Shown here: piece by piece, positions 1-64,000 of the stretch | Position numbering within the stretch: position 1 is the stretch's first letter | Layout: each line of letters begins with the position of its first letter | From: an uncultured Gammaproteobacteria bacterium | Lineage (GTDB): Bacteria; Patescibacteriota; Patescibacteriia; Patescibacteriales; BS150m-G62 | Length of the DNA stretch: 64,000 nucleotides | Assembly: GCA_964569045.1 (NCBI GenBank) | Contig: CAZMSR010000004.1 | Location: 6,244 to 70,243, forward strand | Reading direction: 5' to 3' | Made by a program: the position numbers and the translations under genes | The notes under the pieces: model-generated | What the model was told of the DNA's origin: nothing | The model's database searches: none | The model's input: only the letters and a program-made list of their open reading frames with translations

Positions 1-1129
1 TGTTATTGTCTAATTCGATAAAAACATCCTTATAGTCATTAATAACTATTTCTGCGATTTTGGAAATCCAAATTTTATTCATAATTCCTAAATTTTTTGA
101 AAATCTAATTGCTCTTCTAATAAGTCTGCGTACTATGTATCCTTGGTCTGTATTATTAGGTCCAACACCTTTTTCGTCGCCAATAATAAATGTAGCAGCT
201 TTTAAATGGTCGGCTATAATTTCAAATTCTTTTTCATGACCTTTGTATTTTTTTTCACTGAGCTCTTCAATTTTTTTGATTGTATTGATAAATAGATCTG
301 TTTCAAATATATTATCTTTTTCTTGAATAATCATTGTTAGGCGCTCTAAGCCGCCACCAAAATCAACATTTTTGCTTGATAATTCACTCCACCCACCATT
401 GTTTTTTTTGTATTGCATAAAAACTGAATTGCCAATTTCTATAAATCTCCCGCAATCACAATTAACATGACAATATTTTCCATATTTAGTGTTGTGTTCT
501 TTGCCTGTGTCATAGAATGTTTCAGAATCCGGTCCTCCTAGCTCACCTACTGCTTCCCCCCTTTGCCACCAGTTTTTATCACAATACGCGAATATTCGTT
601 CAGATTGAAAATTTATTTTTCTGCCGGGTCCTTCCTCTCCCTCGCTTTCTGTGTCCGGACCTATGTTTGCATTAACTCCATGTTTTTTAAATATTTTTAC
701 TAATAAACTTATTGAAGTCCGGTCTCTTTGAATATCTAAGTTTTTGTTGCCAAGGTAAACTGTTTGGTATAGTTTTTCTGGATTAATTTTTAATTCATCT
801 ATTAAGAATTCATACCACCATTCTAATTGTTCTTTTTTAAAATAATCGCCGAGCGACCAATTTCCAAGCATTTCAAAAAATGTGTTGTGTCTATTATCCC
901 CAACTTCATCAATATCTTCTGCTCTAAAGCATTTTTGAAAATTTACTAAACGTTTACCTGCCGGATGTTTTTCCCCAGATAAAAAAGGCACAAGCGGAGA
1001 CATGCCAGAATTGACAAATAAAATAGTAGAGTCATTCTCAGGTAATAAAGAAGCACTGGTAATTATGGTATGCTCTTTGCGTTTAAAGAAATTTAAATAT
1101 TTTTCGCGAATTTCTTTTGAATTTAACAT
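1..1129 (-). CDS. alaS: alanine--tRNA ligase, N-terminal part (gene runs off the window start)
   Basis: Absent from the ORF track because it is open at the window edge. Hand translation of the minus strand from ATG (complement of 1129-1127) gives MLNSKEIREKYLNFFKRKEHTIITSASLLPENDSTILFVNSGMSPLVPFLSGEKHPAGKRLVNFQKCFRAEDIDEVGDNRHNTFFEMLGNWSLGDYFK. This is the conserved AlaRS N-terminal catalytic region. Confidence 0.85.
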   Translation of the reverse strand, partial: MLNSKEIREKYLNFFKRKEHTIITSASLLPENDSTILFVNSGMSPLVPFLSGEKHPAGKRLVNFQKCFRAEDIDEVGDNRHNTFFEMLGNWSLGDYFKKEQLEWWYEFLIDELKINPEKLYQTVYLGNKNLDIQRDRTSISLLVKIFKKHGVNANIGPDTESEGEEGPGRKINFQSERIFAYCDKNWWQRGEAVGELGGPDSETFYDTGKEHNTKYGKYCHVNCDCGRFIEIGNSVFMQYKKNNGGWSELSSKNVDFGGGLERLTMIIQEKDNIFETDLFINTIKKIEELSEKKYKGHEKEFEIIADHLKAATFIIGDEKGVGPNNTDQGYIVRRLIRRAIRFSKNLGIMNKIWISKIAEIVINDYKDVFIELDNN

Positions 1130-1131
1130 AT

Positions 1132-2523
1132 TTATTTTCTATTATATATATCATCGTAACGAATAATGTCGTCTTCTTCAAGGTAGTTGCCGGTTTGCAC
1201 CTCAATAATTTCTAGATTTATTTTTCCAGGGTTTTCTAACCTATGATTGGTATACGATGGGATAAACGTACTTTCATTTTCTTTTAATATTTCTTCTTTT
1301 GATCCATTTATAATTTTAGCAACTCCTTTGACAACTATCCAGTGTTCAGCTCTGTGATAATGTGCTTGATGGCTTAATTTTTCTCCCGGGTATACTGTTA
1401 TTTTTTTGGCTTTGTGCTTGTGTCCATTCATTAGTATTTCATATTTTCCCCATGGTCGATGAATGATGAGGTTGTGTTCAAGTTCTTTTATTTTTTTTTC
1501 TTTAAGTGTTTCTACTATATTTTTAACTGAAGAGCTTTGTCCTTTTTTTTGGATAAGAATAGAATCACTAGTTTCAATAATTATTAAATCGCTTACTCCA
1601 ACAGTAGCTATGACGCGATTATTTTCAGAATGAGAAAAAATATTGTAAGAGTTATGAGAAATTAATTTTTTGTTATTTTTTATTACATCTGAAAGAGCAT
1701 CAAATGATCCAATATCAGTCCACCCAAAATCACCCTCAAAAACTATAACTTTGTTTGATTTTTCAGCTATTGCGTAATCTATTGAAATATTAGGTAATAT
1801 ATTGAAATTTTGTTTAAAATATTCATGGGATTTTTTGAATATATTGTATACATCCGGGCAGTGGAGTTTGATTTCATGAATAAATGATTTGCTGTTGAAT
1901 ATGTACATACCTGCATTCCATGTATAGTTTCCGCTTTTCATGTATTCTTCAGCATTATGTTTATTTGGTTTTTCTATAAATGCATCAACTAGGAAGTAAT
2001 TTTCTTTTTTTTGTCCTTTTTTTATATACCCATAGTTTACTTCAGGACGTGTTGGTGTGATGCCTATGGTCCCAATATTGTTGTTGATTTCATGTTTTGC
2101 AATGGATAGTAACTCCGTGTATGCTTTATTATTTTTAATATAGTGATCAGATGGCAACACAACAATGGATTCATTTGGATTAATATGCTTAACATCTGTA
2201 AGGTATTTAACGGCAAGAGTAATGGCCGGTGCTGTATTTAGACTAGATGGCTCAATTAATATATTGTTTTTGGGGAAGTTGTTATAAATATCTCTAATTT
2301 GGTTAAAAACATTAAAAAAATTTTCTTCATTGGTTATAAAAAAAATATTTTCAGCATTTATCAATTTATTTATGCGTAAAAAAGTTTCTTGGAGTAAGGA
2401 GTTTTTTGAGTATAACTTGAGAAATTGTTTTGGGTAATTTTTTCTGCTTAGTGGCCATAATCTGGTTCCAGAACCACCGCAGAGAATAATTGCTCGCATG
2501 CATTTTGTACCATGTTTAATCAA
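1132..2523 (-). CDS. manC: mannose-1-phosphate guanylyltransferase / mannose-6-phosphate isomerase (ManC/CpsB type)
   Basis: 463-aa ORF. N-terminal nucleotidyltransferase motif RAIILCGGSGTRLWPLSRKNYPKQFL and a C-terminal cupin (HRPWGKYEIL...HYHRAEHWIVVKG). The true start is probably the internal Met at 2499 (MRAIILCGG). Confidence 0.85.
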   Translation of the reverse strand: MIKHGTKCMRAIILCGGSGTRLWPLSRKNYPKQFLKLYSKNSLLQETFLRINKLINAENIFFITNEENFFNVFNQIRDIYNNFPKNNILIEPSSLNTAPAITLAVKYLTDVKHINPNESIVVLPSDHYIKNNKAYTELLSIAKHEINNNIGTIGITPTRPEVNYGYIKKGQKKENYFLVDAFIEKPNKHNAEEYMKSGNYTWNAGMYIFNSKSFIHEIKLHCPDVYNIFKKSHEYFKQNFNILPNISIDYAIAEKSNKVIVFEGDFGWTDIGSFDALSDVIKNNKKLISHNSYNIFSHSENNRVIATVGVSDLIIIETSDSILIQKKGQSSSVKNIVETLKEKKIKELEHNLIIHRPWGKYEILMNGHKHKAKKITVYPGEKLSHQAHYHRAEHWIVVKGVAKIINGSKEEILKENESTFIPSYTNHRLENPGKINLEIIEVQTGNYLEEDDIIRYDDIYNRK

Positions 2524-2530
2524 CTATTAG

Positions 2531-2570
2531 AAAAATATTTTTATCTTTAAGCGTTAATTGAGGATGGTAT
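2531..2570. repeat. solo end of the TATAC-type intergenic repeat family
   Basis: AAAAATATTTTTATCTTTAAGCGTTAATTGAGGATGGTAT is about 37/40 identical (by eye) to 5711-5750. No matching left arm was found nearby. Confidence 0.6.
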
Positions 2571-2707
2571 TGTGTTTATAATTTAAAGTCAAAGTAATAT
2601 TATCAGACGCTTTATTGTTTAGCAAACAATAAAATTTTTTGCTGTTTTGTACAACTTGGTTGTATATTGATTATGAGATACTATTGTTTAGATTATTATT
2701 AATTTTT

Positions 2708-3547
2708 TTAAATTAAACCAAAAACAATAATTATAAAAGCTAATACAAATCGATAGTAAGCAAAAGTTTTAAGTGTGTGCCTTTCAGCAAATTTTATAAA
2801 GTATTTTATGGCAAGGAATCCGGAAATAAAAGCTGATAAAAAAGCTACAATTAAAACTGATAACTCAGTTTGCGAAATATTTACATTTAAAATCATTGGT
2901 ATTTTGGTTATTGCCGCCCCTGTAATTATTGGTATTGACAAGAGGAAGGAAAAACGAATCGCTTCTTCGCGCTTTAAATTATTAGCTAATCCTGCTACAA
3001 TAGTAATGCCTGATCTGGAGGTGCCTGGAATTAATGCTATGGTTTGAGCAAAGCCGATTGTGAGTGCAGATTTTAAGTTAATTTCTTTAATTGTTTTATA
3101 TTGGTTTGATTTTTTTTCTATAATTATAAATAGAACACCAATAAAAATTAACATTATTGCTACAGTTTCTGCTGAGCGTAAAAATTTTATAATAGAATTT
3201 TCTAAAAAATAACCGGCTAGAGCTGCTGGTACTGTGCTTGCAATAATTAGTAAGCTTAAGCGGGAGTATGGATTTATTTTTCTTTTTTCTTTATCTAGGT
3301 TATTAAAAAAACCTATTATTAATTTTAATATATCATTTTTAAAAAAAATAATTACAGCAAATAGGGTTGCTAGGTGAAGATAAACATCAAAAAGCATTTC
3401 ATTTATTATTGGTAGATTAAATAATTCATGAAGTAGCACTAAGTGGCCGGAACTTGACACTGGAAGAAATTCTGTTAATCCTTGGGTGATGCCAAAAATA
3501 ATAGCATACAAATAATTCATATAATAAATTTGATTTACAAAAATCAT
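2708..3547 (-). CDS. uppP: undecaprenyl-diphosphate phosphatase (BacA/UppP)
   Basis: 279-aa polytopic ORF with the UppP signatures GITQGLTEFLPVSSSGHL and IPGTSRSGITI. The likely start is the Met at 3520 (MNYLYAIIFG). Confidence 0.9.
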   Translation of the reverse strand: MIFVNQIYYMNYLYAIIFGITQGLTEFLPVSSSGHLVLLHELFNLPIINEMLFDVYLHLATLFAVIIFFKNDILKLIIGFFNNLDKEKRKINPYSRLSLLIIASTVPAALAGYFLENSIIKFLRSAETVAIMLIFIGVLFIIIEKKSNQYKTIKEINLKSALTIGFAQTIALIPGTSRSGITIVAGLANNLKREEAIRFSFLLSIPIITGAAITKIPMILNVNISQTELSVLIVAFLSAFISGFLAIKYFIKFAERHTLKTFAYYRFVLAFIIIVFGLI

Positions 3548-3586
3548 GAATATTTTTTGATTTTTGCTTTATTCAATTAATTAATT

Positions 3587-4027
3587 ATGTACTTAATAAT
3601 AATTTTGCCAATAATTTCAGGTGTTTTTATTGCCCAAACCATTAAAATTTTGACTCGGATATTTAAGAAAGAAAAAGTGACTTGGAAACAATATTTAGCT
3701 TATTCCGGTATGCCGTCCGGGCATTCGGCTATGGTGGTGTCACTCACCACTATAATAGGTTTACGTGAGGGGGTTGATTCGGCAATTTTTGGGCTATCCT
3801 TTATTTTTGCTTTTTTAGTAATTCGGGATGCTGTTGGATTAAGACAGTATTTAGGACAGCATGGCAAGACTTTGAATATCTTGGTTAATGATTTAAAAGA
3901 TGACCATGTTCTTGAGCATCAGTACCCCCATTTATTGGAGAGAATTGGGCATACTCCATTGCAGGTTGTTATTGGCAGTTTAATAGGATTTTTAGTTAGT
4001 GTAGTTGGGTATTTAATTACTATTTAG
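3587..4027 (+). CDS. divergent PAP2-family membrane protein (acid phosphatase/vanadium haloperoxidase-related, DUF212-like)
   Basis: 146-aa membrane ORF with YSGMPSGHSAMVVSL and RDAVGLRQ motifs typical of this family. It is divergently paired with uppP. Confidence 0.7.
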   Translation: MYLIIILPIISGVFIAQTIKILTRIFKKEKVTWKQYLAYSGMPSGHSAMVVSLTTIIGLREGVDSAIFGLSFIFAFLVIRDAVGLRQYLGQHGKTLNILVNDLKDDHVLEHQYPHLLERIGHTPLQVVIGSLIGFLVSVVGYLITI

Positions 4028-4031
4028 TGAT

Positions 4032-5582
4032 TTAAAGTGCTCTAGAATAATGATTTTTTAAAAACGTATCGTTTGTTTTTATGTCTAGTAGCTTAAGGAT
4101 TGTGTGGGCAACGTCATTTAAGGAACCGGTTGTTCTTAAAAGGCTTAGGTCTTCTTCATTTAATTCAAATTGATTTATGTTCTTTCCTTCATATTTTTTG
4201 TTGATAATTAAAAAAGGGACAGAATGATCGGTGTGTTCTGTTTCAATTGTTTCTATTAATGGATTATACATATATTCAGCATTTCCAAAAGCTGATGTTA
4301 TTAGTAGTGTGCCATTTTTTTTAATTGTTTGATTGTATATTATGCCAATTTGTTCATCAATTTTTTCTATGGCTTTAATTGTCTTATTTATATTTCCTGT
4401 ATGAGCTGCTGTGTCAATTAAGTTGTAAGTTGTAATTATTAAATGATATTTATTGGTGTTTATTTGATTAATTAGTTCTTTTGTGATTTTTATGATATTA
4501 TTTTTTTGATTTAATGTAGTGCTATTTGGTATTAGGATTGTGCTTGTGTTTTTGTTATTTTCTGAGTTTGCACCTAAAAAATACTCCATAAATGCTAGTG
4601 ACTTACTGTCTGTAATTATTAATTGATTTTTGTTGTTTTCTGAAATTAATGAATTTAGTGATAATTGTTTGTTGTTTTTTTGTGTAAAAAAATCATTGTT
4701 TACTATGTGGCCTTTTGATGTAAAAATATTTAAGTGTAAATTTTTGTCGGTTGATTTTTTTTTAAATTTATTAAATTTTTTGCTATAAATTGAATGAAGT
4801 AATTGCCTTAGTTCATATAGATTATTATTAATAAATAGCAAACAATCATTTTTTTTAATTTGTCCTATCGGTATATTTTCTTTGCTTGCTATAATTGGTG
4901 TGATCTCATTATCATTTATAGAACTGTTGTAGTTTTTTAAAATTGAGTCAATTATAGAATTAGTTAAATTACCTGAATTTTCTATTAGTGCTTTGTATGT
5001 TTTTTCTGTTCTTATATAATAGTTTTTTGTGTCTAGAGCATAAAAACCGCCAATTACACTGCAGAGTTTAATTTTATTTTTTATTATTTTCTCTAAATTT
5101 TTTATTAATTCAAAGCCTTCTTTTTTAAAGTTATTTTTGTTATTAAGAAAAATATGTAAAAATATTTTTTTTATATTTTTTTGTTTTAATATTTCTATAA
5201 ATAAAACTATGTTGGATGTAATAGAATTTTCATGCTTTGAATTTATGGAGCTAAATAAATGTATGCTTGATTTATTCTTTGCTGCATGATTTATTGTTTT
5301 TTTTATACATAGATCATTTATTATATCTGACTTTAATAAAGTGATTGGTTGATTTATCGTGTGTTCGTTATTATTCTGTCCAAGAGCTTGATAGTTGGTG
5401 ATTGTATTGTATATTGGATTGGCTGAATTTGCAGTTGATAAAGTAGTAGCAGGATATGTAGAAAATAGTGATTTAAAATTTGGTGTTTTTGCATTTAAAA
5501 TTGCATTTCCGTCGTATTTTTGAAAAATACCCCAACCTTCGATATTAAGTAGTACTAATGGCTTGGTTTGTTTGTTTGTCAT
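4032..5582 (-). CDS. degenerate paralogue of cofactor-independent phosphoglycerate mutase (probable pseudoenzyme)
   Basis: 516 aa, collinear with the neighbouring gpmI: LVLLNIEGWG vs LIILDGWG, IDTAAHTGN vs APDMIGHTGN, EHTDHSVPFLI vs HSTNQVPFII. The catalytic Ser motif GNSEAGH is replaced by ANSANPI, SDGRDS by LNNKNN, and ADHGN by SAFGN. Confidence 0.75.
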   Translation of the reverse strand: MTNKQTKPLVLLNIEGWGIFQKYDGNAILNAKTPNFKSLFSTYPATTLSTANSANPIYNTITNYQALGQNNNEHTINQPITLLKSDIINDLCIKKTINHAAKNKSSIHLFSSINSKHENSITSNIVLFIEILKQKNIKKIFLHIFLNNKNNFKKEGFELIKNLEKIIKNKIKLCSVIGGFYALDTKNYYIRTEKTYKALIENSGNLTNSIIDSILKNYNSSINDNEITPIIASKENIPIGQIKKNDCLLFINNNLYELRQLLHSIYSKKFNKFKKKSTDKNLHLNIFTSKGHIVNNDFFTQKNNKQLSLNSLISENNKNQLIITDSKSLAFMEYFLGANSENNKNTSTILIPNSTTLNQKNNIIKITKELINQINTNKYHLIITTYNLIDTAAHTGNINKTIKAIEKIDEQIGIIYNQTIKKNGTLLITSAFGNAEYMYNPLIETIETEHTDHSVPFLIINKKYEGKNINQFELNEEDLSLLRTTGSLNDVAHTILKLLDIKTNDTFLKNHYSRAL

Positions 5583-5592
5583 TTTTGTTTCA

Positions 5593-5750
5593 ATACCATT
5601 TTCTGCTAACTATCAGGAAAGAATTCCTGAGTTTCAGTTGCAAAACTAACCTCGTGCTCAACATAATTTATTATGATTCGCACGCCGACTTTTTTTTCGC
5701 ACGAAATTCAAAAATATTTTTATTTTTAAGCGTTAATTCCGGATGGTATA
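5593..5750. repeat. TATAC-type intergenic repeat, uninterrupted copy
   Basis: Arms are ATACCAT (5593-5599) and ATGGTAT (5743-5749), with additional partial pairing. The interior aligns with 19598-19742 plus 19903-19926 (CAACATAAT..., GAAATT.A.AAAT.TTTTTATT, GTTAATT..GGA.GGTATA). It fills the whole gap between gpmI and its paralogue. Confidence 0.6.
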
Positions 5751-5755
5751 ATTTT

Positions 5756-7354
5756 CTATTTAATGAGTGATCTTGCGGTCATTGTAGTTGGTTTTTTTTC
5801 GTTTAGGATGTCTAGAATTGTTGGGGCTATATTTCCTAAGTATCCATTATTTTTTAGTACTAAAGAATTTTTTAGTTTTTTATTTACAATTATAAAGGGT
5901 ACTTGGTTTGTTGAATGCTTTGTGTTAATTTCGTTAGTTTCAAGATTAATCATTTCTTCGATATTACCATGATCGGCAGTTATTACAATAGTGCCTTCCA
6001 TTTGTAAGTAAGCTTTAACTATCCGTTTTAAGCACAAATCAATTATTTCGCAGCATTTAACGCCGGCCTCTATGTTGCCAGTATGACCAATCATATCCGG
6101 AGCTGCAAAGTTTAATGTAGTGAAATCATTGTGCCATATTAAATTATTTTTTCTTTTAGGAGTTAAAGTAAAAGATTTATGTCTTAAGTTATTAATGACT
6201 ATGTTTGTGAGCTTTATTGAGCTCATTTCCGGGGTTTCTTCGTAGTGTTTGATGTTTGGCGACGGAATCACTTTCCAGGTTTCGTTTGATAAGGGAGCAT
6301 TATAACCTCCATTAAAAAAATAAGTTACGTGAGCATATTTTTCTTTTTCTGCTACATAGAGCTGCCTGTAATTTTTTAAGATAATAGGTAAAGTGTCTTT
6401 TAATTCTATGCCATGAAATGCAGTTTCTATGCTATCTAAATCCGGACCAAAATCAGTCATTGTTACAAATTTTAAGTTTTTTAATACTTTTTTTCTCTTG
6501 AATGAATTTGGATTTTTTTTATTAAACTCTTTTTGAGTGAAACATTTAGTTAGTTGTCTTGCTCGATCTGAGCGTAAATTAAAGAATATTACTGCATCAT
6601 TATTATCTACTCTGGGCAGTAGCTTTTTTTTGTTCTTCATTACAAATGGCTCTATAAATTCATCTGTAATGCCAGCATTGTAGCTTTGAGTTATGGCCGC
6701 TTGAGGGCTATTTGCCGTATTTGCTTCTCCAAGTACAAGAGCATTATATGCTAATTTAGTATTATTCCAGTTTTTTTTTCTGTCCATCCCATAGTATCTA
6801 CCCATAATTGTAGAGATTTTTTTTTCGCCTCTTAGAGAGTCTCTTTCAATTGAGCTAATAAATTTTAAAGCTCCTCTTGGTGAAGAGTCTCTTCCATCAG
6901 AGAAAAGATGCAAGTATGTTTCTTTTACGTTTTCTTTTTCAGAAAGATTAATTAGCATTTTTAAGTGCTCTGGGCTTGAGTGAGGGCTCATTTTCCCAGA
7001 AGCAAGTCCCATGATATGTAATTTGCTTTTATTTTTTTTAACATGTTTAATAGCATTTATAAAAGCATTGTTTTTGAAAAAGAGTCCTTTTTTTATTGAG
7101 CTATCAATTCTTATTGATTCTTGTTCTACTATTCTTCCTGCTCCTATATTTATATGACCTGCTTCTGAGTTTCCATCTTGACCTTTGGGCAAACCGACAT
7201 ATTTTCCATGAGCGTAGATAGTAGTATTTGGAAAAGTTTTTAGAAGATTGTCAAAAAATGGAGTTTTTGATAATGTGATAGCATTGCCTTTTGTTGGATT
7301 TGCAACTCCCCATCCATCAAGTATTATTAGAATTAGTGGTAAAACGTTTGACAT
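5756..7354 (-). CDS. gpmI: 2,3-bisphosphoglycerate-independent phosphoglycerate mutase
   Basis: 532-aa ORF with all iPGM signatures: LIILDGWG, GNSEAGHINIGAGR, HLFSDGRDSSP, APDMIGHTGN, ITADHGNIEEM. Confidence 0.93.
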   Translation of the reverse strand: MSNVLPLILIILDGWGVANPTKGNAITLSKTPFFDNLLKTFPNTTIYAHGKYVGLPKGQDGNSEAGHINIGAGRIVEQESIRIDSSIKKGLFFKNNAFINAIKHVKKNKSKLHIMGLASGKMSPHSSPEHLKMLINLSEKENVKETYLHLFSDGRDSSPRGALKFISSIERDSLRGEKKISTIMGRYYGMDRKKNWNNTKLAYNALVLGEANTANSPQAAITQSYNAGITDEFIEPFVMKNKKKLLPRVDNNDAVIFFNLRSDRARQLTKCFTQKEFNKKNPNSFKRKKVLKNLKFVTMTDFGPDLDSIETAFHGIELKDTLPIILKNYRQLYVAEKEKYAHVTYFFNGGYNAPLSNETWKVIPSPNIKHYEETPEMSSIKLTNIVINNLRHKSFTLTPKRKNNLIWHNDFTTLNFAAPDMIGHTGNIEAGVKCCEIIDLCLKRIVKAYLQMEGTIVITADHGNIEEMINLETNEINTKHSTNQVPFIIVNKKLKNSLVLKNNGYLGNIAPTILDILNEKKPTTMTARSLIK

Positions 7355-7414
7355 AGCTGCTTTTTGATAATATTGTAAGAGATTTTTTTTGGTCGCAAGA
7401 AGTAAAAAAGTGTG

Positions 7415-7436
7415 AAAAAACCCATACAGGTTTTTT
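7415..7436 (-). terminator. weak bidirectional hairpin downstream of eno
   Basis: AAAAAACC-CATACA-GGTTTTTT lies 34 nt after the eno stop. The stem is A/T-rich, so the call is tentative. Confidence 0.35.
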
Positions 7437-7469
7437 ATTTTATATTATTATTTTTAAATTAGTAACTAT

Positions 7470-8732
7470 TTATTTTAATAGTTCTTCAATTTTCATCAAT
7501 CTGTTATATTTTGCTAAACGTTCACTGCGTGATAGTGAACCAGCTTTGATATAGTCTGCGCATACTCCAACTGCTAGGTCAGAAATAAAACTATCACAAG
7601 TTTCTCCACTTCTGTGCGATATCATTATTTTGTGATTATTAGCTTTGGCTAATTTGATGCATTGGATTGTTTCTGTAAGTGACCCTACTTGGTTTGGTTT
7701 AATTAAGATTGTATTAGCTGCTTTATTTTCTATTCCTTTGCATAATCTATCAATATTTGTGACAAATAAATCATCTCCAATTATTAGAATTTTTTTGCCC
7801 ATTTTTTTGTTCCATTCTTGCCATCCTAGCCAATCATCTTCAGCTAAGCCATCTTCTATAGAGATAATAGGATATCTAGAAAGCCAATTTTCATAGAGGT
7901 TAATTAAATTTGTTGAGCTAAAATATGAGCTATCTAGACGAAAAATGTATTTTTTTGTTTTTCGATTATAAAGTTCACTGGACCCAACATCAATACCAAT
8001 ACCAATGTCTTTTTTTGGGGTGAGGCCTGTTTTTATAATGGCTGACATAATAAAATCAAGAGCGTCAACGCTCGAATTAATATCAGGAGCATATCCTCCT
8101 TCATTCCCTGTGTCAGTATCTAGTCCGTTTTTTTTTAAAATATCCCCTAGTTTATGAAAAATTTCTGCACCTATTCTTACTTTTTCTTTGAATTTTATTT
8201 TATTATTTATTGGAATTATTAAAAATTCTTGAAAATCTAGATTAGTGTCGCCATGTTTTCCTCCATTAAAAATATTAAAACATGGAGTTGGTATTTTAAA
8301 ATTGCTAGGTGAAAAATTATATTTTGTGGCAATATATTTAAATAATTCAATTTTTTTTGATTTTGCAGAAGCCCTGGCACAAGCAAGAGAAACTGAAAGT
8401 ATGGAATTAGCACCTAAATTTTTTTTGTTGCTTGTACTGTCAAGTTCGTTCATTATTTGGTCAATAACTTCTTGCCTGTAGACACTAATATTTTTAAGTT
8501 TTGGAAAAATTTTTTTATTTACATTGTTAACAGCCTTTAAAACCCCCATTCCCCTATATCGTGATTTATCACAATCTCTTAATTCAAAAGCTTCATGAGA
8601 ACCTGTTGATGATCCTGATGGTACACTAGCACTAGCAAATATTCTATTACTAAGAATTATTTCAGTCTCTATTGTTGGGTTGCCTCTTGAGTCTAATATC
8701 TCCCTGGCTTGTATTTTTTTTATTTTTGACAT
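7470..8732 (-). CDS. eno: enolase
   Basis: 420 aa with ILDSRGNPTIE, DDLFVTN, IKPNQVGSLTET and SHRSGET motifs. Confidence 0.95.
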   Translation of the reverse strand: MSKIKKIQAREILDSRGNPTIETEIILSNRIFASASVPSGSSTGSHEAFELRDCDKSRYRGMGVLKAVNNVNKKIFPKLKNISVYRQEVIDQIMNELDSTSNKKNLGANSILSVSLACARASAKSKKIELFKYIATKYNFSPSNFKIPTPCFNIFNGGKHGDTNLDFQEFLIIPINNKIKFKEKVRIGAEIFHKLGDILKKNGLDTDTGNEGGYAPDINSSVDALDFIMSAIIKTGLTPKKDIGIGIDVGSSELYNRKTKKYIFRLDSSYFSSTNLINLYENWLSRYPIISIEDGLAEDDWLGWQEWNKKMGKKILIIGDDLFVTNIDRLCKGIENKAANTILIKPNQVGSLTETIQCIKLAKANNHKIMISHRSGETCDSFISDLAVGVCADYIKAGSLSRSERLAKYNRLMKIEELLK

Positions 8733-8747
8733 TTTATATTTTATTAT

Positions 8748-9500
8748 CTAGTGGATTTCATATTCAACAGTTGCGTTTATTTTGATGGTTTCCGCGCCAG
8801 CCTCTAATTCCGGAACTATTTTGTTTATTTGTGAATCTTCAATAGTGGCATATGATTTCATGATTGGGAAAGACCGTGAGTTGCTTTGCTCTGAAAAGCT
8901 GAGTACTTTTCCAAGTTTTACTTCCATTACATCAGCTAATGACTTGGCTTTTTGTTTAGCATTTTTTAATGCTATTATTCGTGCTTCTTGTTTTAAAGTT
9001 TCTTTATTGTCAATTGAAAAATTTAAATCACCAACTTGATTAAAATTGTATTCACCAGCTATTTGCAGAATTTTGTTAATTTTTGTTAGATTAGTTGTTT
9101 TTATTTTTATATTTTGACTTACTATGTATCCTTTTAGAATTCTTTCTCCATCTTTCCAGTCATAGCGTGGATTAATGTTGTAATTTGTGGTTTTAATATT
9201 TTTTTTATCAAGCTTTATTTCATTTTTAAGTTTATTAATTACTGTATTTATTGTTTTTGAATTTATATTTTGCGCTGTATTAATTGATTCATCTTCTGTT
9301 GATAAGCCAATATTGATAGTGACAGTATCTGGTATTCCAATAACTTTTCCTTCGCCTTGCACGGTAATTGAGTTTCTTTGCTCTTCTGTGATGCCAATGA
9401 ATGCATATTTTTTTAAGGCGTTGCGAGAAAGTATGCCAATATAAAATGATGTGATAATAAGAGTAATGCTGATAGTAAGTAATGCTAATTTATGGAACAT
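8748..9500 (-). CDS. SIMPL/DUF541-family secreted protein
   Basis: 250 aa. An N-terminal signal/anchor is followed by ITVQGEGKVIGIPDTVTINIGLSTEDES and a C-terminal ELEAGAETIKINATVEYEI pattern typical of the 26-kDa periplasmic immunogenic protein family. Confidence 0.65.
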   Translation of the reverse strand: MFHKLALLTISITLIITSFYIGILSRNALKKYAFIGITEEQRNSITVQGEGKVIGIPDTVTINIGLSTEDESINTAQNINSKTINTVINKLKNEIKLDKKNIKTTNYNINPRYDWKDGERILKGYIVSQNIKIKTTNLTKINKILQIAGEYNFNQVGDLNFSIDNKETLKQEARIIALKNAKQKAKSLADVMEVKLGKVLSFSEQSNSRSFPIMKSYATIEDSQINKIVPELEAGAETIKINATVEYEIH

Positions 9501-9557
9501 ATTGTGTATTTGATATTTTTTAGGGTGTGATTTAGAAGTTTATTTGCATGATCGTTA

Positions 9558-10763
9558 TTATTTTTTTGAATAGCTTTTTATTGTTAGTCCTTTTAATCCC
9601 GGCATTTCTTTTTGACTTAAATAAGCAAGCATTGCTCCTCCTCCCGTTGAAATCCAGTCAATATACTCTGACATTTTTGTTTGGTGTAGAGCTTCTATTG
9701 TCTCGCCTCCACCAACAACACCAAAAGCAATCCCATTGGATCTTGCTGCTATAGATTTTCCTATGGCTAATGTTCCGTGTTTGAATTTGTTATTTTCAAA
9801 TTTTCCCATAGGACCATTCCATACAATTGTTTTAGCTTTTTTAATAATTTTGGAATATAATTTTATAGTTTCAGGGCCAATGTCAAGTATTTTATCATAT
9901 GCCTGAATATCTTTTATATCTTTTTTTAGTATAGTCTCTCCTGTGTGTTTATCATATGTCCTTATTATTGCATCAATTGGAGTTATAATTTTTTGCTTGT
10001 CTTTGGATGTTAATTTATTTTTTAATAATTTAGTGTTCTTATTGTTTATTTTCGAAACCCCTGTTTCGTTGCCTATTAATTTCAAAAAAGAGTTTGCAAT
10101 AGCCCCACCAAGCAGCATGTAGTTAGCATTTTTGTATAATTTTGCGAGTATCGGAATTTTTGTTTCAAGTTTAATTCCTCCCATAATAACCACGAACGGT
10201 TTCTCAGGGTTGATAATTTTATTTAAGTTGCTAACTTCTCTTTCAAGTAAAAGTCCTCCGTAAGACGGTAAAAAGCGTTTAATGGCATCAATACTTGCGT
10301 GAGATCTGTGGCATACTGCAAATGCATTATTTACGTAAATATCTGCCAATCTTGAAAGTCGTTTTGCGAAATTATACGAATTTTTTGTTTCTTCTGGGTA
10401 ATTTCGAATATTTTCAAGAATAGTTATATCTTCATAATCTGTGTTTGCAATTTTTTCTTCTACTTTAAACCCGCAGCAATCATTTATGAAATTTACTTTT
10501 CCTGTAAATATCTTTCCTGATGTATTTTTTAGGATACTTTGAAGCTCTATGGCTACTTTTCGAAGCGAATTGTTAGCTGTTATATGGCTAATAATAATTA
10601 TTTTGCATTGCTGACGTAATAAGAAAAGAATAGTTAAGATACTTGACTTAATTTTAAAATTATCTGAAATTTCACCTTTATTAAAAGGTACATTAAAATC
10701 AACTCTAAGAAGTATTTTTTTTTCTTTTAAGTCTTTTGCTTGACGTATTGTTTTTATTTGCAT
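9558..10763 (-). CDS. pgk: phosphoglycerate kinase
   Basis: 401 aa with RVDFNVP, CHRSHASI, GGGETIEA and ISTGGGAMLAYL motifs. A TGCTATAAT extended -10 on the minus strand (complement of 10789-10797) lies just upstream. Confidence 0.93.
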   Translation of the reverse strand: MQIKTIRQAKDLKEKKILLRVDFNVPFNKGEISDNFKIKSSILTILFLLRQQCKIIIISHITANNSLRKVAIELQSILKNTSGKIFTGKVNFINDCCGFKVEEKIANTDYEDITILENIRNYPEETKNSYNFAKRLSRLADIYVNNAFAVCHRSHASIDAIKRFLPSYGGLLLEREVSNLNKIINPEKPFVVIMGGIKLETKIPILAKLYKNANYMLLGGAIANSFLKLIGNETGVSKINNKNTKLLKNKLTSKDKQKIITPIDAIIRTYDKHTGETILKKDIKDIQAYDKILDIGPETIKLYSKIIKKAKTIVWNGPMGKFENNKFKHGTLAIGKSIAARSNGIAFGVVGGGETIEALHQTKMSEYIDWISTGGGAMLAYLSQKEMPGLKGLTIKSYSKK

Positions 10764-10806
10764 GGGGATAATTTTGTATCTTTTTATTATTATAGCATAC
10801 TTTGAT

Positions 10807-11571
10807 TTACATCCATCTGGTTGTTATAGTTGTTAGTATAATTCCAATTAGCCCAACGCTTATATATAATTGAATATTGTGTCTACTAAGGGTTCCTTTT
10901 ATGTGATGTTGAGTGAGTCCGATTGTTACATAATTGCACAATGATAGTATTAGGCCTAGTGTCATGTAATTAAAAGGTAAAAAAGCAATAATACAGGCTA
11001 ATTCCACGGTGGCTATGCATATAATAAACCATAATATTTTAATATTATTTGTTTTATTTATACTATTTATATATTTTTTTTCTAAGGATATTGTGTTGAG
11101 TGCATTATAAATTAGTAGTGCTATTAATGGTGTAAGGAGAATTAATAGCCAAAATAAATTAAGACTAAGGTAGGCTAAAAGTCCATAAATGAACGAGGAA
11201 GAGAAGTAGAATGCAATAAAATTACCATAAAGAGTTATATTCTTGTAGTTTGATGTTGAATCAAATGTTCTTTTGGATAAGAAGGTCGATTGTAAATTAT
11301 AAAACCAAAATAAGAAAAAAGTAGCAGAAGTTAATAATATCTGTATTATAATTTTATTTTCTAGTAGAATTGTAAAGGATGAAACGCTGCTTGCTAGAAT
11401 TGAAGGCAGAATTGCGTTTGATAAATTTTTGCTAAATTTAATGGAATGTACAATAAAGCAAATATTAATAATTGGAAGTGATATAAAAAATAGTTTTGTT
11501 GAAAATAAATGTAATTCTAGAATAAAAAAAATTATAACAACAAAAAGTAGATTTTTTTTATTTTTTTGCAT
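10807..11571 (-). CDS. hypothetical polytopic membrane protein
   Basis: 254-aa ORF made of hydrophobic segments and tightly packed with its neighbours (3-nt gap to the upstream gene). No family was recognised. Confidence 0.5.
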   Translation of the reverse strand: MQKNKKNLLFVVIIFFILELHLFSTKLFFISLPIINICFIVHSIKFSKNLSNAILPSILASSVSSFTILLENKIIIQILLTSATFFLFWFYNLQSTFLSKRTFDSTSNYKNITLYGNFIAFYFSSSFIYGLLAYLSLNLFWLLILLTPLIALLIYNALNTISLEKKYINSINKTNNIKILWFIICIATVELACIIAFLPFNYMTLGLILSLCNYVTIGLTQHHIKGTLSRHNIQLYISVGLIGIILTTITTRWM

Positions 11572-11573
11572 AT

Positions 11574-11900
11574 TTATTTAAATAATTCTTCCTTTATTTC
11601 CTTCCATTCGTTTGTGTTTTTATCAAATTTATATGCGTTAAGAGTGTGTCGCACTTCGCTATCGGAGTAAATATACTCTACTTGTTGTGCAGACCCTATT
11701 CTATTCGAATATGTTACTTTTTTATTAAGAATTGTCGGCTTAGTAATTAGTTCGAGCCTTATTTTTCCAATTGGTACGTTGAAAATAATGAATTCAATTG
11801 ATATTCCTCCTTCTTCTTCTATTTTTTCGGTCCCTTTGTCTAGAATTTCAAATTTTTCTTTAATATCTGAAATTATATCGTTCCACCTATCTTTTGTCAT
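11574..11900 (-). CDS. hypothetical protein
   Basis: 108-aa ORF with normal amino-acid composition, in an operon-like position. No family was recognised. Confidence 0.45.
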   Translation of the reverse strand: MTKDRWNDIISDIKEKFEILDKGTEKIEEEGGISIEFIIFNVPIGKIRLELITKPTILNKKVTYSNRIGSAQQVEYIYSDSEVRHTLNAYKFDKNTNEWKEIKEELFK

Positions 11901-11917
11901 AAGATTTTTTGTAGCCT

Positions 11918-12065
11918 AGAACTCTCACTAAATTCGTTTTTTTATAAATTGTTAATTTTGACTAAATTTTTTTGACCTATCTTCGGGTATGTCACAGAAA
12001 GTATTCAAAAAATTTATTTTAAAATTTTCTAATTTATGAATTAAAGCGAGTTTAGCGACAGTTAT
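11918..12065. repeat. hairpin-type intergenic repeat (inverted copy of the 19744-19901 element)
   Basis: The right arm GCGAGTTTAGCGACAGTT (12046-12063) is 17/18 identical to 19883-19900. The left arm AGAACTCTCACTAAATTCG is degraded. The interior aligns over its length with the reverse complement of 19744-19901. The apex carries a c-TTCG-g tetraloop hairpin (11981-11986). Confidence 0.7.
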
Positions 12066-12138
12066 ATATTAGTTTTTTGCTATTCTTGAATGAATACTTG
12101 TAGTATTTTTAGCTAACAGTAGTTTTTTCTAGAGTTTA

Positions 12139-13182
12139 TTAATAGTAAACTGCTTTAGTTGATCCGCTTCTTGTGTATTTTTTAGCTACCATTGGGTCAA
12201 TTTTTTTATCTTTAACGAGTTGTTCAATTGATTTATTCATTGTTATCATTCCATCTTTGGATCCTGTTTGAATTGCTGATTGAATTTGAGCTGATTTATT
12301 TGTTCTAATTAGATTAGCTACAGCTGAATTATTTATAAGTATTTCGTATGCTGCTACTCGGCCTTCTTCTTTTTTTGGGATTAATTTTTGTGAAATGACT
12401 GCTCTAAGTGAAGAAGCTAGCTGGATTAGTATTTGTCTTTGTTGGTGTGCTGGAAAAACATCAACAATCCTTTCGATAGTTTCGGTTGCTGTTGAGGTGT
12501 GTAATGTGGATAAAACTACATGACCAGTTTCTGCTGCAGTCAGGGCAGCAGAAATTGTGTCAAGATCTCTCATTTCTCCAACCATGATAACATCAGGATC
12601 TTGACGGAGGGCATATTTAAGCGCTTTATCAAAGGATGTTGTATCTTGTCCTAATTCTCTTTGTTCAATTATTGATTTATCTTCAGTGAATTTGTATTCA
12701 ATTGGATCCTCGATGGTTATTATGTGTTCATCTCTTGTAGTGTTAATATTATTAATCATTGATGCTAATGTAGTTGATTTACCAGAGCCGGTTGGACCTG
12801 TTATTAAAATTAATCCATCCATTAATCTTGTGAGTTTTGTCATTGTTTCAGTAAAGCCAAGTTCTTTTGGAGTGAGGATGTTGTTAATGATTAAGCGTGC
12901 AGTTAAAGCAATTTTATTTTGTTGATGATGTAAATTAATTCTAAATCTGTATCCAAAAAATTCATGTGAAAAATCAAGATCTAATTCATGTTCAAATTGA
13001 TTAATTTGTTCATTACTTAAAATTTCGTAAATTTCTTTTTTAACAAAATTTTTTGATATTTCAGTCTCACCTATTCTTATTAAATTTCCATCAACTCTTA
13101 TTGTTGGCTTACTTCCCTCAATTAGATGAAGGTCTGATCCTTTTTTATTAATAGCTTCTTTAAAGTATTTATCTATTGACAT
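12139..13182 (-). CDS. pilT: type IV pilus retraction ATPase PilT
   Basis: 347 aa with Walker A GPTGSGKSTT, Walker B DPDVIMVGEMRD, His box TGHVVLSTLHT and the PilT-type AVANLIRTNK motif. Confidence 0.88.
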   Translation of the reverse strand: MSIDKYFKEAINKKGSDLHLIEGSKPTIRVDGNLIRIGETEISKNFVKKEIYEILSNEQINQFEHELDLDFSHEFFGYRFRINLHHQQNKIALTARLIINNILTPKELGFTETMTKLTRLMDGLILITGPTGSGKSTTLASMINNINTTRDEHIITIEDPIEYKFTEDKSIIEQRELGQDTTSFDKALKYALRQDPDVIMVGEMRDLDTISAALTAAETGHVVLSTLHTSTATETIERIVDVFPAHQQRQILIQLASSLRAVISQKLIPKKEEGRVAAYEILINNSAVANLIRTNKSAQIQSAIQTGSKDGMITMNKSIEQLVKDKKIDPMVAKKYTRSGSTKAVYY

Positions 13183-13250
13183 GTTATTGTTTAAAAAAAT
13201 TAAAAATATTTGCTATTCTTAAAATTTTATTATTTTCTCATATTTATTGA

Positions 13251-13799
13251 TTAATTTATGGAAAATTCACAGCCGCAGTAGTTTTGTCTGTATAGACCTA
13301 GTTTTTTTGCGAGAATTGTAGCTTTTAAATACCCATTGTCTTTTTTGAAATTTTGGTTTAAAAAGTTTGGGTAATTAGTTTTTTCTAATTTTAATCCTAT
13401 TTCTAATATATCACTTGATTTTTTATGAGGGCTAATAGTTAATGTTGTGGTGAAATAGTTAAATTTTAGTTTATTTGCCTTGTTGCGTGTCTTTTTTAAT
13501 CTATCAGTATAGCATATTTTACACCTATCTTCCCCTTCTTTATCGCTTTCATGACCTTTGATCAAGTTTTTCCAGTAATTGTGATTGTAGTCCTCTGTTA
13601 TTAGATTATAGTTAAATTGTTTTGAAATTTTTTTTACTTCATTTAGTCTTTTGTTGTATTCGTATTTTGGAAAAATGTTGGGATTATAAAAATAAAGTGT
13701 GACATTGTATTTTTTAGTAAGTTCTTTTACGATATTCGCTCCGCAACTCATACAGCATGTGTGAAGTAACAGGTTGTTTAGGTGTTTTTCCATGGACAA
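13251..13799 (-). CDS. queH: epoxyqueuosine reductase QueH (DUF208)
   Basis: 182 aa with LLLHTCCMSCG, FYNPNIFPKYEY, CKICYTDRL and YRQNYCGCEFS cysteine motifs characteristic of QueH. Confidence 0.8.
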   Translation of the reverse strand: MSMEKHLNNLLLHTCCMSCGANIVKELTKKYNVTLYFYNPNIFPKYEYNKRLNEVKKISKQFNYNLITEDYNHNYWKNLIKGHESDKEGEDRCKICYTDRLKKTRNKANKLKFNYFTTTLTISPHKKSSDILEIGLKLEKTNYPNFLNQNFKKDNGYLKATILAKKLGLYRQNYCGCEFSIN

Positions 13800-13847
13800 T
13801 GAGTAGTAGACTATATTAAAGTCCTGAATATGTTGTTTGCTTGATGT

Positions 13848-14549
13848 TTAATTCCCGCCATACCTTCTTTTTCGTTTCGAATACTCTTCTATTATTTTAA
13901 TTACATCTTGTTTTTCAAGTTCCGGCCAATATTTTTCTAGAAATAGAAATTCAGAATAAACTGATTGCCAAAGCAAAAATCCAGATAAGCGTTTTTCTCC
14001 AGATGTTCTAATTATTAAGTCAGGATCAGGGATGTCTTTTGTATAAAGTCGTTTGTTTATTTCTTCTTCATTGATATTTTTTTCTTTTAAATTATCTTTA
14101 ATAATTGATTTTACAGCTTCAATTATTTCAAGTCTTCCCCCATAGTTCATGCATATGTTAATAATGCCATTTTTTCCATCAGAGGTGTCTCTCATTATGC
14201 ATCTGCATGCATCAGGTAAGTCACCGGGGAGTTCATTGATGTTTCCACTAATTAGTATTTTGTAGTCTTTTTTTAATGCCATTACTCGCTCTTCTTCTAT
14301 TGCTCTTTTTAGTAAACTTATTAAATAGTTTACTTCTATTTGTGGTCTTTTCCAGTTTTCAGTTGAGAAAGAAAATAGTGATACAATTTTTATGCCTTGT
14401 GAAAAAAACCAGTCAGGAGCTTTTTTTGCGATTTCATAACCTTTTAAATGACCTTCTATGTTAGGTAAATTTCTTTCATTAGCCCATCTTCTATTGCCGT
14501 CCATTATTATTCCAACATGTTTTGGCGTGTTTTTTTTAGTATTTGACAT
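13848..14549 (-). CDS. uppS: isoprenyl transferase (undecaprenyl diphosphate synthase)
   Basis: 233 aa with HVGIIMDGNRRWA and IRTSGEKRLSGFLLWQSVYSEF motifs. Confidence 0.92.
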   Translation of the reverse strand: MSNTKKNTPKHVGIIMDGNRRWANERNLPNIEGHLKGYEIAKKAPDWFFSQGIKIVSLFSFSTENWKRPQIEVNYLISLLKRAIEEERVMALKKDYKILISGNINELPGDLPDACRCIMRDTSDGKNGIINICMNYGGRLEIIEAVKSIIKDNLKEKNINEEEINKRLYTKDIPDPDLIIRTSGEKRLSGFLLWQSVYSEFLFLEKYWPELEKQDVIKIIEEYSKRKRRYGGN

Positions 14550-14599
14550 ATTGATGTAGGAATAATTAAATATGTCTAGTTTTTTTGAATTAATTATTA

Positions 14600-14875
14600 C
14601 TAGTGAATTTTATTATTTATTAATTTTATTAATTTAATTTTGCTATTTTTACCATTTAATATTATAACATTTGTTTTTGGAATATCAAGGTTTAATGCAA
14701 GAAAATGTATTAGTTTATTGTTGGCTTTTTGATCTTTTGGTGACGCGGAAATGTCTATTTTATAGGTATTATCAGTTAATATTTGTTTTATTAGGGTCTT
14801 TTTAGCATTTGGATTAGCTTTAATTCTGAGGTATGTTACTTTATTGTTTTTTAGTTGTGATTTAAGATTTTGCAC
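14600..14875 (-). CDS. DUF167 (YggU) family protein
   Basis: 91 aa with the family pattern ISASPKDQKANNKLIHFLA...ILNGKNSKIKLI. Confidence 0.65.
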   Translation of the reverse strand: MQNLKSQLKNNKVTYLRIKANPNAKKTLIKQILTDNTYKIDISASPKDQKANNKLIHFLALNLDIPKTNVIILNGKNSKIKLIKLINNKIH

Positions 14876-14876
14876 T

Positions 14877-15230
14877 TTATTTGATTTTTTTATAAACAGG
14901 GTTAAATATTTTTAGTGGATTTGTATATTTTGTTTTTTTTGTCTGATTAATGATATTTATGCGAGCATAATTCAAGGCATTTGCTGTTATAATACCTATT
15001 CTAAGTGATGTAAAGCTACCTCCTTTGTTATTAATTTTTATGCTATGAAGATTGTTTGAGTTTAGGTTGGCTTTTTTTAATAAAATGTCAATGTTTTTAA
15101 GAAGTTTGTCTGCTTGTTGATTTTTGGAGGCTATTTTTTTTTCTATGTATTGCCTGTGTGTTTGAAGCTTGAGTATTATGTGATTTCTAGTTGTTGTGTC
15201 AATAAATAGTTGATTCATTTTTTTTAACAT
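14877..15230 (-). CDS. tsaB: short TsaB/YeaZ-like protein (N-terminal subdomain only)
   Basis: LFIDTTT near the N-terminus and GGSFTSLRIGIITANALNYA match the TsaB LAIDT / GPGSFTGxRIG motifs. The start was moved to the Met at 15230 (MLKKMNQ) to avoid a 46-nt overlap with the upstream gene. At about 117 aa it is roughly half the usual TsaB length. Confidence 0.55.
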   Translation of the reverse strand: MLKKMNQLFIDTTTRNHIILKLQTHRQYIEKKIASKNQQADKLLKNIDILLKKANLNSNNLHSIKINNKGGSFTSLRIGIITANALNYARINIINQTKKTKYTNPLKIFNPVYKKIK

Positions 15231-15232
15231 AT

Positions 15233-15919
15233 TTATAAGCCGGTAAAGCTTATAAATAGAAATAATATGATTGGCCAAATAAAATTAAACAAACCTAGAT
15301 ACAGAAAGCCAAAAATTATAAAAAAACCATATGGCTCCACTCTATCCATTATAATTTGTCCATTTGGCGGTAAATATGTTTTTAAGATTTTTGATCCATC
15401 AAGTGGTGGTAATGGTACTAAATTAAAAGCCATTAACAATAGATTTATAAAACAAAATATAATTAGCATTGTAAAAATACTAGCATGTAATGATCCATTC
15501 ATTAAACTTGTTATGATTTCGTAATCTCCACTAAAATAAGCATTGGTTATTGTGTTTTTGGTGATTTTCCCAAGTGGTAATAATTGACCTGCTCCGCCAG
15601 CTATTATAGCAATTGCAAGATTGGAAATCGGACCCCCGGCAGCTACCTTTAAGTCCCCATATTTTTGATCAGATAGGTTGTGCGGATTATAGGGAACCGG
15701 TTTAGCCCAGCCAATTAAAAAATTAGATTTTGATAATATTAATATGAGTGGTAAAAGTAGAGTGCCAAATAAATCAATGTGTGCTAATGGGTTTAATGTT
15801 AACCTCCCTTCATTTTTTGCAGTGTGATCCCCTAGTTTATATGCCACTAACCCATGTGCGCATTCGTGCAGAATCGCAGAAAATATTAATATTGCAATTG
15901 TTAATATTGGGATGCTCAT
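15233..15919 (-). CDS. site-2 protease family (M50) zinc metalloprotease
   Basis: 228-aa polytopic ORF with HECAHG (HExxH) in the first TM helix and a downstream NLVPLPPLDG motif. Confidence 0.8.
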   Translation of the reverse strand: MSIPILTIAILIFSAILHECAHGLVAYKLGDHTAKNEGRLTLNPLAHIDLFGTLLLPLILILSKSNFLIGWAKPVPYNPHNLSDQKYGDLKVAAGGPISNLAIAIIAGGAGQLLPLGKITKNTITNAYFSGDYEIITSLMNGSLHASIFTMLIIFCFINLLLMAFNLVPLPPLDGSKILKTYLPPNGQIIMDRVEPYGFFIIFGFLYLGLFNFIWPIILFLFISFTGL

Positions 15920-15994
15920 AAAATTTAAATAAATAAACTAGCATAATATATTTATTATATGACTATTGTTGCATTGTTTTTTGTAGATGGTTTA

Positions 15995-17839
15995 TTAATT
16001 AATATTAATCTCCTCTCCTTCATTTAATTCACCTATGGTGCTATTAGATTCTTGAGTTTTTTTTGGCTTAATTATTGATGCATTGTTTTGTGTGACATTG
16101 GTAGCTTGTTTATTTGTAGCCCCTCCGAAACGTATTGGGTTTGATCTTAGAGCTTGATTAATCGGTGTAAGATTGTTGTTTGTTTTATTTAATGTACTTA
16201 AATTTAACTTGAAATTGCTGTTTTCTATATTTTCTTTTTTTTGATTAAATCTAGCTATTTCTTCTTGTTTTTGTTTTATTCTTAGGGTTTCTTTATTTTT
16301 TTTTAACTCTTTTTGCATTAAAAGACATTCTTTGCAATATATTGGTCTTAGTCCATCCGGTTTAAATGTAACCATAGTTGTTTTATTACAGTTTGAGCAG
16401 TTTATGATGTTAGTATCTTTTTGGATATTAGATTTGTGTGTGTCGTCTTGTGTGTTAAAGTACTGGGTTGTGCGGCTTGTTCTGTCTGGGTAAATGTATT
16501 TTTTTTCTGGACTAAATTCTTTTTTTACTTTTGTAAAAGGTGGTTGATTTTTTACTCCTTCTTCGGGTTCTTCGTGCCATTTGGCAATTTTTTCTTCAAT
16601 TATATGCCTGTGCATTGAATATTTTTCACGAGAGGCTTTAATTATTTTATCTTGAACATTGGTTTTTTGTTCTAAGGTTTTCGGGGGTAATCCTTTTGCA
16701 GAAAAGGGATCTGAAGCAACTCCATCAATCATTAGTTTGCAGTAAAATTCATATTTTGGAATATTAACTATATCTTGTTCGTCAAATGTTGGTGTGAATT
16801 CTGGAACTAAAGTTTCAGCATCCTGAGCACCAACTCTAAATACTGTAAAAGAGCCAACATTGCCGAAGACTGCGTCTCTTACTTTTTCATCTAATTGTTC
16901 AATGTATTGATGTGCCATTATTAAATTTAAGCGATATTTTCTGGCTTCCGATAATATATTAGCAAAACTTTCTGTGGCAAAATTTTGAAATTCATCAACA
17001 TATAAATAAAAATCTTGTCTTGTTGATTCAGGAATATCTACTCGACTCATGGCGGCTAATTGAATTTTGGTTATCATCATAGCACCAAGTAATTGCATGT
17101 TATCTTCTCCTATTAATCCTTTTGATAAATTCATTATTAAAATTTTCTTTTCATCCATAATTTCTCGGACGTTAATGGAAGATTTTACTTGACCTACAAT
17201 ATTTCTGATCAATGAAGCAGATAAAAATTGCCCTACTTTATTTTGAATAGGAGCAACAGCTTCTGAAGCAAATTTATCTGTATAGCTGGCAAATTCTTTT
17301 GTCCAGAAAGATTTTACTACCGGGTCTTTAATGTGTGTAATTATTTTTTTCCTAAAATCTTTGTCAGAAAGCATACGAACTACAGCGAGTAATGTTGCTT
17401 CTGGATAGTCTAATACTGCTAAAATTGCATTTCTTAGCGTGTATTCAAGTCTTGGACCCCATGAATCTGCCCATAATTTTTTAAATACCCCAAGTAGCCC
17501 TGATGCTACTAAATGTCTGAAATGAGGGTCAACATGTTCAATTACATTGAAAGCAATGGGATGATCAATATCACCTGGATTGAAATATATTACATCGTTA
17601 ATTCTGTGACTAGGTATATATTCAATGATTTTTTCTGCTAAATCTCCGTGAGGGTCTGTAACTGCAAGACCGCGACCAGCATTTATGTCATCAATAATCA
17701 TATTCTCAAGTAGTGTTGACTTGCCCATCCCTGTTTTTCCTATTAAGTACATGTGTCTTCTGCGATCATCAGCCTTGATTCCAAAGCGTCGCATTTCATT
17801 TCTGAAAGTTGTTTTACCAAATAAGGTTATTTCATTCAT
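15995..17839 (-). CDS. TraD/TraG/VirD4-like P-loop ATPase with C-terminal zinc ribbon
   Basis: 614 aa with Walker A GKTGMGKST, Walker B FYLYVDEFQNF and a RKYRLNLIMAHQ arginine-finger-like region. The C-terminus has CSNCNKTTMVTFKPDGLRPIYCKECL (CxxC-x17-CxxC) followed by a K/N/Q-rich tail. Confidence 0.75.
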   Translation of the reverse strand: MNEITLFGKTTFRNEMRRFGIKADDRRRHMYLIGKTGMGKSTLLENMIIDDINAGRGLAVTDPHGDLAEKIIEYIPSHRINDVIYFNPGDIDHPIAFNVIEHVDPHFRHLVASGLLGVFKKLWADSWGPRLEYTLRNAILAVLDYPEATLLAVVRMLSDKDFRKKIITHIKDPVVKSFWTKEFASYTDKFASEAVAPIQNKVGQFLSASLIRNIVGQVKSSINVREIMDEKKILIMNLSKGLIGEDNMQLLGAMMITKIQLAAMSRVDIPESTRQDFYLYVDEFQNFATESFANILSEARKYRLNLIMAHQYIEQLDEKVRDAVFGNVGSFTVFRVGAQDAETLVPEFTPTFDEQDIVNIPKYEFYCKLMIDGVASDPFSAKGLPPKTLEQKTNVQDKIIKASREKYSMHRHIIEEKIAKWHEEPEEGVKNQPPFTKVKKEFSPEKKYIYPDRTSRTTQYFNTQDDTHKSNIQKDTNIINCSNCNKTTMVTFKPDGLRPIYCKECLLMQKELKKNKETLRIKQKQEEIARFNQKKENIENSNFKLNLSTLNKTNNNLTPINQALRSNPIRFGGATNKQATNVTQNNASIIKPKKTQESNSTIGELNEGEEININ

Positions 17840-17981
17840 ATGATTAATAATTATTAATTTTTATTAATATTATTATTTATTAGTTTTTTAGTCAATTTTA
17901 TTGTGTTTTATTATCTGTATTTTGCTTTAGTGAGTATATTTTTTCACTACGGTTGTGGTTTGTTCACTTTTTTATGTTTTT

Positions 17982-19532
17982 TTATTCAAAAGGAAGATTT
18001 GATGGAGTGTTATTTTTTGTTGATTCTAGATTTTCTGGAGATTTTTTTTGATATTTTGGAGTCTTTTCATTTGCATCGAGATCTTGGTGTGAATTATTGG
18101 GTTCTGATATTGTATTAAGCTCTGTTAATTTATTTATGTTATTTTTTTCTTCTTGACTAATTAGGTCTTGTTCGATTTCATTGAAGTTGTTGGTGGATTC
18201 GTCTTCTTTTCCGTCTTTGATTGGTAAAGTTGACGGAGCTTGCGATTTTTTAGCTGCTACTTTTTGCAAGCCAGTTGCTTTAACATATTCGCCTTGTGGA
18301 AAATTCCATAAAGTTGCGAGTTCCTCTATGCTCATTCGCTGCATGTTGCGTCCAGAAGATCCACTACGTCCTATGTAGTTTTTTGTGATTTTATTTTTTC
18401 TTGTATTTAAGCGAGATTTTTTAGGTGCAAATGATAGAGAGGTGGCAGTTTTTTTCATATCAGGTTTTAAGTTGTTTAGCTGAACATCAGCAAATTGTTT
18501 TAAAAACCCAACAAAGCCGTTGACCACTTTTGATTTATTCATTACTTCTTTTTTTGCCATGTACACAAACCTAATTTTAACTTTAAAGTTTGCTTGAGCG
18601 GCTTTTTCAGAAATTGCTTCAATTTTATTTTTTTGTATTGGTTTTAATTCTATCATTTTCAAAGATGCGTCCTCTTCTTCTTTGGTTTCTGATGGAATAT
18701 CGCTCCACATTTTATAAATAAATTCACTAAAACTATGCAAAATACCTATAAGCATGTCAATAATTAGGTCACCTAAATGTTTTTTTGATTTTATTTTCTC
18801 GTTTAATATTTCAGCAATTTCCGGTTCACTTACATCCATTTCATTAAAGCCAATTGGTTTAACAATGATTTGATACCATATTTGCTCCCCATCTCGCAAT
18901 GATCCACACAGATCCATAAGAGCTGATAACGGGTCTTTGTATTGCATTTCAGTTGGACCCATTTGATGTTCAAAGTGTTTGTAGGTTTTAATCGGGTAGG
19001 TTTCATTGTTTGCGTATATAAATTCAGTACCCCATACATCCCATGTATCGTCTGGATATTTTGTCGGCATACCTTCCGTATAATCATCTACTTCTGTTAT
19101 TTCAGCATCCGGATATTGAGAGTAAACTGATGTTTCAATTAAGTTTCTGAATTTTTCCGGAGTATGAATAAGAAATTGTGTGTATCCATTTATACTTACT
19201 ATCTCGTAACTGAAAGTGAGTTGAAATTGACCTTCGATGTACTCTTCAATTAAATTTTGTGTGCCATGTGCTCCACCTAAGTAGCTGAACATGTTTTCTA
19301 CCGCTTTTGGAGATTGCTCATTGCTTCTAGGAATATCTATTGCTAGAAGAATAAATTTAATACCGCCTTTCCATTTACCTTGCTTATTGTCCAACCATAT
19401 TTGATATGCACCAATAAACAGTACTATAACAAAAGATGGTAAGCCAAACCAAAAAAAGATATTTACGAGAGCAATATCTGGAGGTAAGTTAAAAAAATTA
19501 GTGATACCAGAAAAGTCAATGATAATATCCAT
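17982..19532 (-). CDS. hypothetical membrane-anchored protein, upstream partner of the TraD-like ATPase
   Basis: 516 aa. N-terminal TM helices (VNIFFWFGLPSFVIVLFIGAY) are followed by a large globular region (LLAIDIPRSNEQSPKAVENMF...YSQYPDAEITEVDDY) and an acidic/polar low-complexity tail. No named family was recognised. Confidence 0.6.
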   Translation of the reverse strand: MDIIIDFSGITNFFNLPPDIALVNIFFWFGLPSFVIVLFIGAYQIWLDNKQGKWKGGIKFILLAIDIPRSNEQSPKAVENMFSYLGGAHGTQNLIEEYIEGQFQLTFSYEIVSINGYTQFLIHTPEKFRNLIETSVYSQYPDAEITEVDDYTEGMPTKYPDDTWDVWGTEFIYANNETYPIKTYKHFEHQMGPTEMQYKDPLSALMDLCGSLRDGEQIWYQIIVKPIGFNEMDVSEPEIAEILNEKIKSKKHLGDLIIDMLIGILHSFSEFIYKMWSDIPSETKEEEDASLKMIELKPIQKNKIEAISEKAAQANFKVKIRFVYMAKKEVMNKSKVVNGFVGFLKQFADVQLNNLKPDMKKTATSLSFAPKKSRLNTRKNKITKNYIGRSGSSGRNMQRMSIEELATLWNFPQGEYVKATGLQKVAAKKSQAPSTLPIKDGKEDESTNNFNEIEQDLISQEEKNNINKLTELNTISEPNNSHQDLDANEKTPKYQKKSPENLESTKNNTPSNLPFE

Positions 19533-19597
19533 GAATAAATTTTAGCATAATTTTTTATCTGAACCAAGTATGTAGTTGCTGTTGCGTTGTACTTATT

Positions 19598-19926
19598 TAT
19601 ACTATTCCCAATTAAATATTTGGAAAACATTCTTGAATTTCGGCTATAAAATTCGTTTTTCGTTCAACATAATTCATTATTCATTATGCCTCACGCTCCG
19701 GCTTGTTTTTTGTTCGAAATTAAGAAATGTTTTTATTCCAAAGGGACTGTCGCCAAACTCGCTTCAATTCATAAATTTGGAAATTTTAAGATAAATTTTT
19801 TGAATAATTTTTGAGGCATATCCTAAGGTAAGCCAAAAAAATTTGAAAAAAATTTAGCCAAAATTAACAATTTATGGGTGAGGCGAGTTTGGCGACAGTC
19901 CCAAAGTGTTAATTGGGAGTGGTATA
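19598..19926. repeat. composite TATAC-type repeat carrying a nested element
   Basis: Outer arms are TATACTATTCCCAATTAA (19598-19615) and TTAATTGGGAGTGGTATA (19909-19926), 16/18 complementary. Outside the nested insert it is homologous to 5593-5750. Confidence 0.7.
19744..19901. mobile_element. MITE-like element inserted in the outer repeat, with TIRs and a target-site duplication
   Basis: Perfect 20-bp inverted repeat: GGGACTGTCGCCAAACTCGC (19743-19762) and GCGAGTTTGGCGACAGTCCC (19883-19902). It is flanked by direct CAAAG (19739-19743 and 19902-19906). The paralogous site in 5593-5750 is uninterrupted. No coding capacity. Confidence 0.65.
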
Positions 19927-19954
19927 AATTGATTGGTTGTTATTTAAATAAAAT

Positions 19955-19984
19955 AAAAAAATCGGCTATTAGACCGATTTTTTA
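19955..19984 (-). terminator. bidirectional intrinsic terminator after the sigma-r4/HARE-HTH gene
   Basis: AAAAAATCGG-CTATTAGA-CCGATTTTTT begins 14 nt after the stop at 19998. Confidence 0.55.
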
Positions 19985-19997
19985 TATTGATAAATGA

Positions 19998-21143
19998 TTA
20001 GATTAGTGTGTAGCTATTGTTATTTTTTAAAAATTGTTTATTGTTTGTAAGTGCTAAAATTACAGTAGTACGTTTAACAAGTCTTTGTTTTAAGACTTTG
20101 TCGATTATTTCGTCTCTAGATATGGGGTTTTTAGATGTTTTAATTATATCTGCAATGATTTCAGTTACAGTTCCTTTTTTATAACCCCATTCTGTTAATG
20201 TATACATGCCTCTTCCTACTAAAACATATTTTTCTCCCAAAATTAATTCATTATGCACTGTTGCTGCATTTGCCTTTTTTTTATCGAATTGAATTTTATT
20301 AATCTCTTCTGCTATTTGAGTGAAATGCATTGGTTTTTTATTTTCTTTTAAGATCAGGTAAATTTTTTCATTAATTGTCTTTGGTTTAATTTCACTCCAA
20401 TTATTAATCCCCCAATAACCAAGTTTGTTTTGTTCGATGTTTTGAGCAGCAACTAAAAGAGAATAAAGTGGTTTTTCTTGTTTGATTATTGTAAGATCAT
20501 TTGATGTGAGTTTTTTTAAGGCAGGTAAAACATCTACTTGGTTAATTGATGAAAGTTTTGGTTTATTTATTTTAAAAGTATTAAGATTTTTTGCCAAACT
20601 AATAATTTCGTTAGTTGTTAAGATAGAGTTCTTGCTTTGAATATTTTTTGAAAGTTCGTGTATTATTTTTTCTGCATGATTTATATTAGTGTTGTTTTTT
20701 GTTAGGCATTTTTTTAATTGTTTTGAACTTGTTATTTCTTTGATGTTGTTATTCAGAAGTTTTGAAATAATAAAATAGTAATTATTTTTATAAATTTCTT
20801 TGTTGCTATAATTATTGTTTGCAAGTATTATTAGGTGTTCAAGTAGATAGTTTAATTCAATTAAGCCTCCATATTCATTGATTAGATTTATTATATGGTC
20901 ATTTAAAGTATTGATATTCTTTTCTAGAATTTTTAGTTCTTTTATCTTTTTAAGAGCAACAGATTCTAGCTGACGTATTCTTTCTCTTGTTAAATTATGA
21001 TCGCGTCCGATTTCTTCAAGAGTTTGTTTTTTTGGCTCACTTAAGCCAAAACGTCGAGAAACAATATCTTGCTCTCTTTTATTAAGATTGGTAAGTAGTA
21101 ATTTATTTATATCGATTACATTTTGTTGTTGCTTTTGAGGCAT
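19998..21143 (-). CDS. sigma-70 region-4 domain protein with C-terminal HARE-HTH-like winged-helix domains
   Basis: 381 aa. The N-terminus LNKREQDIVSRRFGLSEPKKQTLEEIGRDHNLTRERIRQLESVALKKIK is a canonical sigma region 4.2, and no regions 2/3 are present. The C-terminus MHFTQIAEEINK...ATVHNELILGEKYVLVGRGMYTLTEWGY resembles the HARE-HTH fold of the RNAP delta subunit. Confidence 0.65.
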   Translation of the reverse strand: MPQKQQQNVIDINKLLLTNLNKREQDIVSRRFGLSEPKKQTLEEIGRDHNLTRERIRQLESVALKKIKELKILEKNINTLNDHIINLINEYGGLIELNYLLEHLIILANNNYSNKEIYKNNYYFIISKLLNNNIKEITSSKQLKKCLTKNNTNINHAEKIIHELSKNIQSKNSILTTNEIISLAKNLNTFKINKPKLSSINQVDVLPALKKLTSNDLTIIKQEKPLYSLLVAAQNIEQNKLGYWGINNWSEIKPKTINEKIYLILKENKKPMHFTQIAEEINKIQFDKKKANAATVHNELILGEKYVLVGRGMYTLTEWGYKKGTVTEIIADIIKTSKNPISRDEIIDKVLKQRLVKRTTVILALTNNKQFLKNNNSYTLI

Positions 21144-21537
21144 ATGTTGTATTTTGAGGATAAGAATGAATATAATAAACAGTTTTATTAAACTTATTTT
21201 GTTATTTTTTTTGTTGAAATTTAATTTTTATTGTATTGCTCCGTAAGCATATCATATTTTATTATTTTGTCAACATTTTTTAATACATAAAAATAAATTG
21301 TAACTAAAAAAAGCTAATTTTAGCGAAATAATTAAGTAAATTCAGATGGGTTTATAGGTATAATACTATGCCACTATTTTTTTAATTTTTTGTATATCCT
21401 ATATATTAAAAATACAAAAAAATAGTAAATTTAATATTTTTTATATAAGTATTTTTAATTACTTTAATTTGAAATTCGTTTTTTTGTATTAAAAATACAT
21501 CAAAAATAATGCAATGTATTAAAAAATATTGATATTA

Positions 21538-22515
21538 TTACAATTTAATTAAACCATTTTGTGCGCCAACTTTAGCAATAACATTTGCGGAGTTTTTTGA
21601 TGCCAATATGAGTGAATTTTTAATATCCCCATATTTTATTAGACCTGCTATAAAACTTGAATTAAAAGCATCTCCAACACCGGTTGTGTCTACTCTTCTC
21701 TTTTCTTTATATGGTTTTTGAAAGTATATTTTTTTTCCGTTAAAAACATGCGCTCCTTTACGACCAGAAGTTATGAGAACAATTTTCGGACCAAAATTTT
21801 TTATTATTTTTAATAAATTATTTATATTATTTAAAAATTGTTTATTGTGGTTATTATATTTTTTTGAGGCTAATACTAGTTCTAGCGCTTCATCTTTGTT
21901 TAATGATAATACATGTGTTTTTTTTAAATATTTAAGAAGTACAGTATGTTTGTATGTTAGTTGAGCGCTGCCAATGTTCCAGGCAATATTGTTGTGGTTT
22001 GTGCTAAAAATTTGTTTTAAAGTGTCTTTCCAGTTTCCGGCTAAAGATGTTAAGTATATCCAGTCAGTTTTTTTATTTAAAATTTTAAGATCTTTATTTG
22101 TTATTTGTAGTTCTGTATTTGCTCCCCTATTTGAAAATATAACGTGTTCTTTTGCGTGAATAGAGCTGGCAATTAAAAATGAGAAACCTGTCTCAAGGGT
22201 CTTTGATTTTTTTATAAGATTTACGTGTACATTGTATTTTTTTAAATTTTTAATTATGTTTTTGCCTCTATCGTCATTACCTACTGATGTAATAGTGCCT
22301 ACTTTTAAGCCTAGGCTAGCAAAAGACACAGCAGTGTTTGCAGCCCCTCCTCCAAATGTTTTAAATATTTGATCAACTTTAATTTTTGCACCATATTCAA
22401 AAGCTAACATTTTTTGGCAGAGTAGATTTTTTTTATTTTTTAATAGTGTGCATTCACTGGTGTAGAAAGTTATATCTTCAAGTGAAGACCCTATTGTTAT
22501 AACATTAAAATGCAT
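21538..22515 (-). CDS. PfkB-family carbohydrate kinase (ribokinase-like)
   Basis: 325 aa with GGGAANTAV and the C-terminal signature DTTGVGDAFNSSFIAG. Confidence 0.8.
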   Translation of the reverse strand: MHFNVITIGSSLEDITFYTSECTLLKNKKNLLCQKMLAFEYGAKIKVDQIFKTFGGGAANTAVSFASLGLKVGTITSVGNDDRGKNIIKNLKKYNVHVNLIKKSKTLETGFSFLIASSIHAKEHVIFSNRGANTELQITNKDLKILNKKTDWIYLTSLAGNWKDTLKQIFSTNHNNIAWNIGSAQLTYKHTVLLKYLKKTHVLSLNKDEALELVLASKKYNNHNKQFLNNINNLLKIIKNFGPKIVLITSGRKGAHVFNGKKIYFQKPYKEKRRVDTTGVGDAFNSSFIAGLIKYGDIKNSLILASKNSANVIAKVGAQNGLIKL

Positions 22516-22546
22516 ATTACTAGAGTATCATAGAATTGTAAATAAT

Positions 22547-22575
22547 AAAACACGGAATATAGAATTCCGTGTTTT
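22547..22575 (-). terminator. intrinsic terminator (bidirectional form)
   Basis: AAAACACGGAAT-ATAGA-ATTCCGTGTTTT has a 9-bp GC-containing stem with flanking A and T runs. It lies 14 nt after the stop at 22589. Confidence 0.65.
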
Positions 22576-22588
22576 AGTGCATTGTTTT

Positions 22589-23554
22589 TTATATTTTTAT
22601 GTCATTGATGCTTTTTAGTAGACTATTTTTTGCTTCCTCAGATATTAGATATATATTGTCACTATTCCCTTTTTTTGCATAATACATGGTGTTGTTATTC
22701 TGAATTTGAGAAAATGGATTTGTGTCAGTGTTGTTTGTGTTATTACTTAAGCTGTCACCTATCATTATTGTGTTGTCAAAATTTGTGCCTGTTATTTGAG
22801 CGATTATTGCATGTTTTTCCAGTCCTGTTCCATCAAATGTTTGTTTTGGTATTTTAGTGGCTTTTAAGTTAGTCATTGTAGTAAGAGTATCAATAATTGA
22901 GCTTTCATTTACTTTAAATTGCTCTGGTTTAATTAGTGCCCAGTGACCACCATCTTTTTCAAAAATAAATTGTTTATCAGGGTATTGAAGACGAAGCATG
23001 GTTGCTTTTGTAATATCTGAATTGAATATTGTTTTGTCTTTCCAGTCTTCTTTGTCAAATAATTTAACAAGATTTTCTTCTATTGAGTATGTGTCAGGTA
23101 TGTGCGGTAATGATATATATGTATCAACAAAATTATTAGCTAATTTTCCTATAACTATATCCATGGCATCTTTACCTTCTTCAATAATACTAACAATTAT
23201 GCCGCTTTCATCTGTGCCAAATTCTTCTTTTTTTTCATCTTCAGAGCTTACTAGCTCTAATGCTGCGATTTTAGCATTTTCTAAGGTTTCAATTATATTT
23301 TTTGAAGTTTCTTTGTTTACATAAAAGTTTTTTGTTCCCTCTATTTTAAATTTATCATTTTCTTTTGTTAAAGTAGTTGTCACTCCATCACGATTAACAA
23401 TAATTTTGCTAATAGATTCTGTGCTAATTTCAGATAAAAAATTGGCTGGATTTTCTTCTTGAATGTTCTCTTCTTGCATTGGGCCTTTGTATATATAAGC
23501 TGCTCCCCATAATACTACTAGGATAATTATCAATCTTAAAGTTGTTTTGCTCAT
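22589..23554 (-). CDS. DUF4340-like secreted protein of the GldG-type ABC cluster
   Basis: 321 aa with an N-terminal anchor. It is the last gene of the ABC ATPase / ABC-2 permease / GldG-like operon, the usual position of DUF4340 proteins. The family assignment rests on context and general layout. Confidence 0.5.
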   Translation of the reverse strand: MSKTTLRLIIILVVLWGAAYIYKGPMQEENIQEENPANFLSEISTESISKIIVNRDGVTTTLTKENDKFKIEGTKNFYVNKETSKNIIETLENAKIAALELVSSEDEKKEEFGTDESGIIVSIIEEGKDAMDIVIGKLANNFVDTYISLPHIPDTYSIEENLVKLFDKEDWKDKTIFNSDITKATMLRLQYPDKQFIFEKDGGHWALIKPEQFKVNESSIIDTLTTMTNLKATKIPKQTFDGTGLEKHAIIAQITGTNFDNTIMIGDSLSNNTNNTDTNPFSQIQNNNTMYYAKKGNSDNIYLISEEAKNSLLKSINDIKI

Positions 23555-23654
23555 AATTATATTTCAAATAATATATATTCAATTATATTTTTTTGAATAC
23601 AGTATTTTTGAGTAAATTTATTTGCCCCCCGCTATTATTAATTAATATTGGTGT

Positions 23655-25166
23655 TTAATTGTATTTTTTTCTTCTCGAGTAATATCTTAGCATGCCAAAA
23701 CATATTACTGCAAATGTTGTTCCAAAAATGTTTACGTATCTAATAAAATGCCTTTTATTATCATTAATTTCTTTAATTGGCCTTGATGTAACACCTTTTG
23801 ATCTAATTTTTATTAAGTCTTCATCGATGCTTAAGTAATCTACGATGTTTTGGAAAAATAAAAGATTTTCTGGATTTTGTCTTAAGTATTTATCTGATAT
23901 AAAGTCTGCATCACCAATTACTATTATTTTTGCTTTAGAGGTTGTATTATCTGAGTACGCACTTTTGATTTTACCAGATAAAGAATATGCAAGTATATAT
24001 TGATTAGGTTTATTTGATGGTATGCTTAGGGAACTGGAGCGAGGATTTAAATCGAAATTTTCTTCTTGTAGCCAGGCATTTTTTGTTGTTTTTAGCAATG
24101 GACTAATTATAGTTTCTGAATCGATATTTTGTTCGATTATGTTAAGTGAGCTTGCCCATGGTAAAACAAGGCTTTCAAGTTTAGCAACTGCAGTATGGTC
24201 TTGATTAAAGCCATCTTTTGTAATTTTAGGCCATAAAGGATAGTTTAGCATGAACGAAACAAAACCTTGAGAGAAGGATGTGAGGCCAGATTGATTATCA
24301 AGAACTAAATTAGTATTAATATTTATTCCGTATTTTTGAATAAGTTCATGAAGATTATTGTTGTTTGGAAATCCTTCTAAATTATTTCCTATATTAACAC
24401 CATTAGATAAAATAATTAAAGAGTTTCCACTTACAATGAAGTTATCTAAAGATTCAAGTGTTTTTTTCGGTAAGTCTGAGTTAATATCGGATAGTATTAA
24501 AGTACTGATTTCACTAAGTATATTCTCAATGTTTTCTGAGTCAGATAGATCAATGCTTTGTATTTTGTAAAATTGAGCTAATTTTTCATTTGCAATGCGA
24601 GTTGTGTTTATAGAATCATTAATTATTCCTACTGTTGGTAATGTTTTTGAAGTAACTTTTTTTATAGCCAGCGTTAAATCATATTCAAGATTGAAAGTAC
24701 TTTCAATAACTGGAATTACTTCTGTATTTTCTCCATAATGAATTGCTATACCAATAAAACCGTTGGTTATTTGATATTTGTCTTTTTCTAGGACATTGAA
24801 TTGTAATTCAGGAATTCCAAGAAAATATAGCTCTTCTTTTATTTTTTCATCATTAGTGGGGTTAATTATTTTGTATTTTACTTTATTTGAATAATTTGCA
24901 TAGTCATCAAGTATGTCTTTTATGTCTTGTTTTAATGTAATATATTGCGAAGGTAAATTTTCACTTATATATAGTTTTATATTGATAATATCATCCAAGT
25001 TTGTTGCTGTGTTAATACTTACTTGTGAGATAGAATAATCTTTGTTTTTTGTTAGATCGATACGAAAAAAAATGCTATAGGCAAAAAAATTAATTACAGC
25101 AATAATACCTAAAGTGCTTAGAGTGAGAATAAGTACATCTATTTTGTTGGATTTTTTTTGAACCAT
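23655..25166 (-). CDS. GldG-like ABC-transporter auxiliary protein
   Basis: 503 aa with N- and C-terminal TM anchors flanking a large extracytoplasmic domain. It directly follows the ABC-2 permease gene. Confidence 0.6.
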   Translation of the reverse strand: MVQKKSNKIDVLILTLSTLGIIAVINFFAYSIFFRIDLTKNKDYSISQVSINTATNLDDIINIKLYISENLPSQYITLKQDIKDILDDYANYSNKVKYKIINPTNDEKIKEELYFLGIPELQFNVLEKDKYQITNGFIGIAIHYGENTEVIPVIESTFNLEYDLTLAIKKVTSKTLPTVGIINDSINTTRIANEKLAQFYKIQSIDLSDSENIENILSEISTLILSDINSDLPKKTLESLDNFIVSGNSLIILSNGVNIGNNLEGFPNNNNLHELIQKYGININTNLVLDNQSGLTSFSQGFVSFMLNYPLWPKITKDGFNQDHTAVAKLESLVLPWASSLNIIEQNIDSETIISPLLKTTKNAWLQEENFDLNPRSSSLSIPSNKPNQYILAYSLSGKIKSAYSDNTTSKAKIIVIGDADFISDKYLRQNPENLLFFQNIVDYLSIDEDLIKIRSKGVTSRPIKEINDNKRHFIRYVNIFGTTFAVICFGMLRYYSRRKKYN

Positions 25167-25168
25167 AT

Positions 25169-25900
25169 TTAATTTCGTGATAGTTCTAGTTTTTTCACAT
25201 TAAGCCAGATAAAGAAAAATATAAAACTTGAATAATATATAATATCTTTTGTGTCAATTACACCCCTAGAAATACTATGAAAATGATTTCCTAGACCTAT
25301 GAATTTCATAACAGGCGTTATTACTGCAGGAGTTCTAGCTAAAATAAAATCAGCTCCAGCAATAAAGAATAAAAAACATGCAAGTGATCCGATGACAAAA
25401 GCAATTATTTGATTTTTTGTTAAACTAGAGACAAACATTCCCAAGGAAATGTATGCTCCGCCAAGCAATATTGCGCCCAAATAACCTCCGATAATTGGTC
25501 CAAGGTCAACATCACCAAGATACATGAGTGTAATAGGGATACTAAAAGTCGCAATAAGGGCTAGTCCAAGGAATATTATGCCGCTAAGAAATTTTGCTAT
25601 TGAAACCTGCCAGTATGTGACAGGAAGAGTGAGAAGGAATTCTATGGTGCCTGTTTTTTTTTCTTCTGCCCATAAACGCATTGTAATAGCTGGTGCTAAA
25701 AAAAGGAAGATCCATGGCAAAAGAGCAAAGAAACCTCGCATATTATTTTGTCCCACTAGAAAAAAAGAGCTAAAGAAAAGCCAATTACTTATGACTAGAA
25801 ATACTCCTATAAAGATATAAGCAATAGGTGAATTAAAATAATGCATTAATTCTTTTTTTAGAAGTGAGTAAATTGGTTTTATTGTTTTAATTAATATCAT
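25169..25900 (-). CDS. ABC-2 type transporter permease (GldF-like)
   Basis: 243-aa six-TM ORF lying between the ATPase gene and the GldG-like gene. Confidence 0.7.
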   Translation of the reverse strand: MILIKTIKPIYSLLKKELMHYFNSPIAYIFIGVFLVISNWLFFSSFFLVGQNNMRGFFALLPWIFLFLAPAITMRLWAEEKKTGTIEFLLTLPVTYWQVSIAKFLSGIIFLGLALIATFSIPITLMYLGDVDLGPIIGGYLGAILLGGAYISLGMFVSSLTKNQIIAFVIGSLACFLFFIAGADFILARTPAVITPVMKFIGLGNHFHSISRGVIDTKDIIYYSSFIFFFIWLNVKKLELSRN

Positions 25901-25931
25901 TTTAGATTTAAAATAAGCTGTGGTCGTGTGC

Positions 25932-26861
25932 TTATATAGTTAATTCTCTAAAAACATCTTCAAGGCTTGCATTGGTTCTGGAAAATTCAAGAATGGAATA
26001 ATTGTTTGCTGTTATTTGTTTTGATATAATTTCTCTCATATCTTCATTATTTGTTGGCTCTAGATGGTATTCGTAAATATTTAAACTTTCTTTTTTGTGT
26101 ATTGACACTTTGTTTATACCTGTTATTTGTTCCAAGATTTGAAGCGCTTTATAGCGTTCTCCTTTTAAGGTTATGCGGTATAGTAATTTTTTTTTGGTTT
26201 TTTCTTGTAACTCTAATGGTGAGCCTTGAGCTACAATTTGCCCTTTGTTTATAATGATTATTTTGTCTGAAATTGCGCTTGCTTCACTTAAAATATGAGT
26301 AGAAAAAATTACTGTTTTTTCTTGTCCTATTTTTTTTATTAATTTTCTAATTTCTATAATTTGATTTGGATCAAGTCCTGTAGTTGGTTCATCAAGAATT
26401 AATATATCAGGTTTATGTATTATTGCTTGAGCTAATCCCACTCTTTGTCTGTAGCCTTTTGATAGTTCGTCAATGGGTTTAGTAATTACTTCTTCAAGTC
26501 CGCATTCTTTTGCTGTTTCTTTAACCTCTATGTTAATTTTATTTTTTGGAATTTCCCGGATTTCAGCTACAAATTTTAAATATTCATATACTAATAATTC
26601 ATCATATAATGGGACCATTTCCGGCAAGTATCCAATTTTTTTCCTTACATGAAGTAAATTATCTTGAACGTCTAGCCCTGCTACCTCTATGCTTCCTTTG
26701 TTCGGATCTAGAAATGATGTTATTAATTTCATTGTGGTAGTTTTCCCTGCTCCGTTTGGTCCAAGAAAGCCAATAATTTCACCTTTTTTTATACTAAAGC
26801 TGATATTATTAATAGCAATATGTGAATCGTATTTTTTTGTTAAGTTTTTTATTTCTATCAT
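25932..26861 (-). CDS. ABC transporter ATP-binding protein (GldA-like)
   Basis: 309 aa with Walker A GPNGAGKTTT, signature LSKGYRQRVGLAQA and Walker B ILILDEPTTGLD. Confidence 0.9.
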   Translation of the reverse strand: MIEIKNLTKKYDSHIAINNISFSIKKGEIIGFLGPNGAGKTTTMKLITSFLDPNKGSIEVAGLDVQDNLLHVRKKIGYLPEMVPLYDELLVYEYLKFVAEIREIPKNKINIEVKETAKECGLEEVITKPIDELSKGYRQRVGLAQAIIHKPDILILDEPTTGLDPNQIIEIRKLIKKIGQEKTVIFSTHILSEASAISDKIIIINKGQIVAQGSPLELQEKTKKKLLYRITLKGERYKALQILEQITGINKVSIHKKESLNIYEYHLEPTNNEDMREIISKQITANNYSILEFSRTNASLEDVFRELTI

Positions 26862-27161
26862 TTTTTAAGTTTGCGCTGTGTTTGATGTATTTTATTTTTT
26901 TTATAAGTTTATGAATTTTTTAATTTATTTTTTAATTTAGCATATAGCATTTTTTTGTCAAAATTGTGTTGTGTAGTTGCTATTTAACTTTTAATTATTT
27001 TTTGAGTCCCTATATATCTTTGTATTAAAAAATTGTAGATTTTAGATAAAAATTTATTTAATAATAGAGTGTTTAATAGTTGTTGTGAAATTGTTTTTTT
27101 AGTGATTGTTAGCTAATTTTTAGTTATTCTGTTTTTTTTACATATAAACATGAAGTTGTGT

Positions 27162-27998
27162 TTAAGGTATTTTGAATAGTTTTTTTGCATTTTTTGTGGT
27201 AATATCTCCAATTCTTTCTTCGCTTAAATGTTTTATTTCTCCAATTTTTTTGGCAATATGTTTTACTAAAATAGGCTCATTTCTTTTGCCTCTGAATGGT
27301 TCCGGAGTAAGAAATGGAGAATCAGTTTCAATCATAAATTTATTATTAGGTAAGCGTCTAAGTAGATTGTCCCATTGTTGTGAGAAGGTAATTATGCCAG
27401 TAAAAGAAATGAGCAAGCCAATATTAAAATATTTCCAAGCAAGATCTTCATTACCGGAAAAACAGTGAATTACGCCCCATGCATCAAGAGATGGGAAAAG
27501 ATCTTTTTTTTCTTTACGAAATTTTTCTAAAATGCTAATCATATCGTCATGGGCATTTCTACAGTGAAGAATACATGGTAGATTTTGTTCCCTAGCAATT
27601 CTGATTTGTTCAAGCATTATTATTTTTTGCTCTTTTTTTAATGCATTTAAATTTTTGTTATTATTGAAGTGGGAGTAGTCTAGACCAATTTCTCCGATAG
27701 CAATGACTTTTTCGAATTTAGCAAATTTTTCATATACTCTTGGGCTAAATTCTTCGTTATATGAATCTATGATTTTGTTTTCATTTTTTTGGGTTATGTT
27801 TATTGGGTGAAATCCAGCTGACGCAAACACACCTTTTTGATATCTATTGGCTAAATCTAATGCTTTTTGGGACGATTTTCTATCGGTTCCAACAATAATG
27901 ATTTCAACTTTTTTACTTAAGGCTCGTCTAATAACAACATCATAGTCATTTTTGAATGAGTTAAAATTTATATGACAATGTGTATCAATGTATGACAT
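27162..27998 (-). CDS. tatD: TatD-family metal-dependent hydrolase
   Basis: 278 aa with YIDTHCHINF, EIGLDY, LHCRNAHDD and ETDSPFL motifs. Confidence 0.88.
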   Translation of the reverse strand: MSYIDTHCHINFNSFKNDYDVVIRRALSKKVEIIIVGTDRKSSQKALDLANRYQKGVFASAGFHPINITQKNENKIIDSYNEEFSPRVYEKFAKFEKVIAIGEIGLDYSHFNNNKNLNALKKEQKIIMLEQIRIAREQNLPCILHCRNAHDDMISILEKFRKEKKDLFPSLDAWGVIHCFSGNEDLAWKYFNIGLLISFTGIITFSQQWDNLLRRLPNNKFMIETDSPFLTPEPFRGKRNEPILVKHIAKKIGEIKHLSEERIGDITTKNAKKLFKIP

Positions 27999-28004
27999 GT
28001 TTTT

Positions 28005-28589
28005 TTACCTAACTATTTTAATATTATTTATATCACACAAGTCTAATATCTTTGATTCTTTATTTTTTTGAATACCTGCGTCTATTCCAAGTCTAATCTT
28101 ATTTGTAAGCTTTTTTGGTGTTTTTTGAATATTAGTGATATTTTTTTTCCCACTTAAATTAAGGCTAGTTGATGTTATGGGGTTGTTTATTTTTTTTAAT
28201 AGTTTTATTAAAAAGTTTGAGTTTATTGGCATTCTTACTGCTGCACTGTTATTAGTTGATTTAAGTATTTTAGGTAATATTGACTTAGCATTTAGTATCA
28301 CGGTTGTTGGTTTTTCCCCTTTTTGCCAGATTTTTCGAAGTAATTTATCTTGTTTTTTGGATACATAAAAGTATTTTTTAAGCATACAATAACTTTTAAC
28401 TAAAATTATTATTGGTTTATCTCCTGTTCTATTTTTAAGCTTATAAATATTTTTTATTGCTGCTAAATTTGTTGCATCACAACCTAATCCATAAATAGTA
28501 TCAGTTGGATAAGCTATTATTTCTCCGGATTTAAATGTTTTTGCAATACTGTCTATATCTGTTTGGGTTGTTAATTTAATGAGTTTCAT
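28005..28589 (-). CDS. tsaC: L-threonylcarbamoyladenylate synthase (YrdC/TsaC domain)
   Basis: 194 aa with the IIAYPTDTIYGLGCDA motif and the SAAVRMP / TSTSLNLSG pattern. Confidence 0.85.
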   Translation of the reverse strand: MKLIKLTTQTDIDSIAKTFKSGEIIAYPTDTIYGLGCDATNLAAIKNIYKLKNRTGDKPIIILVKSYCMLKKYFYVSKKQDKLLRKIWQKGEKPTTVILNAKSILPKILKSTNNSAAVRMPINSNFLIKLLKKINNPITSTSLNLSGKKNITNIQKTPKKLTNKIRLGIDAGIQKNKESKILDLCDINNIKIVR

Positions 28590-28635
28590 AGTGTTCTATA
28601 GAAGCTGTCTTCAAGTTTGCTCCATTAATGGATTT

Positions 28636-28719
28636 TTTAATTTATGAGTTATACTCAATTGCTAAATTATTTTCGAAATTAGTTTAACAATTAAGCATAA
28701 AACTAGTTTGACAACAGTT
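28636..28719. repeat. minimal copy of the repeat family (arms back to back, plus a second-type arm)
   Basis: TATACTCAATTGCTAAATTATTTTCG (28650-28675) directly abuts AAATTAGTTTAACAATTAAGCATA (28676-28699); these match the left and right arms of 32785-32943. AAACTAGTTTGACAACAGTT (28700-28719) then resembles the GCGAGTTTAGCGACAGTT arm. Confidence 0.45.
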
Positions 28720-28762
28720 TTTTGCAATTCATTATGTTGTGTATCTTTAAAACAGTATAACT

Positions 28763-28794
28763 AAAAACACCCCAAGTGTCTATGGGATGTTTTT
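28763..28794 (-). terminator. intrinsic terminator after hup
   Basis: AAAAACACCCCA-AGTGTCTA-TGGGATGTTTTT (one mismatch) lies 12 nt after the hup stop. Confidence 0.6.
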
Positions 28795-28805
28795 AGTTGA
28801 ATGTT

Positions 28806-29087
28806 TTAGAGTACAGCGTCTTTTGCAGCTTTAGCTAGTCTAAATTTAACTACTGTTTTAGCGGCAATTTTGATTTTTTCACCAGTAGCTGGATTGACTC
28901 CCATTCTTGCTTTTCTTTTTGCTTTTACCATTTTGCCAAATCCTGGTAATACAAATTCACCTTCTTTTTTTACTTGTTTGTAAGCTAGGCTTGTTAATTC
29001 GTCGAAAACATTGTTTATGTCTTTTTTGGATAAGCCAGTTGAGTCGGCTATTGCGCTTGTTAGTTGCGCTTTTGTCATTTTTGCCAT
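28806..29087 (-). CDS. hup: HU-family DNA-binding protein
   Basis: 93 aa with MTKAQLTSAIADSTGLSKKD...GFGKMVKAKRKARMGVNPATGEKIKIAAKTVVKFR, a canonical HU sequence. Confidence 0.93.
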   Translation of the reverse strand: MAKMTKAQLTSAIADSTGLSKKDINNVFDELTSLAYKQVKKEGEFVLPGFGKMVKAKRKARMGVNPATGEKIKIAAKTVVKFRLAKAAKDAVL

Positions 29088-29237
29088 ACATGTGATTATT
29101 TTCGACTTTAATTTTGAGATGATTACAAAAGTAATTCGAAAATAAGTATATTAAAAGTATGAGTTAGTTACTTATCCACAATTATACATTAAATAAAATA
29201 ATTAGTAAAAGTTTTTAGCCTTTATTTATAAGCTTTT

Positions 29238-31613
29238 TTACCTACTGAGTGATTCAGTGTGTTTAAAAATTGGTCCCATGTATAGTTTTTTTTCATTGTT
29301 GTGACTTACTATAAGAATAATGAAATTGATTTCATTTATATTTTCAACAATATTTTTTTGACCTCCTGTAAAAGAAAGTACTAGTTCTTTCTTTGATGGA
29401 GTTTTAATTTGATAATTTTTGATAAAATTTTCTAGATTTTTTAGATCATAGTAATCTGATTCTTCATTAATGAGTTCTTTTTTTGCTACAGTTAATATGT
29501 TGTTTATTTGTGTTATGAAATTATTTAATTTTAAATAAGTGAAATCGTTAGTATTAATAACCTTAAGTGTTGGTAGTATATTTTTGAGCATCTCTGTGTT
29601 TGATTTAAGTTCATTTAAGAGATTGATTTCCGGTTCAACATAGATGTTTAATATTTTACTTGACTCAAAGGAGCTCTTTTTTTCTGATATTGTATGCCAT
29701 TTTTCATGTGGTAAGTGTAAATTGGTCCATAGAGCTAGTATTGTATTTAATTTTCGCTCCTCCCATTTTTTATTTTTTGTGTAGCTAGGTGTGTTAAATG
29801 TAGGTTTTTTTGAGTATGTTTTAAGAATATCAAGAGTGTTCCAGTAATTGTTACTATGCCAGTCATGAATATTAAATTTGTTAAGTGATGTTGTTATTTT
29901 ATCTGACGCTGTGTCGTAGTTTGTATAATTTTTGTTTGTTGTAAAGTATTTGTTATTGTTGGGTATTGGGATTATTAAATTTGCTATATCTAGAGCAATA
30001 GCTCTGCATCTGTATGTTTTTTTATTATCTTTGCAGGCAGTTATTGGTATTTTTTTCCCTTTATTACCCATGTAAATGCCTGCTTCTTTGGTTAGTTTTT
30101 TAAAAATGTAGTCATTTGGCCATAATTGATCTTGAAGCAATTTGAAGTTGATAGATGCGCGGTTTAATGTGTCGTTATTAGTGATTTCTTCTTTTACTTG
30201 ATTCTGTTTATTTGCTAAAAAATGATTTTGTATTAATGAAATGTCATTTTCTATATTTTGATTGTCTCTTGAGAAAATTTCTTCAATTGTATTTTTTGGA
30301 AATAGTTCATTAAAAATATCGTTCAAATGAAAATACGTTATTCCTTCATTTAATCCTTTGAAGTATGCAAGTGTTTTGTATATTGTTGCCCACTTGTTTA
30401 CTATGTGTTGGTTTTGAATAAAATCTCTTGTTATTAAGTGCGCTGCGAAATGGTTAATTATCCAATCATCTTTGTCAAGAGTGCAATTTTTGCAAACAGT
30501 GTCTTTATAGAAAATTGGAAATGGAGTATTTAGCCATGTGGCAGCTAAGTAAAAATTTGATAATTTTGCGCTTCTTTTATATTCATTAGGTGGGTTAAAT
30601 TGCCTATAATCTCTTTTGAATAAAAGAACAGGAGATTTTGTGATTTGATTTTTTTTATTAATTAAATTTAACTCTGGATTAACATCATCTTTTAAGTATG
30701 CCGGTAGTACAAAGTTATATTTTGATAATTCACTTGTATTGAATTTAGTCTTGTCTGTATGTGATGAAGAAATTTGAGCTTGTTTTGGCTTGAGAATTTG
30801 TAAAGCAGTGGCAAAAAAAGCTGCTTCTAGGCGAGCTGCCTCAAGTTCTAAATCATTAGTGTACCCAATTTCGTTTAAACGATGTTTATAACGTTTATCA
30901 GCAATAACAAACAGTTCCTTGGATATTTCCCACAAATCATTATAAAAAGAATCTTGTTCTATTGCTTTGAATGTGTCTTTTAGGAGATTTTGATAGTAGT
31001 ATATTAAAAAATCTGTAGTTATTATTGGCGGAATATCCATATTGCTGAGTGTTTTGTAAGCATCAAAAAAATTGTTTGGTTTATTTGAGAAAGGATTGGA
31101 AGCTATGCTAAACCCATAGTTATTTAAATTGTTTAAATGGGGGTCAAGATTTATAAGTCTTGATATTTTATGATAGTTAGAAACATCAGATTTAATATTT
31201 AGTGGGAGGTTGAGTTGATTTATGTTACTTTTTATGGTTTCTAGGTTTTCTTGATAAAAGCTTCCAAACGAAAGTTCTTCAATTTGTGAGCTGTTATTTT
31301 TATTTATTTTTTCTTTTTTTTGAGTATCACTTTTAGATGTTGGTAATATTGCTATTGGTTTTGTTGTAGTGGGCGTTGCTAATAAGTCATTATTTAAATC
31401 TTTTTTAGTTGAATTAGTTTGATTTTTTTGGTTTATATAATCAACTTTTTCTTTTTTTCCATTGTAGTAGCTAATAGTTGTTGTAATTATTATAATTAAT
31501 AATGTCAAAAAAACACCTAAGCCTATTAAGATCCATTTTAGTTTTTTGTTTTTTTTATTAAAATTGTTTATTGGATACTCTGTGTTACTGTCTGTAAGTG
31601 AATCATTTAGCAT
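29238..31613 (-). CDS. large N-terminally anchored Asn/Lys-rich protein of unknown function (possibly DUF3160-like)
   Basis: 791-aa ORF with one TM helix near aa 25-50 and an extracytoplasmic remainder. The segment IPPIITTDFLIYYYQNLLKDTFKAIEQ is reminiscent of DUF3160, but I cannot verify the family. Confidence 0.5.
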   Translation of the reverse strand: MLNDSLTDSNTEYPINNFNKKNKKLKWILIGLGVFLTLLIIIITTTISYYNGKKEKVDYINQKNQTNSTKKDLNNDLLATPTTTKPIAILPTSKSDTQKKEKINKNNSSQIEELSFGSFYQENLETIKSNINQLNLPLNIKSDVSNYHKISRLINLDPHLNNLNNYGFSIASNPFSNKPNNFFDAYKTLSNMDIPPIITTDFLIYYYQNLLKDTFKAIEQDSFYNDLWEISKELFVIADKRYKHRLNEIGYTNDLELEAARLEAAFFATALQILKPKQAQISSSHTDKTKFNTSELSKYNFVLPAYLKDDVNPELNLINKKNQITKSPVLLFKRDYRQFNPPNEYKRSAKLSNFYLAATWLNTPFPIFYKDTVCKNCTLDKDDWIINHFAAHLITRDFIQNQHIVNKWATIYKTLAYFKGLNEGITYFHLNDIFNELFPKNTIEEIFSRDNQNIENDISLIQNHFLANKQNQVKEEITNNDTLNRASINFKLLQDQLWPNDYIFKKLTKEAGIYMGNKGKKIPITACKDNKKTYRCRAIALDIANLIIPIPNNNKYFTTNKNYTNYDTASDKITTSLNKFNIHDWHSNNYWNTLDILKTYSKKPTFNTPSYTKNKKWEERKLNTILALWTNLHLPHEKWHTISEKKSSFESSKILNIYVEPEINLLNELKSNTEMLKNILPTLKVINTNDFTYLKLNNFITQINNILTVAKKELINEESDYYDLKNLENFIKNYQIKTPSKKELVLSFTGGQKNIVENINEINFIILIVSHNNEKKLYMGPIFKHTESLSR

Positions 31614-31616
31614 AGT

Positions 31617-32639
31617 TTATTTTAAGTATTTATTTTTATTTAATAAATGCTCTTCATATGTATGAGCAAAATATGTTACTCCGTTTTTCCCAGTTAAAAA
31701 AAATAAATATTCATTGTTATCCGGGTATATTGCAGCTTCTAATGCGTTTAACCCAGGATTGCTTATTGGGGTTGGTGGAAGCCCTTTGTATTTGTAGCTA
31801 TTGTACGGTGAATCGATTTTTAAATCTACTAAAGAGTGCGCATCAATTTTATCTTTAAGTAAATATGAAAGGGTTGCATCGGATTCTAATTTTATGTCTT
31901 TGTCAAGTCGATTCCAAAAGATAGCAGAAATTTTTTTCATATCTTCCGGACTTTGTACCTCTTTTTCAATTAATGAAGCCATAATAATAATTTCATGCAA
32001 TGTTTTGTTTTGATTTTTAATATCTTTAATCATTTGTTTGCTTAATTTTGATTCAAAGTTTTTAAGTGTTTTTATTATAATATTTTTGACATTTGTGTTT
32101 TTGAATATTTTATATGTATCAGGAAATAAGTATCCTTCTAGTGTCGCTTCTTCGGGTGCTAGTTTTAAAAAGTTGAAATTTTTTATGTCGCTATCTAATT
32201 CTTTTATTGGTTTTTTAAGAAGTGCTAAGCTTTCTGGTTTTATATGATTATTTTTTTTTAAATATTCTATTATATTTTGATTTGTCCAACCTTCAATGAT
32301 TTTGATTGTTACTTCATTCCCATGGGTAGCCCCATTTATTAGTGTGCTTACTGTATCAATTATACTGCTCGAGGTGTTTAATGTATGTGTTCCAGCTTTG
32401 AGCTTTTTGTCAAGGTTTTTTTGCCAAATATATAACTTAAAATATAGTGTTGAGTTAATTATTTTATTGTCTTTTAGGTTTTGTGCAATTGTGTTAATGC
32501 TTTGGTTTTTTTTGATTGTGAATTCAGTTTTTTCATCTTCTATTATTATTAATTGCTTTATTCCTTGTTTGTAAAAAAAGTACCCGAGGCTTCCGGTTAT
32601 TACTAGAATTAATAAAATGTAGGATATTAATTTTATCAT
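31617..32639 (-). CDS. mltG: endolytic murein transglycosylase MltG (YceG-like)
   Basis: 340 aa with an N-terminal anchor and MASLIEKE, IFWNRL...LESDATLSY and SPYNSYKYKGLPPTPISNPG motifs. Confidence 0.88.
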   Translation of the reverse strand: MIKLISYILLILVITGSLGYFFYKQGIKQLIIIEDEKTEFTIKKNQSINTIAQNLKDNKIINSTLYFKLYIWQKNLDKKLKAGTHTLNTSSSIIDTVSTLINGATHGNEVTIKIIEGWTNQNIIEYLKKNNHIKPESLALLKKPIKELDSDIKNFNFLKLAPEEATLEGYLFPDTYKIFKNTNVKNIIIKTLKNFESKLSKQMIKDIKNQNKTLHEIIIMASLIEKEVQSPEDMKKISAIFWNRLDKDIKLESDATLSYLLKDKIDAHSLVDLKIDSPYNSYKYKGLPPTPISNPGLNALEAAIYPDNNEYLFFLTGKNGVTYFAHTYEEHLLNKNKYLK

Positions 32640-32784
32640 TTATTTAACTATAACATATTATTGGTTAATTTTAAAAAATTAACTTGTACCTGCAAGAAAC
32701 TATCTAAGGCAATTGTTGATTTTTATTTAATTTTACATTTAAAAATTATTCAAAAATTACACCCAATGAAGATGTATAAATAGT

Positions 32785-32943
32785 TATACTTAATCCCTAA
32801 ACTAATTTCGGTAATTTTTTTAAATTTTGGCTGTGGCTTTGAGAAAAAATTTGGTCTATACTACGGCATAAGCAAAATTTTTTCTCTTTGCCTCGCTCGA
32901 AATTAAAAATTTTTTTTCTAAATTAGTTTAGGGATTGAGTATA
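32785..32943. repeat. hairpin-type intergenic repeat with 26-bp TIRs
   Basis: TATACTTAATCCCTAAACTAATTTCG (32785-32810) matches the reverse complement of 32918-32943 (TATACTCAATCCCTAAACTAATTTAG) at 24/26. The apex has a c-TACG-g hairpin near 32861-32866. It is followed by GTTGGGAGTGATGTATA, which resembles the outer-type end. Confidence 0.7.
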
Positions 32944-33010
32944 GTTGGGAGTGATGTATAAAATAATTGTGTTAATTATATAAATATGTAATTCTAATAA
33001 TTAGAGAGTT

Positions 33011-33229
33011 TTGAAATTTATAATAAGTAGATTAGAGATGGAGCTTTGGAATGTATATAGTATTTTTAGTGCTAGCTTAGGTGATCTTTTTAATGAGTTA
33101 TTATTTAGTAACGGATTTGTTTTTTTAGTAAATGGTGTGCCCAATGCATTGTTTGTAATATTTTTTGTTGTTATTATTTATGTTATGGTATGGTATTTGT
33201 CTATTTATTTTTGTCTAAAAAGTAGATAA
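33011..33229 (+). CDS. doubtful small hydrophobic ORF
   Basis: 72 codons from a TTG start (or 63 from the internal ATG), hydrophobic, followed by a weak AAGGG...CCCTTTTTT hairpin. There is no other support. Confidence 0.2.
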   Translation: MKFIISRLEMELWNVYSIFSASLGDLFNELLFSNGFVFLVNGVPNALFVIFFVVIIYVMVWYLSIYFCLKSR

Positions 33230-33272
33230 TCTTAAAATAGTTAAGGGTTTTTGTTAATAGTGCCCTTTTTTA

Positions 33273-33301
33273 TTGACTAATAATTAATTTTAGTATAAAA
33301 T
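33273..33301 (+). promoter_or_regulatory. candidate sigma-70 promoter for rplU
   Basis: TTGACT (33273-33278), 17 nt, then TAAAAT (33296-33301), about 58 nt upstream of the rplU ATG. Confidence 0.35.
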
Positions 33302-33359
33302 TGCAAAAAAAGTCTTTAATGTGTAAGTTAAAGTTTTTAATAATTATTATATTTTATTT

Positions 33360-33677
33360 ATGGCTGATAATAAAATTGCTATCATTAAAACAGGCGGCAA
33401 GCAATATAAAGTGTTAAAAGGAGATTTAATTAAAGTTGAAAAAATAGGAGAAGAGGTAAATAAGAATATTAAGATTAAAACACTCCTAAAATCGAATGTA
33501 GATGGGAGTGATCTTGAATTAGGTAATCCTTTTTTGGATAATAAGGTTGAGGTAAAAATTGTTGGCGGAGGAAAGGCTAAAAAAGTTAATGTTGTGAAGT
33601 ATAAGAATAAAACGCGGTATAAAAGAAATATTGGACATAGACAGCCTTATTCAGAAATAGAAATAACGCAAATATAA
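33360..33677 (+). CDS. rplU: 50S ribosomal protein L21
   Basis: 105 aa with IAIIKTGGKQYKVLKGDLIKVEK...KKVNVVKYKNKTRYKRNIGHRQPY. It is not followed by rpmA. Confidence 0.92.
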   Translation: MADNKIAIIKTGGKQYKVLKGDLIKVEKIGEEVNKNIKIKTLLKSNVDGSDLELGNPFLDNKVEVKIVGGGKAKKVNVVKYKNKTRYKRNIGHRQPYSEIEITQI

Positions 33678-33723
33678 GCATCTTTTATGTATTTTAAAAA
33701 ACTAGCTTTTAAGGTTAGTTTTT

Positions 33724-34323
33724 TTAATTCATAATATTTCTGTATTTAAATGCATTATTTAGAGTTGTTTCGTCGGTGTATTCTAAATTGGACCCCATTG
33801 GGAGTCCTCTGGCTAATTTTGTAATTTTTAAATTATATGTTTTAAGTTTTTTTGCTATATACATTGCTGTTGTCTCACCTTCAATGTTGGGGTTAAAGGC
33901 TAAGATAATTTCTGTTGGTGTAGTTTTTTTTATGTATTCTAATAATTTTTCTATGGCTAAGTGGTTGCTATTTATCCCTTTAGAAATTTCTATGGTCTGA
34001 CCTAGATTAAAATATATGCCAGAGTGTTTGCGAGTTGATTCAATTGTGAGCATATCTCTTGCATCTGACACAATGCATAATATTTTTTTGTCTCTATTTT
34101 TATCTAGGCATATTGTACAAATTTCATTTTCCGCAAGGCAATTGCATAGCTTGCATTCTTTTATTTGTTCTTTTAATTCGATTAGTAACTGAGCTAGTAA
34201 AAAAATATCTTCTTGTTTTTGTTTTAATAAACAAAAAACATATCTTTCGGCTGTTCTTGGCCCGACACCGGGTAGAATTAAAAATGACTTAATCAGTTTA
34301 TTTATAATTTGCGGGTATGTCAT
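33724..34323 (-). CDS. recR: recombination protein RecR
   Basis: 199 aa with LPGVGPRTAERY, a C4 zinc finger (CKLCNC...CTIC) and a Toprim region. Confidence 0.92.
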   Translation of the reverse strand: MTYPQIINKLIKSFLILPGVGPRTAERYVFCLLKQKQEDIFLLAQLLIELKEQIKECKLCNCLAENEICTICLDKNRDKKILCIVSDARDMLTIESTRKHSGIYFNLGQTIEISKGINSNHLAIEKLLEYIKKTTPTEIILAFNPNIEGETTAMYIAKKLKTYNLKITKLARGLPMGSNLEYTDETTLNNAFKYRNIMN

Positions 34324-34330
34324 AAATAAT

Positions 34331-34606
34331 TTATCCTAGTCCCGGTAATCCACCCATTTGCTGCATTTTTTGTGCCATAAGTTTTTGTACTTTTTTTACT
34401 CCATCATTAAAACATTCTTGCAATAATGCTTCTAAATTTTCTTTTTTTAATTCTTCTTTGATTGTTATTGAAGTTACTTCTAGATTGCCATTGATAATAA
34501 TTTTTACTCCATTTTTTTCAATAGTAACACTTTCATCAGCTAAGGCAGACTGCATTTGCTTTGCCTTATCACGCAACTCTTTAAATTGTTTCAGTTTATT
34601 GAACAT
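34331..34606 (-). CDS. ybaB: YbaB/EbfC nucleoid-associated protein
   Basis: 91 aa in the canonical position upstream of recR, with a MQQMGGLPGLG tail. Confidence 0.8.
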   Translation of the reverse strand: MFNKLKQFKELRDKAKQMQSALADESVTIEKNGVKIIINGNLEVTSITIKEELKKENLEALLQECFNDGVKKVQKLMAQKMQQMGGLPGLG

Positions 34607-34629
34607 AATATATTTTTTTATTATTTATT

Positions 34630-36018
34630 TTAAAATTGTGGTGGTGCTTCATGTTTTATGTCAATACTCTTATATGATACAACATCCCGATCAAAATACA
34701 AGTTGATTTTTCCGGTTGGGCCGTTTCTATGTTTTGCTATATATAATTCGGCACTAGTTAGTTCTTCGGGGGTTAGTTCTTCTTCTTTAAAATTTCGATC
34801 AGCTGCTTTCCTGTATAAAAACATTACAATATCAGCATCTTGTTCAATACTTCCAGATTCACGTAAGTGCGACAATTTTGGTATAGCCGGCTTGCTTTGT
34901 TCAACTGTACGAGAAAGTTGGGATAAGGCGATAACAGGTACATCTAGTTCACGAGCAATGCCTTTGAGTCCGCGAGAAATTTCTGCTACTTCTTGCACTC
35001 TATTGTCACCGGATTTGCCCCTTCCTTCCATTAGCTGTAGATAGTCAATTATTATTAAACCTAGTCCTTTTTCAGTTTGAAGTCGTCTAGCCTTTGTTCT
35101 TACTTCCATGATATTGCAATTTGATGTATCGTCAATATGTATTTGAGCATCGGCTAGCTCACCCATTGCTCCTGCAATACGGGCAAAATCATTATTTTCT
35201 TCTGTGTCAGAAAGTTGACCGGTCCTCATTTTCCATAACCCGACTCCGGCATGTGCACAGAGCATGCGGTCAACTAGTTGCTCTTTACTCATTTCGAGAG
35301 AAAATACTCCAACACCTTGCTTGCTTTTTACTGCAGCTTGACGAGCAACATCCAGTACAAATGTAGTTTTTCCAACACTGGGTCGTGCAGCAAGTATTAT
35401 TAAGTCAGATTTTTGCAAGCCTGAGAGTAACTTGTCTAGTTCTTCGTACCCAGTTGGTAAGCCTCTTAGTTGTCCGGATTGCTTGTGTAAATCATCAATA
35501 CGAGTAAAAGCATCGTTAAGTAAAGAGTCAATTGAGCTAAACGCGCTTTTTGTTGAGGTTTGAGAAACAGAAAATAGTTTTGATTCAGCTTCGTCAAGTA
35601 ATCCGTCAATTTCTTCAGCTTCTTGAAACCCAAGAGCGTGAATTTCGCTTGCTGCAGTTATTAAACGTCGCAATATTGCTTTTCTTTGTACGATTTGAGC
35701 ATAATTAACAACATGCGATGATGTTGCTACTGAATTTGATAATTTTAATAGATACGATCTGCCACCTATTTTTTTTAATTTCTTTTTTTCTTCTAGTCGA
35801 TTAGTTAGACTAAGAATGTCAAGTGGTTCATGTTTGGCATAAAGCTCCTGGATTGTTTCAAATATAGTAGCATGAGAGTCTTTGTAAAAGTCGTTTGCTG
35901 TAACTAAATCTGCTATTTTAATAATTGAATCTTTGTCAATCATTAAAGAGCCAATAAGAGATTCTTCAGCTTCAATGTTGTGCGGTGGAACTTTGGTAAG
36001 ATTGTTTTCATTAAACAT
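34630..36018 (-). CDS. dnaB: replicative DNA helicase DnaB
   Basis: 462 aa with PPHNIEAEESLIGSLM, Walker A ARPSVGKTTF, IIIDYLQLM and SQLSR motifs. Confidence 0.95.
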   Translation of the reverse strand: MFNENNLTKVPPHNIEAEESLIGSLMIDKDSIIKIADLVTANDFYKDSHATIFETIQELYAKHEPLDILSLTNRLEEKKKLKKIGGRSYLLKLSNSVATSSHVVNYAQIVQRKAILRRLITAASEIHALGFQEAEEIDGLLDEAESKLFSVSQTSTKSAFSSIDSLLNDAFTRIDDLHKQSGQLRGLPTGYEELDKLLSGLQKSDLIILAARPSVGKTTFVLDVARQAAVKSKQGVGVFSLEMSKEQLVDRMLCAHAGVGLWKMRTGQLSDTEENNDFARIAGAMGELADAQIHIDDTSNCNIMEVRTKARRLQTEKGLGLIIIDYLQLMEGRGKSGDNRVQEVAEISRGLKGIARELDVPVIALSQLSRTVEQSKPAIPKLSHLRESGSIEQDADIVMFLYRKAADRNFKEEELTPEELTSAELYIAKHRNGPTGKINLYFDRDVVSYKSIDIKHEAPPQF

Positions 36019-36122
36019 ATGTGTATCATACGTAATTAATAATAATTATTCAATATTGAGCTGTAAACAAAAAATTCACTAAGAAATGAATTTTTTTTGT
36101 TATGTATGTAATTTGATGTATT

Positions 36123-37154
36123 TTAATTAACTTGTTTTAGTTCGTGGATAATTTGTTCTATTTCACCGTCTAATATTTTTGTGATTCCATGCCAGTTTTT
36201 GTTTATTCTGTGATCTGTTATACGATCTTGAGGAAAATTGTAGGTTCTTATTTTTTCAGATCTGTCGCCACTACCTATTTGAGAGAGTCTAGTGTCTTGA
36301 GTTTCTTTTTGTCTTTTTTCGTCTTCTAATGCTAAAAGTCGTGATCGTAATATTTGCATAGTTTTTTCTTTGTTTTGATGTTGAGATTTTTGATCCTGGC
36401 AACTTACTATTAATCCGCTAGGTATGTGGGTTATACGTATTGCAGAATAGGTAGTATTTACGCTTTGTCCGCCGGGACCTGAAGAGCAAAATGTGTCAAT
36501 GCGTATATCTTCATTTTTTATTTCAAGATCCATGGTTTCTGCTTCTGGTAATACCGCAACTGTTGCAGTTGAGGTATGCACGCGACCTTGTTTTTCAGTT
36601 TCGGGTACTCTTTGCACTCTATGAGTTCCGCTTTCAAATTTTAATTCACCATATGCAGCACTACCTATAATTTCAAAAATTACTTCTTTAAACCCACCGA
36701 TTTCATTTTGACTGCTGGTTAAAATATTTACTTTAAATCTTTTGTTTTCAGCATATTTTGAATACATTCTGAATAATTCTGCTGCAAATAGTGCTGATTC
36801 ATCGCCGCCAGTACCGGCTCGTATTTCCATGATGCAATTTTTTTTGTCCTTTGGGTCTTTTGGTTTTAGCTCTGCTTCAAGTTTTTGTTCTAGAATCGAT
36901 TTTTCTTGCTCTAAACTTTCAATATCATCGCTTGCCATTTTTAAAATCTCTTTATCAGTTTCTGAGGAAATTACTTGCTTGCTTTGATCTATGTTTTTAA
37001 ATACTTGTTCAAGTTTAATAACTAAATTATATGTTGCTTTTTGTTCAGCGTGTTCTTTGGCTACCCGGGCTATTTTTTTAGGGTTATTAATGATATTTGG
37101 GTCTTCAAGTTGCTCTGTTAGATTTAAATATTTTTCTTTAATTTTTTCGTACAT
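36123..37154 (-). CDS. prfA: peptide chain release factor 1
   Basis: 343 aa with the GGQ motif ([10 protein letters not shown]) and an RF1-type tripeptide region ([17 protein letters not shown]). Confidence 0.92.
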
Positions 37155-37217
37155 AAATTTAGCAACTTAAACATTAGCAAATATTTTTGCTACTTGAGTC
37201 ATGTGCTTAAACATTGC

Positions 37218-37514
37218 TTAGTTATTCTTTTTTTCTGCCTTTTTATCAGCTTTTTTTACTGCCTTTTTTGCTCTTTTTATTCTTTTTCCTTTTCTTGTTT
37301 TTGATATTTCTTTTTGAGCTTTAATTTTGGCTTCAAATTTTTCAACGCGGCGTGCAGTGTCAACTAGTTTTTGTTTACCAGTAAAGAAAGGATGACACTT
37401 AGAGCAAAGGTCTGTCTTTATTTCGCTGAGCGTAGAGCCTGTAGTGAATGAATTACCACATGCGCATTCAACTTTAGTATTTGAGTGATATTTTGGATGA
37501 GTATCTTTTTTCAT
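37218..37514 (-). CDS. rpmE: 50S ribosomal protein L31 with Lys-rich C-terminal extension
   Basis: MKKDTHPKY...CACGNSF...[13 protein letters not shown] is the zinc-binding L31 type. About 30 extra K/A-rich residues follow at the C-terminus. Confidence 0.88.
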
Positions 37515-37645
37515 AAATTTTTTTGTAGAGATAATTTTTCATTATTTAGTCTGTATTCTTTATGAAACTAAGATTAGCATAGTTATTCATTGCTGACAAG
37601 AGGTTTTTTAGTGGTTTTTTTAAAAAATAAGTTATTTGTGTAAAT

Positions 37646-38674
37646 TTATGGTAATTTTTGATTTTTTCTAATGGAAAAATATATAACTAGCGTTATCATA
37701 AGTACTAAAACTAGATTTAATGCAATAAATTTACCACGACTTTGTAAGAAAATAGAAGTAACCCCAAAAATACATGAAAAAGCATAATAAAGTAAAACTG
37801 TTTTTTTTGTACCTAACCCTGAGTCATTTAAGCGATGGTGTAAATGAGATCTATCAGCTGAAGTTAATGGATTTTGATTATTTAGTGTTCTTCTTAATAT
37901 TGTCCATCCCATATCTATTGCAGGGATTCCTATTATAAGTAGCGTGATTGCTACTTTTCCGCCGGAAATTATAGCTATTACGCCTAAAATGTAGCCTAAA
38001 AAAATTGATCCACCTTCACCTAAAAATATTTTTGCTGGATGCCAATTTAGAATCAGAAATCCAAGACATGCTCCAGCAAGAACTAAGCTAACTAGTCCAA
38101 TATCAGGTTGGTAATATTTAGTTGTTAGTGTAAAAATGAATATTATAAAGGCGCCTATCCCAACTACTCCACTAACTAAACCATCTAGTCCATCAAGAAG
38201 TTTAGTTGTGTACATAATGCATAATAGCCAAATAATTATAAATATATTTGAGGTAATATTTGAAAAAAGTAAATGTTCGTTTGTGAGTGGATTTGTTATT
38301 TTTGTTACCCCAACTCCTCCTAGTATAACAGAAAAGCAAGCAAATAATGGGAATAAAATTTGAAGTTTTGGACTTAGATTTAATTTATCATCAAGAAAGC
38401 CACCTATTATTAATATTAAGCCGCCAATAAATACACCTATCCAGTGCTTTAATTCCAGGCTACCAGATAAGATTTGATTTTTTGCTAGAAAGATAATGCA
38501 AAAAAAGGATAAAAAAATAGCCGTTCCTCCTAAAAGTGGTGTACGACCAGTATGTTTTTTCCGTTCAATGCTTGGTTCGTCAATAATGTTTAGTTTTAGT
38601 GCTAGTGTTCTTATTTTTAATGTTAGAAAATAACTAAAACTTGTGGATATAAAAAAAATTAACGCATAATACAT
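37646..38674 (-). CDS. glycosyltransferase family 4 (MraY/WecA-like polyprenyl-phosphate sugar-1-phosphate transferase)
   Basis: 342-aa polytopic ORF with DDKLNLSP, LLDGLDGL and LGEGGSIFLGY motifs of the MraY/WecA superfamily. It is too short for a typical MraY and is not in a mur/dcw context. Confidence 0.75.
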   Translation of the reverse strand: MYYALIFFISTSFSYFLTLKIRTLALKLNIIDEPSIERKKHTGRTPLLGGTAIFLSFFCIIFLAKNQILSGSLELKHWIGVFIGGLILIIGGFLDDKLNLSPKLQILFPLFACFSVILGGVGVTKITNPLTNEHLLFSNITSNIFIIIWLLCIMYTTKLLDGLDGLVSGVVGIGAFIIFIFTLTTKYYQPDIGLVSLVLAGACLGFLILNWHPAKIFLGEGGSIFLGYILGVIAIISGGKVAITLLIIGIPAIDMGWTILRRTLNNQNPLTSADRSHLHHRLNDSGLGTKKTVLLYYAFSCIFGVTSIFLQSRGKFIALNLVLVLMITLVIYFSIRKNQKLP

Positions 38675-38830
38675 TTGTTTTCCGTTAATTAAATTATACT
38701 AAATTCATAACCTAATATAAAATTTGAAGTTAGATTATGAGTTTAGTATAATACAGTTATTTGTGGGATAAATTTTTATGCTGTGCGTTGATATTCGTTT
38801 ACTACTTGTCATAATCACATAAGAATGTGA

Positions 38831-41584
38831 TTATAATTCCTTTGCTTTGTTGATTTTAATATTGCCTTCTTTGTTTATTATAATGGTATCTCGTCTTTTT
38901 ACAAGACCTGATAGTATTTTATCTGCTATTTTGTTTTCAATTTTTTCTTGCAACACTCTTTTTAGCGGTCTAGCACCAAAACTTGGATCAAAGCCTTCTT
39001 TTGCTAATATTTCAATTCCTTTATTATGTACCTCTAGTATTATGCCTTTTTTATTTAGCATTTTTTTTATATCAGTAATCATTAATTCAGTGATTTTTAT
39101 CAGATTGTCTAAGTTGAGAGGCTTAAAAACCAATACTCCATCAAACCTATTGATCATCTCCGGTCTTAAGTGTTTGTTTAAATAAGTGTTTATTAATTCA
39201 TCTTTTATGTCTTTAGTGTTAACTCCAATGGATATTTGTTCTTGAATAAAAACAGAGCCGATGTTCGAAGTTGCGACAATTATTGTGTTTGTGAAATCTG
39301 TTGTTTTGCCGCTCGCATCTGTTAATCTACCATCATCCAAAATTTGTAGAAATAAATCAAGGATTTTTGGATGAGCTTTTTCTATTTCGTCTAAGAGTAT
39401 TAGTGAAAATGGTGCAATGGTCACCTTTTCGATAAGGAGACTTGTATTTCCCTCTTTTGAGCCAATCATTTTTTTTACTGAGTCTTGATGTTGAAATTCA
39501 CTCATGTCTAGTCTTATCATGTTTTTACTTGATTCAAAATATATTTTTGCTACTGTTTTAGCTAGATGAGTTTTTCCAACGCCAGTTGGACCTAAAAATA
39601 AAAATGATGCAATTGGGCGATTCTGTTCTCTTAATTCAACACGAGCTCTTCTTAGACTGGAAGATATTGAATTAACTGCTTGATTTTGTCCAATCATGTC
39701 TTTATGAATTAATTTTTCTAAATTTAGTAGTCTTTGGCTTTCATCTTGTGATAATTTTGTCAATGGAATGCCTGTGATATCAGATATCACTTTAGATGCA
39801 TCATTTTTTGTTGCTGTGCTTTTAATTCCTTTGGTTTTGATTGTATGTAAACCAACTTGATCGATAATTTCTACTGCTTTCTTAGGTAAATTATGATTGT
39901 GAATGTATTTGTTTGATAAATATACAATTTGTTCTATGCAGCCGTATGTAAAAAATATTTTATATTTTTTTTCTAATTTTTTAACTTTACTCTCTAATAT
40001 TTGAATAGCTAAATTTCCTTTAGGTTCATTTATATTTATTATGTCAAATATATTTCCAAGAGTTTGAGATTCTAGGTATTTTCTAAAGCTTGAAGGTGTT
40101 GTTGTTGCAAGGATTAAACATTTTTTTGCTTTAATAGCGCTAGCTAATGTTTTTGCTACTGAAATACTTTCACCTTCTCCTAATTTTATTCCTGTAAGGT
40201 TTTCAATGTCTTCAATGTAAAATATTATATTACCTGATTTTTTTGCTTCATCTAAGGCAACTAGAATCTTTTCTTGGATTTTATTTGGCTTAGCTCCGCT
40301 TGTGAGTTTTGCAATATTAAGTTTTAGTAAACGTTTGTCTTTTAAGCTGGTTGGTACGTTTTCAGTGACCATTAATTTTGCGATTTTTTCTATTAGGGTT
40401 TCTTTTCCTACTCCGATTTCGCCAACAAGTAAACATGCATTTTTTCCTGTTAAAAAAGATGAGAGTATTGAACTTATTTTTGTTTCTCTGTTAACGCAAT
40501 AATCTAGCTTAGCCCACTTAGCCTTTCTAGTTAAATCAATTGAGTAATGATCGAGTATTGGGGTTGCAACTGCACTAAAAGCACGGTCCATGCTTCCGCC
40601 AGGTTTAAAGCGTGCCATTTTTGAATATAGTTTTTTTTGTATTTTAATGTGATTATCAATTCTAAACCATTCTAGACAGTTTTTAATTTTTTCTTCATCG
40701 ATTTCCATGTCAAAAAGTATTTCTCTTATTATTTTGGAATGAACATGAAGTGATAGTAATAGGTTAAGAGCGTAAATTCGTTTATCACCCATTTGGTAGC
40801 CTCTTAGGTAGGCTTCGATTAATGTTTTTTTTGATTCATTATCAAGTGTTATAACGTAGTTTTTGTTTTTATTTTCTTTTGATAGTAATGAAATTTGATT
40901 GTTTATTTTTAAAATTAAATTTTTCTTGTTAATATTAAGTCTTTTTAAGAAAATCTGAACAGTTTTGTCATTTATTAAGTTTAAGCTAATGTGTAGTGGT
41001 GTTACAGTTGAGTCTCCTAATTTTGCAGCTAAGCTGAATGATGATTCAATAATTTTTAATGAATTTTTGCTAAATCCCGATGCTACGTCAATTTTATATT
41101 TTGAGTTAAAGTATTTTAATTCTCCCCAATTGTTTGGTAATTCTTTTGCGCCATTTTTTAATTTTTTAATTAAGTGGAATGTCTTAGAGGATGAGTATCT
41201 ATACCAGGCAAACATTATGAATGCTAGTGAACACCAAAAAAGAAAAATAAATTGATGTTTATGTTCCCAGAATTTATAATTCGTGAGATTATATGTGCCA
41301 CTTGTTATTTTTTGACCAATCCAAATGGTGAGTGTTATGATACCGATTACCCCTGCTAAGCCAAGACTAGTATTAAAAATTGTATTAATGTTGCGTTTTA
41401 CTTTGTTGAATTTTACTACTTTACGATTGTATTTTTGCTTCCAGTATAAAAAATAGCCTTCATGAAAAGTACCTACTTTTAAGTTGTTGCATTCTTTACA
41501 TGTTTGATTTTTTCGTATATTTTGTGTATTACATGCCGGGCAAGTAATGAAGTTTATATTGAATTGTTTGCTTGTTAAATTCAT
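38831..41584 (-). CDS. membrane-anchored ClpA/B/C-family AAA+ protein with N-terminal zinc ribbon and degenerate first ATPase module
   Basis: 917 aa. CPACNTQ...CKECNN is followed by two TM helices and Clp_N-like repeats (TPLHISLNLIND). D1 has GEIGVGKE (Walker A Thr replaced by Glu) and IFYIEDIE (DE inverted). D2 is intact (GPTGVGKTHLAK, LILLDEIEKAHP). Confidence 0.8.
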   Translation of the reverse strand: MNLTSKQFNINFITCPACNTQNIRKNQTCKECNNLKVGTFHEGYFLYWKQKYNRKVVKFNKVKRNINTIFNTSLGLAGVIGIITLTIWIGQKITSGTYNLTNYKFWEHKHQFIFLFWCSLAFIMFAWYRYSSSKTFHLIKKLKNGAKELPNNWGELKYFNSKYKIDVASGFSKNSLKIIESSFSLAAKLGDSTVTPLHISLNLINDKTVQIFLKRLNINKKNLILKINNQISLLSKENKNKNYVITLDNESKKTLIEAYLRGYQMGDKRIYALNLLLSLHVHSKIIREILFDMEIDEEKIKNCLEWFRIDNHIKIQKKLYSKMARFKPGGSMDRAFSAVATPILDHYSIDLTRKAKWAKLDYCVNRETKISSILSSFLTGKNACLLVGEIGVGKETLIEKIAKLMVTENVPTSLKDKRLLKLNIAKLTSGAKPNKIQEKILVALDEAKKSGNIIFYIEDIENLTGIKLGEGESISVAKTLASAIKAKKCLILATTTPSSFRKYLESQTLGNIFDIININEPKGNLAIQILESKVKKLEKKYKIFFTYGCIEQIVYLSNKYIHNHNLPKKAVEIIDQVGLHTIKTKGIKSTATKNDASKVISDITGIPLTKLSQDESQRLLNLEKLIHKDMIGQNQAVNSISSSLRRARVELREQNRPIASFLFLGPTGVGKTHLAKTVAKIYFESSKNMIRLDMSEFQHQDSVKKMIGSKEGNTSLLIEKVTIAPFSLILLDEIEKAHPKILDLFLQILDDGRLTDASGKTTDFTNTIIVATSNIGSVFIQEQISIGVNTKDIKDELINTYLNKHLRPEMINRFDGVLVFKPLNLDNLIKITELMITDIKKMLNKKGIILEVHNKGIEILAKEGFDPSFGARPLKRVLQEKIENKIADKILSGLVKRRDTIIINKEGNIKINKAKEL

Positions 41585-41944
41585 TTATTGAATTTGATAA
41601 ATTATTCCATTAATTACTAAAAAAGGCAGTGATAACCAAATTATGATTATTGTAAGAGAGACTAGTGTTAAGAAGAGTAAGAAAAGTCCTCGTATAAATA
41701 TTTGTATTGTTCTAATAAAAAAACTTATTACTAAGCTAGTAATGTCATATTGACTATACATTGGTTTAAAAATATTTTTTATCCACACTAATAAAGCCAA
41801 AGATTTTTCTTGATTACGCAAAAAACGTAATTGAGTTTTAGTTATATTCCATAAACCAAGACTGTACCACCATATTGGAAAATAAAGAATTTCTATTATT
41901 AAATCACCCAATGCTTTTAGGCTAAGAGTTGCGTAATTGTGCAT
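41585..41944 (-). CDS. small membrane protein, translationally abutted to the Clp-like gene
   Basis: 119 aa with 3-4 hydrophobic helices. Its stop codon (41585-41587) directly abuts the Clp-like ATG (41582-41584). Confidence 0.55.
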   Translation of the reverse strand: MHNYATLSLKALGDLIIEILYFPIWWYSLGLWNITKTQLRFLRNQEKSLALLVWIKNIFKPMYSQYDITSLVISFFIRTIQIFIRGLFLLFLTLVSLTIIIIWLSLPFLVINGIIYQIQ

Positions 41945-42089
41945 AATGGTATTATAACATTTTTTTTTATTAATTCCCAGGGTCTTGTGGTAGTTATGTG
42001 GCTATCTAAAAAGTTTAAAAGTTTATTTATTTTTGAATTATTTTATTTCCAATTTTTATTCTTAAATGTATGAGATTTTTTTCGTTTGT

Positions 42090-42608
42090 TTAAATTAGGG
42101 CTTTAAGTACTTTAAGTGCTTCCGGTAAAATTGGTAGCAGAATACTAGACGCCTCAATTAACCATGGCGCAATAATTGATTCAACAAGCCATTCTCCAAA
42201 CCAGTGTTCCACGATAGTATATCTGGAAGATACAAAAAGAATAATACCAATTATTAATGTTCCTTCAAATAATCCAAATATTGCACCTAGAATTCTATTG
42301 AATGTTGTTAAAAAAGGAATTATAGATATTATATTAAAGATTTTATCTAAAATTGCAAAAAATAGAACTACTATTTTGCGGATAATAAAAAAAGTAAAAA
42401 TAAAAGTTATAATATGACCCAAGTTATCGTGACCCATAAATAGGTCTTGAACGTATGGATATATTAATAAAAAAAAGCGACTAGCTAAGATTGCTCCAAT
42501 TATTACCCCAGCAATACCGCCAATAACTCTAATAAAGCCAAAAAACAAGCCATAAAAAATAAAGCCAGACAATAGAACTATTAAAATTACATCAAAAATT
42601 GAGAACAT
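42090..42608 (-). CDS. cvpA: CvpA-family membrane protein
   Basis: 172 aa. The N-terminus FDVILIVLLSGFIFYGLFFGFIRVIGGIAGVIIGA is typical of CvpA. Confidence 0.7.
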   Translation of the reverse strand: MFSIFDVILIVLLSGFIFYGLFFGFIRVIGGIAGVIIGAILASRFFLLIYPYVQDLFMGHDNLGHIITFIFTFFIIRKIVVLFFAILDKIFNIISIIPFLTTFNRILGAIFGLFEGTLIIGIILFVSSRYTIVEHWFGEWLVESIIAPWLIEASSILLPILPEALKVLKALI

Positions 42609-42615
42609 TTATTAG

Positions 42616-43371
42616 TTATTTGCCAATTATTATTACAAATTCCCCCTTTTGAGCATTTGGGTCTTGTTTTAATTTGGTTATAATATTATTAATTTCTCCT
42701 CTGTAGATTGTTTCGTGCATTTTTGTTAATTCTCTTAGTACAACGATCGATGTGAGGTTTTTGAGGGGCGTGTATTTTTTGATTTCGCTTGACTTTGAAT
42801 TTGAAATATTTTTGGCGTAAATATTTTTTATTTCTTCTAAGAATTTTATTATTCTGTGTTTTGATTCATATATTACTACTGGATACTCAGACGATAGTAT
42901 TTTTTTAATAAAAGTCATTCTACCCTTTTTATGAGGAGGAAAGCCCATGAATACAAATTTGTCTGCCCTTAAACCTGATATTGATAATGCTGCCGTTAAT
43001 GCTGATGGTCCTGGTATTGATTCTATTTGGAAATTTTTTTCTTGGTCTCTATTTATATGTGAGAAATTTTTTGCATCTAAAATATGTTGTACTAATTTGC
43101 CACCCGGATCAGATATGCCGGGTGTTCCGGCATCTGTTACTAGGGCAAGATTCTTGCCTTCTTTTAATAAATTAATTGCGTGATTAATTTTTGATTCACC
43201 GGAATGCTCATGAAAGCTAATTAATTTATTATTTATTTTGTATTTGTTTAGTAGTTTTTTTGTTACTCGTGTGTCTTCACATAATATAAAATCAACCTCC
43301 TCTAACAAGCGAAGGGCACGTAAGCTAATGTCTTCAAGGTTTCCAATTGGTGTTGCTATAATATAGAGCAT
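42616..43371 (-). CDS. rsmI: 16S rRNA (cytidine1402-2'-O)-methyltransferase RsmI
   Basis: 251 aa with LYIIATPIGNLEDISLRALRLLEEVDFILCEDTR, DAGTPGISDPG and IPGPSA motifs. Confidence 0.88.
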   Translation of the reverse strand: MLYIIATPIGNLEDISLRALRLLEEVDFILCEDTRVTKKLLNKYKINNKLISFHEHSGESKINHAINLLKEGKNLALVTDAGTPGISDPGGKLVQHILDAKNFSHINRDQEKNFQIESIPGPSALTAALSISGLRADKFVFMGFPPHKKGRMTFIKKILSSEYPVVIYESKHRIIKFLEEIKNIYAKNISNSKSSEIKKYTPLKNLTSIVVLRELTKMHETIYRGEINNIITKLKQDPNAQKGEFVIIIGK

Positions 43372-43375
43372 AAAA

Positions 43376-45034
43376 TTACACTATTTCATCTCTTCTTTCT
43401 TTAACGTATTTTGTCCACTCTTCAGCTATTTCAACAAATGCTTTAAATGGCGCCTCCATTATAAAATCCATAATAAAAACAAATACATTTACACGAGAGA
43501 ATTTTTCTGATAGGAATTTTCCGGTTGCTACAATTGGCATATAGAAAAAGTCCACCAAGAAACTAAATATATTTTCGTTTGGCTCTGATACTCTAAGTTC
43601 TGATATAGATTTTCTTATTCTGATGCCAAAAAAGCTAACAAAAGCTAAAAAGAATAAAAAGATTATTATGCTAACCCAATTAAAATTAATTGCTTGTAGC
43701 CCCCATATAACAAAACCAAAAGATGAGAAAAATGTAATAGTATATATTAATCCAAACATTGTGTTCATAAAAGCGCCTCTTTTTGCCGGTGGTTTTATAA
43801 TGGTTGGGCTAAGATTCTTTTTTTCTTCATAAAGAATTTCTTCAATACCAGATATGATTTTTTTGGTATTTGCTTCATTCGGAACTTGTGTGAATAGCAC
43901 AATAATAAATAAAAGGAGTGCAGGAAAGCCTATGTTAATAATTAGGGATATTGGATTCACCTCTTCGCCAAACCATTTTATTATAGGAATTTCTAAAAGA
44001 AAGACAAATACAGATTTAGTAACAAAGATATAAAGTATGCTACGTAATGCAGCACGCCACAATCTAGATCGAGTAAAATCGTATTTTTTTTCACATATTT
44101 TTTTTATATCAAAAGCAAGCTCTTTATAGTTTGTTTTCGCTTTTTTATATTCTACGTTTGGGTCTGTGGTTATGGTGTCTGTTAGAGTATTAAAAAATAC
44201 TGCGTATCTTGATGTTATTCTATTTAATTGAGTTTTAATTGGATGATTTATTTGTTTTGTTAGGCTTAAAATTATTTTTGGGAGATTATGCGCTACTTTA
44301 TTTATTAAATTTATGTCTGCTTCATCCCACTCTGGAATATAATATTTAAAAACAATAAAGCCTATCATGGAGTTATCAAATTTTAGTAATTTGCGATAAA
44401 TGCTAATATATACTTGAATTTCTTTGTCATTTGCATAAATAGAGTTTTTAGGCAGTTCAATTTTGTTAGTTAAAATTTCATATATTTGTTTTATTTCTAT
44501 GTCGACTATGTTGTTGTTTCTTAGTCTTTCTTCAATGTCGCAAGCAGCTAAACTAAAGAGCCAGTTCGTCGTTTGTTTTTTTTGTTTAAATTGAGTATTT
44601 GTTGATTGTTCAAAAGTATTTTTGGTTTTTATGTATTTTTCAATAACTTGACCAATTTCATCTATTTTAGTTTCCGGTATAGTGTTATTTGGTAGGTATG
44701 CTGCTCTTATGAGCTCTGTTAGGAGATTTTTTGAGATTTTTAAGCTGTCAATTTTTTTAATACTGCCTTGAATTAAAATTTCACGTTTTAATATTCTTTC
44801 TATGGCATTTTCTCTTAGTAAATGTTCTTCTTTGTAGTCAATGCTATTTCTTATTTTTTCATAATAAAAAGCCATCTTTGATAAAAAAGATGAAACTTTA
44901 ATTTTAGGAATTTCATTGTTTGTTTCTTTTTGACTTTGACTTGCGTAAATTACTTGAAATAATTTAATTGCATTATCTGTAAGTGTATGGCTAGTTTCAG
45001 AAATATTCTTTTTTGATAGTGTTGGGTTAAACAT
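43376..45034 (-). CDS. hypothetical large membrane protein
   Basis: 552-aa ORF. The N-terminal half is soluble and the C-terminal half has several TM helices. No family was recognised. Confidence 0.55.
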   Translation of the reverse strand: MFNPTLSKKNISETSHTLTDNAIKLFQVIYASQSQKETNNEIPKIKVSSFLSKMAFYYEKIRNSIDYKEEHLLRENAIERILKREILIQGSIKKIDSLKISKNLLTELIRAAYLPNNTIPETKIDEIGQVIEKYIKTKNTFEQSTNTQFKQKKQTTNWLFSLAACDIEERLRNNNIVDIEIKQIYEILTNKIELPKNSIYANDKEIQVYISIYRKLLKFDNSMIGFIVFKYYIPEWDEADINLINKVAHNLPKIILSLTKQINHPIKTQLNRITSRYAVFFNTLTDTITTDPNVEYKKAKTNYKELAFDIKKICEKKYDFTRSRLWRAALRSILYIFVTKSVFVFLLEIPIIKWFGEEVNPISLIINIGFPALLLFIIVLFTQVPNEANTKKIISGIEEILYEEKKNLSPTIIKPPAKRGAFMNTMFGLIYTITFFSSFGFVIWGLQAINFNWVSIIIFLFFLAFVSFFGIRIRKSISELRVSEPNENIFSFLVDFFYMPIVATGKFLSEKFSRVNVFVFIMDFIMEAPFKAFVEIAEEWTKYVKERRDEIV

Positions 45035-45078
45035 TAATTTTATTAAAGCATAAAATTAGCTAAAAATCAATACTTTTT

Positions 45079-45287
45079 AAAATACCTGCTCATACAACAT
45101 AATACGATTTCTTCACTAAGTGCAATATTGGCAATTTTTTTTTAGCTAAATTAAAGCTATAGTCTTACAACTCTCTTTGGTCGGTCCTAACGGACAAGTA
45201 AGACTATTATCGCTTTATTTAGCTAAAAAATTGAAACATATCGTATATTCGTTCAGAAATGTATTATATTGTATGAGCAGATATTTT
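45079..45287. repeat. 209-bp three-tier palindrome related to the repeat family
   Basis: Outer arms are 45079-45116 and 45251-45287 (AAAATACCTGCTCATACAACATAATACGATTTCT vs reverse complement AAAATATCTGCTCATACAATATAATACATTTCT). Middle arms are TTTAGCTAAATTAAAGC / GCTTTATTTAGCTAAA. Inner arms are TATAGTCTTAC / GTAAGACTAT. The apex is GTCC-TAAC-GGAC (45184-45195). Confidence 0.7.
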
Positions 45288-45515
45288 TTAAAATTTAAAG
45301 ATTTTTTTAACATCTTTTTTTATACTTATTATTTTGTATGCTCCGTAAAAAAAGGTATACGCAATGACTAATACAAATGCTCCTATTACTAAACGAGCTA
45401 AAAAGTCTACCCAGACAATTAAGACTCCTAGAATTAATAGTAGTATTCCGGAAAATATTAATGTATATATAATTCCGTTTACTTTTTTTTGAAGTGGTTT
45501 AAATAATGTAGTCAT
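45288..45515 (-). CDS. small two-TM membrane protein
   Basis: 75-aa ORF with two clear hydrophobic helices. Its stop codon abuts the palindrome. Confidence 0.45.
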   Translation of the reverse strand: MTTLFKPLQKKVNGIIYTLIFSGILLLILGVLIVWVDFLARLVIGAFVLVIAYTFFYGAYKIISIKKDVKKIFKF

Positions 45516-45617
45516 TTGAATGATTTAATATTATATTATTATTCTATCAGAATGAATTACGAAAAACAAAAACAACTCTTTTGATACAGAGTTGTTTTTG
45601 TTAAGTTGATTTGTTGA

Positions 45618-47282
<1,665 letters not shown>

Positions 47283-47341
47283 TTAAAAATTAGAACCTAG
47301 AATTTAAAATATTAAATTTTAATTTCTAAATTCTAGCTAAA

Positions 47342-47635
47342 TTAATTTTCTAGAATAGCTATTATATCTGATTCGCTAATAACAAGATATTCAATTCCTT
47401 CAATTTTTATTTCGTCCGGTGAGTATTTTTTAAACATTACGGTTTGTCCAATTTGTACACTAACGGGAGCGCGTGATCCTGATTCACTAAGTTTACCAGG
47501 ACCTATTGCAACTACTTCGCCTTTTTCCGGTTTTTCTTTATCCACTGTGTCAGGTAAAACAATACCTGATTTTGTTGTGGTGTCTTCACGCATTGGCTTA
47601 ACAATGACGTGATCATGAAGTGGTTTAATGTTCAT
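47342..47635 (-). CDS. groS: co-chaperonin GroES
   Basis: 97 aa with MNIKPLHDHVIVKP...GIVLPDT...GEVVAIGPG. Confidence 0.95.
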   Translation of the reverse strand: MNIKPLHDHVIVKPMREDTTTKSGIVLPDTVDKEKPEKGEVVAIGPGKLSESGSRAPVSVQIGQTVMFKKYSPDEIKIEGIEYLVISESDIIAILEN

Positions 47636-47723
47636 AGTTATGATTTTAAGCTAAAAATTAATTTTTTAAACATATGTTAAAATTATTTTATAGCCTGTTA
47701 ATTAAATTATATTTATTGTTTGT

Positions 47724-47750
47724 CTAGCACTTTAATCATTAGAGTGCTAA
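47724..47750 (-). promoter_or_regulatory. CIRCE operator (HrcA binding site) upstream of groES-groEL
   Basis: CTAGCACTT-TAATCATTA-GAGTGCTAA compares with the consensus TTAGCACTC-N9-GAGTGCTAA. It lies 89 nt upstream of the groES ATG and just downstream of a TGTTATATG extended -10-like box (complement of 47761-47769). Confidence 0.85.
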
Positions 47751-47801
47751 AAGTTATTCACATATAACATTTTAATTTATTTTTTTAAGTTGTCAAGTGA
47801 T

Positions 47802-49076
47802 TTAGTTTTTTGCTTTGTATCTTGTATTTATAATTTTACCAATTTGCGCACAATTAATTTGGTTATTTTCTAAATAAGTATCAAAATAGTATTCACTTTT
47901 TGCCTTTAGTTTATTGTTTTTTATTTTTCCTTCAATTAAAACCTTGATGATTTTGTTATTAAATCGTTTTTTATAGTTTTTTTCCAGTTTTGAGCTTAAT
48001 TCCCTGAGTGTTTTGCTTCTAGTTTTAGTTGTGTCTTGGTTGACCTTGTTTTTGAGATTAAAGGCAGCGGTTTTTTTATGTAGTGAAAATGAAAAGGTGT
48101 GGATTTTTGAAAATTTTATTTTTTTAGTAAATTCTATAGTTTTATTAAAATCTTCTGTTGTTTCTCCAGGAAATCCTACTATAATATCTGTAGTAAATGA
48201 AAAGTCTGGCATAAGTTTAAAAATATAGTTAATCTTGTTTTTATAATGTGTTGTGCTGTATGGTCGATTCATTAATTTTAGAATTTTATCACATCCGGAT
48301 TGTAATGATATATGTAGGTGTTTGCATATTTTTCCGTCTGATTCTTGAATTAATTTTATTAAGTTATTGTTTACTTCTGTTATTTCAATTGAACTAAGTC
48401 TTATTCGTCCTAGTTTAGGTAGTTTTATTAATTGTTTTAATAGGTTAACTAGCGCAAAACCTCCTTCAGCTCCTCTTTGTCGTTTTTTGTGTTCTTTTTC
48501 TTCATTATATAATCCAAGATGAATGCCGCAGAGCACTATTTCTTGATAGCCGCAATTTATAGCATTTTTTGTTTCATTAATAACTTCTGAAGGTTTTTTA
48601 CTTCGTAGTTTTCCTCTTGTGAATGGTATTACACAATAGGAACAATATTGCTCACAACCATCTTGAATTTTTAAAAAATATCGTGTTTTACTCTTTGTTT
48701 TTTGTATTTTTGAGTTTAATATTTTATTGTTATCTCTTACCTTATTTGTAATTTTTTTAATGATTTTTTCTATATTATTGTTTATGATAAAATCAGGTTG
48801 TAATATTTTTGTGCTAGTATTATAGACTTGTGGCCAGCAGCCTGCAATTGCAATCCGGCTATTTGGATTTTCTCGTTTTGCCTTATTGATTGCTATTTGA
48901 TTTTTTTGAATTGCAGATTTTGTTACACAGCACGTATTAATAATTGATAAGCTTGCATTTTTTTCAACTTCCAGAAAATAATTTTTATTTAATTTTTGCT
49001 TTATTTCGTTTGTGTCGTATTGATTAACTTTACAGCCAAGAGTGTAGATTTTATAAGTTTTGGTAATCATGTTCAA
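47802..49076 (-). CDS. mtaB: radical-SAM methylthiotransferase, MtaB-like
   Basis: 424 aa with the N-terminal TLGCKVNQYD, the radical SAM CSYCVIPFTRG motif and a C-terminal TRAM-like region. Confidence 0.7.
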   Translation of the reverse strand: MNMITKTYKIYTLGCKVNQYDTNEIKQKLNKNYFLEVEKNASLSIINTCCVTKSAIQKNQIAINKAKRENPNSRIAIAGCWPQVYNTSTKILQPDFIINNNIEKIIKKITNKVRDNNKILNSKIQKTKSKTRYFLKIQDGCEQYCSYCVIPFTRGKLRSKKPSEVINETKNAINCGYQEIVLCGIHLGLYNEEKEHKKRQRGAEGGFALVNLLKQLIKLPKLGRIRLSSIEITEVNNNLIKLIQESDGKICKHLHISLQSGCDKILKLMNRPYSTTHYKNKINYIFKLMPDFSFTTDIIVGFPGETTEDFNKTIEFTKKIKFSKIHTFSFSLHKKTAAFNLKNKVNQDTTKTRSKTLRELSSKLEKNYKKRFNNKIIKVLIEGKIKNNKLKAKSEYYFDTYLENNQINCAQIGKIINTRYKAKN

Positions 49077-49123
49077 ATGATATTAGCTATATTGATTAAA
49101 ATCAAGTATATAATGATTGTGAG

Positions 49124-49132
49124 TGGTATAGT
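49124..49132 (+). promoter_or_regulatory. candidate extended -10 promoter for lemA
   Basis: TGGTATAGT (TGnTATAAT-like) lies about 93 nt upstream of the lemA ATG, in a divergent intergenic region. Confidence 0.35.
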
Positions 49133-49224
49133 GATTTTGACAAATTAGCGATATTTGGATATTATTTTAATATATTTAAATTTATCCAAAATTCATTAAA
49201 TTTTAATTAAAATTAGTAAAAAGT

Positions 49225-49779
49225 ATGAAGAAATTTTTAATAGGTTTATTAGTTTTTGTTATCTTGTGTGGCATGTATACATATTCTACGTATAATAAGT
49301 TAATAACAAAAGATGAAGTTGTTAATAATCAATGGTCTCAGGTTGAGACTCAGTATCAAAGAAGATTTGATTTAATTCCTAATTTAGTTGAATCTGTCAA
49401 GGGTGTTATGAAGCAAGAGAAGGATGTATTTACTCAAATAGCTGAAGCTAGAACTAGATATTCTGGAGCAGCATCATCTAATGATAAGACAGTTGCTGCT
49501 ACTCAGATAGAATCTGCTTTAGGACGACTCTTGGTTGTTATGGAGCGCTATCCTGATCTTAAGTCAGCTCAAAATGTGCAAATTTTAATGGCGCAATTAG
49601 AAGGAGCTGAAAATAGAGTAAGTGTAGAAAGAAAGAGGTATAATGATAAGGCAGCTGATTATAATTTAATAATAAAAAGAGTCCCATCAAGATGGGTGGC
49701 AAGTATTTTTGGATTTGAAGTGCGTAGTTATTTTGAGGCACAAGAAGGCGCAGAAAGTGCTCCAAAAGTTCAGTTTTAG
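49225..49779 (+). CDS. lemA: LemA family protein
   Basis: 184 aa with an N-terminal anchor and the pattern WSQVETQYQRRFDLIPNLV...RYPDLKS...LEGAENRVSVERKRYN. Confidence 0.88.
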   Translation: MKKFLIGLLVFVILCGMYTYSTYNKLITKDEVVNNQWSQVETQYQRRFDLIPNLVESVKGVMKQEKDVFTQIAEARTRYSGAASSNDKTVAATQIESALGRLLVVMERYPDLKSAQNVQILMAQLEGAENRVSVERKRYNDKAADYNLIIKRVPSRWVASIFGFEVRSYFEAQEGAESAPKVQF

Positions 49780-49801
49780 GAATTTGATAGAAAAGTCTTA
49801 A

Positions 49802-50677
49802 ATGTATTTATTTAAAACCATTATTATATCTTTATTATTTATTTTTTTTGCAAGCGTTAGTGATGTTTTTGCTTACTATGACTTAGGAAAGCCTAGTGGA
49901 TATGTGAATGATTTTGCCGGTGTTGTTAATGATGATTATGAAAAAAATATTGAAAATAAGCTAAAAGAATTTAAAAAACAAACATCAAATGAAATTTCTG
50001 TAGTAATTATTAATGATTTAAAAGGTTATGCAATTGAAAATTTTGCAGTAAAGTTATTTGAAAGTTGGCAGATTGGACAGAAGGATGAAGATAATGGAGT
50101 TTTGTTACTTGTCGCAATAGAGGATAGAAAAATGAGAATTGAGGTAGGTTATGGTTTGGAGGGTGCTTTGACTGATGCAGAGAGTTTTTTAATTATAAAT
50201 AATGTCTTAAAGCCGTCTTTTAAGAAAAATGAATTTGGGAAAGGGATTAATGATGCTATTGGTGAAATAATGTTAGCAATACAGGGAGAGTATGTGGTTG
50301 TAAATAGTGGAAGTGGTGATGCAAAAGTTGATTATAAGCAGGCTTTTTATTTTTTATTTATTTTTCCTATATGGTTGGCAAGTATTTTGGGTAGAAGTAA
50401 ATCTTGGTGGATGGGAGGAGTTGTTGGGATGGTGATTGGTGGAATTGTTTGGGTATTTTTAAGTGCTGTAACCGGGATAATAGCAATGGTGATATTAATT
50501 CCTTTAGGGTTGTGGTTTGATTATATTGTTTCAAATAATTATCAAGTTGGCAAAAGTCGAGGTAGTGTGCCTTGGTGGGCCGGTGGAGGCAGAGGCGGCG
50601 GATCTGGTTATGGTGGCGGATTTGGGGGTTTTGGGGGTGGAAGTTCGGGTGGTGGTGGATCTAGTGGGAGCTGGTGA
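49802..50677 (+). CDS. TPM-domain protein (YgcG-like) with Gly-rich tail
   Basis: 291 aa with YVNDFAGVVNDDYEKNIENKLKEFKKQTSNEISVVIINDL (TPM domain), TM helices and a C-terminal GGGRGGGSGYGGGFGGFGGGSSGGGGSSGSW tail. This is the usual partner of LemA. Confidence 0.82.
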   Translation: MYLFKTIIISLLFIFFASVSDVFAYYDLGKPSGYVNDFAGVVNDDYEKNIENKLKEFKKQTSNEISVVIINDLKGYAIENFAVKLFESWQIGQKDEDNGVLLLVAIEDRKMRIEVGYGLEGALTDAESFLIINNVLKPSFKKNEFGKGINDAIGEIMLAIQGEYVVVNSGSGDAKVDYKQAFYFLFIFPIWLASILGRSKSWWMGGVVGMVIGGIVWVFLSAVTGIIAMVILIPLGLWFDYIVSNNYQVGKSRGSVPWWAGGGRGGGSGYGGGFGGFGGGSSGGGGSSGSW

Positions 50678-50749
50678 GTGAATATTTGACTAGCTATTGT
50701 CAAATTGATTTTATTTTGATAATTTATTGTTAATTGAATAGATATTTTT

Positions 50750-50822
50750 GCGCCTATAGCTCAGCTGGTAGAGCAGCTCCCTTTTAAGGAGAAGGTCCTA
50801 GGTTCGAATCCTAGTGGGCGCA
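50750..50822 (+). tRNA. tRNA-Lys (anticodon UUU)
   Basis: Hand-folded cloverleaf. The acceptor stem is GCGCCTA/TGGGCGC. The D arm is GCTC-AGCTGGTA-GAGC. The anticodon arm is GCTCC-CTTTTAA-GGAGA with one 27:43 G-A mismatch. The T arm is CTAGG-TTCGAAT-CCTAG, and the discriminator is A. CCA is not fully encoded (the sequence reads ACCG). Confidence 0.9.
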
Positions 50823-51340
50823 CCGAGTAGTATAAGCAGGTACAAGAGTGCCTGTTTTTACGTTACATTGGTTACTTTTAGAGGTTTGAACCTGTGCTAT
50901 TTCAATATTAGCACTCTTGGAGTACTTCTTGAATTGCTCAAAGCGTAAATCCAAGCAAAAATGGGCTTTTCTATCTTCTAGTAAGGGGTTTGAACCTAAA
51001 TTAAGTAAAATGGCTTTTTTATTATTTTTATTCACAGATTCATTCTTATTGCTACCTTTAAATTTTACCACTAACTCATTTACCAACTCATAAGCTTTTG
51101 TTAATTTCTTTCTCTTTTGATCTTTAATATTTTTCAAATTTCCGATCAATTCTGCGTAGTGATTAATTATTTTTTCAAGCTTAACCCTTTTAAATAAATA
51201 CTCATCTTGAGTAATCTCTTTATTGGCTCGCATATCACCAAAACCATCTAACTTATTTTTTTTAAAGACTGCTCATAGTTTTTAATGATCTTTTCTTGTT
51301 CTTCACTATCTTCAAATTTATCTTTTAATACTCTATCCAT
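50811..51340 (-). pseudogene. C-terminal remnant of a large serine recombinase (frameshifted, no catalytic domain)
   Basis: The 140-aa ORF ends inside the tRNA-Lys 3' end. The KAILLNLGSNPLLEDRKAHFCLDLRFEQF block resembles the C-terminal region I recall from Patescibacteria large serine recombinases. A second fragment (MDRVLKDKFEDSEEQEKIIKNYEQSLKKIS, 51248-51340) joins it after a frameshift in an A8 run. No N-terminal resolvase domain is present. Confidence 0.45.
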
Positions 51341-51562
51341 AGCCGAGGGTGGGGAAATTATTTTAGATATGGAATGGTAAAAGGGAGATTTTCTAGATTG
51401 GATGCTTGGACAAGAATGAGATTAAGAAGTTTTATAGAAAAGAAAAAGTGGCTAGGGAGAAAAAGAAATTTCAAATACCCCAATAGCCACTTTGAAAAAC
51501 TTGGTTTAGTAAGGTTAGTAGATACTCTGCAATATCAGCAGAAATTATCTTTCCCTGCCTAG
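51329..51562 (+). pseudogene. C-terminal fragment of a group II intron reverse transcriptase/maturase
   Basis: In-frame translation from the stop at 51326 gives YSIHSRGWGNYFRYGMVKGRFSRLDAWTRMRLRSFIEKKKWLGRKRNFKYPNSHFEKLGLVRLV. This is the GWxNYF...LDxWxRxRLR...P...F..LGL maturase (X-domain) signature. Only about 78 codons remain. Confidence 0.75.
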
Positions 51563-51658
51563 GGCAACCATATCGGAGAGCGAGTCTGTCAATAGTTTTG
51601 TGTAAATGACGATTTTGGGTTTAGTTTTTAAGGAAAATTTTAAAAAAATTTTAGTGGC

Positions 51659-51685
51659 AAATTTGAGCGTAAGCTCAAATTTTTT
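51659..51685 (+). terminator. perfect 10-bp hairpin with GNRA loop and T-run
   Basis: AAATTTGAGC-GTAA-GCTCAAATTT is followed by TTT, 7 nt before the GTGCG at 51693. Confidence 0.55.
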
Positions 51686-51692
51686 AATCGAT

Positions 51693-51840
51693 GTGCGCCC
51701 GGCAGTTTAACAAACAAGCGGGTAACCAAATCCCGTCACACTCTGACAAAATTGACGCTTAGCGGAGGCGTGAAGCCAAAAAGACGAGGGTGTCAGACCG
51801 TCCAATAAGACAGTGTCTGGAGAATTGGATTTATTTTAAA
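51693..51840 (+). mobile_element. 5' end of a group II intron ribozyme (class C-like), truncated
   Basis: It starts GTGCGCCCGGCAG, matching the GUGYG 5' consensus and closely resembling the starts of Ll.LtrB (GTGCGCCCAGATAG) and the O. iheyensis IIC intron (GUGUGCCCGGCAUGGG). AGCCAAAAAGACGAGGGTGTC resembles AGCCUAACGCAAGGGUGUC of the latter. The 3' limit is uncertain. Confidence 0.55.
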
Positions 51841-51855
51841 TGATACTAATTTTGT

Positions 51856-52827
51856 ATGTCCCAAAATACAAAAACACTTACTAAGAACGAGGATTATAAA
51901 GCTCTACTGCAAGATATACAGAGCCTTATTAATAAAGGAAAATACAAAGCCTATAAAGCCTTTGATAATATTTTGCTACAAACAAACTGGCAGATTGGAG
52001 AACGGATTGTTAGAGAGGAATTAGAGAATAAAAATAAAACCGGCTATGGAAAACAATTAATTTCTAATTTAGCTCTAGATTTAGATATTAAATGGCAAAG
52101 ATTATATGAAATTATTAATTTTTACAAAACTTATCCAATTTTCCACTCAGTGAGTGGAAAATTAAGCCGGACCCATTATAGGCGGTTAATTGAGTTATCG
52201 GATAAAAAAGAACGAACTTTTTATCAGCAAAAAGCAATCATTGAATCTTGGAGCGTTAGAGAGCTACAAAGACAAATCAAAAGTAAACTTTTTGCCAAAA
52301 CCACCCCCCAAGAAATAGAAAAAACTTTGAGAGTTAAATTGCCAGCCATCCAAGCCCAAGAAATTTTTAAAGACACCTATAATTTTAATTTTATCGGACT
52401 TCAAACCAGTGAGAAAAATTTTGAGGATAAAATCATCAGAAACATTGAAAAATTTTTGCAAGAATTAGGAGGCGATTTTGCTTTTTTGGGCCGGCAAGTT
52501 CCAATTAAAATTGGAAATCAAGCTCATTATATAGATATGGTGCTTTTTCATAAAGGTATCCCTTGCACAGTTTTAGTAGATTTTAAAATCGGCAATCTAG
52601 ACTCTAGAGATATTGGGCAAATGAATAAATATGTCAGTTATTACCGCCAAAATCGGCAATATCCCTATGAGAGGGATGCTATCGGCTTAATAGTTTGTCG
52701 CGAAGCAGATCAAGAAGAAGTGATTTATGCTTTAAGCGGACTAGAGGAAAAGATTTTTGTGGCGAAATATAAGATTAAATTGCCAAGCGAGGATAAGATT
52801 AAAAAAATTATCCATAAGTTAACTTAA
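51856..52827 (+). CDS. DUF1016/YhcG-family PD-(D/E)xK nuclease-domain protein
   Basis: 323 aa. The N-terminal helical domain (NWQIGERIVREE...GYGKQLISNLALDL...SWSVRELQRQI) and the C-terminal core (FKDTYNFNFIGL...EDKIIRNIEKFLQELGGDFAFLGRQVPIKIG...YIDMVLFHKGIPCTVLVDFKIG...GQMNKYVSYY) are collinear with YhcG. Confidence 0.8.
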   Translation: MSQNTKTLTKNEDYKALLQDIQSLINKGKYKAYKAFDNILLQTNWQIGERIVREELENKNKTGYGKQLISNLALDLDIKWQRLYEIINFYKTYPIFHSVSGKLSRTHYRRLIELSDKKERTFYQQKAIIESWSVRELQRQIKSKLFAKTTPQEIEKTLRVKLPAIQAQEIFKDTYNFNFIGLQTSEKNFEDKIIRNIEKFLQELGGDFAFLGRQVPIKIGNQAHYIDMVLFHKGIPCTVLVDFKIGNLDSRDIGQMNKYVSYYRQNRQYPYERDAIGLIVCREADQEEVIYALSGLEEKIFVAKYKIKLPSEDKIKKIIHKLT

Positions 52828-52836
52828 ATCAATAAT

Positions 52837-53133
52837 ATGCCAACCAAAGCCAATGTTATTATCACCCAATACAGAAATCAAAAGCCAAAGATTTTTTATT
52901 TTGTTAAAGGAAAGGAAGTAGAGCGAAAGGATTTAAAAAGAGTAGTTACAGGAAAAAAAGTAGAGTTTTTTGCTAAATAGAAAATACTATTAAGTAAAAA
53001 GGAAGGGCAATATTGTACCAATTGTTTCTCTGAGAAAGTAAAAAAGATTTTCAAAGACGGCCTTACTTTTTATTATTGTGATTCCTGCGAAAAAACGCTT
53101 AAAAGATCACTTGGTATTGCCAACAAAATTTGA
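52837..53133 (+). pseudogene. small zinc-ribbon ORF interrupted by an in-frame TAG
   Basis: ATG at 52837, TAG at 52978-52980. The same frame then continues KILLSKKEGQYCTNCFSEKVKKIFKDGLTFYYCDSCEKTLKRSLGIANKI to TGA at 53131-53133. The second half has no start codon of its own. Confidence 0.25.
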
Positions 53134-53185
53134 CAAATTTCTTAATCAGTGATATATTTTAAGTATTATGATCTTTTTGAATAAA

Positions 53186-53365
53186 AGAGGCTGAAGGTTT
53201 CTGTGACGGTTACTCACAGAGGATTTGGCGATGGTGCAGCGCGGTTGATCACTGGTTTCCATTGATCTCTGTGGGCCGATTCGCAGTCCCCAAAGACAAA
53301 GAATGCCGCACGTTACTTTCGGTTTCATTTGTCCTTCTGGTGGTGAATCGCTAGAAGGACAAATA
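53186..53365 (+). other. GC-rich structured non-coding segment (possible group II intron domain I fragment)
   Basis: By eye the GC content is far above the local background. Hairpins include CTGTGA-CGGTTAC-TCACAG, GATCACTGG-TTT-CCATTGATC, and a 12-bp perfect stem ATTTGTCCTTCT...AGAAGGACAAAT (53327-53364). The strings CCCAAAGACAAAG and ACTTTCGGTT recall Ll.LtrB domain I (CCTAAAGACAATCGGG, AATTTCGGTT before EBS2). Confidence 0.35.
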
Positions 53366-53444
53366 TATTGCCATATAATTGTGGTTTTTTGTTGCAAAAT
53401 AATGGTTGTGAATTCAAATTTCGTCTTTAGTTCGGTTGACTATT

Positions 53445-53855
53445 TTATTTCTTTTTAAAAAAATAAATAAACCATTCTTGGGTATTTGAATAATTCGTGT
53501 GATCTGACACATCTATTTCATTGTTTATCTCTTTTTTTTCTTTTGATTTTGCATCTTGTATTACTATTACGTTTTCTCCTTTCTTTTTTAATCCAAAATT
53601 GAGCCTTGCTTGTTTTTCTGTGAATTGGTCTGATTCAAAATAATCTATCATTTTATTTAATTTTGTATTTTGATTTTCTATGAGGGCGATTTCTGATTCT
53701 AAATTTGTAATATCATCGTTTACTTTATATTTTTGAGAAATATTTTTTGTTAGCGGTACACTTATTGATACAATTATAATAATACCAATAAATGTTATTA
53801 TTGCTGGATGAAAAAGTGAGATATTTGATGTAGTTTTTTTGTTTCTAGAGCGCAT
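53445..53855 (-). CDS. septum formation initiator family protein (FtsB/DivIC-like)
   Basis: 136 aa with a single TM helix, then a coiled coil (DITNLESEIALIENQNTKLNKMIDYFESDQFTEKQARLNFGLKKKGENVIVI), the typical family pattern. Confidence 0.6.
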   Translation of the reverse strand: MRSRNKKTTSNISLFHPAIITFIGIIIIVSISVPLTKNISQKYKVNDDITNLESEIALIENQNTKLNKMIDYFESDQFTEKQARLNFGLKKKGENVIVIQDAKSKEKKEINNEIDVSDHTNYSNTQEWFIYFFKKK

Positions 53856-56553
53856 TGCTAGCTTGATTTATTTTTAATGTTTTTTTACTAATAAATTTAA
53901 TTTTTATTATTTCTATCATTATTATTGTTGATACAGCTACTAGTAAAATTACAATCCAACTGTTTAATGATAGTGGCACTGTGTGTAGTGCTTTTTGTAG
54001 TGGTGGCCAATATATGGATATAATTAATAACCAAAAACTTATTAAAACAGCAAGTATTAACATTTTATTATCTAGTATATTTGTTTTCCATATTGGTTCA
54101 CGAAGATTTCTTAAGCTAAAAATATAGAAAAGTGAATCTACACCTATCATAGCAAATATTAGAGTTCTTATATAGTCTATGTTGTAATCGTTGTGATGGA
54201 GGTAGTAAAAGATGCTAAAAATAAAGATATCACGTATTATTCCGGCAGCAAAGATTATTATTTTCATCTCTTTTGATAGGATCGGTTCATTTTTGGACAA
54301 AGGTGCATCATTCATGATTCCTTTTTCAGCTTTTTCAAAGGCTAAAGAAAAGTCTGGTAATCCATCATTAACAATATTAATCCATAGAATTTGAGCTGGT
54401 AATAACGCTAGTGGCATGCCGCATATGATTGACCCTACAATTAATATTACTTCAGAAAAACTATCGGATACTAAATATGTGATAACCTTTCTGATATTGG
54501 CAAAAATTACTCTACCTTGTTTTACTGCAGCAACAATTGTTTTAAAGTTTGAATCAAGGAGTATGATGTCAGATGCTTCTTTGGCTATGTCTGTGCCCTC
54601 ACCAACTGCAATGCCTATGTCTGCAGCTTTTAAGGCTGGTGAATCATTTACGCCATCTCCTGTCATGGCAACAACTTCACCTTTTGATTGCAATGCTTTA
54701 ACAATCCTTAGTTTGTGGTGAGGATTAACTCTTGCATAAAGATTGACTTTATTTACAATCTTTTTAAGAGATGTGTCGGATATTCTATTTAATTGCGTTC
54801 CTGTTAGAATGTTACTTTCTTTTACTGTTAAACCTATTTCCTTGGCTATTGCTTGAGCTGTTAGTTTATGATCCCCGGTAATAACTACAGGCCTTATTCC
54901 CGCTTCTGAGCAAATTTTAATAGTATCACGTGCTTCTTTTCTAAGTGGATCTTTAAGTGCTATAAATCCAATAAAAGTTAAATTATTATCATAATCATTC
55001 CAGTTAATAAAATTTGGGTCAATTTTTTTTCTGCTTTTGAAATTTTTAGTTGCTACACCTATTACTCTTAAACCTCTTTTAGTTAGTTTTTTGTAAGTGT
55101 TGTTTAGTTTGATTTTATCAATTTTTGTGAGTTTTTTCTTTTTATTATTTTCAAAATAAAAATTTGATTTGTTAAGAAGTTTTTCTGCAGCACCTTTTTG
55201 ATATAAGCTGTAGGCATTGTCTTTTTTGTGAAGAGTTATCATGAACTTATTTGCGCTGTCAAAAGGTAGTATTGCTATTTTTGGTTCATTTTTTAACAAT
55301 ATTGTTTTGTTTATACTTGCTTGACTAGCGGCTGACAATAAGGCAGCTTCAGTTGGGTCGCCTATTATTTTCCATTTTGTTAATGGTTCATGTGGATTTT
55401 CTATTATAGCTTCGTTGCATATTGCTCCAATTTTTAGTGCTAATTGAATTGTTTTGGAGTTTTTTAAAGTTGTTGGTTGCTGAGTTGTACTATGACCAAT
55501 GATTATTTCTGAGACGTGCATTTTCCCTTCGGTTAATGTTCCTGTTTTATCTGTGCAAATTACTGTTGTTGATCCTAAGGTTTCAGCAGCAACTAATTTT
55601 CTGGTTAAGGCCTTTCTTTTTAATAATTGCTGCATTCCTAGGGCTAAAATAACTGTTACACCAACAATCAAGCCCTCAGGAATAGAAGCAACTGCAATAG
55701 AAACTCCCATTAGAAACATTTCAAGAGTATCTCTGCCTTGTGCAATGCCAATAATCGCTACAATTACTGAAATTATTCCTATTAGAATGCCTATAAATTG
55801 TGAGAATTTTGTTAGCCTTTTTTGTAGTGGTGTTGTTTCTTTCTGAGTTGTGCTTACTAATTCTGCTATTTTTCCTATTTCAGTATTTGTTCCAATTTCG
55901 CAAATAATTGCCTTAGCACTACCTTTAACACAAATTGTTCCAGCATAAATCATGTTTAATCTGTCCGCTAAGCTTGTGCCACTTGGAAGTGATTTTATAT
56001 TTTTTTCAACAGCTATGGACTCACCGGTGAGTGATGATTCATTAATTTTTAGATTAGTCGCTTCAATTAAACGTGCGTCAGCAGGAATTTTATTTCCAGA
56101 TTTTATTACTATAATATCGCCAATGGTAAGTTCATTTGCGTTTACTTGAATTTCATTGCCATTGCGAATTACATAAGCATTGTGCAATACTAATTCGCGC
56201 AATTTTTGAAGTGCTTGGCTAGCTTTGTTTTCTTGAATATATCCTATAATTGTGTTTATTATTACGGCACCAAAAATAACCATTGCGTCAACCGGTTCAT
56301 TTAAGATTATGGATATAATTCCGGCAAATAAGAGAATGTATATTAGTGGGGATTTAAATTGAGTTAAAAAAATTATCAGTTTTCTGACTGGTTTTTCGCG
56401 AGGTAGCTCGTTTGGTCCATATTTGTTTAACCTAGAAACGTATTCTTTTTTTGTAAGACCGGATAGTCTTGTTTTTAATTTTTTTAAAAGTATGTTTGGT
56501 TGTGTTGAGTGGTATTCTATTTTCATAATAAAATTATAGCATGTTTTGTTCAT
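53845..56553 (-). CDS. cation-transporting P-type ATPase (type II, Ca2+/Mg2+-like)
   Basis: 902 aa with LTGESIAVEK, IPEGL, ICTDKTGTLTEGKM and MTGDGVNDSPALKAADIGIAVG motifs. An alternative start Met lies at 56526. Confidence 0.92.
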   Translation of the reverse strand: MNKTCYNFIMKIEYHSTQPNILLKKLKTRLSGLTKKEYVSRLNKYGPNELPREKPVRKLIIFLTQFKSPLIYILLFAGIISIILNEPVDAMVIFGAVIINTIIGYIQENKASQALQKLRELVLHNAYVIRNGNEIQVNANELTIGDIIVIKSGNKIPADARLIEATNLKINESSLTGESIAVEKNIKSLPSGTSLADRLNMIYAGTICVKGSAKAIICEIGTNTEIGKIAELVSTTQKETTPLQKRLTKFSQFIGILIGIISVIVAIIGIAQGRDTLEMFLMGVSIAVASIPEGLIVGVTVILALGMQQLLKRKALTRKLVAAETLGSTTVICTDKTGTLTEGKMHVSEIIIGHSTTQQPTTLKNSKTIQLALKIGAICNEAIIENPHEPLTKWKIIGDPTEAALLSAASQASINKTILLKNEPKIAILPFDSANKFMITLHKKDNAYSLYQKGAAEKLLNKSNFYFENNKKKKLTKIDKIKLNNTYKKLTKRGLRVIGVATKNFKSRKKIDPNFINWNDYDNNLTFIGFIALKDPLRKEARDTIKICSEAGIRPVVITGDHKLTAQAIAKEIGLTVKESNILTGTQLNRISDTSLKKIVNKVNLYARVNPHHKLRIVKALQSKGEVVAMTGDGVNDSPALKAADIGIAVGEGTDIAKEASDIILLDSNFKTIVAAVKQGRVIFANIRKVITYLVSDSFSEVILIVGSIICGMPLALLPAQILWINIVNDGLPDFSLAFEKAEKGIMNDAPLSKNEPILSKEMKIIIFAAGIIRDIFIFSIFYYLHHNDYNIDYIRTLIFAMIGVDSLFYIFSLRNLREPIWKTNILDNKMLILAVLISFWLLIISIYWPPLQKALHTVPLSLNSWIVILLVAVSTIIMIEIIKIKFISKKTLKINQASNAL

Positions 56554-56563
56554 GTGTGAGATA

Positions 56564-56572
56564 TGGTATAAT
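56564..56572 (+). promoter_or_regulatory. extended -10 promoter for surface-protein gene copy 1
   Basis: TGGTATAAT is a perfect TGnTATAAT, 65 nt upstream of the ATG. A GAAGG Shine-Dalgarno sequence lies at 56623-56627. Confidence 0.5.
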
Positions 56573-56629
56573 TCTTAATAAGTTGTTAATTGAGTTAATG
56601 TTAGCTTGTTTTATATGTAATTATGAAGG

Positions 56630-59600
56630 TTGAACAATGCCTAAAAAAGCTATTAATCTAGTCAAACATCATTACAGTAATTTAACTAATAGCCATAAGC
56701 ATTTACCATGGTTGTTGGTTTTATTTATTTTTGTGAATATCTTTGCTATGTCAATGGGTTTTTTTATGTCTAAAAAAACACCATTTATACATCCTTATGC
56801 TGGAGTTGTATTGGCAAGTGGTGGTACCGCGCCTACTTTAGCGCTTGATTCAAATATAAAATTATTGGTTCATTCTGATACATCTAACGGTTCCCAGGTT
56901 TTTATTGATAGTTCTTCGTATAGTCATACTGTTGATTATTTTGATGCTATTGCTCATGAAACTGTTGTCGGTGGAGGACCAACGCCAGTATTCGGAGGTA
57001 GTTCTATTCAGTGTGTTCGTGATGGACGTTTAGAGGTTGTTGATAAAACTAATATTCAGTGGGGTGAACAGCCGTTAGTTATTGAGTCTTGGGTGAGATT
57101 TAATGATGTTGGTAATTGGGATAATTTTTTTGGTGATGGTGGTTCTGATAATGGTGGGATTTGGATTACTTTTGGTCCACCAACTGGAGCTAGATTAGAA
57201 GTTTTTCAAGGCTCATCTCGCGTTGTAGATCTCAATACTGGTGCTGATTGGAGTGGTTGGTTAGCAGATACGTGGTATCATTTTGCAGTTGTTTATGATT
57301 TAAATGGTTGGGGGATATTTAGAGATGGTGTAAGACTAAGTTATACGGCTAATACTGCGTATCCAGGTCCATCAACCACCCCACTCACTTTTGGACATTA
57401 TTTTGATGGTCATATTGATGAAGCTAGTGTATCTATTGGTACTGACAAAGGATGGATTAATGGCTTTACTCCCCCGGCATCTCCTTATTCTGCGTCTCCT
57501 ACAATATCCGGCACAGAAGAAACCGGTGCTACTTTAACCGGAAATTATACATACCAAGACGCTGAAAGTGATCCTGAAGGAACTTCATTATTTCGTTGGT
57601 TAAGTTCAGATACACTAGACGGCACTTATACTCCAATTAGTGGAGCAACTAGCCAAACTTATGTGGTTGACCAAGCATATCTTGGAAAATATCTTAAATT
57701 TGAAGTTACTCCGGTTTCTACCATATCCCCAATTACAGGTAATGCATATTTAAGTGCAGCAACCGGTGCAATAGCGCAAGGAGAGGTGTCACCAACTGCA
57801 ACTAGTTTAAGCATTAGCGGGACCACAGCAATAGGTGAAACTTTAACCGGTAATTATACTTATTCAGATTTAAATGGAGATACAGAGAGTGGATCAGAAT
57901 ATCAATGGTATCGCGCTGCTACAGCTGAAGGTGCATATTCAGCAATTGGCGGAGCAATTTCGCAAACTTATGATTTAGTAATGGCTGATTATCAAAAGTA
58001 CCTTAAATTTGAAGTTACTCCTGTAGCCGATACTGCCCCTACAACAGGAAATTCAGCTACATCTAGTGCTAGTGCGCAGGTTATTGGGACAATGCCAATA
58101 TTAATGCAAAATGGAATTGATTCAAATACAAAATTATTACTACATAATGATGGAAATGGAACAGCCTTTGTAGACGATTCTAATAATGGACATTCTATTG
58201 CTGCTCAAGGTAGTGCTACCCAAAGTGCTACCCAAAGTAAATTTGGTGGGAAAAGTATTTATTTTGATGGTGGGGCTAATGGAGTATCAATCCCGGCTAG
58301 TACTGATTTTGCTTTTGGCACTAATGATTTTACTATTGATTTTTGGATGTATTTTAGTCAAGTTAGAGAAAATCAATATTTTTATGATATTGGCTCAAAT
58401 CAAGAGCAATTTAGACTTTATCAAGGTTATTGGGATTTATACAATTCATCAGGTGGTCAAATTTTTCATATTGCAAATACTCCTAGTGCTGCTTCATGGC
58501 ATCATATTGCCTTGGTTCGCAGTGGTAATACTTTTGAGTTATTTTTAGATGGAACATCTTTAGGTTCAAGTACATATACTGGTACATATGGTAGTAGTGC
58601 CAATACTTTTATGATTGGAAATTATGGCGGAGTAATAGCAGGCGTTGCCTTAGATGGCTATGTAGATGAATTTAGAATTTCTAAAGGAGTTGCGCGCTGG
58701 ACTGAAAATTTTACTTTGCCAACACAAATGTATACAGAACAAGTTTATCTAACAGGAACACAAGAAGTCGGCCAAACTTTAACTGGAAATTACACATTTT
58801 ATGATGCAGAATCTGATTCTGAAGGAGTATCTTTATATCAATGGTATCGAGCAGATGGTGCCGAAGGTGCGTATTCTGTTATTAGCGGGGCAACAAATAT
58901 AACTTATGCTTTAACTTCTAGTGATGCAGCTAAATTTATTAAATTTGAAGTAACACCTGTTTCAACTATAGCCCCAACTATAGGTATAACAGCAACGTCT
59001 AGTGCTACAATCGAGGTTGGTGCTCCGCCAACTGCAACTAGTCTAAGTATTATCGGCACAACAACAGTTGGTGAAACCTTAACCGGAAATTATACATATT
59101 TTGATGCTAATTCTGATTCTGAGGCCACTTCACTTTACCAATGGTATCGAGCTGATACAGCTGAAGGTACATATGCTGCTATTAGCGGAGCAACTTCACA
59201 AGCTTATGTTGCTACTTCTACTGATTTAAATAAATACCTTAAATTTGAAGTTACTCCTGTGGCTGATACTGCCCCAACTATTGGTGAGGTAGCTACAAGT
59301 ACGTCAGTTGGTCCTATAATTGAAGTCGCAGTAGCTCCTGTGGCAACTAATGTAAGTATTAATGGGAACGCTGTAGTTGGTCAGAGTTTATCTGGTGCTT
59401 ATACCTATTCTGATGAAAATAATGATGCTGAAAATTTATCAACATTTAGATGGTTAAGGTCTGATGCTGTTGATGGTAGTTATGTTGCGATATCCGGAGC
59501 TACAAGTTTAAGTTATACTTTAGTAAGTGCTGATGAAAGTAAATACATAAAATTTGAAGTAATACCTAAAGCGGTTAATGCCCCAACTAATGGAGATGTT

Positions 59601-59651
59601 GTGCTTAGTACTGCGTCAGATCAAATTGTATCAACCCCTGTGTCTAATTTA
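56630..59651 (+). repeat. tandem duplication, copy 1 (period 4349 bp)
   Basis: Identical to 60979-64000 at every position I compared except 56642 T vs 60991 C. The ORF track gives identical alternate-frame peptides at 58186 and 62535. Confidence 0.9.
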
Positions 59652-60860
59652 GTTCCTCAAACTACTGGAGTTAGTGTTAGTGGTTCAAAATTAATTGGAT
59701 CAGTGTTAACCGGTGGATACATATACTCTGATTATGAGAATGATATTGAAGGAAGCTCTATTTTTAGATGGCTAAAAGCAGATACTGAGGATGGTGTTTT
59801 TGTGGCAATCGGCAGTGCTACTGCCGGCACTTATACTTTGGTTGGTGGTGATGTTAATAAATATTTAAAATTTGAAGTTACTCCTGTGGCAAGCACCGGT
59901 TCAACAACAGGCGAAACGATTCTATCAGATGCTTATGGTCAGATTTATGATCCGGTTACGGTAAAACAGGATTTTACTGCTAGTGCCTCAACTACAATTG
60001 CTATAGCTGATACAAGTTCGCCGGGTACAGCCCAATTGCCAACAGACACTATTGTTATTGAATTAAAAGATGATCAAAAATTAGAATTTAATGATGCTGT
60101 TGAGGCAGATGTAAGTGCAACTAGCACAACAGTATCTACACCATCGGGAGATGTTTCAATTCAAGATGCTATAGCTGATGTTATGGGAACTGCATTTACA
60201 GACACAGAAGTAGATAGTGTTCAATTAGAGTCGGGTATACAAGGAGAGCCAATTGTGATTGCTCAAGGAGGTTTGCAAGTAGAAATTCCTGATGAAACAG
60301 AAATATTTGCTCCAGCTAGTTGGGATGGTACTATTGCTCCACCTGTTATTGTTGAATCAGCTCAAATTCCCGGGCAATCAACCGGTTCTGTTATTTCTAT
60401 GGGGGCTTCCGGTATATCACTTATATTTACAAAGCCTGCTAAAATAGTTATCCCTTCTTCTACCGGTAATCCATTTTATACTGTTAATGGAACTGATTGG
60501 ACAGAGATTACAAATCAATGTAATACAGCTGAAGGTGGTGGCTATAGCTTTCCTGATGAATGTTATTTTAAGACAGGTGATCAAACAATTGTATGGACAT
60601 ATCATTTTACGCAATTTGGAATGGGGTCGACGAATTTAAATTTACATCTGTTTAGTAACTATTTTGGAGGAGTTGCTACTACAACTGTTTTTGGTGGTGA
60701 CCCTGAAGGTGATGGTGACTCTCCATTGAAAATAAGGAAAGAAGGTGTAACCTATAGAATACCAGTTGTGGCTACATCTAGTCCTTATGCATCAAATTGG
60801 AGAATATTAATAGATGGTGTTGTTAGAGCTATTAAAATGTTTGGATGGAGGGTTGATTAA
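56637..60860 (+). CDS. giant N-terminally anchored surface protein: two LamG-like domains, six ~95-aa beta-repeats and a unique C-terminal domain
   Basis: 1407-aa ORF. A TM helix spans aa 23-44. The LamG/concanavalin-like blocks are FGGSSIQCVRDG...WYHFAVVYD...FDGHIDEASVS and FGGKSIYFDGG...DFTIDFWMYF...WHHIALVRSGNTFELFLDG...DGYVDEFRISKG. There are six repeats of G.TLTGNYTY.D...E..S.[FY][RQ]W[LY]R......Y..I.GAT...Y.......KY[LI]KFEVTPV. Confidence 0.9.
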   Translation: MPKKAINLVKHHYSNLTNSHKHLPWLLVLFIFVNIFAMSMGFFMSKKTPFIHPYAGVVLASGGTAPTLALDSNIKLLVHSDTSNGSQVFIDSSSYSHTVDYFDAIAHETVVGGGPTPVFGGSSIQCVRDGRLEVVDKTNIQWGEQPLVIESWVRFNDVGNWDNFFGDGGSDNGGIWITFGPPTGARLEVFQGSSRVVDLNTGADWSGWLADTWYHFAVVYDLNGWGIFRDGVRLSYTANTAYPGPSTTPLTFGHYFDGHIDEASVSIGTDKGWINGFTPPASPYSASPTISGTEETGATLTGNYTYQDAESDPEGTSLFRWLSSDTLDGTYTPISGATSQTYVVDQAYLGKYLKFEVTPVSTISPITGNAYLSAATGAIAQGEVSPTATSLSISGTTAIGETLTGNYTYSDLNGDTESGSEYQWYRAATAEGAYSAIGGAISQTYDLVMADYQKYLKFEVTPVADTAPTTGNSATSSASAQVIGTMPILMQNGIDSNTKLLLHNDGNGTAFVDDSNNGHSIAAQGSATQSATQSKFGGKSIYFDGGANGVSIPASTDFAFGTNDFTIDFWMYFSQVRENQYFYDIGSNQEQFRLYQGYWDLYNSSGGQIFHIANTPSAASWHHIALVRSGNTFELFLDGTSLGSSTYTGTYGSSANTFMIGNYGGVIAGVALDGYVDEFRISKGVARWTENFTLPTQMYTEQVYLTGTQEVGQTLTGNYTFYDAESDSEGVSLYQWYRADGAEGAYSVISGATNITYALTSSDAAKFIKFEVTPVSTIAPTIGITATSSATIEVGAPPTATSLSIIGTTTVGETLTGNYTYFDANSDSEATSLYQWYRADTAEGTYAAISGATSQAYVATSTDLNKYLKFEVTPVADTAPTIGEVATSTSVGPIIEVAVAPVATNVSINGNAVVGQSLSGAYTYSDENNDAENLSTFRWLRSDAVDGSYVAISGATSLSYTLVSADESKYIKFEVIPKAVNAPTNGDVVLSTASDQIVSTPVSNLVPQTTGVSVSGSKLIGSVLTGGYIYSDYENDIEGSSIFRWLKADTEDGVFVAIGSATAGTYTLVGGDVNKYLKFEVTPVASTGSTTGETILSDAYGQIYDPVTVKQDFTASASTTIAIADTSSPGTAQLPTDTIVIELKDDQKLEFNDAVEADVSATSTTVSTPSGDVSIQDAIADVMGTAFTDTEVDSVQLESGIQGEPIVIAQGGLQVEIPDETEIFAPASWDGTIAPPVIVESAQIPGQSTGSVISMGASGISLIFTKPAKIVIPSSTGNPFYTVNGTDWTEITNQCNTAEGGGYSFPDECYFKTGDQTIVWTYHFTQFGMGSTNLNLHLFSNYFGGVATTTVFGGDPEGDGDSPLKIRKEGVTYRIPVVATSSPYASNWRILIDGVVRAIKMFGWRVD

Positions 60861-60940
60861 GGGTTGTGTTAAGTATTGGTTATGAATAAAATAAAGCTTT
60901 ATTAATAAAATTGGACTTTATAGTTTGAATGCTATGGTTG

Positions 60941-60949
60941 TGTTATAAT
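60941..60949 (+). promoter_or_regulatory. extended -10 promoter for surface-protein gene copy 2
   Basis: TGTTATAAT lies 37 nt upstream of the copy-2 ATG, in unique (non-duplicated) spacer sequence. No clear Shine-Dalgarno sequence follows. Confidence 0.45.
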
Positions 60950-60978
60950 TGTTAATAATATTTGTTTCTTGTTGTTTA

Positions 60979-63900
60979 TTGAACAATGCCCAAAAAAGCT
61001 ATTAATCTAGTCAAACATCATTACAGTAATTTAACTAATAGCCATAAGCATTTACCATGGTTGTTGGTTTTATTTATTTTTGTGAATATCTTTGCTATGT
61101 CAATGGGTTTTTTTATGTCTAAAAAAACACCATTTATACATCCTTATGCTGGAGTTGTATTGGCAAGTGGTGGTACCGCGCCTACTTTAGCGCTTGATTC
61201 AAATATAAAATTATTGGTTCATTCTGATACATCTAACGGTTCCCAGGTTTTTATTGATAGTTCTTCGTATAGTCATACTGTTGATTATTTTGATGCTATT
61301 GCTCATGAAACTGTTGTCGGTGGAGGACCAACGCCAGTATTCGGAGGTAGTTCTATTCAGTGTGTTCGTGATGGACGTTTAGAGGTTGTTGATAAAACTA
61401 ATATTCAGTGGGGTGAACAGCCGTTAGTTATTGAGTCTTGGGTGAGATTTAATGATGTTGGTAATTGGGATAATTTTTTTGGTGATGGTGGTTCTGATAA
61501 TGGTGGGATTTGGATTACTTTTGGTCCACCAACTGGAGCTAGATTAGAAGTTTTTCAAGGCTCATCTCGCGTTGTAGATCTCAATACTGGTGCTGATTGG
61601 AGTGGTTGGTTAGCAGATACGTGGTATCATTTTGCAGTTGTTTATGATTTAAATGGTTGGGGGATATTTAGAGATGGTGTAAGACTAAGTTATACGGCTA
61701 ATACTGCGTATCCAGGTCCATCAACCACCCCACTCACTTTTGGACATTATTTTGATGGTCATATTGATGAAGCTAGTGTATCTATTGGTACTGACAAAGG
61801 ATGGATTAATGGCTTTACTCCCCCGGCATCTCCTTATTCTGCGTCTCCTACAATATCCGGCACAGAAGAAACCGGTGCTACTTTAACCGGAAATTATACA
61901 TACCAAGACGCTGAAAGTGATCCTGAAGGAACTTCATTATTTCGTTGGTTAAGTTCAGATACACTAGACGGCACTTATACTCCAATTAGTGGAGCAACTA
62001 GCCAAACTTATGTGGTTGACCAAGCATATCTTGGAAAATATCTTAAATTTGAAGTTACTCCGGTTTCTACCATATCCCCAATTACAGGTAATGCATATTT
62101 AAGTGCAGCAACCGGTGCAATAGCGCAAGGAGAGGTGTCACCAACTGCAACTAGTTTAAGCATTAGCGGGACCACAGCAATAGGTGAAACTTTAACCGGT
62201 AATTATACTTATTCAGATTTAAATGGAGATACAGAGAGTGGATCAGAATATCAATGGTATCGCGCTGCTACAGCTGAAGGTGCATATTCAGCAATTGGCG
62301 GAGCAATTTCGCAAACTTATGATTTAGTAATGGCTGATTATCAAAAGTACCTTAAATTTGAAGTTACTCCTGTAGCCGATACTGCCCCTACAACAGGAAA
62401 TTCAGCTACATCTAGTGCTAGTGCGCAGGTTATTGGGACAATGCCAATATTAATGCAAAATGGAATTGATTCAAATACAAAATTATTACTACATAATGAT
62501 GGAAATGGAACAGCCTTTGTAGACGATTCTAATAATGGACATTCTATTGCTGCTCAAGGTAGTGCTACCCAAAGTGCTACCCAAAGTAAATTTGGTGGGA
62601 AAAGTATTTATTTTGATGGTGGGGCTAATGGAGTATCAATCCCGGCTAGTACTGATTTTGCTTTTGGCACTAATGATTTTACTATTGATTTTTGGATGTA
62701 TTTTAGTCAAGTTAGAGAAAATCAATATTTTTATGATATTGGCTCAAATCAAGAGCAATTTAGACTTTATCAAGGTTATTGGGATTTATACAATTCATCA
62801 GGTGGTCAAATTTTTCATATTGCAAATACTCCTAGTGCTGCTTCATGGCATCATATTGCCTTGGTTCGCAGTGGTAATACTTTTGAGTTATTTTTAGATG
62901 GAACATCTTTAGGTTCAAGTACATATACTGGTACATATGGTAGTAGTGCCAATACTTTTATGATTGGAAATTATGGCGGAGTAATAGCAGGCGTTGCCTT
63001 AGATGGCTATGTAGATGAATTTAGAATTTCTAAAGGAGTTGCGCGCTGGACTGAAAATTTTACTTTGCCAACACAAATGTATACAGAACAAGTTTATCTA
63101 ACAGGAACACAAGAAGTCGGCCAAACTTTAACTGGAAATTACACATTTTATGATGCAGAATCTGATTCTGAAGGAGTATCTTTATATCAATGGTATCGAG
63201 CAGATGGTGCCGAAGGTGCGTATTCTGTTATTAGCGGGGCAACAAATATAACTTATGCTTTAACTTCTAGTGATGCAGCTAAATTTATTAAATTTGAAGT
63301 AACACCTGTTTCAACTATAGCCCCAACTATAGGTATAACAGCAACGTCTAGTGCTACAATCGAGGTTGGTGCTCCGCCAACTGCAACTAGTCTAAGTATT
63401 ATCGGCACAACAACAGTTGGTGAAACCTTAACCGGAAATTATACATATTTTGATGCTAATTCTGATTCTGAGGCCACTTCACTTTACCAATGGTATCGAG
63501 CTGATACAGCTGAAGGTACATATGCTGCTATTAGCGGAGCAACTTCACAAGCTTATGTTGCTACTTCTACTGATTTAAATAAATACCTTAAATTTGAAGT
63601 TACTCCTGTGGCTGATACTGCCCCAACTATTGGTGAGGTAGCTACAAGTACGTCAGTTGGTCCTATAATTGAAGTCGCAGTAGCTCCTGTGGCAACTAAT
63701 GTAAGTATTAATGGGAACGCTGTAGTTGGTCAGAGTTTATCTGGTGCTTATACCTATTCTGATGAAAATAATGATGCTGAAAATTTATCAACATTTAGAT
63801 GGTTAAGGTCTGATGCTGTTGATGGTAGTTATGTTGCGATATCCGGAGCTACAAGTTTAAGTTATACTTTAGTAAGTGCTGATGAAAGTAAATACATAAA

Positions 63901-64000
63901 ATTTGAAGTAATACCTAAAGCGGTTAATGCCCCAACTAATGGAGATGTTGTGCTTAGTACTGCGTCAGATCAAATTGTATCAACCCCTGTGTCTAATTTA
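60979..64000 (+). repeat. tandem duplication, copy 2 (continues past the window end)
   Basis: See 56630-59651. Identity starts 7 nt upstream of the ATG. Confidence 0.9.
60986..64000 (+). CDS. second copy of the giant LamG/beta-repeat surface protein (first 1005 codons; open at the window end)
   Basis: Absent from the ORF track because no stop falls in the window. Translation is identical to aa 1-1005 of 56637..60860; the only nucleotide difference seen is the synonymous CCT/CCC at codon 2. Confidence 0.88.
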   Translation, partial: MPKKAINLVKHHYSNLTNSHKHLPWLLVLFIFVNIFAMSMGFFMSKKTPFIHPYAGVVLASGGTAPTLALDSNIKLLVHSDTSNGSQVFIDSSSYSHTVDYFDAIAHETVVGGGPTPVFGGSSIQCVRDGRLEVVDKTNIQWGEQPLVIESWVRFNDVGNWDNFFGDGGSDNGGIWITFGPPTGARLEVFQGSSRVVDLNTGADWSGWLADTWYHFAVVYDLNGWGIFRDGVRLSYTANTAYPGPSTTPLTFGHYFDGHIDEASVSIGTDKGWINGFTPPASPYSASPTISGTEETGATLTGNYTYQDAESDPEGTSLFRWLSSDTLDGTYTPISGATSQTYVVDQAYLGKYLKFEVTPVSTISPITGNAYLSAATGAIAQGEVSPTATSLSISGTTAIGETLTGNYTYSDLNGDTESGSEYQWYRAATAEGAYSAIGGAISQTYDLVMADYQKYLKFEVTPVADTAPTTGNSATSSASAQVIGTMPILMQNGIDSNTKLLLHNDGNGTAFVDDSNNGHSIAAQGSATQSATQSKFGGKSIYFDGGANGVSIPASTDFAFGTNDFTIDFWMYFSQVRENQYFYDIGSNQEQFRLYQGYWDLYNSSGGQIFHIANTPSAASWHHIALVRSGNTFELFLDGTSLGSSTYTGTYGSSANTFMIGNYGGVIAGVALDGYVDEFRISKGVARWTENFTLPTQMYTEQVYLTGTQEVGQTLTGNYTFYDAESDSEGVSLYQWYRADGAEGAYSVISGATNITYALTSSDAAKFIKFEVTPVSTIAPTIGITATSSATIEVGAPPTATSLSIIGTTTVGETLTGNYTYFDANSDSEATSLYQWYRADTAEGTYAAISGATSQAYVATSTDLNKYLKFEVTPVADTAPTIGEVATSTSVGPIIEVAVAPVATNVSINGNAVVGQSLSGAYTYSDENNDAENLSTFRWLRSDAVDGSYVAISGATSLSYTLVSADESKYIKFEVIPKAVNAPTNGDVVLSTASDQIVSTPVSNL

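Follow-up and report, generated by a model that had tools for sequence, protein, structure and literature searches.

Correia elements of Neisseria end in a conserved 26-bp terminal repeat, TATAG[CT]GGATTAACAAAAATCAGGAC, and an outward-facing end can complete a -10 box. Genomes of the candidate phyla radiation (CPR, Patescibacteria) are small and streamlined, and are usually called poor in mobile DNA. Prokaryotic MITEs in general are defined by terminal inverted repeats (TIRs), direct repeats, AT-rich intergenic sites, stable stem-loops and mutual insertion (Minnick 2024, PMC10969869). The main text of a 2024 MITE survey covering 183,232 genomes does not mention this phylum, and our full-text literature searches for MITEs together with Patescibacteria or candidate phyla radiation returned no relevant paper. 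Two IS families are also pertinent here: the terminal repeat of the IS26/IS6 family is GGCACTGTTGCAAA, with conserved GG at positions 1-2, TGT at 6-8 and G at 10 (PMC8477213), and ISApl4 (IS1595 family, IS1016 subgroup) makes A/T-rich 8-bp target duplications, e.g. TTAATAAA and TTTAATTA (PMC12561309).

The intergenic repeats of the window, i.e. the whole stretch of 64,000 nucleotides analysed here, are small, non-coding, hairpin-shaped MITEs inserted between the genes of a Falkowbacteria-like CPR bacterium, MITEs of a CPR-like genome being what a first-pass annotation of the same DNA had supposed; empty sites, duplications, nesting and copies elsewhere in relatives all bear on this point. Probably, the loci arose by insertion of non-autonomous foldback MITEs from at least three groups, on which DDE transposases with at least two to three specificities act in trans. 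These groups, at least three in number, are family A; families B, C and E, together with G in a relative; and family D, together with Dl and H in relatives. They differ in their termini and in their target duplications (TA or none, 3-5 bp, or 8 bp). Elements range from 50 to 203 nt, none is overlapped by an ORF of >=80 aa, each is bounded by TIRs, and in most of them the two arms are complementary over the entire length (Table 1). Copies per family within the window are few (1-3): family A amounts to 3.3 copies plus one in a relative's contig, L042, and family B to two plus one in metagenome contig L031, and relatives hold 3.4 copies of H and two each of Dl and G.

Table 1. Foldback elements and element remnants of the window (positions are those of the window)
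Feature	Position	Strand	Remarks
A0, solo right-end fragment of family A, 40 nt	2531..2570	.	8 nt upstream of predicted manC-like start
A1, full family-A element, 158 nt	5593..5750	.	TATAC...GTATA-type ends; fills spacer of two iPGM paralogues
B1, family-B foldback element, 148 nt	11918..12065	.	degenerate left terminal repeat; orientation opposite to B2
Putative degenerate B-type terminal-repeat remnant AACTACTGTTAGCTAAAAATAC	12103..12124	-	in extra 73 nt beside B1; ~13/20 by eye, weak
A2, left part; family-A element split by B2	19598..19742	.	full-length alignment with A1 and A3
B2, family-B element, 160 nt, inside A2	19743..19902	.	perfect 20/20 TIR GGGACTGTCGCCAAACTCGC
A2, right part	19903..19926	.	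right terminal repeat ...TTAATTGGGAGTGGTATA
C2, 52-nt mini-element	28649..28700	.	two C-type terminal repeats back to back; 81% self-complementary
Putative B-type terminal-repeat remnant AACTGTTGTCAAACTAGTTT	28700..28719	-	adjoins C2; ~17/22 to B terminal repeat
C1, family-C foldback element, 159 nt	32785..32943	.	TIR TATACTYAATCCCTAAACTAATTT, 24/26; upstream of mltG/yceG, 720-nt divergent spacer
Putative family-A-like right-end scrap GTTGGGAGTGATGTATAAAAT	32944..32964	+	adjoins C1; resembles A2 end TTGGGAGTGGTATAAAT
E, 56-nt mini-element	38695..38750	.	arms TATACTAAAYTCATAAYCTAA; within palindrome 38686-38759
D, 203-nt foldback element 45082-45284	45074..45292	.	ends ATACCTGCTCATAC / ATATCTGCTCATAC

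Since the window has a G+C content of only ~30% and weak AT-rich matches are numerous in it at E 0.01-1, one may ask whether such structures merely reflect chance self-complementarity of AT-rich, low-complexity intergenic DNA. This explanation is already refuted, and its probability is practically nil: a self-complement BLAST of the window yielded seven local palindromes with E<1e-5, all of them intergenic, against a mean of 0.1 in 20 block-wise, composition-preserving dinucleotide shuffles (counts 0, 0, 1, 0...), E-values go down to 1e-29, the terminal repeats are G+C-rich, and other genomes carry copies. Pairwise local-alignment z-scores, computed against 200 shuffles, were 21-29 among A copies, 29 for B1/B2 and 5.8 for C1/C2, so that within families (z 5.8-29) similarity exceeds that of the shuffled controls. 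At each of the loci listed in the first-pass annotation there is indeed a repeat or palindrome, about where it was placed, and the ORF map bears out an intergenic location throughout, the sole overlap being between the right-hand target duplication of D and the stop codon of a 75-aa gene.

Family A is bounded by the terminal repeat TATACCATCCGGAATTAACGCTT, and in A2 the two ends match over 29 nt at 83%. A1 is 68% identical to A2 over 139 nt and 69% identical to A3, the copy in L042 (z 21-22), and the solo end at 2531-2570, already recognised as such, is 92.5% identical to 5710-5749 and is matched by positions 118-158 of the nhmmer A profile (E 0.0012). A3 occupies the QueH-to-PilT spacer, which measures 199 nt in L042, 68 nt in the window and 18 nt in L038; relative to transcription, this copy is turned the other way from A1 and A2. 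In the family-A stem 85.5% of pairs are kept, with eight pairs changed on both sides versus 1-3 in slid controls. The repeat at 19598-19926, previously described as composite, is truly one element nested in another: without the B2 insert and one repeat copy, A2 has the length of A0, A1 and A3 at that point.

The two ends of B2 (19743-19762 and 19883-19902) match at 20/20, as had been stated, and the direct repeat CAAAG stands on either side of B2 (19739-19743 and 19902-19906); we count it as a duplication of 3-5 bp because its copies share with the TIR the latter's outermost G and C. The predicted RNA fold of B2 has -76 kcal/mol. The alignment of 11918-12065 with the reverse complement of 19744-19901 was likewise borne out for 11954-12062 against 19746-19854 (83% over 109 nt, BLAST E 1e-29, z 29). 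In metagenome contig L031 a B-type element recurs with two inverted ends and CTGAG flanking repeats; the interior of C1 is 70% identical to that of this element over 92 nt (z 16), and the BC nhmmer profile also detects B2 (E 0.0013). The ends of C1 (32785-32810 and the reverse complement of 32918-32943) agree at 24/26, as earlier claimed. C1 also has a 10-bp direct repeat, GATGTATAAA, beyond its ends, at distances of 4 nt and 9 nt, which we could reconcile with no boundary model. C2 is 74-78% identical to both C1 ends (z 5.8). The E palindrome is 78% self-complementary over 74 nt (E 3e-15), and its similarity to C2 (z 4.0) and C1 (z 3.3) is weak. A2, A3, C1, C2 and E are all flanked as TA/TAC...GTA/TA; TA being palindromic, it may belong to the terminal repeat of A, C and E, from whose palindromic terminus a duplication is not separable.

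D carries a perfect 8-bp duplication, TTTTTAAA, at 45074-45081 and 45285-45292, has ends that match at ~22/24 and a predicted RNA fold of -86.6 kcal/mol (z -12.7), and agrees at ~19/24 with the terminal repeat of Dl, a family of the L047/L049 genome. Perfect 8-bp duplications were also found in relatives, at Dl1 (CTAAATCA), Dl2 (ATTACTTT) and H2 (TAATTATA); no clean flanking duplication was found for B1, H1, H3 or G1. The D/Dl/H-type ends (ATAGCTG, GTAACTG, ATACCTG) keep a CTG core, and their tip is not GGG. Three full copies of H and a fragment, 94-97% identical, are present in L045, the two copies of Dl are 97% identical, and both copies of G are in L042; one contig, L048, begins within a Dl copy. 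H copies differ in their orientation relative to genes, and so do B1 and B2. In the relative L050 we also noticed an apparent in-frame G-like insertion of ~55 aa in a GT4 glycosyltransferase.

Unoccupied orthologous sites, proposed earlier as a check, were found in syntenic relatives. At five or six syntenic sites these have 1-127 nt, or overlapping genes, where the window has 156-465 nt; relatives at 52-84% protein identity to the window are distant, so that a deletion could in principle account for an "empty" site. The two iPGM genes around A1 are 173 nt apart in the window, 80 nt apart in L042 and overlapping in L038; the spacer between PilT and a 108-aa gene, occupied by B1, is 238 nt in the window, as against 6 and 1 nt in L038 and L042, respectively; that of A2/B2 is 465 nt against 85 nt in a relative. 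The HU-to-Sua5 spacer with C2 measures 216 nt (L045, 91 nt; L047, 127 nt), the ClpB-to-MraY spacer with E 156 nt (L049, 28 nt; L045, 27 nt), and the spacer with D, from the 75-aa gene to a 552-aa gene, 253 nt (L049, 65 nt; L050, 20 nt). At the D site, five contigs from the same population showed no presence/absence polymorphism.

No transposase appears among the Pfam labels of the window, in agreement with the first-pass annotation, or in those of ~140 kb of relatives' loci. An exact scan with the B terminal repeat gave 12 single hits in 185,579 species genomes (the source genome not being among them), all in GC-rich, unrelated genomes and at about chance level, and 20 hits in JGI metagenomes, of which only L031 is convincing. 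Viral contigs scanned for terminal repeats of all five types (A, B, C, D/Dl, H) gave chance-level single hits only, and none of the exact terminal-repeat scans yielded an IS with matching ends. Contigs L027 and L033, also among the JGI hits, contain one end and three GCCAAACT repeats, and were left aside because neither a partner end nor a long ORF (code 11 or code 25) is present.

In the mechanism that we favour, a DDE-type transposase supplied in trans would bind both terminal repeats of an element and integrate it at staggered cuts in AT-rich spacers, typically between the terminator or stop codon of one gene and the promoter of the next. Repair of these cuts would leave a target duplication of 8 bp in D/Dl/H and of 3-5 bp in B, and in A/C/E either TA or no duplication at all; such group-specific lengths imply at least two or three transposase specificities. 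The repeat families, their nesting, the duplications and the empty orthologous sites are observed directly; the kind of enzyme we infer. The complementarity of the hairpin arms may be maintained because it helps end pairing or stabilises the element, and copies within former operons (PilT/108-aa gene and iPGM/iPGM) are probably co-transcribed as mRNA hairpins.

One may also consider mobilisation as single-stranded DNA by a tyrosine HUH transposase, the elements being REP/REPIN-RAYT doublets or palindromic elements derived from IS200/IS605, a type of mobilisation that had been suggested earlier. Folding over the whole length, the compensatory pairs of family A, the lack in A, C and E of any duplication beyond a possible TA, and the failure to find a DDE transposase in the window or relatives' loci would all suit it. 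Nevertheless we regard it as very unlikely, as the ends are symmetric TIRs rather than the asymmetric sub-terminal hairpins of IS200/605 (IS200/IS605 PATEs have asymmetric ends, no TIRs and no duplication), and as the duplications are perfect at 8 bp (D, Dl1, Dl2, H2) and 5 bp (B), whereas Y1 transposition makes none. Moreover, no Y1_Tnp or RAYT gene is present in the window or relatives' loci, and the elements are AT-rich and 150-200 nt long, REPs being GC-rich and 20-40 nt. That all seven loci represent a single diverged family with a GC[TC]AAA[CT]T core, as the first-pass annotation had it, is highly improbable: A/B, A/D and B/D alignments do not rise above shuffles, nhmmer profiles of one group do not detect another, target duplications differ between groups, and the window contains the core 26 times where 20.4 +/- 4.4 occurrences are expected, so that this 8-mer alone is not a signature. 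In favour of a single family, the terminal repeats of B can be aligned with those of C (...TC.CC(T)AAACT..TT), a sub-terminal TTTTGGCT / AGCCAAAA being present in both, B-type ends enclose a C-like interior in the L031 element, TATAC begins both A and C, and G2 of L042 has a B-like end, GAGACATGTCGCCAAA.

The very stable folds (z -12.7 for D), together with the compensatory changes in family A, might suggest selected structured RNAs or cis-regulatory hairpins (terminators, attenuators, RNase III sites, sRNA genes) rather than mobile DNA. A long palindrome upstream of mltG does recur in three genomes (C1 in the window, H1 in L045, Dl1 in L047), but the three come from unrelated sequence families, and relatives lack elements at orthologous sites. 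Both orientations relative to transcription occur, and the better-folding strand is unrelated to the transcribed one, B1 and B2 both favouring the + strand although they are opposed; strand asymmetry of folding, tried as a mark of RNA-level selection, was inconsistent across copies. Some copies have UNCG- and GNRA-like apical loops. The small apical tetraloop hairpin that had been ascribed to every copy is present, but a small loop at the centre is a feature of every near-perfect palindrome, and B1 and B2 have no conserved loop sequence. The flanks have a T-run/hairpin/A-run arrangement that is not terminator-like, and canonical short terminators occur separately, beside the elements. Scans for promoters and terminators at the B1 and A2/B2 loci showed no enrichment within the elements, which led us to drop the terminator idea and to claim no promoter function. 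With Rfam, at gathering and E-value thresholds, no family matches the elements and only tRNA-Lys passes, the similarity of B2 to a plant miRNA hairpin model being at chance level (27.8 bits versus a gathering score of 80). Thus, we consider an RNA function instead of mobility to be most improbable.

A further explanation, which we hold to be unlikely, is that these elements constitute a foldback superfamily specific to the CPR lineage and not yet described, distinct from ordinary IS-derived MITEs and moved by an enzyme that is either unknown or exogenous, borne by host or phage. Its features could be modular terminal repeats, in which a common inner ...CYAAACT... / AGCCAAAA domain is combined with interchangeable tips and an IS26-type signature is joined to a non-IS26 duplication; compensatory change that keeps the arms complementary; in-frame insertion into genes, as in the palindromic elements of Rickettsia (RPEs); and a location at the junction of a multi-gene inversion. 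If so, the elements would be the chief source of structural change in streamlined genomes that seemingly lack resident transposases.

To return to insertion by DDE transposases acting in trans: among the Falkowbacteria-like relatives, each genome has foldback families of its own that were amplified recently. These do not change the general understanding of MITEs. They offer markers for strain or lineage typing, explain contig breaks and unusually long spacers in these MAGs, and give a way to seek the missing transposases. The elements split former operons and adjoin the edge of a 4-kb inversion, and so may drive local rearrangement; in L045, a test for exchanged duplications that would mark an H1/H3-mediated inversion was negative.

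How, then, do these elements compare with known systems? Like REP/REPIN-RAYT and ERIC sequences, they are intergenic imperfect palindromes with long hairpins and compensatory stem change, but unlike REP/REPIN-RAYT they have duplications, are AT-rich and far longer than REPs, and no RAYT was found in the window or relatives' loci. The B terminal repeat, GGGACTGTCGCCAAAC / GGGACTGTCGCC, has all conserved positions of the IS26 family and agrees with IS26 itself at 9 of the first 11 positions; IS26-family elements, however, make 8-bp duplications and move by cointegrates only, whereas the repeats beside B2 and the L031 element, both of them simple insertions, measure 3-5 bp, and an IS6-type transposase was not found in the window or relatives' loci. 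A/T-rich duplications of 7-9 bp, as in IS1595/IS1016, are present at D, Dl1, Dl2 and H2 (8 bp; TTTTTAAA, ATTACTTT and TAATTATA for D, Dl and H), and the ISApl4 end GGGGCTGTACTAGA has a ...CTG core in common with ATAGCTGCTCAC of Dl and GGGACTGT of B. The D/Dl/H tips are ATA or GTA, however, not GGG, and B has the GGG tip without an 8-bp duplication; as no IS1595/IS1016 transposase was found, this resemblance is a lead rather than a test.

With prokaryotic MITEs as a whole (PMC10969869), the elements have in common small size, lack of ORFs, TIRs with direct repeats, AT-rich intergenic sites, stem-loops, nesting, several copies, and presence or absence between genomes. They differ in that no cognate IS or transposase was identified in the window or the ~140 kb of relatives' DNA, in that several unrelated families coexist in one lineage with a genome of roughly 1-Mb class, and in that arm complementarity spans the element instead of its ends only. 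RPEs resemble them as palindromes of ~150 bp that form several families in small, AT-rich, reduced genomes with no known transposase, and the apparent in-frame G-like insertion of L050 resembles RPEs too; all window copies are intergenic, though, and several target duplications here are perfect, whereas RPEs have no clear ones. Correia elements (CREE/NEMIS), to which the first-pass annotation had likened the family along with ERIC, are similar in size (100-200 bp), in a terminal repeat of ~26 bp starting with TATA, in a possible TA target and in an intergenic location, often within operons; as for the -10 box, the right end of family A, ...ATGGTATA/AT, reads TGGTATAAT, although a simple promoter scan of our elements shows no enrichment. 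The analogy, as with ERIC, is functional only and does not extend to sequence membership. For Correia elements, the A repeat TATACCATCCGGAATTAACGCTT and the C repeat TATACTYAATCCCTAAACTAATTT miss the Correia repeat, the common part being only TATA and a GGAATTAAC-like stretch, there is no sequence similarity, the host phylum is different, and TATAC ends occur in A, C and E but not in B and D. Correia elements and RPEs are analogues of the elements described here, not their relatives.

A self-complement search of the window gave seven local palindromes at E<1e-5 (Table), against a mean of 0.1 in 20 composition-preserving shuffles, and the repeats are thus real. The pairings claimed in the first-pass annotation were recovered, i.e. 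24/26 positions for the terminal inverted repeats of 32785-32943, 20/20 for the ends of 19743-19902, and a match of 11954-12062 to the reverse complement of 19746-19854 (83% over 109 nt, BLAST E 1e-29). For the 245-nt hairpin at 45062-45306 the folding energy is -86.6 kcal/mol, as opposed to -36.5 +/- 3.9 in shuffles. The palindrome at 21415-21563 is weak (149 nt, 60%) and lies in an AT-rich 394-nt spacer (21144-21537; 34 nt in L050, a relative's locus) that also holds C-like scraps, e.g. TTAATTATTTCGCTAAAATTAGC; these may be decayed elements.

Syntenic loci of relatives were obtained via PilT, MltG and a 552-aa protein, and empty sites were found there: the orthologous spacers are shorter at the B1, A1, D, E, C2 and A2/B2 sites (Table), and at the B1 site the flanking coding ends align cleanly on both sides between genomes. 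The reverse case also occurs, since a family-A copy (A3, L042 9829-9990), opposite in orientation relative to transcription, sits in a 199-nt QueH/PilT spacer that without it measures 68 nt in the window and 18 nt in L038, a locus with no such elements in 20.5 kb.

Elements and promoter-like sites in the window, with spacer lengths (for mltG/yceG, spacer coordinates) here and at loci of relatives (L numbers)
Feature	Coordinates	Palindrome (E<1e-5)	Spacer	Window	Relatives
A0 (solo end)	2531-2570
A1	5593-5750		iPGM / iPGM	173 nt	L038 genes overlap, L042 80 nt
B1	11918-12065	11917-12066	PilT / 108-aa gene	238 nt	L038 6 nt, L042 1 nt
A2, holding B2	19598-19742 + 19903-19926; B2 19743-19902	19743-19902	sigma-like / DUF8128	465 nt	L050 85 nt
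Weak palindrome		21415-21563
C2	28649-28700	28649-28700	HU / Sua5	216 nt	L045 91 nt, L047 127 nt
C1	32785-32943	32785-32943	upstream of mltG/yceG	32640-33359	L045 9681-10000, L047 9642-10000
E	38695-38750	38686-38759	ClpB / MraY	156 nt	L049 28 nt, L045 27 nt
D	45082-45284	45062-45306	75-aa / 552-aa gene	253 nt	L049 65 nt, L050 20 nt
Extended -10 sites	19533-19560, 32640-32660, 41945-41965		upstream of minus-strand starts

The composite locus at 19598-19926 records one insertion within another. Its outer sequence is a family-A element that can be aligned with A1, A0 and A3 to the left and right of the interrupting B2, which itself has perfect 20-nt terminal repeats and is bordered by a CAAAG direct repeat (19739-19743 and 19902-19906); once B2 and one CAAAG copy are taken out, the family-A length is restored exactly. 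The terminal repeat's outermost G and C also form part of CAAAG, which puts the duplication at 3-5 bp. A B-type element in another locus (L031) has CTGAG on both sides, and D is flanked on both sides by TTTTTAAA, the right copy including the stop codon of the conserved 75-aa gene. Perfect 8-mer duplications were found in relatives, in the families Dl (Dl1 CTAAATCA, Dl2 ATTACTTT) and H (H2 TAATTATA). The three duplication classes imply that the enzymes involved are of two or three specificities at the least. C1 has a 10-bp direct repeat, GATGTATAAA, 4 nt to its left (32771-32780) and 9 nt to its right (32953-32962), a placement that does not agree with a simple duplication model.

The annotation had grouped all copies in one family, which all-vs-all local alignment (200 dinucleotide shuffles per pair) does not support. 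A1, A2 and A3 are related to each other (z 21-29), as are B1 and B2 (z 29), and the L031 element is close to C1 (z 16) and less so to B1 and B2 (z 6-9), with lower values for C1/C2 (z 5.8) and C2/E (z 4.0), while A vs B, A vs D and B vs D are at shuffle background. In nhmmer searches the B profile matched the L031 element over its full length (E 2e-5) and a profile built from L031 and C1 recovered B2 (E 0.0013); no profile reached A or D. The proposed shared core is real for B/C(/E), because B and C are collinear in a multiple alignment, with a common end (...TC.CC(T)AAACT..TT); both also have sub-terminal TTTTGGCT / AGCCAAAA, A/T runs and an apical hairpin. As a family-wide 8-mer the core is not enriched in the window (26 vs 20.4 +/- 4.4 expected). 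D is present in a single copy in the window, its ends (ATAYCTGCTCATACAAYATAATAC) matching those of Dl (ATAGCTGCTCACACAACATATAGT) at ~19/24.

Relatives carry families of their own: two copies of G in L042, three full copies of H (94-97% identity) and a fragment in L045 (GCA_016784175.1), and two copies of Dl (97%) in the L047/L049 genome. Contig L048 starts inside a Dl copy (1-54), and metagenome assemblies therefore break at these repeats. Upstream of mltG/yceG, three genomes each have a foldback family of a different kind (C1; H1; Dl1 with a solo H-like end), and this spacer looks like an insertion hot spot. In the window the block rplU-recR-ybaB-dnaB-prfA-rpmE (33360-37514) runs opposite to its orientation in L045/L046 and L047/L049, the L050 comparison covering only rplU downstream of MraY. 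Of its junctions in the window (37515-37645 and 32640-33359), one contains C1, and in L045 H copies lie at both equivalent junctions (4712-4900 and 9765-9952), where no exchanged duplications were found. L050 has an 80-nt palindrome (9125-9204) that is 66% similar to family G over 80 nt (E 4e-6). It is placed in frame within a GT4 glycosyltransferase gene (8413-9729) and matches a ~55-aa insert that falls between positions below 45 and 45 of the Pfam Glycos_transf_1 profile; this would be an RPE-like intragenic insertion. Metagenome locus L033 (3268-3340; also L027) has one B-type end followed by three direct GCCAAACT repeats ~20 nt apart, on a contig (43% G+C) that has no partner end and in which neither code 11 nor code 25 gives long ORFs.

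Other readings of the hairpins fare less well. Known RNAs are ruled out by Rfam, where tRNA-Lys alone reached the gathering score and matches below it were chance hairpins, and nothing pointed consistently to one strand as a functional RNA, the better-folding strand not following the transcribed one. Neither are the elements terminators, as ordinary short GC-stem/T-run terminators adjoin them (19956-19983, 28763-28794, 45562-45602) and the long hairpins are preceded by a T-run and followed by an A-run. Family A folds end to end: in the three-copy alignment 85.5% of cells pair, vs 37-47% with slid partners, and eight pairs are altered on both sides, vs 1-3 in slid controls, moderate evidence from three sequences that complementarity is maintained. 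Read outward, its right end is a consensus extended -10 (TGGTATAAT in A1, 5742-5752; TGGTATAAA in A2, 19918-19928) aimed antisense into the upstream gene, which would be alike in principle to Correia elements.

The window (~30% G+C, nearly all genes on the minus strand) carries CPR-typical genes: two iPGM paralogues, PilT, HU, MltG/YceG, GroES/EL, ClpB, a sigma-r4/HARE-HTH protein, DUF8128 and a 1407-aa Laminin_G_3 protein. Exact look-up found its proteins on 77-80 kb metagenome scaffolds (SUTE22-1 SAMN10231914; JGI 3300008627), and among named homologues the nearest belong to Candidatus Falkowbacteria or the Patescibacteria group. Two stretches in direct repeat (56630-59651 and 60979-64000, period 4349 nt), 100% identical and reaching the window end, represent either a second, tandem copy of the Laminin_G_3/Ig-repeat gene or an error of assembly. 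Upstream of groES, after a TTGACA...TGTTATATG promoter-like site, lies a CIRCE-like operator, TTAGCACTC-N9-AAGTGCTAG (47724-47750, minus strand). Extended -10 sites (TGCTAAAAT, TGTTATAGT, TGTTATAAT) just 6-8 nt ahead of the ATG of some operon-leading genes suggest that these may have leaderless mRNAs; only 6/53 genes have the strict pattern. A plus-strand islet (49200-53200), with tRNA-Lys (50750-50824) and a YhcG/DUF1016 PD-(D/E)XK-type protein (51856-52827), does not have the same genes as the corresponding part of L049 and may be an integrated element.

The best-supported account is that of non-autonomous elements moved in trans by DDE transposases, with the target cut staggered at transposition. 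Movement of the IS200/605 type, suggested earlier by analogy, or of the RAYT type is disfavoured by symmetric terminal repeats with duplications. The window indeed holds no transposase, as had been noted, nor was one seen in ~140 kb of related loci or found by exact scans with the terminal repeats. The elements fit the published definition of prokaryotic MITEs (PMC10969869) in all respects except an identified partner IS; the MITE assignment stood, with Correia and ERIC as analogues, like Rickettsia palindromic elements. No account of MITEs in Patescibacteria turned up in the literature that could be searched, and we therefore rate these as additional examples of a known element type. Several likenesses are leads only. 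The B end GGGACTGTCGCC has all conserved terminal-repeat positions of the IS26 family (GG at 1-2, TGT at 6-8, G at 10; PMC8477213), a family that makes 8-bp duplications, whereas B leaves 3-5-bp repeats. The A/T-rich 8-bp duplications seen with D/Dl/H resemble the ones of ISApl4 (IS1016/IS1595-type; PMC12561309), although the tips are ATA/GTA rather than GGG. By analogy with Correia elements, a TA-duplicating enzyme could fit the TATAC...GTATA ends of A/C/E.

What the first reader, a model, noticed from the sequence alone, without database searches (positions are those of the whole stretch)
15995..19532. Two-gene module: membrane-anchored 516-aa protein plus TraD/VirD4-like ATPase with a zinc-ribbon tail, without any other T4SS or conjugation genes
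The 614-aa protein has a coupling-protein / HerA-FtsK-type P-loop core (GKTGMGKST, LYVDEFQNF). Unlike VirD4/TraD it has no N-terminal TM helices. Instead it ends in CxxC-x17-CxxC (CSNCNKTTMVTFKPDGLRPIYCKECL) and a ~110-aa K/N/Q-rich tail.

The gene immediately upstream supplies the membrane anchor and a large domain that I could not assign. No relaxase, VirB4, VirB6, pilin or mobile-element boundary is nearby; the flanks are core genes (M50 protease, sigma-like protein). An orphan pilT lies 3 kb away.

This looks like a chromosomal, housekeeping-embedded split translocase. In a CPR-like organism that depends on uptake from a host, it could move DNA or protein across the membrane (inference).
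Basis: partly seen in the sequence, partly recalled or inferred. Interest (0 to 1): 0.55.

Follow-up and report, generated by a model that had tools for sequence, protein, structure and literature searches.

The report
Split type IV coupling-protein ATPase, Patescibacteria
These two neighbouring genes are the two halves of one membrane-anchored motor protein of the family that feeds DNA or proteins into bacterial type IV secretion machines; this split version is strongly conserved across the ultra-small Patescibacteria and nobody knows what it does.

Summary
On the minus strand, 17982-19532 encodes a 516-aa protein with one N-terminal membrane helix. 15995-17839 encodes a 614-aa P-loop ATPase with no membrane segment, a CxxC-x17-CxxC zinc ribbon and an N/K/E-rich tail.

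The ATPase is a VirD4/TrwB-type coupling protein by Pfam, PDB sequence and fold. The "unassignable" partner is Pfam DUF8128. Its model best matches the N-terminal part of VirB4 (TrwK) at fold level only.

The two genes are halves of one protein. About 80 Patescibacterial proteins, Bacillus phage G gp156 and SPO1 gp27.4 (phrog_5156) carry both parts fused in the same order. The break falls exactly at the domain boundary.

- Gene order: DUF8128 lies directly upstream of the ATPase in 42 of 53 metagenome loci, but in only about a third of 86 genome loci.
- Link to secretion systems: a fused paralogue without a membrane helix sits beside the replication-origin T4SS locus in two contigs.
- Zinc ribbon: none of the 83 fused proteins has it; all 120 listed split-type ATPases do.

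This is a housekeeping-embedded split coupling-protein paralogue, not a conjugative element. Substrate and conduit are unknown. The literature notes orphan T4CPs in this phylum but not DUF8128 or the split.

The parts
15995..17839 (-). 614-aa motor half: VirD4/TrwB-type coupling-protein ATPase with no membrane segment
   Evidence: ORF. Pfam TrwB_AAD_bind 37.4 bits (cut-off 20.5) and TraG-D_C 25.7 bits (cut-off 22). Best PDB sequence hit is TrwB. Best fold hits are TrwB at E 4e-8, then Cag-beta, HerA, DotL and the VirB4 C-terminal domain. The core is 60-76% identical across thousands of Patescibacterial homologues, with about 250 invariant columns.
17714..17740 (-). Walker A motif GKTGMGKST (residues 34-42)
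   Evidence: Read directly from the sequence. G34 K35 T36 G37 G39 K40 S41 T42 are invariant in 41 homologues.
16979..17005 (-). Walker B motif LYVDEFQNF (residues 279-287)
   Evidence: Read directly from the sequence. L279 Y280 D282 E283 F284 Q285 N286 F287 are invariant. The motif aligns with the TrwB Walker B LFIDEL.
16325..16399 (-). CxxC-x17-CxxC zinc ribbon (C481, C484, C502, C505)
   Evidence: PF23477 at 1.7e-10 and TIGR04272 at 3.8e-10, both above their cut-offs. All four cysteines are invariant. Small archaeal proteins with this domain were shown to bind zinc (PMC12704099). The ribbon is absent from all 83 fused homologues.
15998..16324 (-). 109-aa N/K/E-rich tail: a predicted long helix (residues 503-540), then disorder containing two conserved short motifs (SL..L...PV.FKG and a C-terminal EL.EGEEI.F)
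   Evidence: Composition, alignment A2 and the AF2 model.
17982..19532 (-). 516-aa anchor and N-domain half: a DUF8128 (PF26449) protein
   Evidence: ORF. An identical protein, P0001, carries PF26449 in the precomputed table, and more than 1,260 homologues were found. 2,360 representatives of 50%-identity clusters were found. It matches phrog_5156 positions 75-290 and the N-terminal parts of fused proteins.
19392..19478 (-). Single transmembrane helix (about residues 19-47). The N-terminal side is acidic and the following side is K-rich, so the globular domain is predicted to be cytoplasmic
   Evidence: Hydropathy. AF2 helix 18-57 with pLDDT about 90. The orientation is inferred from the positive-inside rule.
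18273..19355 (-). Globular alpha/beta domain (about residues 60-420) with a VirB4-N-terminal-like fold, ending in the conserved EELATLWxFP motif
   Evidence: AF2 pLDDT is mostly 82-95. The top 13 Foldseek PDB hits are all TrwK/VirB4 of R388, with E 5e-4 to 4e-3, probability 0.97-1.0 and TM-score about 0.3. In the viral library it hits phage G gp156 at E 1e-15.
18009..18254 (-). Variable, disordered linker (residues 427-508)
   Evidence: pLDDT below 50. The alignment columns are not conserved.
17985..18008 (-). Conserved C-terminal peptide ..PSNLPFE (consensus PPxNLPFA). It is interpreted as the retained interdomain junction that docks on the ATPase
   Evidence: P510, N512 and L513 are at least 90% conserved and P514 is invariant. 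In fused proteins the same motif (GEPPANLP) lies immediately before the ATPase N-terminus LTIFGKT.YR. The docking role is inferred.
19998..21143 (-). Conserved upstream neighbour: a 381-aa protein with sigma-70 region 4 (residues 17-69) and a HARE-HTH / RNAP-delta-like domain (residues 256-320). It may or may not belong to the system
   Evidence: Pfam and NCBIfam hits. It lies directly upstream of the split DUF8128 gene in 77 of 86 loci and in most metagenome loci. It is absent next to fused paralogues.
19956..19983 (-). Terminator-like hairpin just after the sigma-like gene, which suggests that the DUF8128 gene starts a separate transcript here
   Evidence: 11-bp stem followed by a T run. This is a consensus match only.

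Best explanation
The two genes encode the two halves of one Patescibacteria-type type IV coupling protein (a T4CP of the DUF8128-VirD4 family).

- Half 1 (516 aa) is held in the membrane by one N-terminal helix. It exposes a cytoplasmic alpha/beta domain shaped like the N-terminal domain of VirB4. It ends in a flexible linker that carries the old interdomain junction peptide (PPxNLPF).
- Half 2 (614 aa) is the RecA-like motor with the all-alpha insertion typical of TrwB/VirD4. It has intact Walker A and B motifs, followed by a zinc ribbon, a charged helix and an acidic tail that only the split lineage has.

The halves reassemble at the membrane into an ATP-driven, probably hexameric, substrate receptor and translocase.

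Most likely job (inferred): it recruits a nucleic-acid or nucleoprotein substrate through the zinc-ribbon tail and hands it to a membrane conduit. The most probable conduit is the phylum's own T4SS, encoded elsewhere near the replication origin. In that case this pair acts as a second, specialised coupling protein. It is a chromosomal core gene pair, not part of a conjugative element.

Shown: the family assignments, the split-versus-fused relationship, the membrane-helix distribution, the conservation and the gene order.
Inferred: physical association, hexamer formation, topology, substrate and conduit.
For: ATPase identity:
- Pfam TrwB_AAD_bind and TraG-D_C both score above their cut-offs.
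- The best PDB sequence hits are TrwB, then DotL.
- The best fold hits are TrwB, Cag-beta and DotL, ahead of the VirB4 C-terminal domain.
- The Walker motifs are invariant.

The pair is one protein split in two:
- In phage G gp156 (825 aa), residues 18-168 match DUF8128 (hhalign probability 84%; Foldseek E 1e-15). Residues 373-787 match ATPase residues 24-427 (probability 99.9%, E 4e-34).
- phrog_5156 covers both halves in order.
- 83 of the 120 homologues of gp156 carry both parts collinearly (about 80 Patescibacterial proteins of 725-1142 aa, plus the phage G-like proteins). The boundary falls at ATPase residues 2-6.
- The junction motif GEPPANLP of fused proteins is kept at the C-terminus of the split DUF8128 protein.

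Gene order:
- DUF8128 is directly upstream of the ATPase in 42 of 53 metagenome loci, with gaps of -9 to a few hundred nt.
- In complete-gene loci from long genome and metagenome contigs the gaps are 2-8 nt in three cases (L001, L003, L085) and 92 nt in L087.

Membrane anchor: it is present only in the DUF8128 half.

Link to T4SS:
- 728-aa fused paralogues lie beside DnaA, DnaN, a VirB4-like gene, a TraC-like gene, PrgI and T4SS-pilin genes.
- Phage G gp156 lies next to a VirB4-like gp155 and a TrbL-like gp153.

Not a mobile element: there is no relaxase, integrase or compositional island, and the neighbours are housekeeping genes in about 170 loci.
Against: - No T4SS gene lies in the window or in the extra 10 kb of contig seen. 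In none of about 170 loci is the split pair next to T4SS genes.
- The published survey found only 148 of 5,713 Patescibacterial T4CP homologues near virB4. It also notes that the T4CP homologue of S. epibionticum is dispensable while the T4SS is essential (PMC12102498).
- The ATPase core is 60-76% identical across classes. That is more conserved than conjugative coupling proteins usually are, and it suggests a core cellular role.
- In about half of the closest species representatives the ATPase is not next to DUF8128.
- The VirB4-N-terminal-domain resemblance is fold-level only. TM-scores are about 0.3, and there is no sequence-profile support against TrsD, TrsE, gp155 or Pfam.
- The ATPase model has only moderate confidence (pLDDT 64.5).
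- No interaction, hexamer or substrate was tested.
Confidence: 0.6

Rival explanations
1. Same split coupling-protein architecture, but exapted. The zinc-ribbon lineage would be a T4SS-independent core machine of Patescibacteria. It could be a membrane-tethered DNA motor used in DNA uptake, nucleotide scavenging, chromosome handling at division, or another envelope-linked process. It might work with the sigma-region-4/HARE-HTH protein encoded just upstream.
For: - The ATPase core is extremely conserved, with about 250 invariant columns.
- The sigma-region-4/HARE-HTH gene is constantly adjacent to the split DUF8128 gene (77 of 86 loci). It is absent next to fused paralogues.
- Cell-wall and division neighbours recur: MurB, Mur ligase, MreBC, a GT2-like membrane protein, DivIC, a PBP and FtsEX.
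- The zinc ribbon and tail motifs are confined to the split lineage.
- A separate fused paralogue already sits at the T4SS locus in some lineages.
- The authors of PMC12102498 state that exaptation of T4CPs cannot be ruled out.
Against: - Nothing positive points to any particular alternative conduit or substrate.
- The envelope and division neighbours vary between lineages, and most are missing beside the pair in this window.
- Gene order in small, dense genomes can be inherited without a functional link.
- A terminator-like hairpin separates the sigma-like gene from DUF8128 here.
- The higher prevalence of T4CP (96%) than VirB4 (80%) in assemblies can be explained by about two T4CP genes per genome plus MAG incompleteness. 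It is therefore not evidence of independence.
- FtsK is reported in at least one member of the phylum (papers found, not examined further).
Confidence: 0.3
2. A remnant or cargo of a conjugative or integrative mobile element.
For: Membership of the T4CP family. Phage and T4SS-like contexts of distant homologues.
Against: - No relaxase, integrase, repeats or GC shift.
- The same housekeeping gene order occurs in dozens of distant species.
- There is strong purifying selection.
Confidence: 0.02
3. An anti-phage defence module of the HerA / mads type.
For: PADLOC hits to mad8 (8e-13) and HerA (2e-8) for the ATPase. The sigma region 4 resembles that of MzaA.
Against: - The hits cover only the generic P-loop core or sigma region 4.
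- There is no effector partner such as a nuclease or Sir2.
- Near-universal, single-copy, syntenic conservation is unlike a defence island.
- DUF8128 has no PADLOC hit.
Confidence: 0.03
4. Two unrelated genes that merely lie side by side.
For: In this window the two genes are 142 nt apart. The ATPase is elsewhere in many genomes.
Against: Collinear fusions exist in about 80 Patescibacterial proteins and in Bacillus phages, and one phage family profile covers both halves.
Confidence: 0.02

Closest known systems
VirD4 / TrwB / TraD / TraG type IV coupling proteins (Pfam TrwB_AAD_bind, T4SS-DNA_transf, TraG-D_C)
   Same: RecA-like nucleotide-binding domain with an all-alpha insertion and Walker A/B motifs. 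They are the best sequence and fold matches in the PDB. The protein is membrane-associated through an N-terminal anchor.
   Different: - The anchor is on a separate polypeptide. It is one helix plus a roughly 360-residue globular domain, rather than two helices with a short loop.
- The protein has an added C-terminal zinc ribbon and tail.
- No relaxase or T4SS genes lie nearby.
- It is much more conserved than plasmid T4CPs.
Fused DUF8128-T4CP proteins of Patescibacteria (for example P0423 Berkelbacteria 937 aa, P0429 Falkowbacteria 829 aa, P0450 Saccharibacteria 945 aa, and P0485/P0490 of 728 aa beside the T4SS locus)
   Same: The same two domains in the same order. The ATPase part is mostly 40-60% identical and the N-domain 20-29% identical. 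The junction motif PPxNLP and the EELAxxxHxP motif are shared.
   Different: - They are single polypeptides.
- None has the zinc ribbon or tail.
- Some lack the membrane helix.
- They are not preceded by the sigma-region-4/HARE-HTH gene.
Bacillus phage proteins of phrog_5156 (phage G gp156, SPO1 gp27.4, CP-51, JL, Shanette, SP8)
   Same: Fused N-domain plus T4CP-like ATPase, about 30% identical in the motor. They act as a Rosetta stone for the pair.
   Different: - They are viral and of unknown function.
- Their neighbours are a VirB4-like and a TrbL-like protein (phage G), or a Replic_Relax protein and an actin-like protein (SPO1).
- They have no zinc ribbon.
VirB4 (TrwK of R388), and split VirB4 as in TrsD + TrsE of pSK41/pGO1
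   Same: The DUF8128 model best matches TrwK at fold level. The logic is the same, with an N-domain and a motor on separate polypeptides. VirB3-VirB4-type membrane anchoring of a hexameric ATPase is a useful working analogy.
   Different: - The motor half is closer to VirD4 than to the VirB4 C-terminal domain.
- There is no sequence-profile similarity to TrsD, the TrsE N-terminus or Pfam VirB4 families.
CxxC-x17-CxxC domain proteins (TIGR04272 / PF23477), such as the small zinc-binding proteins of Methanosarcina mazei
   Same: The same treble-clef zinc-ribbon motif, scoring above the family cut-offs.
   Different: Here the motif is a C-terminal appendage of a large ATPase, not a stand-alone small protein.

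Membership tests
VirD4/TrwB-type coupling protein (T4CP) | Nucleotide-binding domain of the VirD4 clade with Walker A and B motifs | tested here: met
   PF10412 at 37.4 bits (cut-off 20.5) and PF12696 at 25.7 bits (cut-off 22). TrwB is the best PDB hit by sequence and by fold. The motifs are invariant.
VirD4/TrwB-type coupling protein (T4CP) | All-alpha domain inserted between Walker A and Walker B | tested here: met
   The AF2 model has six helices between residues 105 and 213, lying between Walker A (34-42) and Walker B (279-287). The PF10412 match spans profile positions 11-301. The model has only moderate confidence.
VirD4/TrwB-type coupling protein (T4CP) | N-terminal transmembrane domain on the same polypeptide | tested here: not met
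   The ATPase has no hydrophobic window. The anchor is on the separate DUF8128 protein.
VirD4/TrwB-type coupling protein (T4CP) | Genetic or functional coupling to a T4SS channel and a relaxase or effector substrate | tested here: not met
   None is present in the 64-kb window or in the extra contig sequence. None lies next to the split pair in about 170 loci. Presence elsewhere in the genome could not be tested.
VirD4/TrwB-type coupling protein (T4CP) | Hexameric ring with DNA-dependent ATPase activity | not testable with these tools
   Needs biochemistry, or multimer modelling, which was not available.
Pfam DUF8128 (PF26449) | Match to the family model | tested here: met
   The precomputed PF26449.1 hit is on the identical protein P0001 and on nearly all homologues. 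The local Pfam search returned no match to this model for any of the 52 members, so the copy appears to lack it.
VirB4 (N-terminal domain) | Fold of the VirB4 N-terminal domain | tested here: inconclusive
VirB4 (N-terminal domain) | Sequence-profile similarity to VirB4/TrsD N-terminal families | tested here: not met
   No Pfam VirB4 family is hit by any of 52 members. hhalign against TrsD, TrsE and phage G gp155 gives probability below 1%. These comparisons used single-sequence templates, so sensitivity was low.
CxxC-x17-CxxC zinc ribbon (TIGR04272 / PF23477) | Four cysteines with the family spacing, and a score above the cut-off | tested here: met
   The cysteines are invariant. Zinc binding itself was not tested.
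phrog_5156 (fused phage family) | Both halves match one profile in collinear order | tested here: met
   DUF8128 matches positions 75-290 (1.5e-12) and the ATPase matches positions 408-817 (3.5e-67).
FtsK/SpoIIIE DNA translocase | Match to the FtsK_SpoIIIE motor domain | tested here: not met
   PF01580 scores E 0.063 and 13.1 bits against a cut-off of 24, over the P-loop only.
HerA-type defence ATPases (PADLOC) | Full-length match plus an effector partner | tested here: not met
   Only partial P-loop matches. There is no partner, and DUF8128 has no hit.

The most novel reading that the evidence does not exclude
The split, zinc-ribbon lineage is not a secretion-system accessory at all. It would be a phylum-wide core machine of Patescibacteria: a membrane-tethered coupling-protein-derived DNA motor that works with the always-adjacent sigma-region-4/HARE-HTH DNA- or RNAP-binding protein. 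It would import, segregate or otherwise handle DNA independently of the T4SS. That would be a housekeeping exaptation of conjugation hardware in organisms that cannot make their own nucleotides.
Probability: 0.25. Interest if true: 0.8.

Novelty: new variant of a known kind. Interest (0 to 1): 0.55.

Why it matters
Patescibacteria make up a large share of bacterial diversity, and most of their conserved genes have no known function.

A published survey counted about two VirD4-like genes per genome, almost never next to virB4, and left their role open. This analysis adds four points:
- These coupling proteins carry a previously undescribed N-terminal domain (DUF8128) with a VirB4-like fold.
- The family has several paralogous lineages, one of which lies next to the origin-proximal T4SS.
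- The most conserved lineage found here is split into two genes, has gained a zinc-ribbon tail, and travels with a sigma-region-4/HARE-HTH gene.
- Bacillus phages carry the fused form.

This gives concrete, testable handles on what orphan coupling proteins do in epibiotic bacteria with reduced genomes: a two-protein interaction, a docking peptide and a zinc ribbon. It also bears on how VirB4 and VirD4 architectures are related.

Tried and rejected
- Local Pfam and NCBIfam scans of the 516-aa protein gave nothing. The local Pfam search returned no match to PF26449, so the copy appears to lack it. The family name came from the precomputed tables.
- PDB sequence searches with the DUF8128 protein and its profile gave only noise.
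- hhalign of the DUF8128 profile against pSK41 TrsD, TrsE and phage G gp155 found no relationship. hhalign of the ATPase profile against TrsE (76%) and TrsK (22%) did not discriminate.
- The R388 accession was not in the plasmid collection.
- An apparent 1,213-aa fusion of the ATPase with the downstream GT2-like membrane protein in L067 looked like a second Rosetta stone. It is an artefact of a masked run of N and was rejected.
- I considered the prevalence argument (T4CP in 96% of assemblies, VirB4 in 80%; PMC12102498) as evidence of T4SS independence and rejected it. Two T4CP genes per genome at about 80% completeness would give the same figures.
- Defence-system reading: only generic P-loop matches.
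- Mobile-element reading: no supporting feature.
- FtsK-like reading: no family match.
- Whole-genome co-occurrence of the pair, of the fused paralogues and of the T4SS could not be tested. The left end of the source contig could not be extended.
- No paper mentions DUF8128 or PF26449.

Full report
**1. Observation**

The minus strand carries a 516-aa ORF at 17982-19532 and a 614-aa ORF at 15995-17839, 142 nt apart.

- Walker A, GKTGMGKST, at residues 34-42.
- Walker B, LYVDEFQNF, at residues 279-287.
- CxxC-x17-CxxC at residues 481-505.
- A 109-residue N/K/E-rich tail.

The zinc ribbon scores above the curated cut-offs of TIGR04272 and PF23477.

A hydropathy scan finds one membrane-helix-sized segment, at residues 19-47 of the 516-aa protein, and none in the ATPase.

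The surroundings are housekeeping genes: an M50 peptidase, a TsaB-like protein, UppS, QueH, a PilT-like ATPase, a PfkB kinase, an ABC system, ClpB, GroEL and a P-type ATPase. No T4SS, relaxase or integrase gene is present. There is no compositional island. About 10 kb of the source contig beyond the right end of the window adds none either.

**2. What the ATPase is**

Three lines of evidence point to the coupling-protein family:
- Pfam gives TrwB_AAD_bind (residues 23-327) and TraG-D_C, both above their gathering scores.
- The only solved relatives by sequence are TrwB and then DotL, whether searched with the single protein or with a 41-sequence profile.
- The AF2 model has moderate confidence (pLDDT 64.5, core about 80). 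Its best fold matches are TrwB (E 4e-8), Cag-beta, HerA and DotL, and then the VirB4 C-terminal domain (4e-6).

The helices at residues 105-213, between the Walker motifs, correspond to the all-alpha domain of coupling proteins.

The protein is extraordinarily conserved. All 8,000 scored candidates were significant, and the listed ones are 55-76% identical. About 250 columns are invariant in a 41-sequence alignment. Sources name it [quoted passage not shown] or "CxxC-x17-CxxC domain-containing protein".

**3. What the partner is**

The 516-aa protein has more than 1,260 homologues, nearly all labelled Patescibacteria where a label exists. In the precomputed tables they carry Pfam PF26449, DUF8128. 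An exhaustive profile search finds 2,360 representatives of 50%-identity clusters. No paper in the library mentions this family.

The AF2 model (pLDDT 76, pTM 0.69) shows four parts:
- A long N-terminal helix.
- A well-predicted alpha/beta domain at residues 60-420.
- A disordered linker at residues 427-508.
- A conserved C-terminal peptide with consensus PPxNLPFA.

Against the PDB, the top 13 Foldseek hits are all TrwK, the VirB4 of plasmid R388. Probabilities are 0.97-1.0, but E-values are modest and TM-scores are near 0.3. Sequence-profile comparisons with TrsD, TrsE, a phage VirB4-like protein and Pfam give nothing. I therefore call the domain VirB4-N-terminal-like at fold level only.

**4. 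The two genes are one protein split in two**

- The DUF8128 model hits Bacillus phage G gp156 at E 1e-15 in the viral structure library.
- The ATPase hits the same protein at 30% identity (E 2e-44). It also hits SPO1 gp27.4, CP-51, JL, Shanette and other Bacillus phages.
- Profile comparison places DUF8128 on gp156 residues 18-168 and the ATPase on residues 373-787.
- One phage family, phrog_5156, covers both halves in order.
- A search with gp156 returned about 80 Patescibacterial proteins of 725-1142 aa that carry PF26449 and PF10412 together.
- BLAST shows that these are collinear with the two window proteins. The boundary falls at ATPase residues 2-6.

In the fused proteins the sequence reads ...EELASIFHLP...GEPPANLP-(short linker)-LTIFGKTDYR...GKTGTGKST. 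The conserved C-terminal peptide of the split DUF8128 protein is therefore the old junction, kept at the end of a new flexible linker. I infer that it docks on the ATPase.

None of the 83 fused proteins has a zinc ribbon. All 120 listed split-type ATPases have one, and none has DUF8128.

**5. Gene order**

Around 86 DUF8128 loci, mostly GTDB species representatives:
- A gene for a sigma-70-region-4 plus HARE-HTH protein lies directly upstream in 77.
- The ATPase lies directly downstream in about 35.
- In a second arrangement, which includes a complete Falkowbacteria chromosome, DUF8128 is followed by glycosyltransferase and envelope genes instead.

Around 80 ATPase loci from metagenomes, which span wider divergence:
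- 53 loci have enough upstream sequence to judge.
- 42 of those 53 have DUF8128 directly upstream, often overlapping or within tens of bases.
- The sigma-like gene usually lies before DUF8128.

When the ATPase is unlinked it sits with a GT2-like membrane protein, DivIC, a PBP and FtsEX. The adjacency is frequent but not universal. The fusion evidence carries the functional link.

**6. Relation to secretion systems**

Fused paralogues of 728 aa without a membrane helix lie next to the origin-proximal T4SS locus in two independent contigs. That locus holds DnaA, DnaN, a VirB4-like gene, a TraC-like gene, PrgI and T4SS pilins. Other fused paralogues sit among housekeeping genes, and one contig has two in tandem. 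In phage G the fused gene follows a VirB4-like gene and a TrbL-like gene. In SPO1 it is flanked by a Replic_Relax protein and an actin-like protein.

The literature gives the wider picture:
- It reports 5,713 VirD4-type homologues in 2,918 of 3,035 Patescibacterial assemblies, with only 148 near virB4.
- It notes that the homologue of S. epibionticum is dispensable while the T4SS is essential, and it leaves exaptation open (PMC12102498).
- The original Tn-seq paper describes the T4SS as lacking a recognisable coupling protein (PMC10633639).

I note that two T4CP genes per genome, at typical MAG completeness, would by themselves give 96% against 80% prevalence. The prevalence figures therefore do not show independence.

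**7. Mechanism**

Shown:
- A membrane helix on one half only.
- A VirB4-like N-domain.
- An intact coupling-protein motor.
- A split exactly at the domain boundary.
- A retained junction peptide.
- A zinc ribbon specific to the split lineage.

Inferred:
- The N-domain faces the cytoplasm (positive-inside rule).
- The halves reassemble.
- The motor forms a hexamer, like TrwB.
- The zinc ribbon and charged helix bind nucleic acid or a partner protein.
- The complex feeds a substrate to a membrane conduit.

I consider the phylum's T4SS the most probable conduit, with this pair acting as a second, specialised coupling protein. A T4SS-independent core role is a serious rival. Three observations support that rival: the extreme conservation, the constant sigma-HARE neighbour, and the existence of a separate paralogue at the T4SS locus.

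The mobile-element, defence and chance-adjacency readings are rejected.

**8. Novelty and verdict**

The ATPase family, the zinc-ribbon domain and the DUF are all catalogued. The existence of orphan T4CP homologues in this phylum is published.

I did not find the following described:
- The DUF8128 domain as the N-terminal half of these coupling proteins.
- Its VirB4-like fold.
- The split, zinc-ribbon lineage and its conserved gene order.
- The fused phage relatives.

This is a new variant of a known kind. It is of moderate interest, with a minority chance of being a truly new core machine.

Noticed in passing
window 19998-21143 (-), and the gene directly upstream of DUF8128 in L001-L087 and L097-L176: A protein of 340-410 aa combines sigma-70 region 4 at its N-terminus with a HARE-HTH / RNAP-delta-like domain near its C-terminus. 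It lies directly upstream of the split DUF8128 gene in 77 of 86 loci, even where everything else around differs. It is absent next to fused paralogues. Whether it is part of the system or a conserved transcription factor is unknown.
   Followed up: partly
window 19590-19935 (intergenic, between the sigma-like gene and DUF8128): A set of nested inverted repeats, including perfect 20-nt arms GGGACTGTCGCCAAACTCGC 120 nt apart. It folds into a long hairpin of about 340 nt (-110 kcal/mol, z = -11 against shuffles). It occurs once in the window and is absent from the 96 loci fetched at that point (L001-L096). It makes this spacer 465 nt, against about 90-240 nt elsewhere. It looks like a MITE-like insertion or a structured leader.
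   Followed up: partly
L089 (Bacillus phage G 85999-99210) and L090 (SPO1 86981-100102): Large Bacillus phages carry the fused DUF8128-T4CP protein (gp156; gp27.4). In phage G it lies next to a VirB4-like ATPase (gp155) and a TrbL/VirB6-like protein (gp153). In SPO1 it lies next to a Replic_Relax protein (gp27.3) and an actin-like ALP/Alp7A protein (gp27.9). This looks like a T4SS-like or DNA-handling module of unknown role in phages.
   Followed up: partly
L094 4899-10784: One Patescibacterial contig carries two DUF8128-containing genes (831 aa and 927 aa) in tandem, separated by a 178-aa ORF. The family therefore has several paralogues per genome.
   Followed up: no
L001, L003, L085, L086, L087 and other type-A loci: The ATPase is often followed by DUF1361, a highly conserved 500-540-aa multi-pass GT2-like protein (65-72% identical between species), a P-type ATPase and DivIC. 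In the window only the P-type ATPase and DivIC pair remains (53445-56553). The GT2-like gene is not in the window.
   Followed up: partly
L067 4152-7793: An apparent 1,213-aa fusion of the ATPase and the GT2-like protein is an artefact of a masked run of N in the assembly.
   Followed up: yes
window 4032-5582 and 5756-7354 (-): Two adjacent genes both match the cofactor-independent phosphoglycerate mutase families (iPGM_N + Metalloenzyme). One matches much more weakly, so this looks like a diverged tandem duplicate.
   Followed up: no
window 56637-60860 (+) and the next gene beyond the window (L095 14350-18579): Two tandem proteins of about 1,400 aa with Laminin_G_3 and repeated AIR9-type Ig domains, followed by a 1,864-aa protein with no family. 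These are probably surface or adhesion proteins.
   Followed up: no
   Followed up: no

Follow-up and report, generated by a model that had tools for sequence, protein, structure and literature searches.

Results

Genomic context of the nested repeat

The window, by which we mean the entire 64-kb stretch of DNA analyzed here, has a GC content of 30% and represents chromosomal DNA of Patescibacteria (CPR) near Falkowbacteria. The best named homologues of its genes belong to Falkowbacteria and the Patescibacteria group, and its housekeeping genes include those for enolase, PGK, iPGM, DnaB, RF-1, GroEL, RecR and L21. At least six copies of hairpin-forming repeats were found in the window, falling into two or three families and one of them nested (Table 1). 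All of these repeats are intergenic, and they occupy tandem, divergent and convergent spacers. The nested copy, which has a sigma-factor-like gene on one side and a DUF8128 gene on the other, consists of an outer repeat that is interrupted by an inner element.

The interval between the outer element and the DUF8128 gene contains a sigma-70-like site (TTGGTT-N17-TAAAAT, 19539-19567, minus strand). Only 6 nt separate the end of its -10 box from the ATG at 19532, so the DUF8128 mRNA may be leaderless. A second such site, TTGACT-N17-TAATAT upstream of the TrwB-like gene, is kept among relatives. Elsewhere in the window, two giant genes in tandem (56637-60860 and 60987-64000, the latter running off the window; spacing 4349 bp) encode 1407 and 1409 aa with Laminin_G_3 and Ig-like repeats. 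Within the window their first ~3 kb are essentially identical, and in L120 the complete copies share 98% identity; this pair of surface-protein genes looks like a recent tandem duplication or gene conversion. A YhcG/DUF1016 PDDEXK-nuclease gene (51856-52827) runs counter to most genes and lies at a distance of about 1 kb from tRNA-Lys, in a region that may be a small acquired island.

Table 1. Repeat features of the window (positions are those of the 64-kb stretch)
Feature	Position	Strand	Remarks
Outer element, left portion up to the insertion point	19598-19742	+	Terminus (TA)TACTATTCCCAATTAA; aligns with 5593-5750 and two copies in L111
Direct repeat CAAAG, left	19739-19743	+	Last base is the first base of the left TIR
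Inner element	19743-19902	+	160 bp, non-coding; imperfect palindrome over its full length
Left TIR, GGGACTGTCGCCAAACTCGC	19743-19762	+	Exact 20-mer match
Right TIR	19883-19902	-	Perfect complement of the left TIR
Direct repeat CAAAG, right	19902-19906	+	First base is the last base of the right TIR
Outer element, right portion	19903-19926	+	Terminus TTAATTGGGAGTGGTA(TA)
Junction predicted for an insert-free allele at 19.7 kb			Would join TTATTCCAAAG directly to TGTTAATT
Uninterrupted outer paralogue ("empty site")	5593-5750	+	Fills the spacer between two iPGM-like genes
Partial outer copy, right half only	2486-2570	+	Just upstream of the ManC start
Second, older inner copy	about 11918-12066	-	Inverted; 11-bp deletion; one arm decayed
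Related hairpin family "fam32"	32785-32943	+	159 bp; termini TATACTTAATCCCTAAACTAATTT / AAATTAGTTTAGGGATTGAGTATA; hairpin z = -10.4
Short hairpin	28650-28700	+	Arms resemble fam32 termini; weak support (E = 0.5)

The outer repeat and its uninterrupted relatives

The homology between 19598-19926 and the uninterrupted repeat at 5593-5750 that had been proposed in the initial annotation was confirmed by pairwise alignment. After removal of 19744-19906, the two sequences align from end to end with 113 of 158 positions identical (71.5%) and without a gap at the junction, and the alignment score of 55 compares with 3.4 +/- 1.8 in shuffled sequences. Direct comparison of the 19.7-kb and 5.7-kb repeats with nhmmer gave an E value of 4e-13, and the internal blocks said to be common to both copies, TCAACATAATT and CGAAATT.A.AAAT.TTTTTATT, were recovered. 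Two further uninterrupted members of the outer family were found in the related genome L111 (4875-5030 and 17695-17850), and within the partial outer copy of the window the 40 nt from 2531 to 2570 are 93% identical to 5710-5749.

At the aligned junction, the 19.7-kb repeat minus 163 bp reads TTATTCCAAAGTGTTAATT, compared with TTATTTTTAAGCGTTAATT in 5593-5750, while the two L111 copies read TTATTCCTAGGTGTTAG and TTTTTACACAGAGTGATAA at the insertion point. The string TTATTCC-AAAG-TGTTAA is unbroken in all three uninterrupted members. It had been considered that CAAAG might belong to the inverted-repeat consensus of the inner element. Since the junction is contiguous in the three uninterrupted copies, CAAAG is part of the target instead.

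The 5.7-kb copy is all that separates two adjacent paralogues of the iPGM-type phosphoglycerate mutase (4032-5582 and 5756-7354), the downstream one of which scores far lower on Pfam models (iPGM_N, 92 versus 220 bits). A role of the outer element as a common 5' leader or promoter of paralogous genes was discarded, because the 516-aa ORFs downstream of both full copies encode unrelated proteins and because the copies, which oppose the direction of the genes in the window, follow it in L111.

The inner element is a non-coding hairpin with perfect termini

The insert had been described as 158 bp long (19744-19901) with perfect 20-bp inverted termini. These termini are indeed present, but the boundaries were 1 nt off, and the perfect 20-bp arms delimit an element of 160 bp. 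The terminal 20-mer occurs exactly twice in the window, once at either end of the element in opposite orientation, and no match is expected by chance (100 shuffles). Complementarity of the arms is 96% over 24 nt, with imperfect pairing out to about 35 bp, and the element matches its own reverse strand at an nhmmer E value of 6e-15. As RNA it is predicted to fold into one long hairpin of -66.6 kcal/mol (z = -12.1), and as DNA into a hairpin of -47 kcal/mol (z = -10.7). No ORF is contained in the element, and all ORFs of at least 20 aa that touch it cross its borders. Its length and lack of coding capacity agree with those of MITEs (about 50-500 bp, non-coding), as do its terminal inverted repeats (TIRs).

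The CAAAG direct repeats reported on both sides of the insert were found as well. What could not be retained is the combination of a full 20-bp TIR with a full 5-bp target duplication, since the repeats share one base per side with the TIRs and this base would be counted twice. Consistent counts are a 20-bp TIR with AAA, a 19-bp TIR with CAAAG, or an asymmetric AAAG. Under every reading of the ends, the 19.7-kb locus contains 163 bp of additional DNA. The flanks read ...CCAAA followed by GGG on the left and CCC followed by AAAGT on the right and are not TA. At this base composition, the chance of a 5-nt flank match with three registers allowed is about 0.007. Owing to the overlap between direct repeats and TIRs, the length of the duplication is ambiguous between 3 and 5 bp.

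Independent assemblies contain the same nested structure

The nested structure is base-for-base identical in the ENA (SUTE22-1), JGI and Logan assemblies, which derive from different samples. Two of the Logan contigs terminate within the inner hairpin, which is expected of a repeat, and hairpin repeats are known to disturb assemblers, so that an assembly artefact or a chance similarity might be considered as the source of the nested pattern. Given the identity of the complete structure across independent assemblies, which argues against an artefact, and the absence of any terminus match in shuffled sequences, this explanation is highly improbable. The only difference between the window and the ENA scaffold_784 concerns 50668-50743, just upstream of tRNA-Lys (50750-50824), where the scaffold has 10 N followed by 183 different bases, which is an assembly gap and not a biological indel.

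Among 13 contigs from several samples that carry the neighboring gene, no insert-free allele of the 19.7-kb locus was found, and current activity is therefore unproven. We also considered the closest relative, L108 (71% protein identity), as an orthologous empty site. Its spacer of 297 bp is close to the value of 465 - 163, but the sequences are not alignable and the spacer is free of any element, and this candidate was rejected. No outer or fam32 copy was found in 20 kb of L108.

A second inner copy marks a recurrent insertion site

The presence of a second inner copy in opposite orientation with a decayed arm, as noted in the initial annotation, was verified (nhmmer E = 1e-15; 80% identity). 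Its neighbors are a PilT/T2SSE-type ATPase gene and a 108-aa gene, and no flanking duplication can be recognized at this decayed copy. The spacer that contains it measures 238 bp in the window; its counterparts are 6 bp long in L108 and L109 and 1 bp long in L111. In the related L122, whose orthologue is 60% identical, the same spacer harbors an unrelated full-length hairpin of ~185 bp (18410-18592, z = -9.3) with the termini CTGCTCACTATATCTGCAT. Since this spacer is occupied by the inner copy in one case and by a different hairpin in another, and is only 1-6 bp long in two other relatives, it is a recurrent insertion site. Both occupied and empty sites, as expected for MITEs, are thus represented, namely by the three paralogous outer copies and by the 1-6 bp syntenic spacer in L108 and L111.

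The same termini occur in an unrelated bacterium

An exact-terminus scan of a metagenome collection returned one true relative of the inner element, L107 (OBEQ010106431.1, groundwater metagenome, 40% GC). This element is likewise 160 bp long and matches the terminus at 20/20 positions at one end and at 19/20 at the other, while its core has diverged; between the window and L107, the termini are more strongly conserved than the core. The host is a different organism, and relatives of its E1-beta gene lie on contigs of 41-42% GC that are rich in radical-SAM genes. These relatives (L126-L130) contain no further copies and are not syntenic downstream of the E1-beta gene, so there is no empty site with which L107 could be compared.

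The L107 element is flanked on both sides by a direct CTGAG. With three inner-type copies known, flanking direct repeats are therefore CAAAG in the window, CTGAG in L107 and none at 12 kb. Judged from these sequences, the window and L107 copies would jointly fit a duplication of 3 bp (termini GGG / GGGG) or of 5 bp (GG / GGG), and agreement on either length requires that the termini differ by one G:C pair. Conserved ends combined with a variable core are the pattern expected if a protein recognizes the ends, and the L107 copy, whose ends and length are identical to those of the window copy while its core has diverged, is the strongest single argument that such recognition may take place.

Several weaker matches were rejected. 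A weak terminus-like match in L111 (11542-11562, 5 edits) is regarded as a chance match, as no hairpin is formed by the 216 nt around it (z = 0.1). A further 101 single matches to the 17-mer ACTGTCGCYAAACTCGC in genome contigs of random taxa are all due to chance, as none is accompanied by a second arm or by a match to an HMM built from the alignment of all ten element copies. This HMM gave 0 matches in 742 kb of unrelated genomes.

Related and unrelated hairpins

The termini of the fam32 family begin with TATACTTAATCCC..., and homologues of the window copy were found at L112 10943-11101 and L111 4614-4780, sites that are not orthologous to it. The inner-family HMM matches fam32 copies at E values of 2e-7 to 1e-3 (2e-7 for the window copy), which relates the two families through their cores. 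Family HMMs gave no significant cross-hit between the outer family and the inner or fam32 families; in a MAFFT alignment, inspection by eye reveals no more than short boxes, and homology of the outer family to the other two is not claimed. Two boxes, AATTTTGGCT and CGCTCGAAATT, recur across families. The short hairpin at 28650-28700 may be an internally deleted fam32 copy. All readable outer and fam32 copies have the form TA-TAC...GTA-TA, and these flanks could be TA duplications; as TA is self-complementary, such a duplication looks the same as an extension of the TIR.

In L111 (4614-5030), a single spacer between PfkB and glycosyltransferase genes holds both a fam32 and an outer copy, separated by about 95 bp. 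The window also contains an intergenic inverted repeat at 45074-45292 (32-nt arms at 88% complementarity, 155 nt between them). This repeat is flanked by a 552-aa ORF on one side and, on the other, by a small ORF that precedes GroEL; its sequence is not related to any of the three families described above. Two palindromic intergenic stretches were noted in addition, one at 38686-38759 (37-nt arms at 78%), which begins ...TATACTAAATTC and recalls the TATAC termini, and one at 21277-21495 (33-nt arms at 79%, 153 nt between them).

RNA families, promoters and orientation

The strong folds, the strictly intergenic positions and the recurrence of boxes across families would also suit functional structured RNAs or cis-regulatory units such as terminators, sRNAs or leaders, which spread by duplication or recombination, with the apparent insertion being a recombination at CAAAG microhomology. 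The high similarity of fam32 copies (nhmmer 88-94 bits) between genomes in which an orthologous protein is 66% identical points in the same direction. At the gathering score of Rfam 15, tRNA-Lys is the sole match in the whole window, and a permissive scan returned only generic models of long plant miRNA-precursor hairpins at sub-threshold scores (at most 44 bits versus thresholds of 80-230). Promoter-like sites in a consensus scan are not in excess over shuffled sequence, and none was found at the element ends; outward promoters at these ends (...TGGTATAAT) can be read by eye, but the scan count is no higher than in shuffles and they are not claimed. The one terminator-like site within an element, at 5613-5630, falls in the outer copy at 5.7 kb and is no more than a consensus match.

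The distribution of the copies likewise speaks against this explanation. The two inner copies of the window are oppositely oriented to each other, both inner and outer copies occur in either orientation relative to flanking genes, and the spacers they occupy are of all three types. Outer and fam32 copies in related genomes are at non-orthologous sites, and the orthologous spacers of relatives have no copies. Non-orthologous sites together with both orientations relative to genes argue against a fixed regulatory hairpin, and the perfect 20-bp ends with a diverged core in L107 are better explained by protein recognition of the ends. A functional RNA or cis-regulatory unit is thus an unlikely origin of these repeats.

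Search for a mobilizing enzyme

No transposase gene or domain was detected among the ORFs of the 64-kb window or among the genes listed for related loci totaling about 150 kb, and no Y1 gene (TnpA or RAYT) is present among the window ORFs. The exact-terminus scan of metagenome and viral contigs yielded L107 only and no autonomous IS or transposon with the same termini. Apart from L107, no full-length element with these termini was found in the metagenome, viral, plasmid and phage collections, and the inner element shows no similarity to plasmid and phage records.

An alternative is movement as single-stranded hairpins by an HUH/Y1 enzyme, either REPIN/RAYT-like or PATE-like and derived from IS200/IS605. 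Such a route would be compatible with the fact that every element is a nearly full-length hairpin (z = -12, -10 and -9), with a core sequence common to families that differ in their termini (inner HMM versus fam32, E = 2e-7) and with the failure to find a DDE transposase. IS200/IS605 elements, on the other hand, have subterminal hairpins rather than perfect TIRs and are not known to duplicate their target, whereas perfect termini and direct repeats at two independent insertions are observed here, the termini are conserved above the core between the window and L107, and no Y1 gene was found in the window. We consider the single-stranded route improbable.

A further reading that we regard as doubtful is that the hairpin repeats form one ~160-bp lineage across Patescibacteria and other groundwater bacteria, with a common core (AATTTTGGCT, CGCTCGAAATT) and exchanged termini (GGGACTGTCGCC... 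versus TATACTCAAT...). As no transposase was found at any locus examined, a single lineage would mean that the mobilizing enzyme has escaped recognition or that the core is maintained in streamlined genomes by some host function, for instance as structured RNA or DNA.

Discussion

Our results support the view that, at 19598-19926, one MITE-like element has inserted into another. The colinearity of the interrupted repeat with its uninterrupted relatives, the perfect termini with their direct repeats, and the presence or absence of copies at syntenic sites were all observed directly, and the inner 160-bp element is probably a non-autonomous TIR transposon (MITE) that would be mobilized in trans. 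In this respect the proposal of the initial annotation that the family is mobile, and not a conserved regulatory hairpin, is supported. As for its being recently mobile, the perfect termini are the single observation that points to it, because neither an insert-free allele nor a transposase was found.

We propose the following course of events. A transposase encoded elsewhere, presumably of the DDE type, would bind the conserved ~20-bp termini, and the inner element would have inserted at a staggered cut, the repair of which would duplicate 3-5 bp of the target (AAA to CAAAG). The target would have been a resident copy of a second, older inverted-repeat element of ~160 bp in the spacer between the sigma-factor-like and DUF8128 genes. 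We infer that the direct repeats originate from such a cut, that the insertion is evolutionarily recent and that it has no role in regulating the neighboring genes.

MITEs and nested MITE insertions are already well known, and what is new is this family and its host group. The inner element resembles the bacterial MITEs Correia/NEMIS of Neisseria, RUP of Streptococcus, Nezha of cyanobacteria and MITEAba12, which are non-coding, intergenic and 100-300 bp long, carry TIRs with a short target duplication, form a long hairpin, are present in several copies per genome and are mobilized in trans. It differs from them in that it shares no sequence similarity with them and resides in Patescibacteria, and from Correia also in that its flanks are not TA. 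For Stowaway and IS630/Tc1-mariner MITEs, the TA likeness is limited to the outer and fam32 families, as the flanks of the inner element are AAA/CAAAG and CTGAG.

Tn3-derived TIMEs are described as having ends that are identical between distant copies, a less conserved core, a conserved length, and 5-6-bp duplications in AT-rich targets (PMC4133298). The inner element is similar in its ends, core and length; it is compatible with a 5-bp duplication (3 bp is equally possible), begins with GGG(G) and has arms that pair imperfectly to about 35 bp. TIMEs are 262 bp long, usually single-copy, and have 38-bp IRs that match Tn3-family transposons, whereas the inner element is perfect for 20 bp only. 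No Tn3-type transposase or resolvase was found near it. The IRs of the Tn3 family typically end in ...TAAG, which the end of the inner element lacks. The likeness to TIMEs and Tn3 is treated as an analogy only.

REPINs/BIMEs and PATEs are also hairpin-forming, intergenic and repeated. REPs are units of about 20-40 nt that are accompanied by a RAYT gene, and PATEs are not known to have terminal inverted repeats or target duplications. The inner element differs from both, as no RAYT or Y1 gene was seen and TIRs and direct repeats are present. In the literature searched, no match to the terminus string and no account of MITEs in Patescibacteria were found.

The understanding of MITEs in general is not changed by these findings. 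Their practical value concerns the annotation and assembly of CPR genomes, since hairpin elements of this kind break short-read assemblies, leaving contigs that end inside them, and mark spacers that tolerate insertion; the terminus GGGACTGTCGCCAAACTCGC moreover provides a defined sequence with which a partner transposase can be sought. Patescibacteria (CPR) have small, streamlined genomes whose mobile DNA is poorly described, and the presence of copies at differing sites in related genomes indicates that miniature transposons are gained and lost there.
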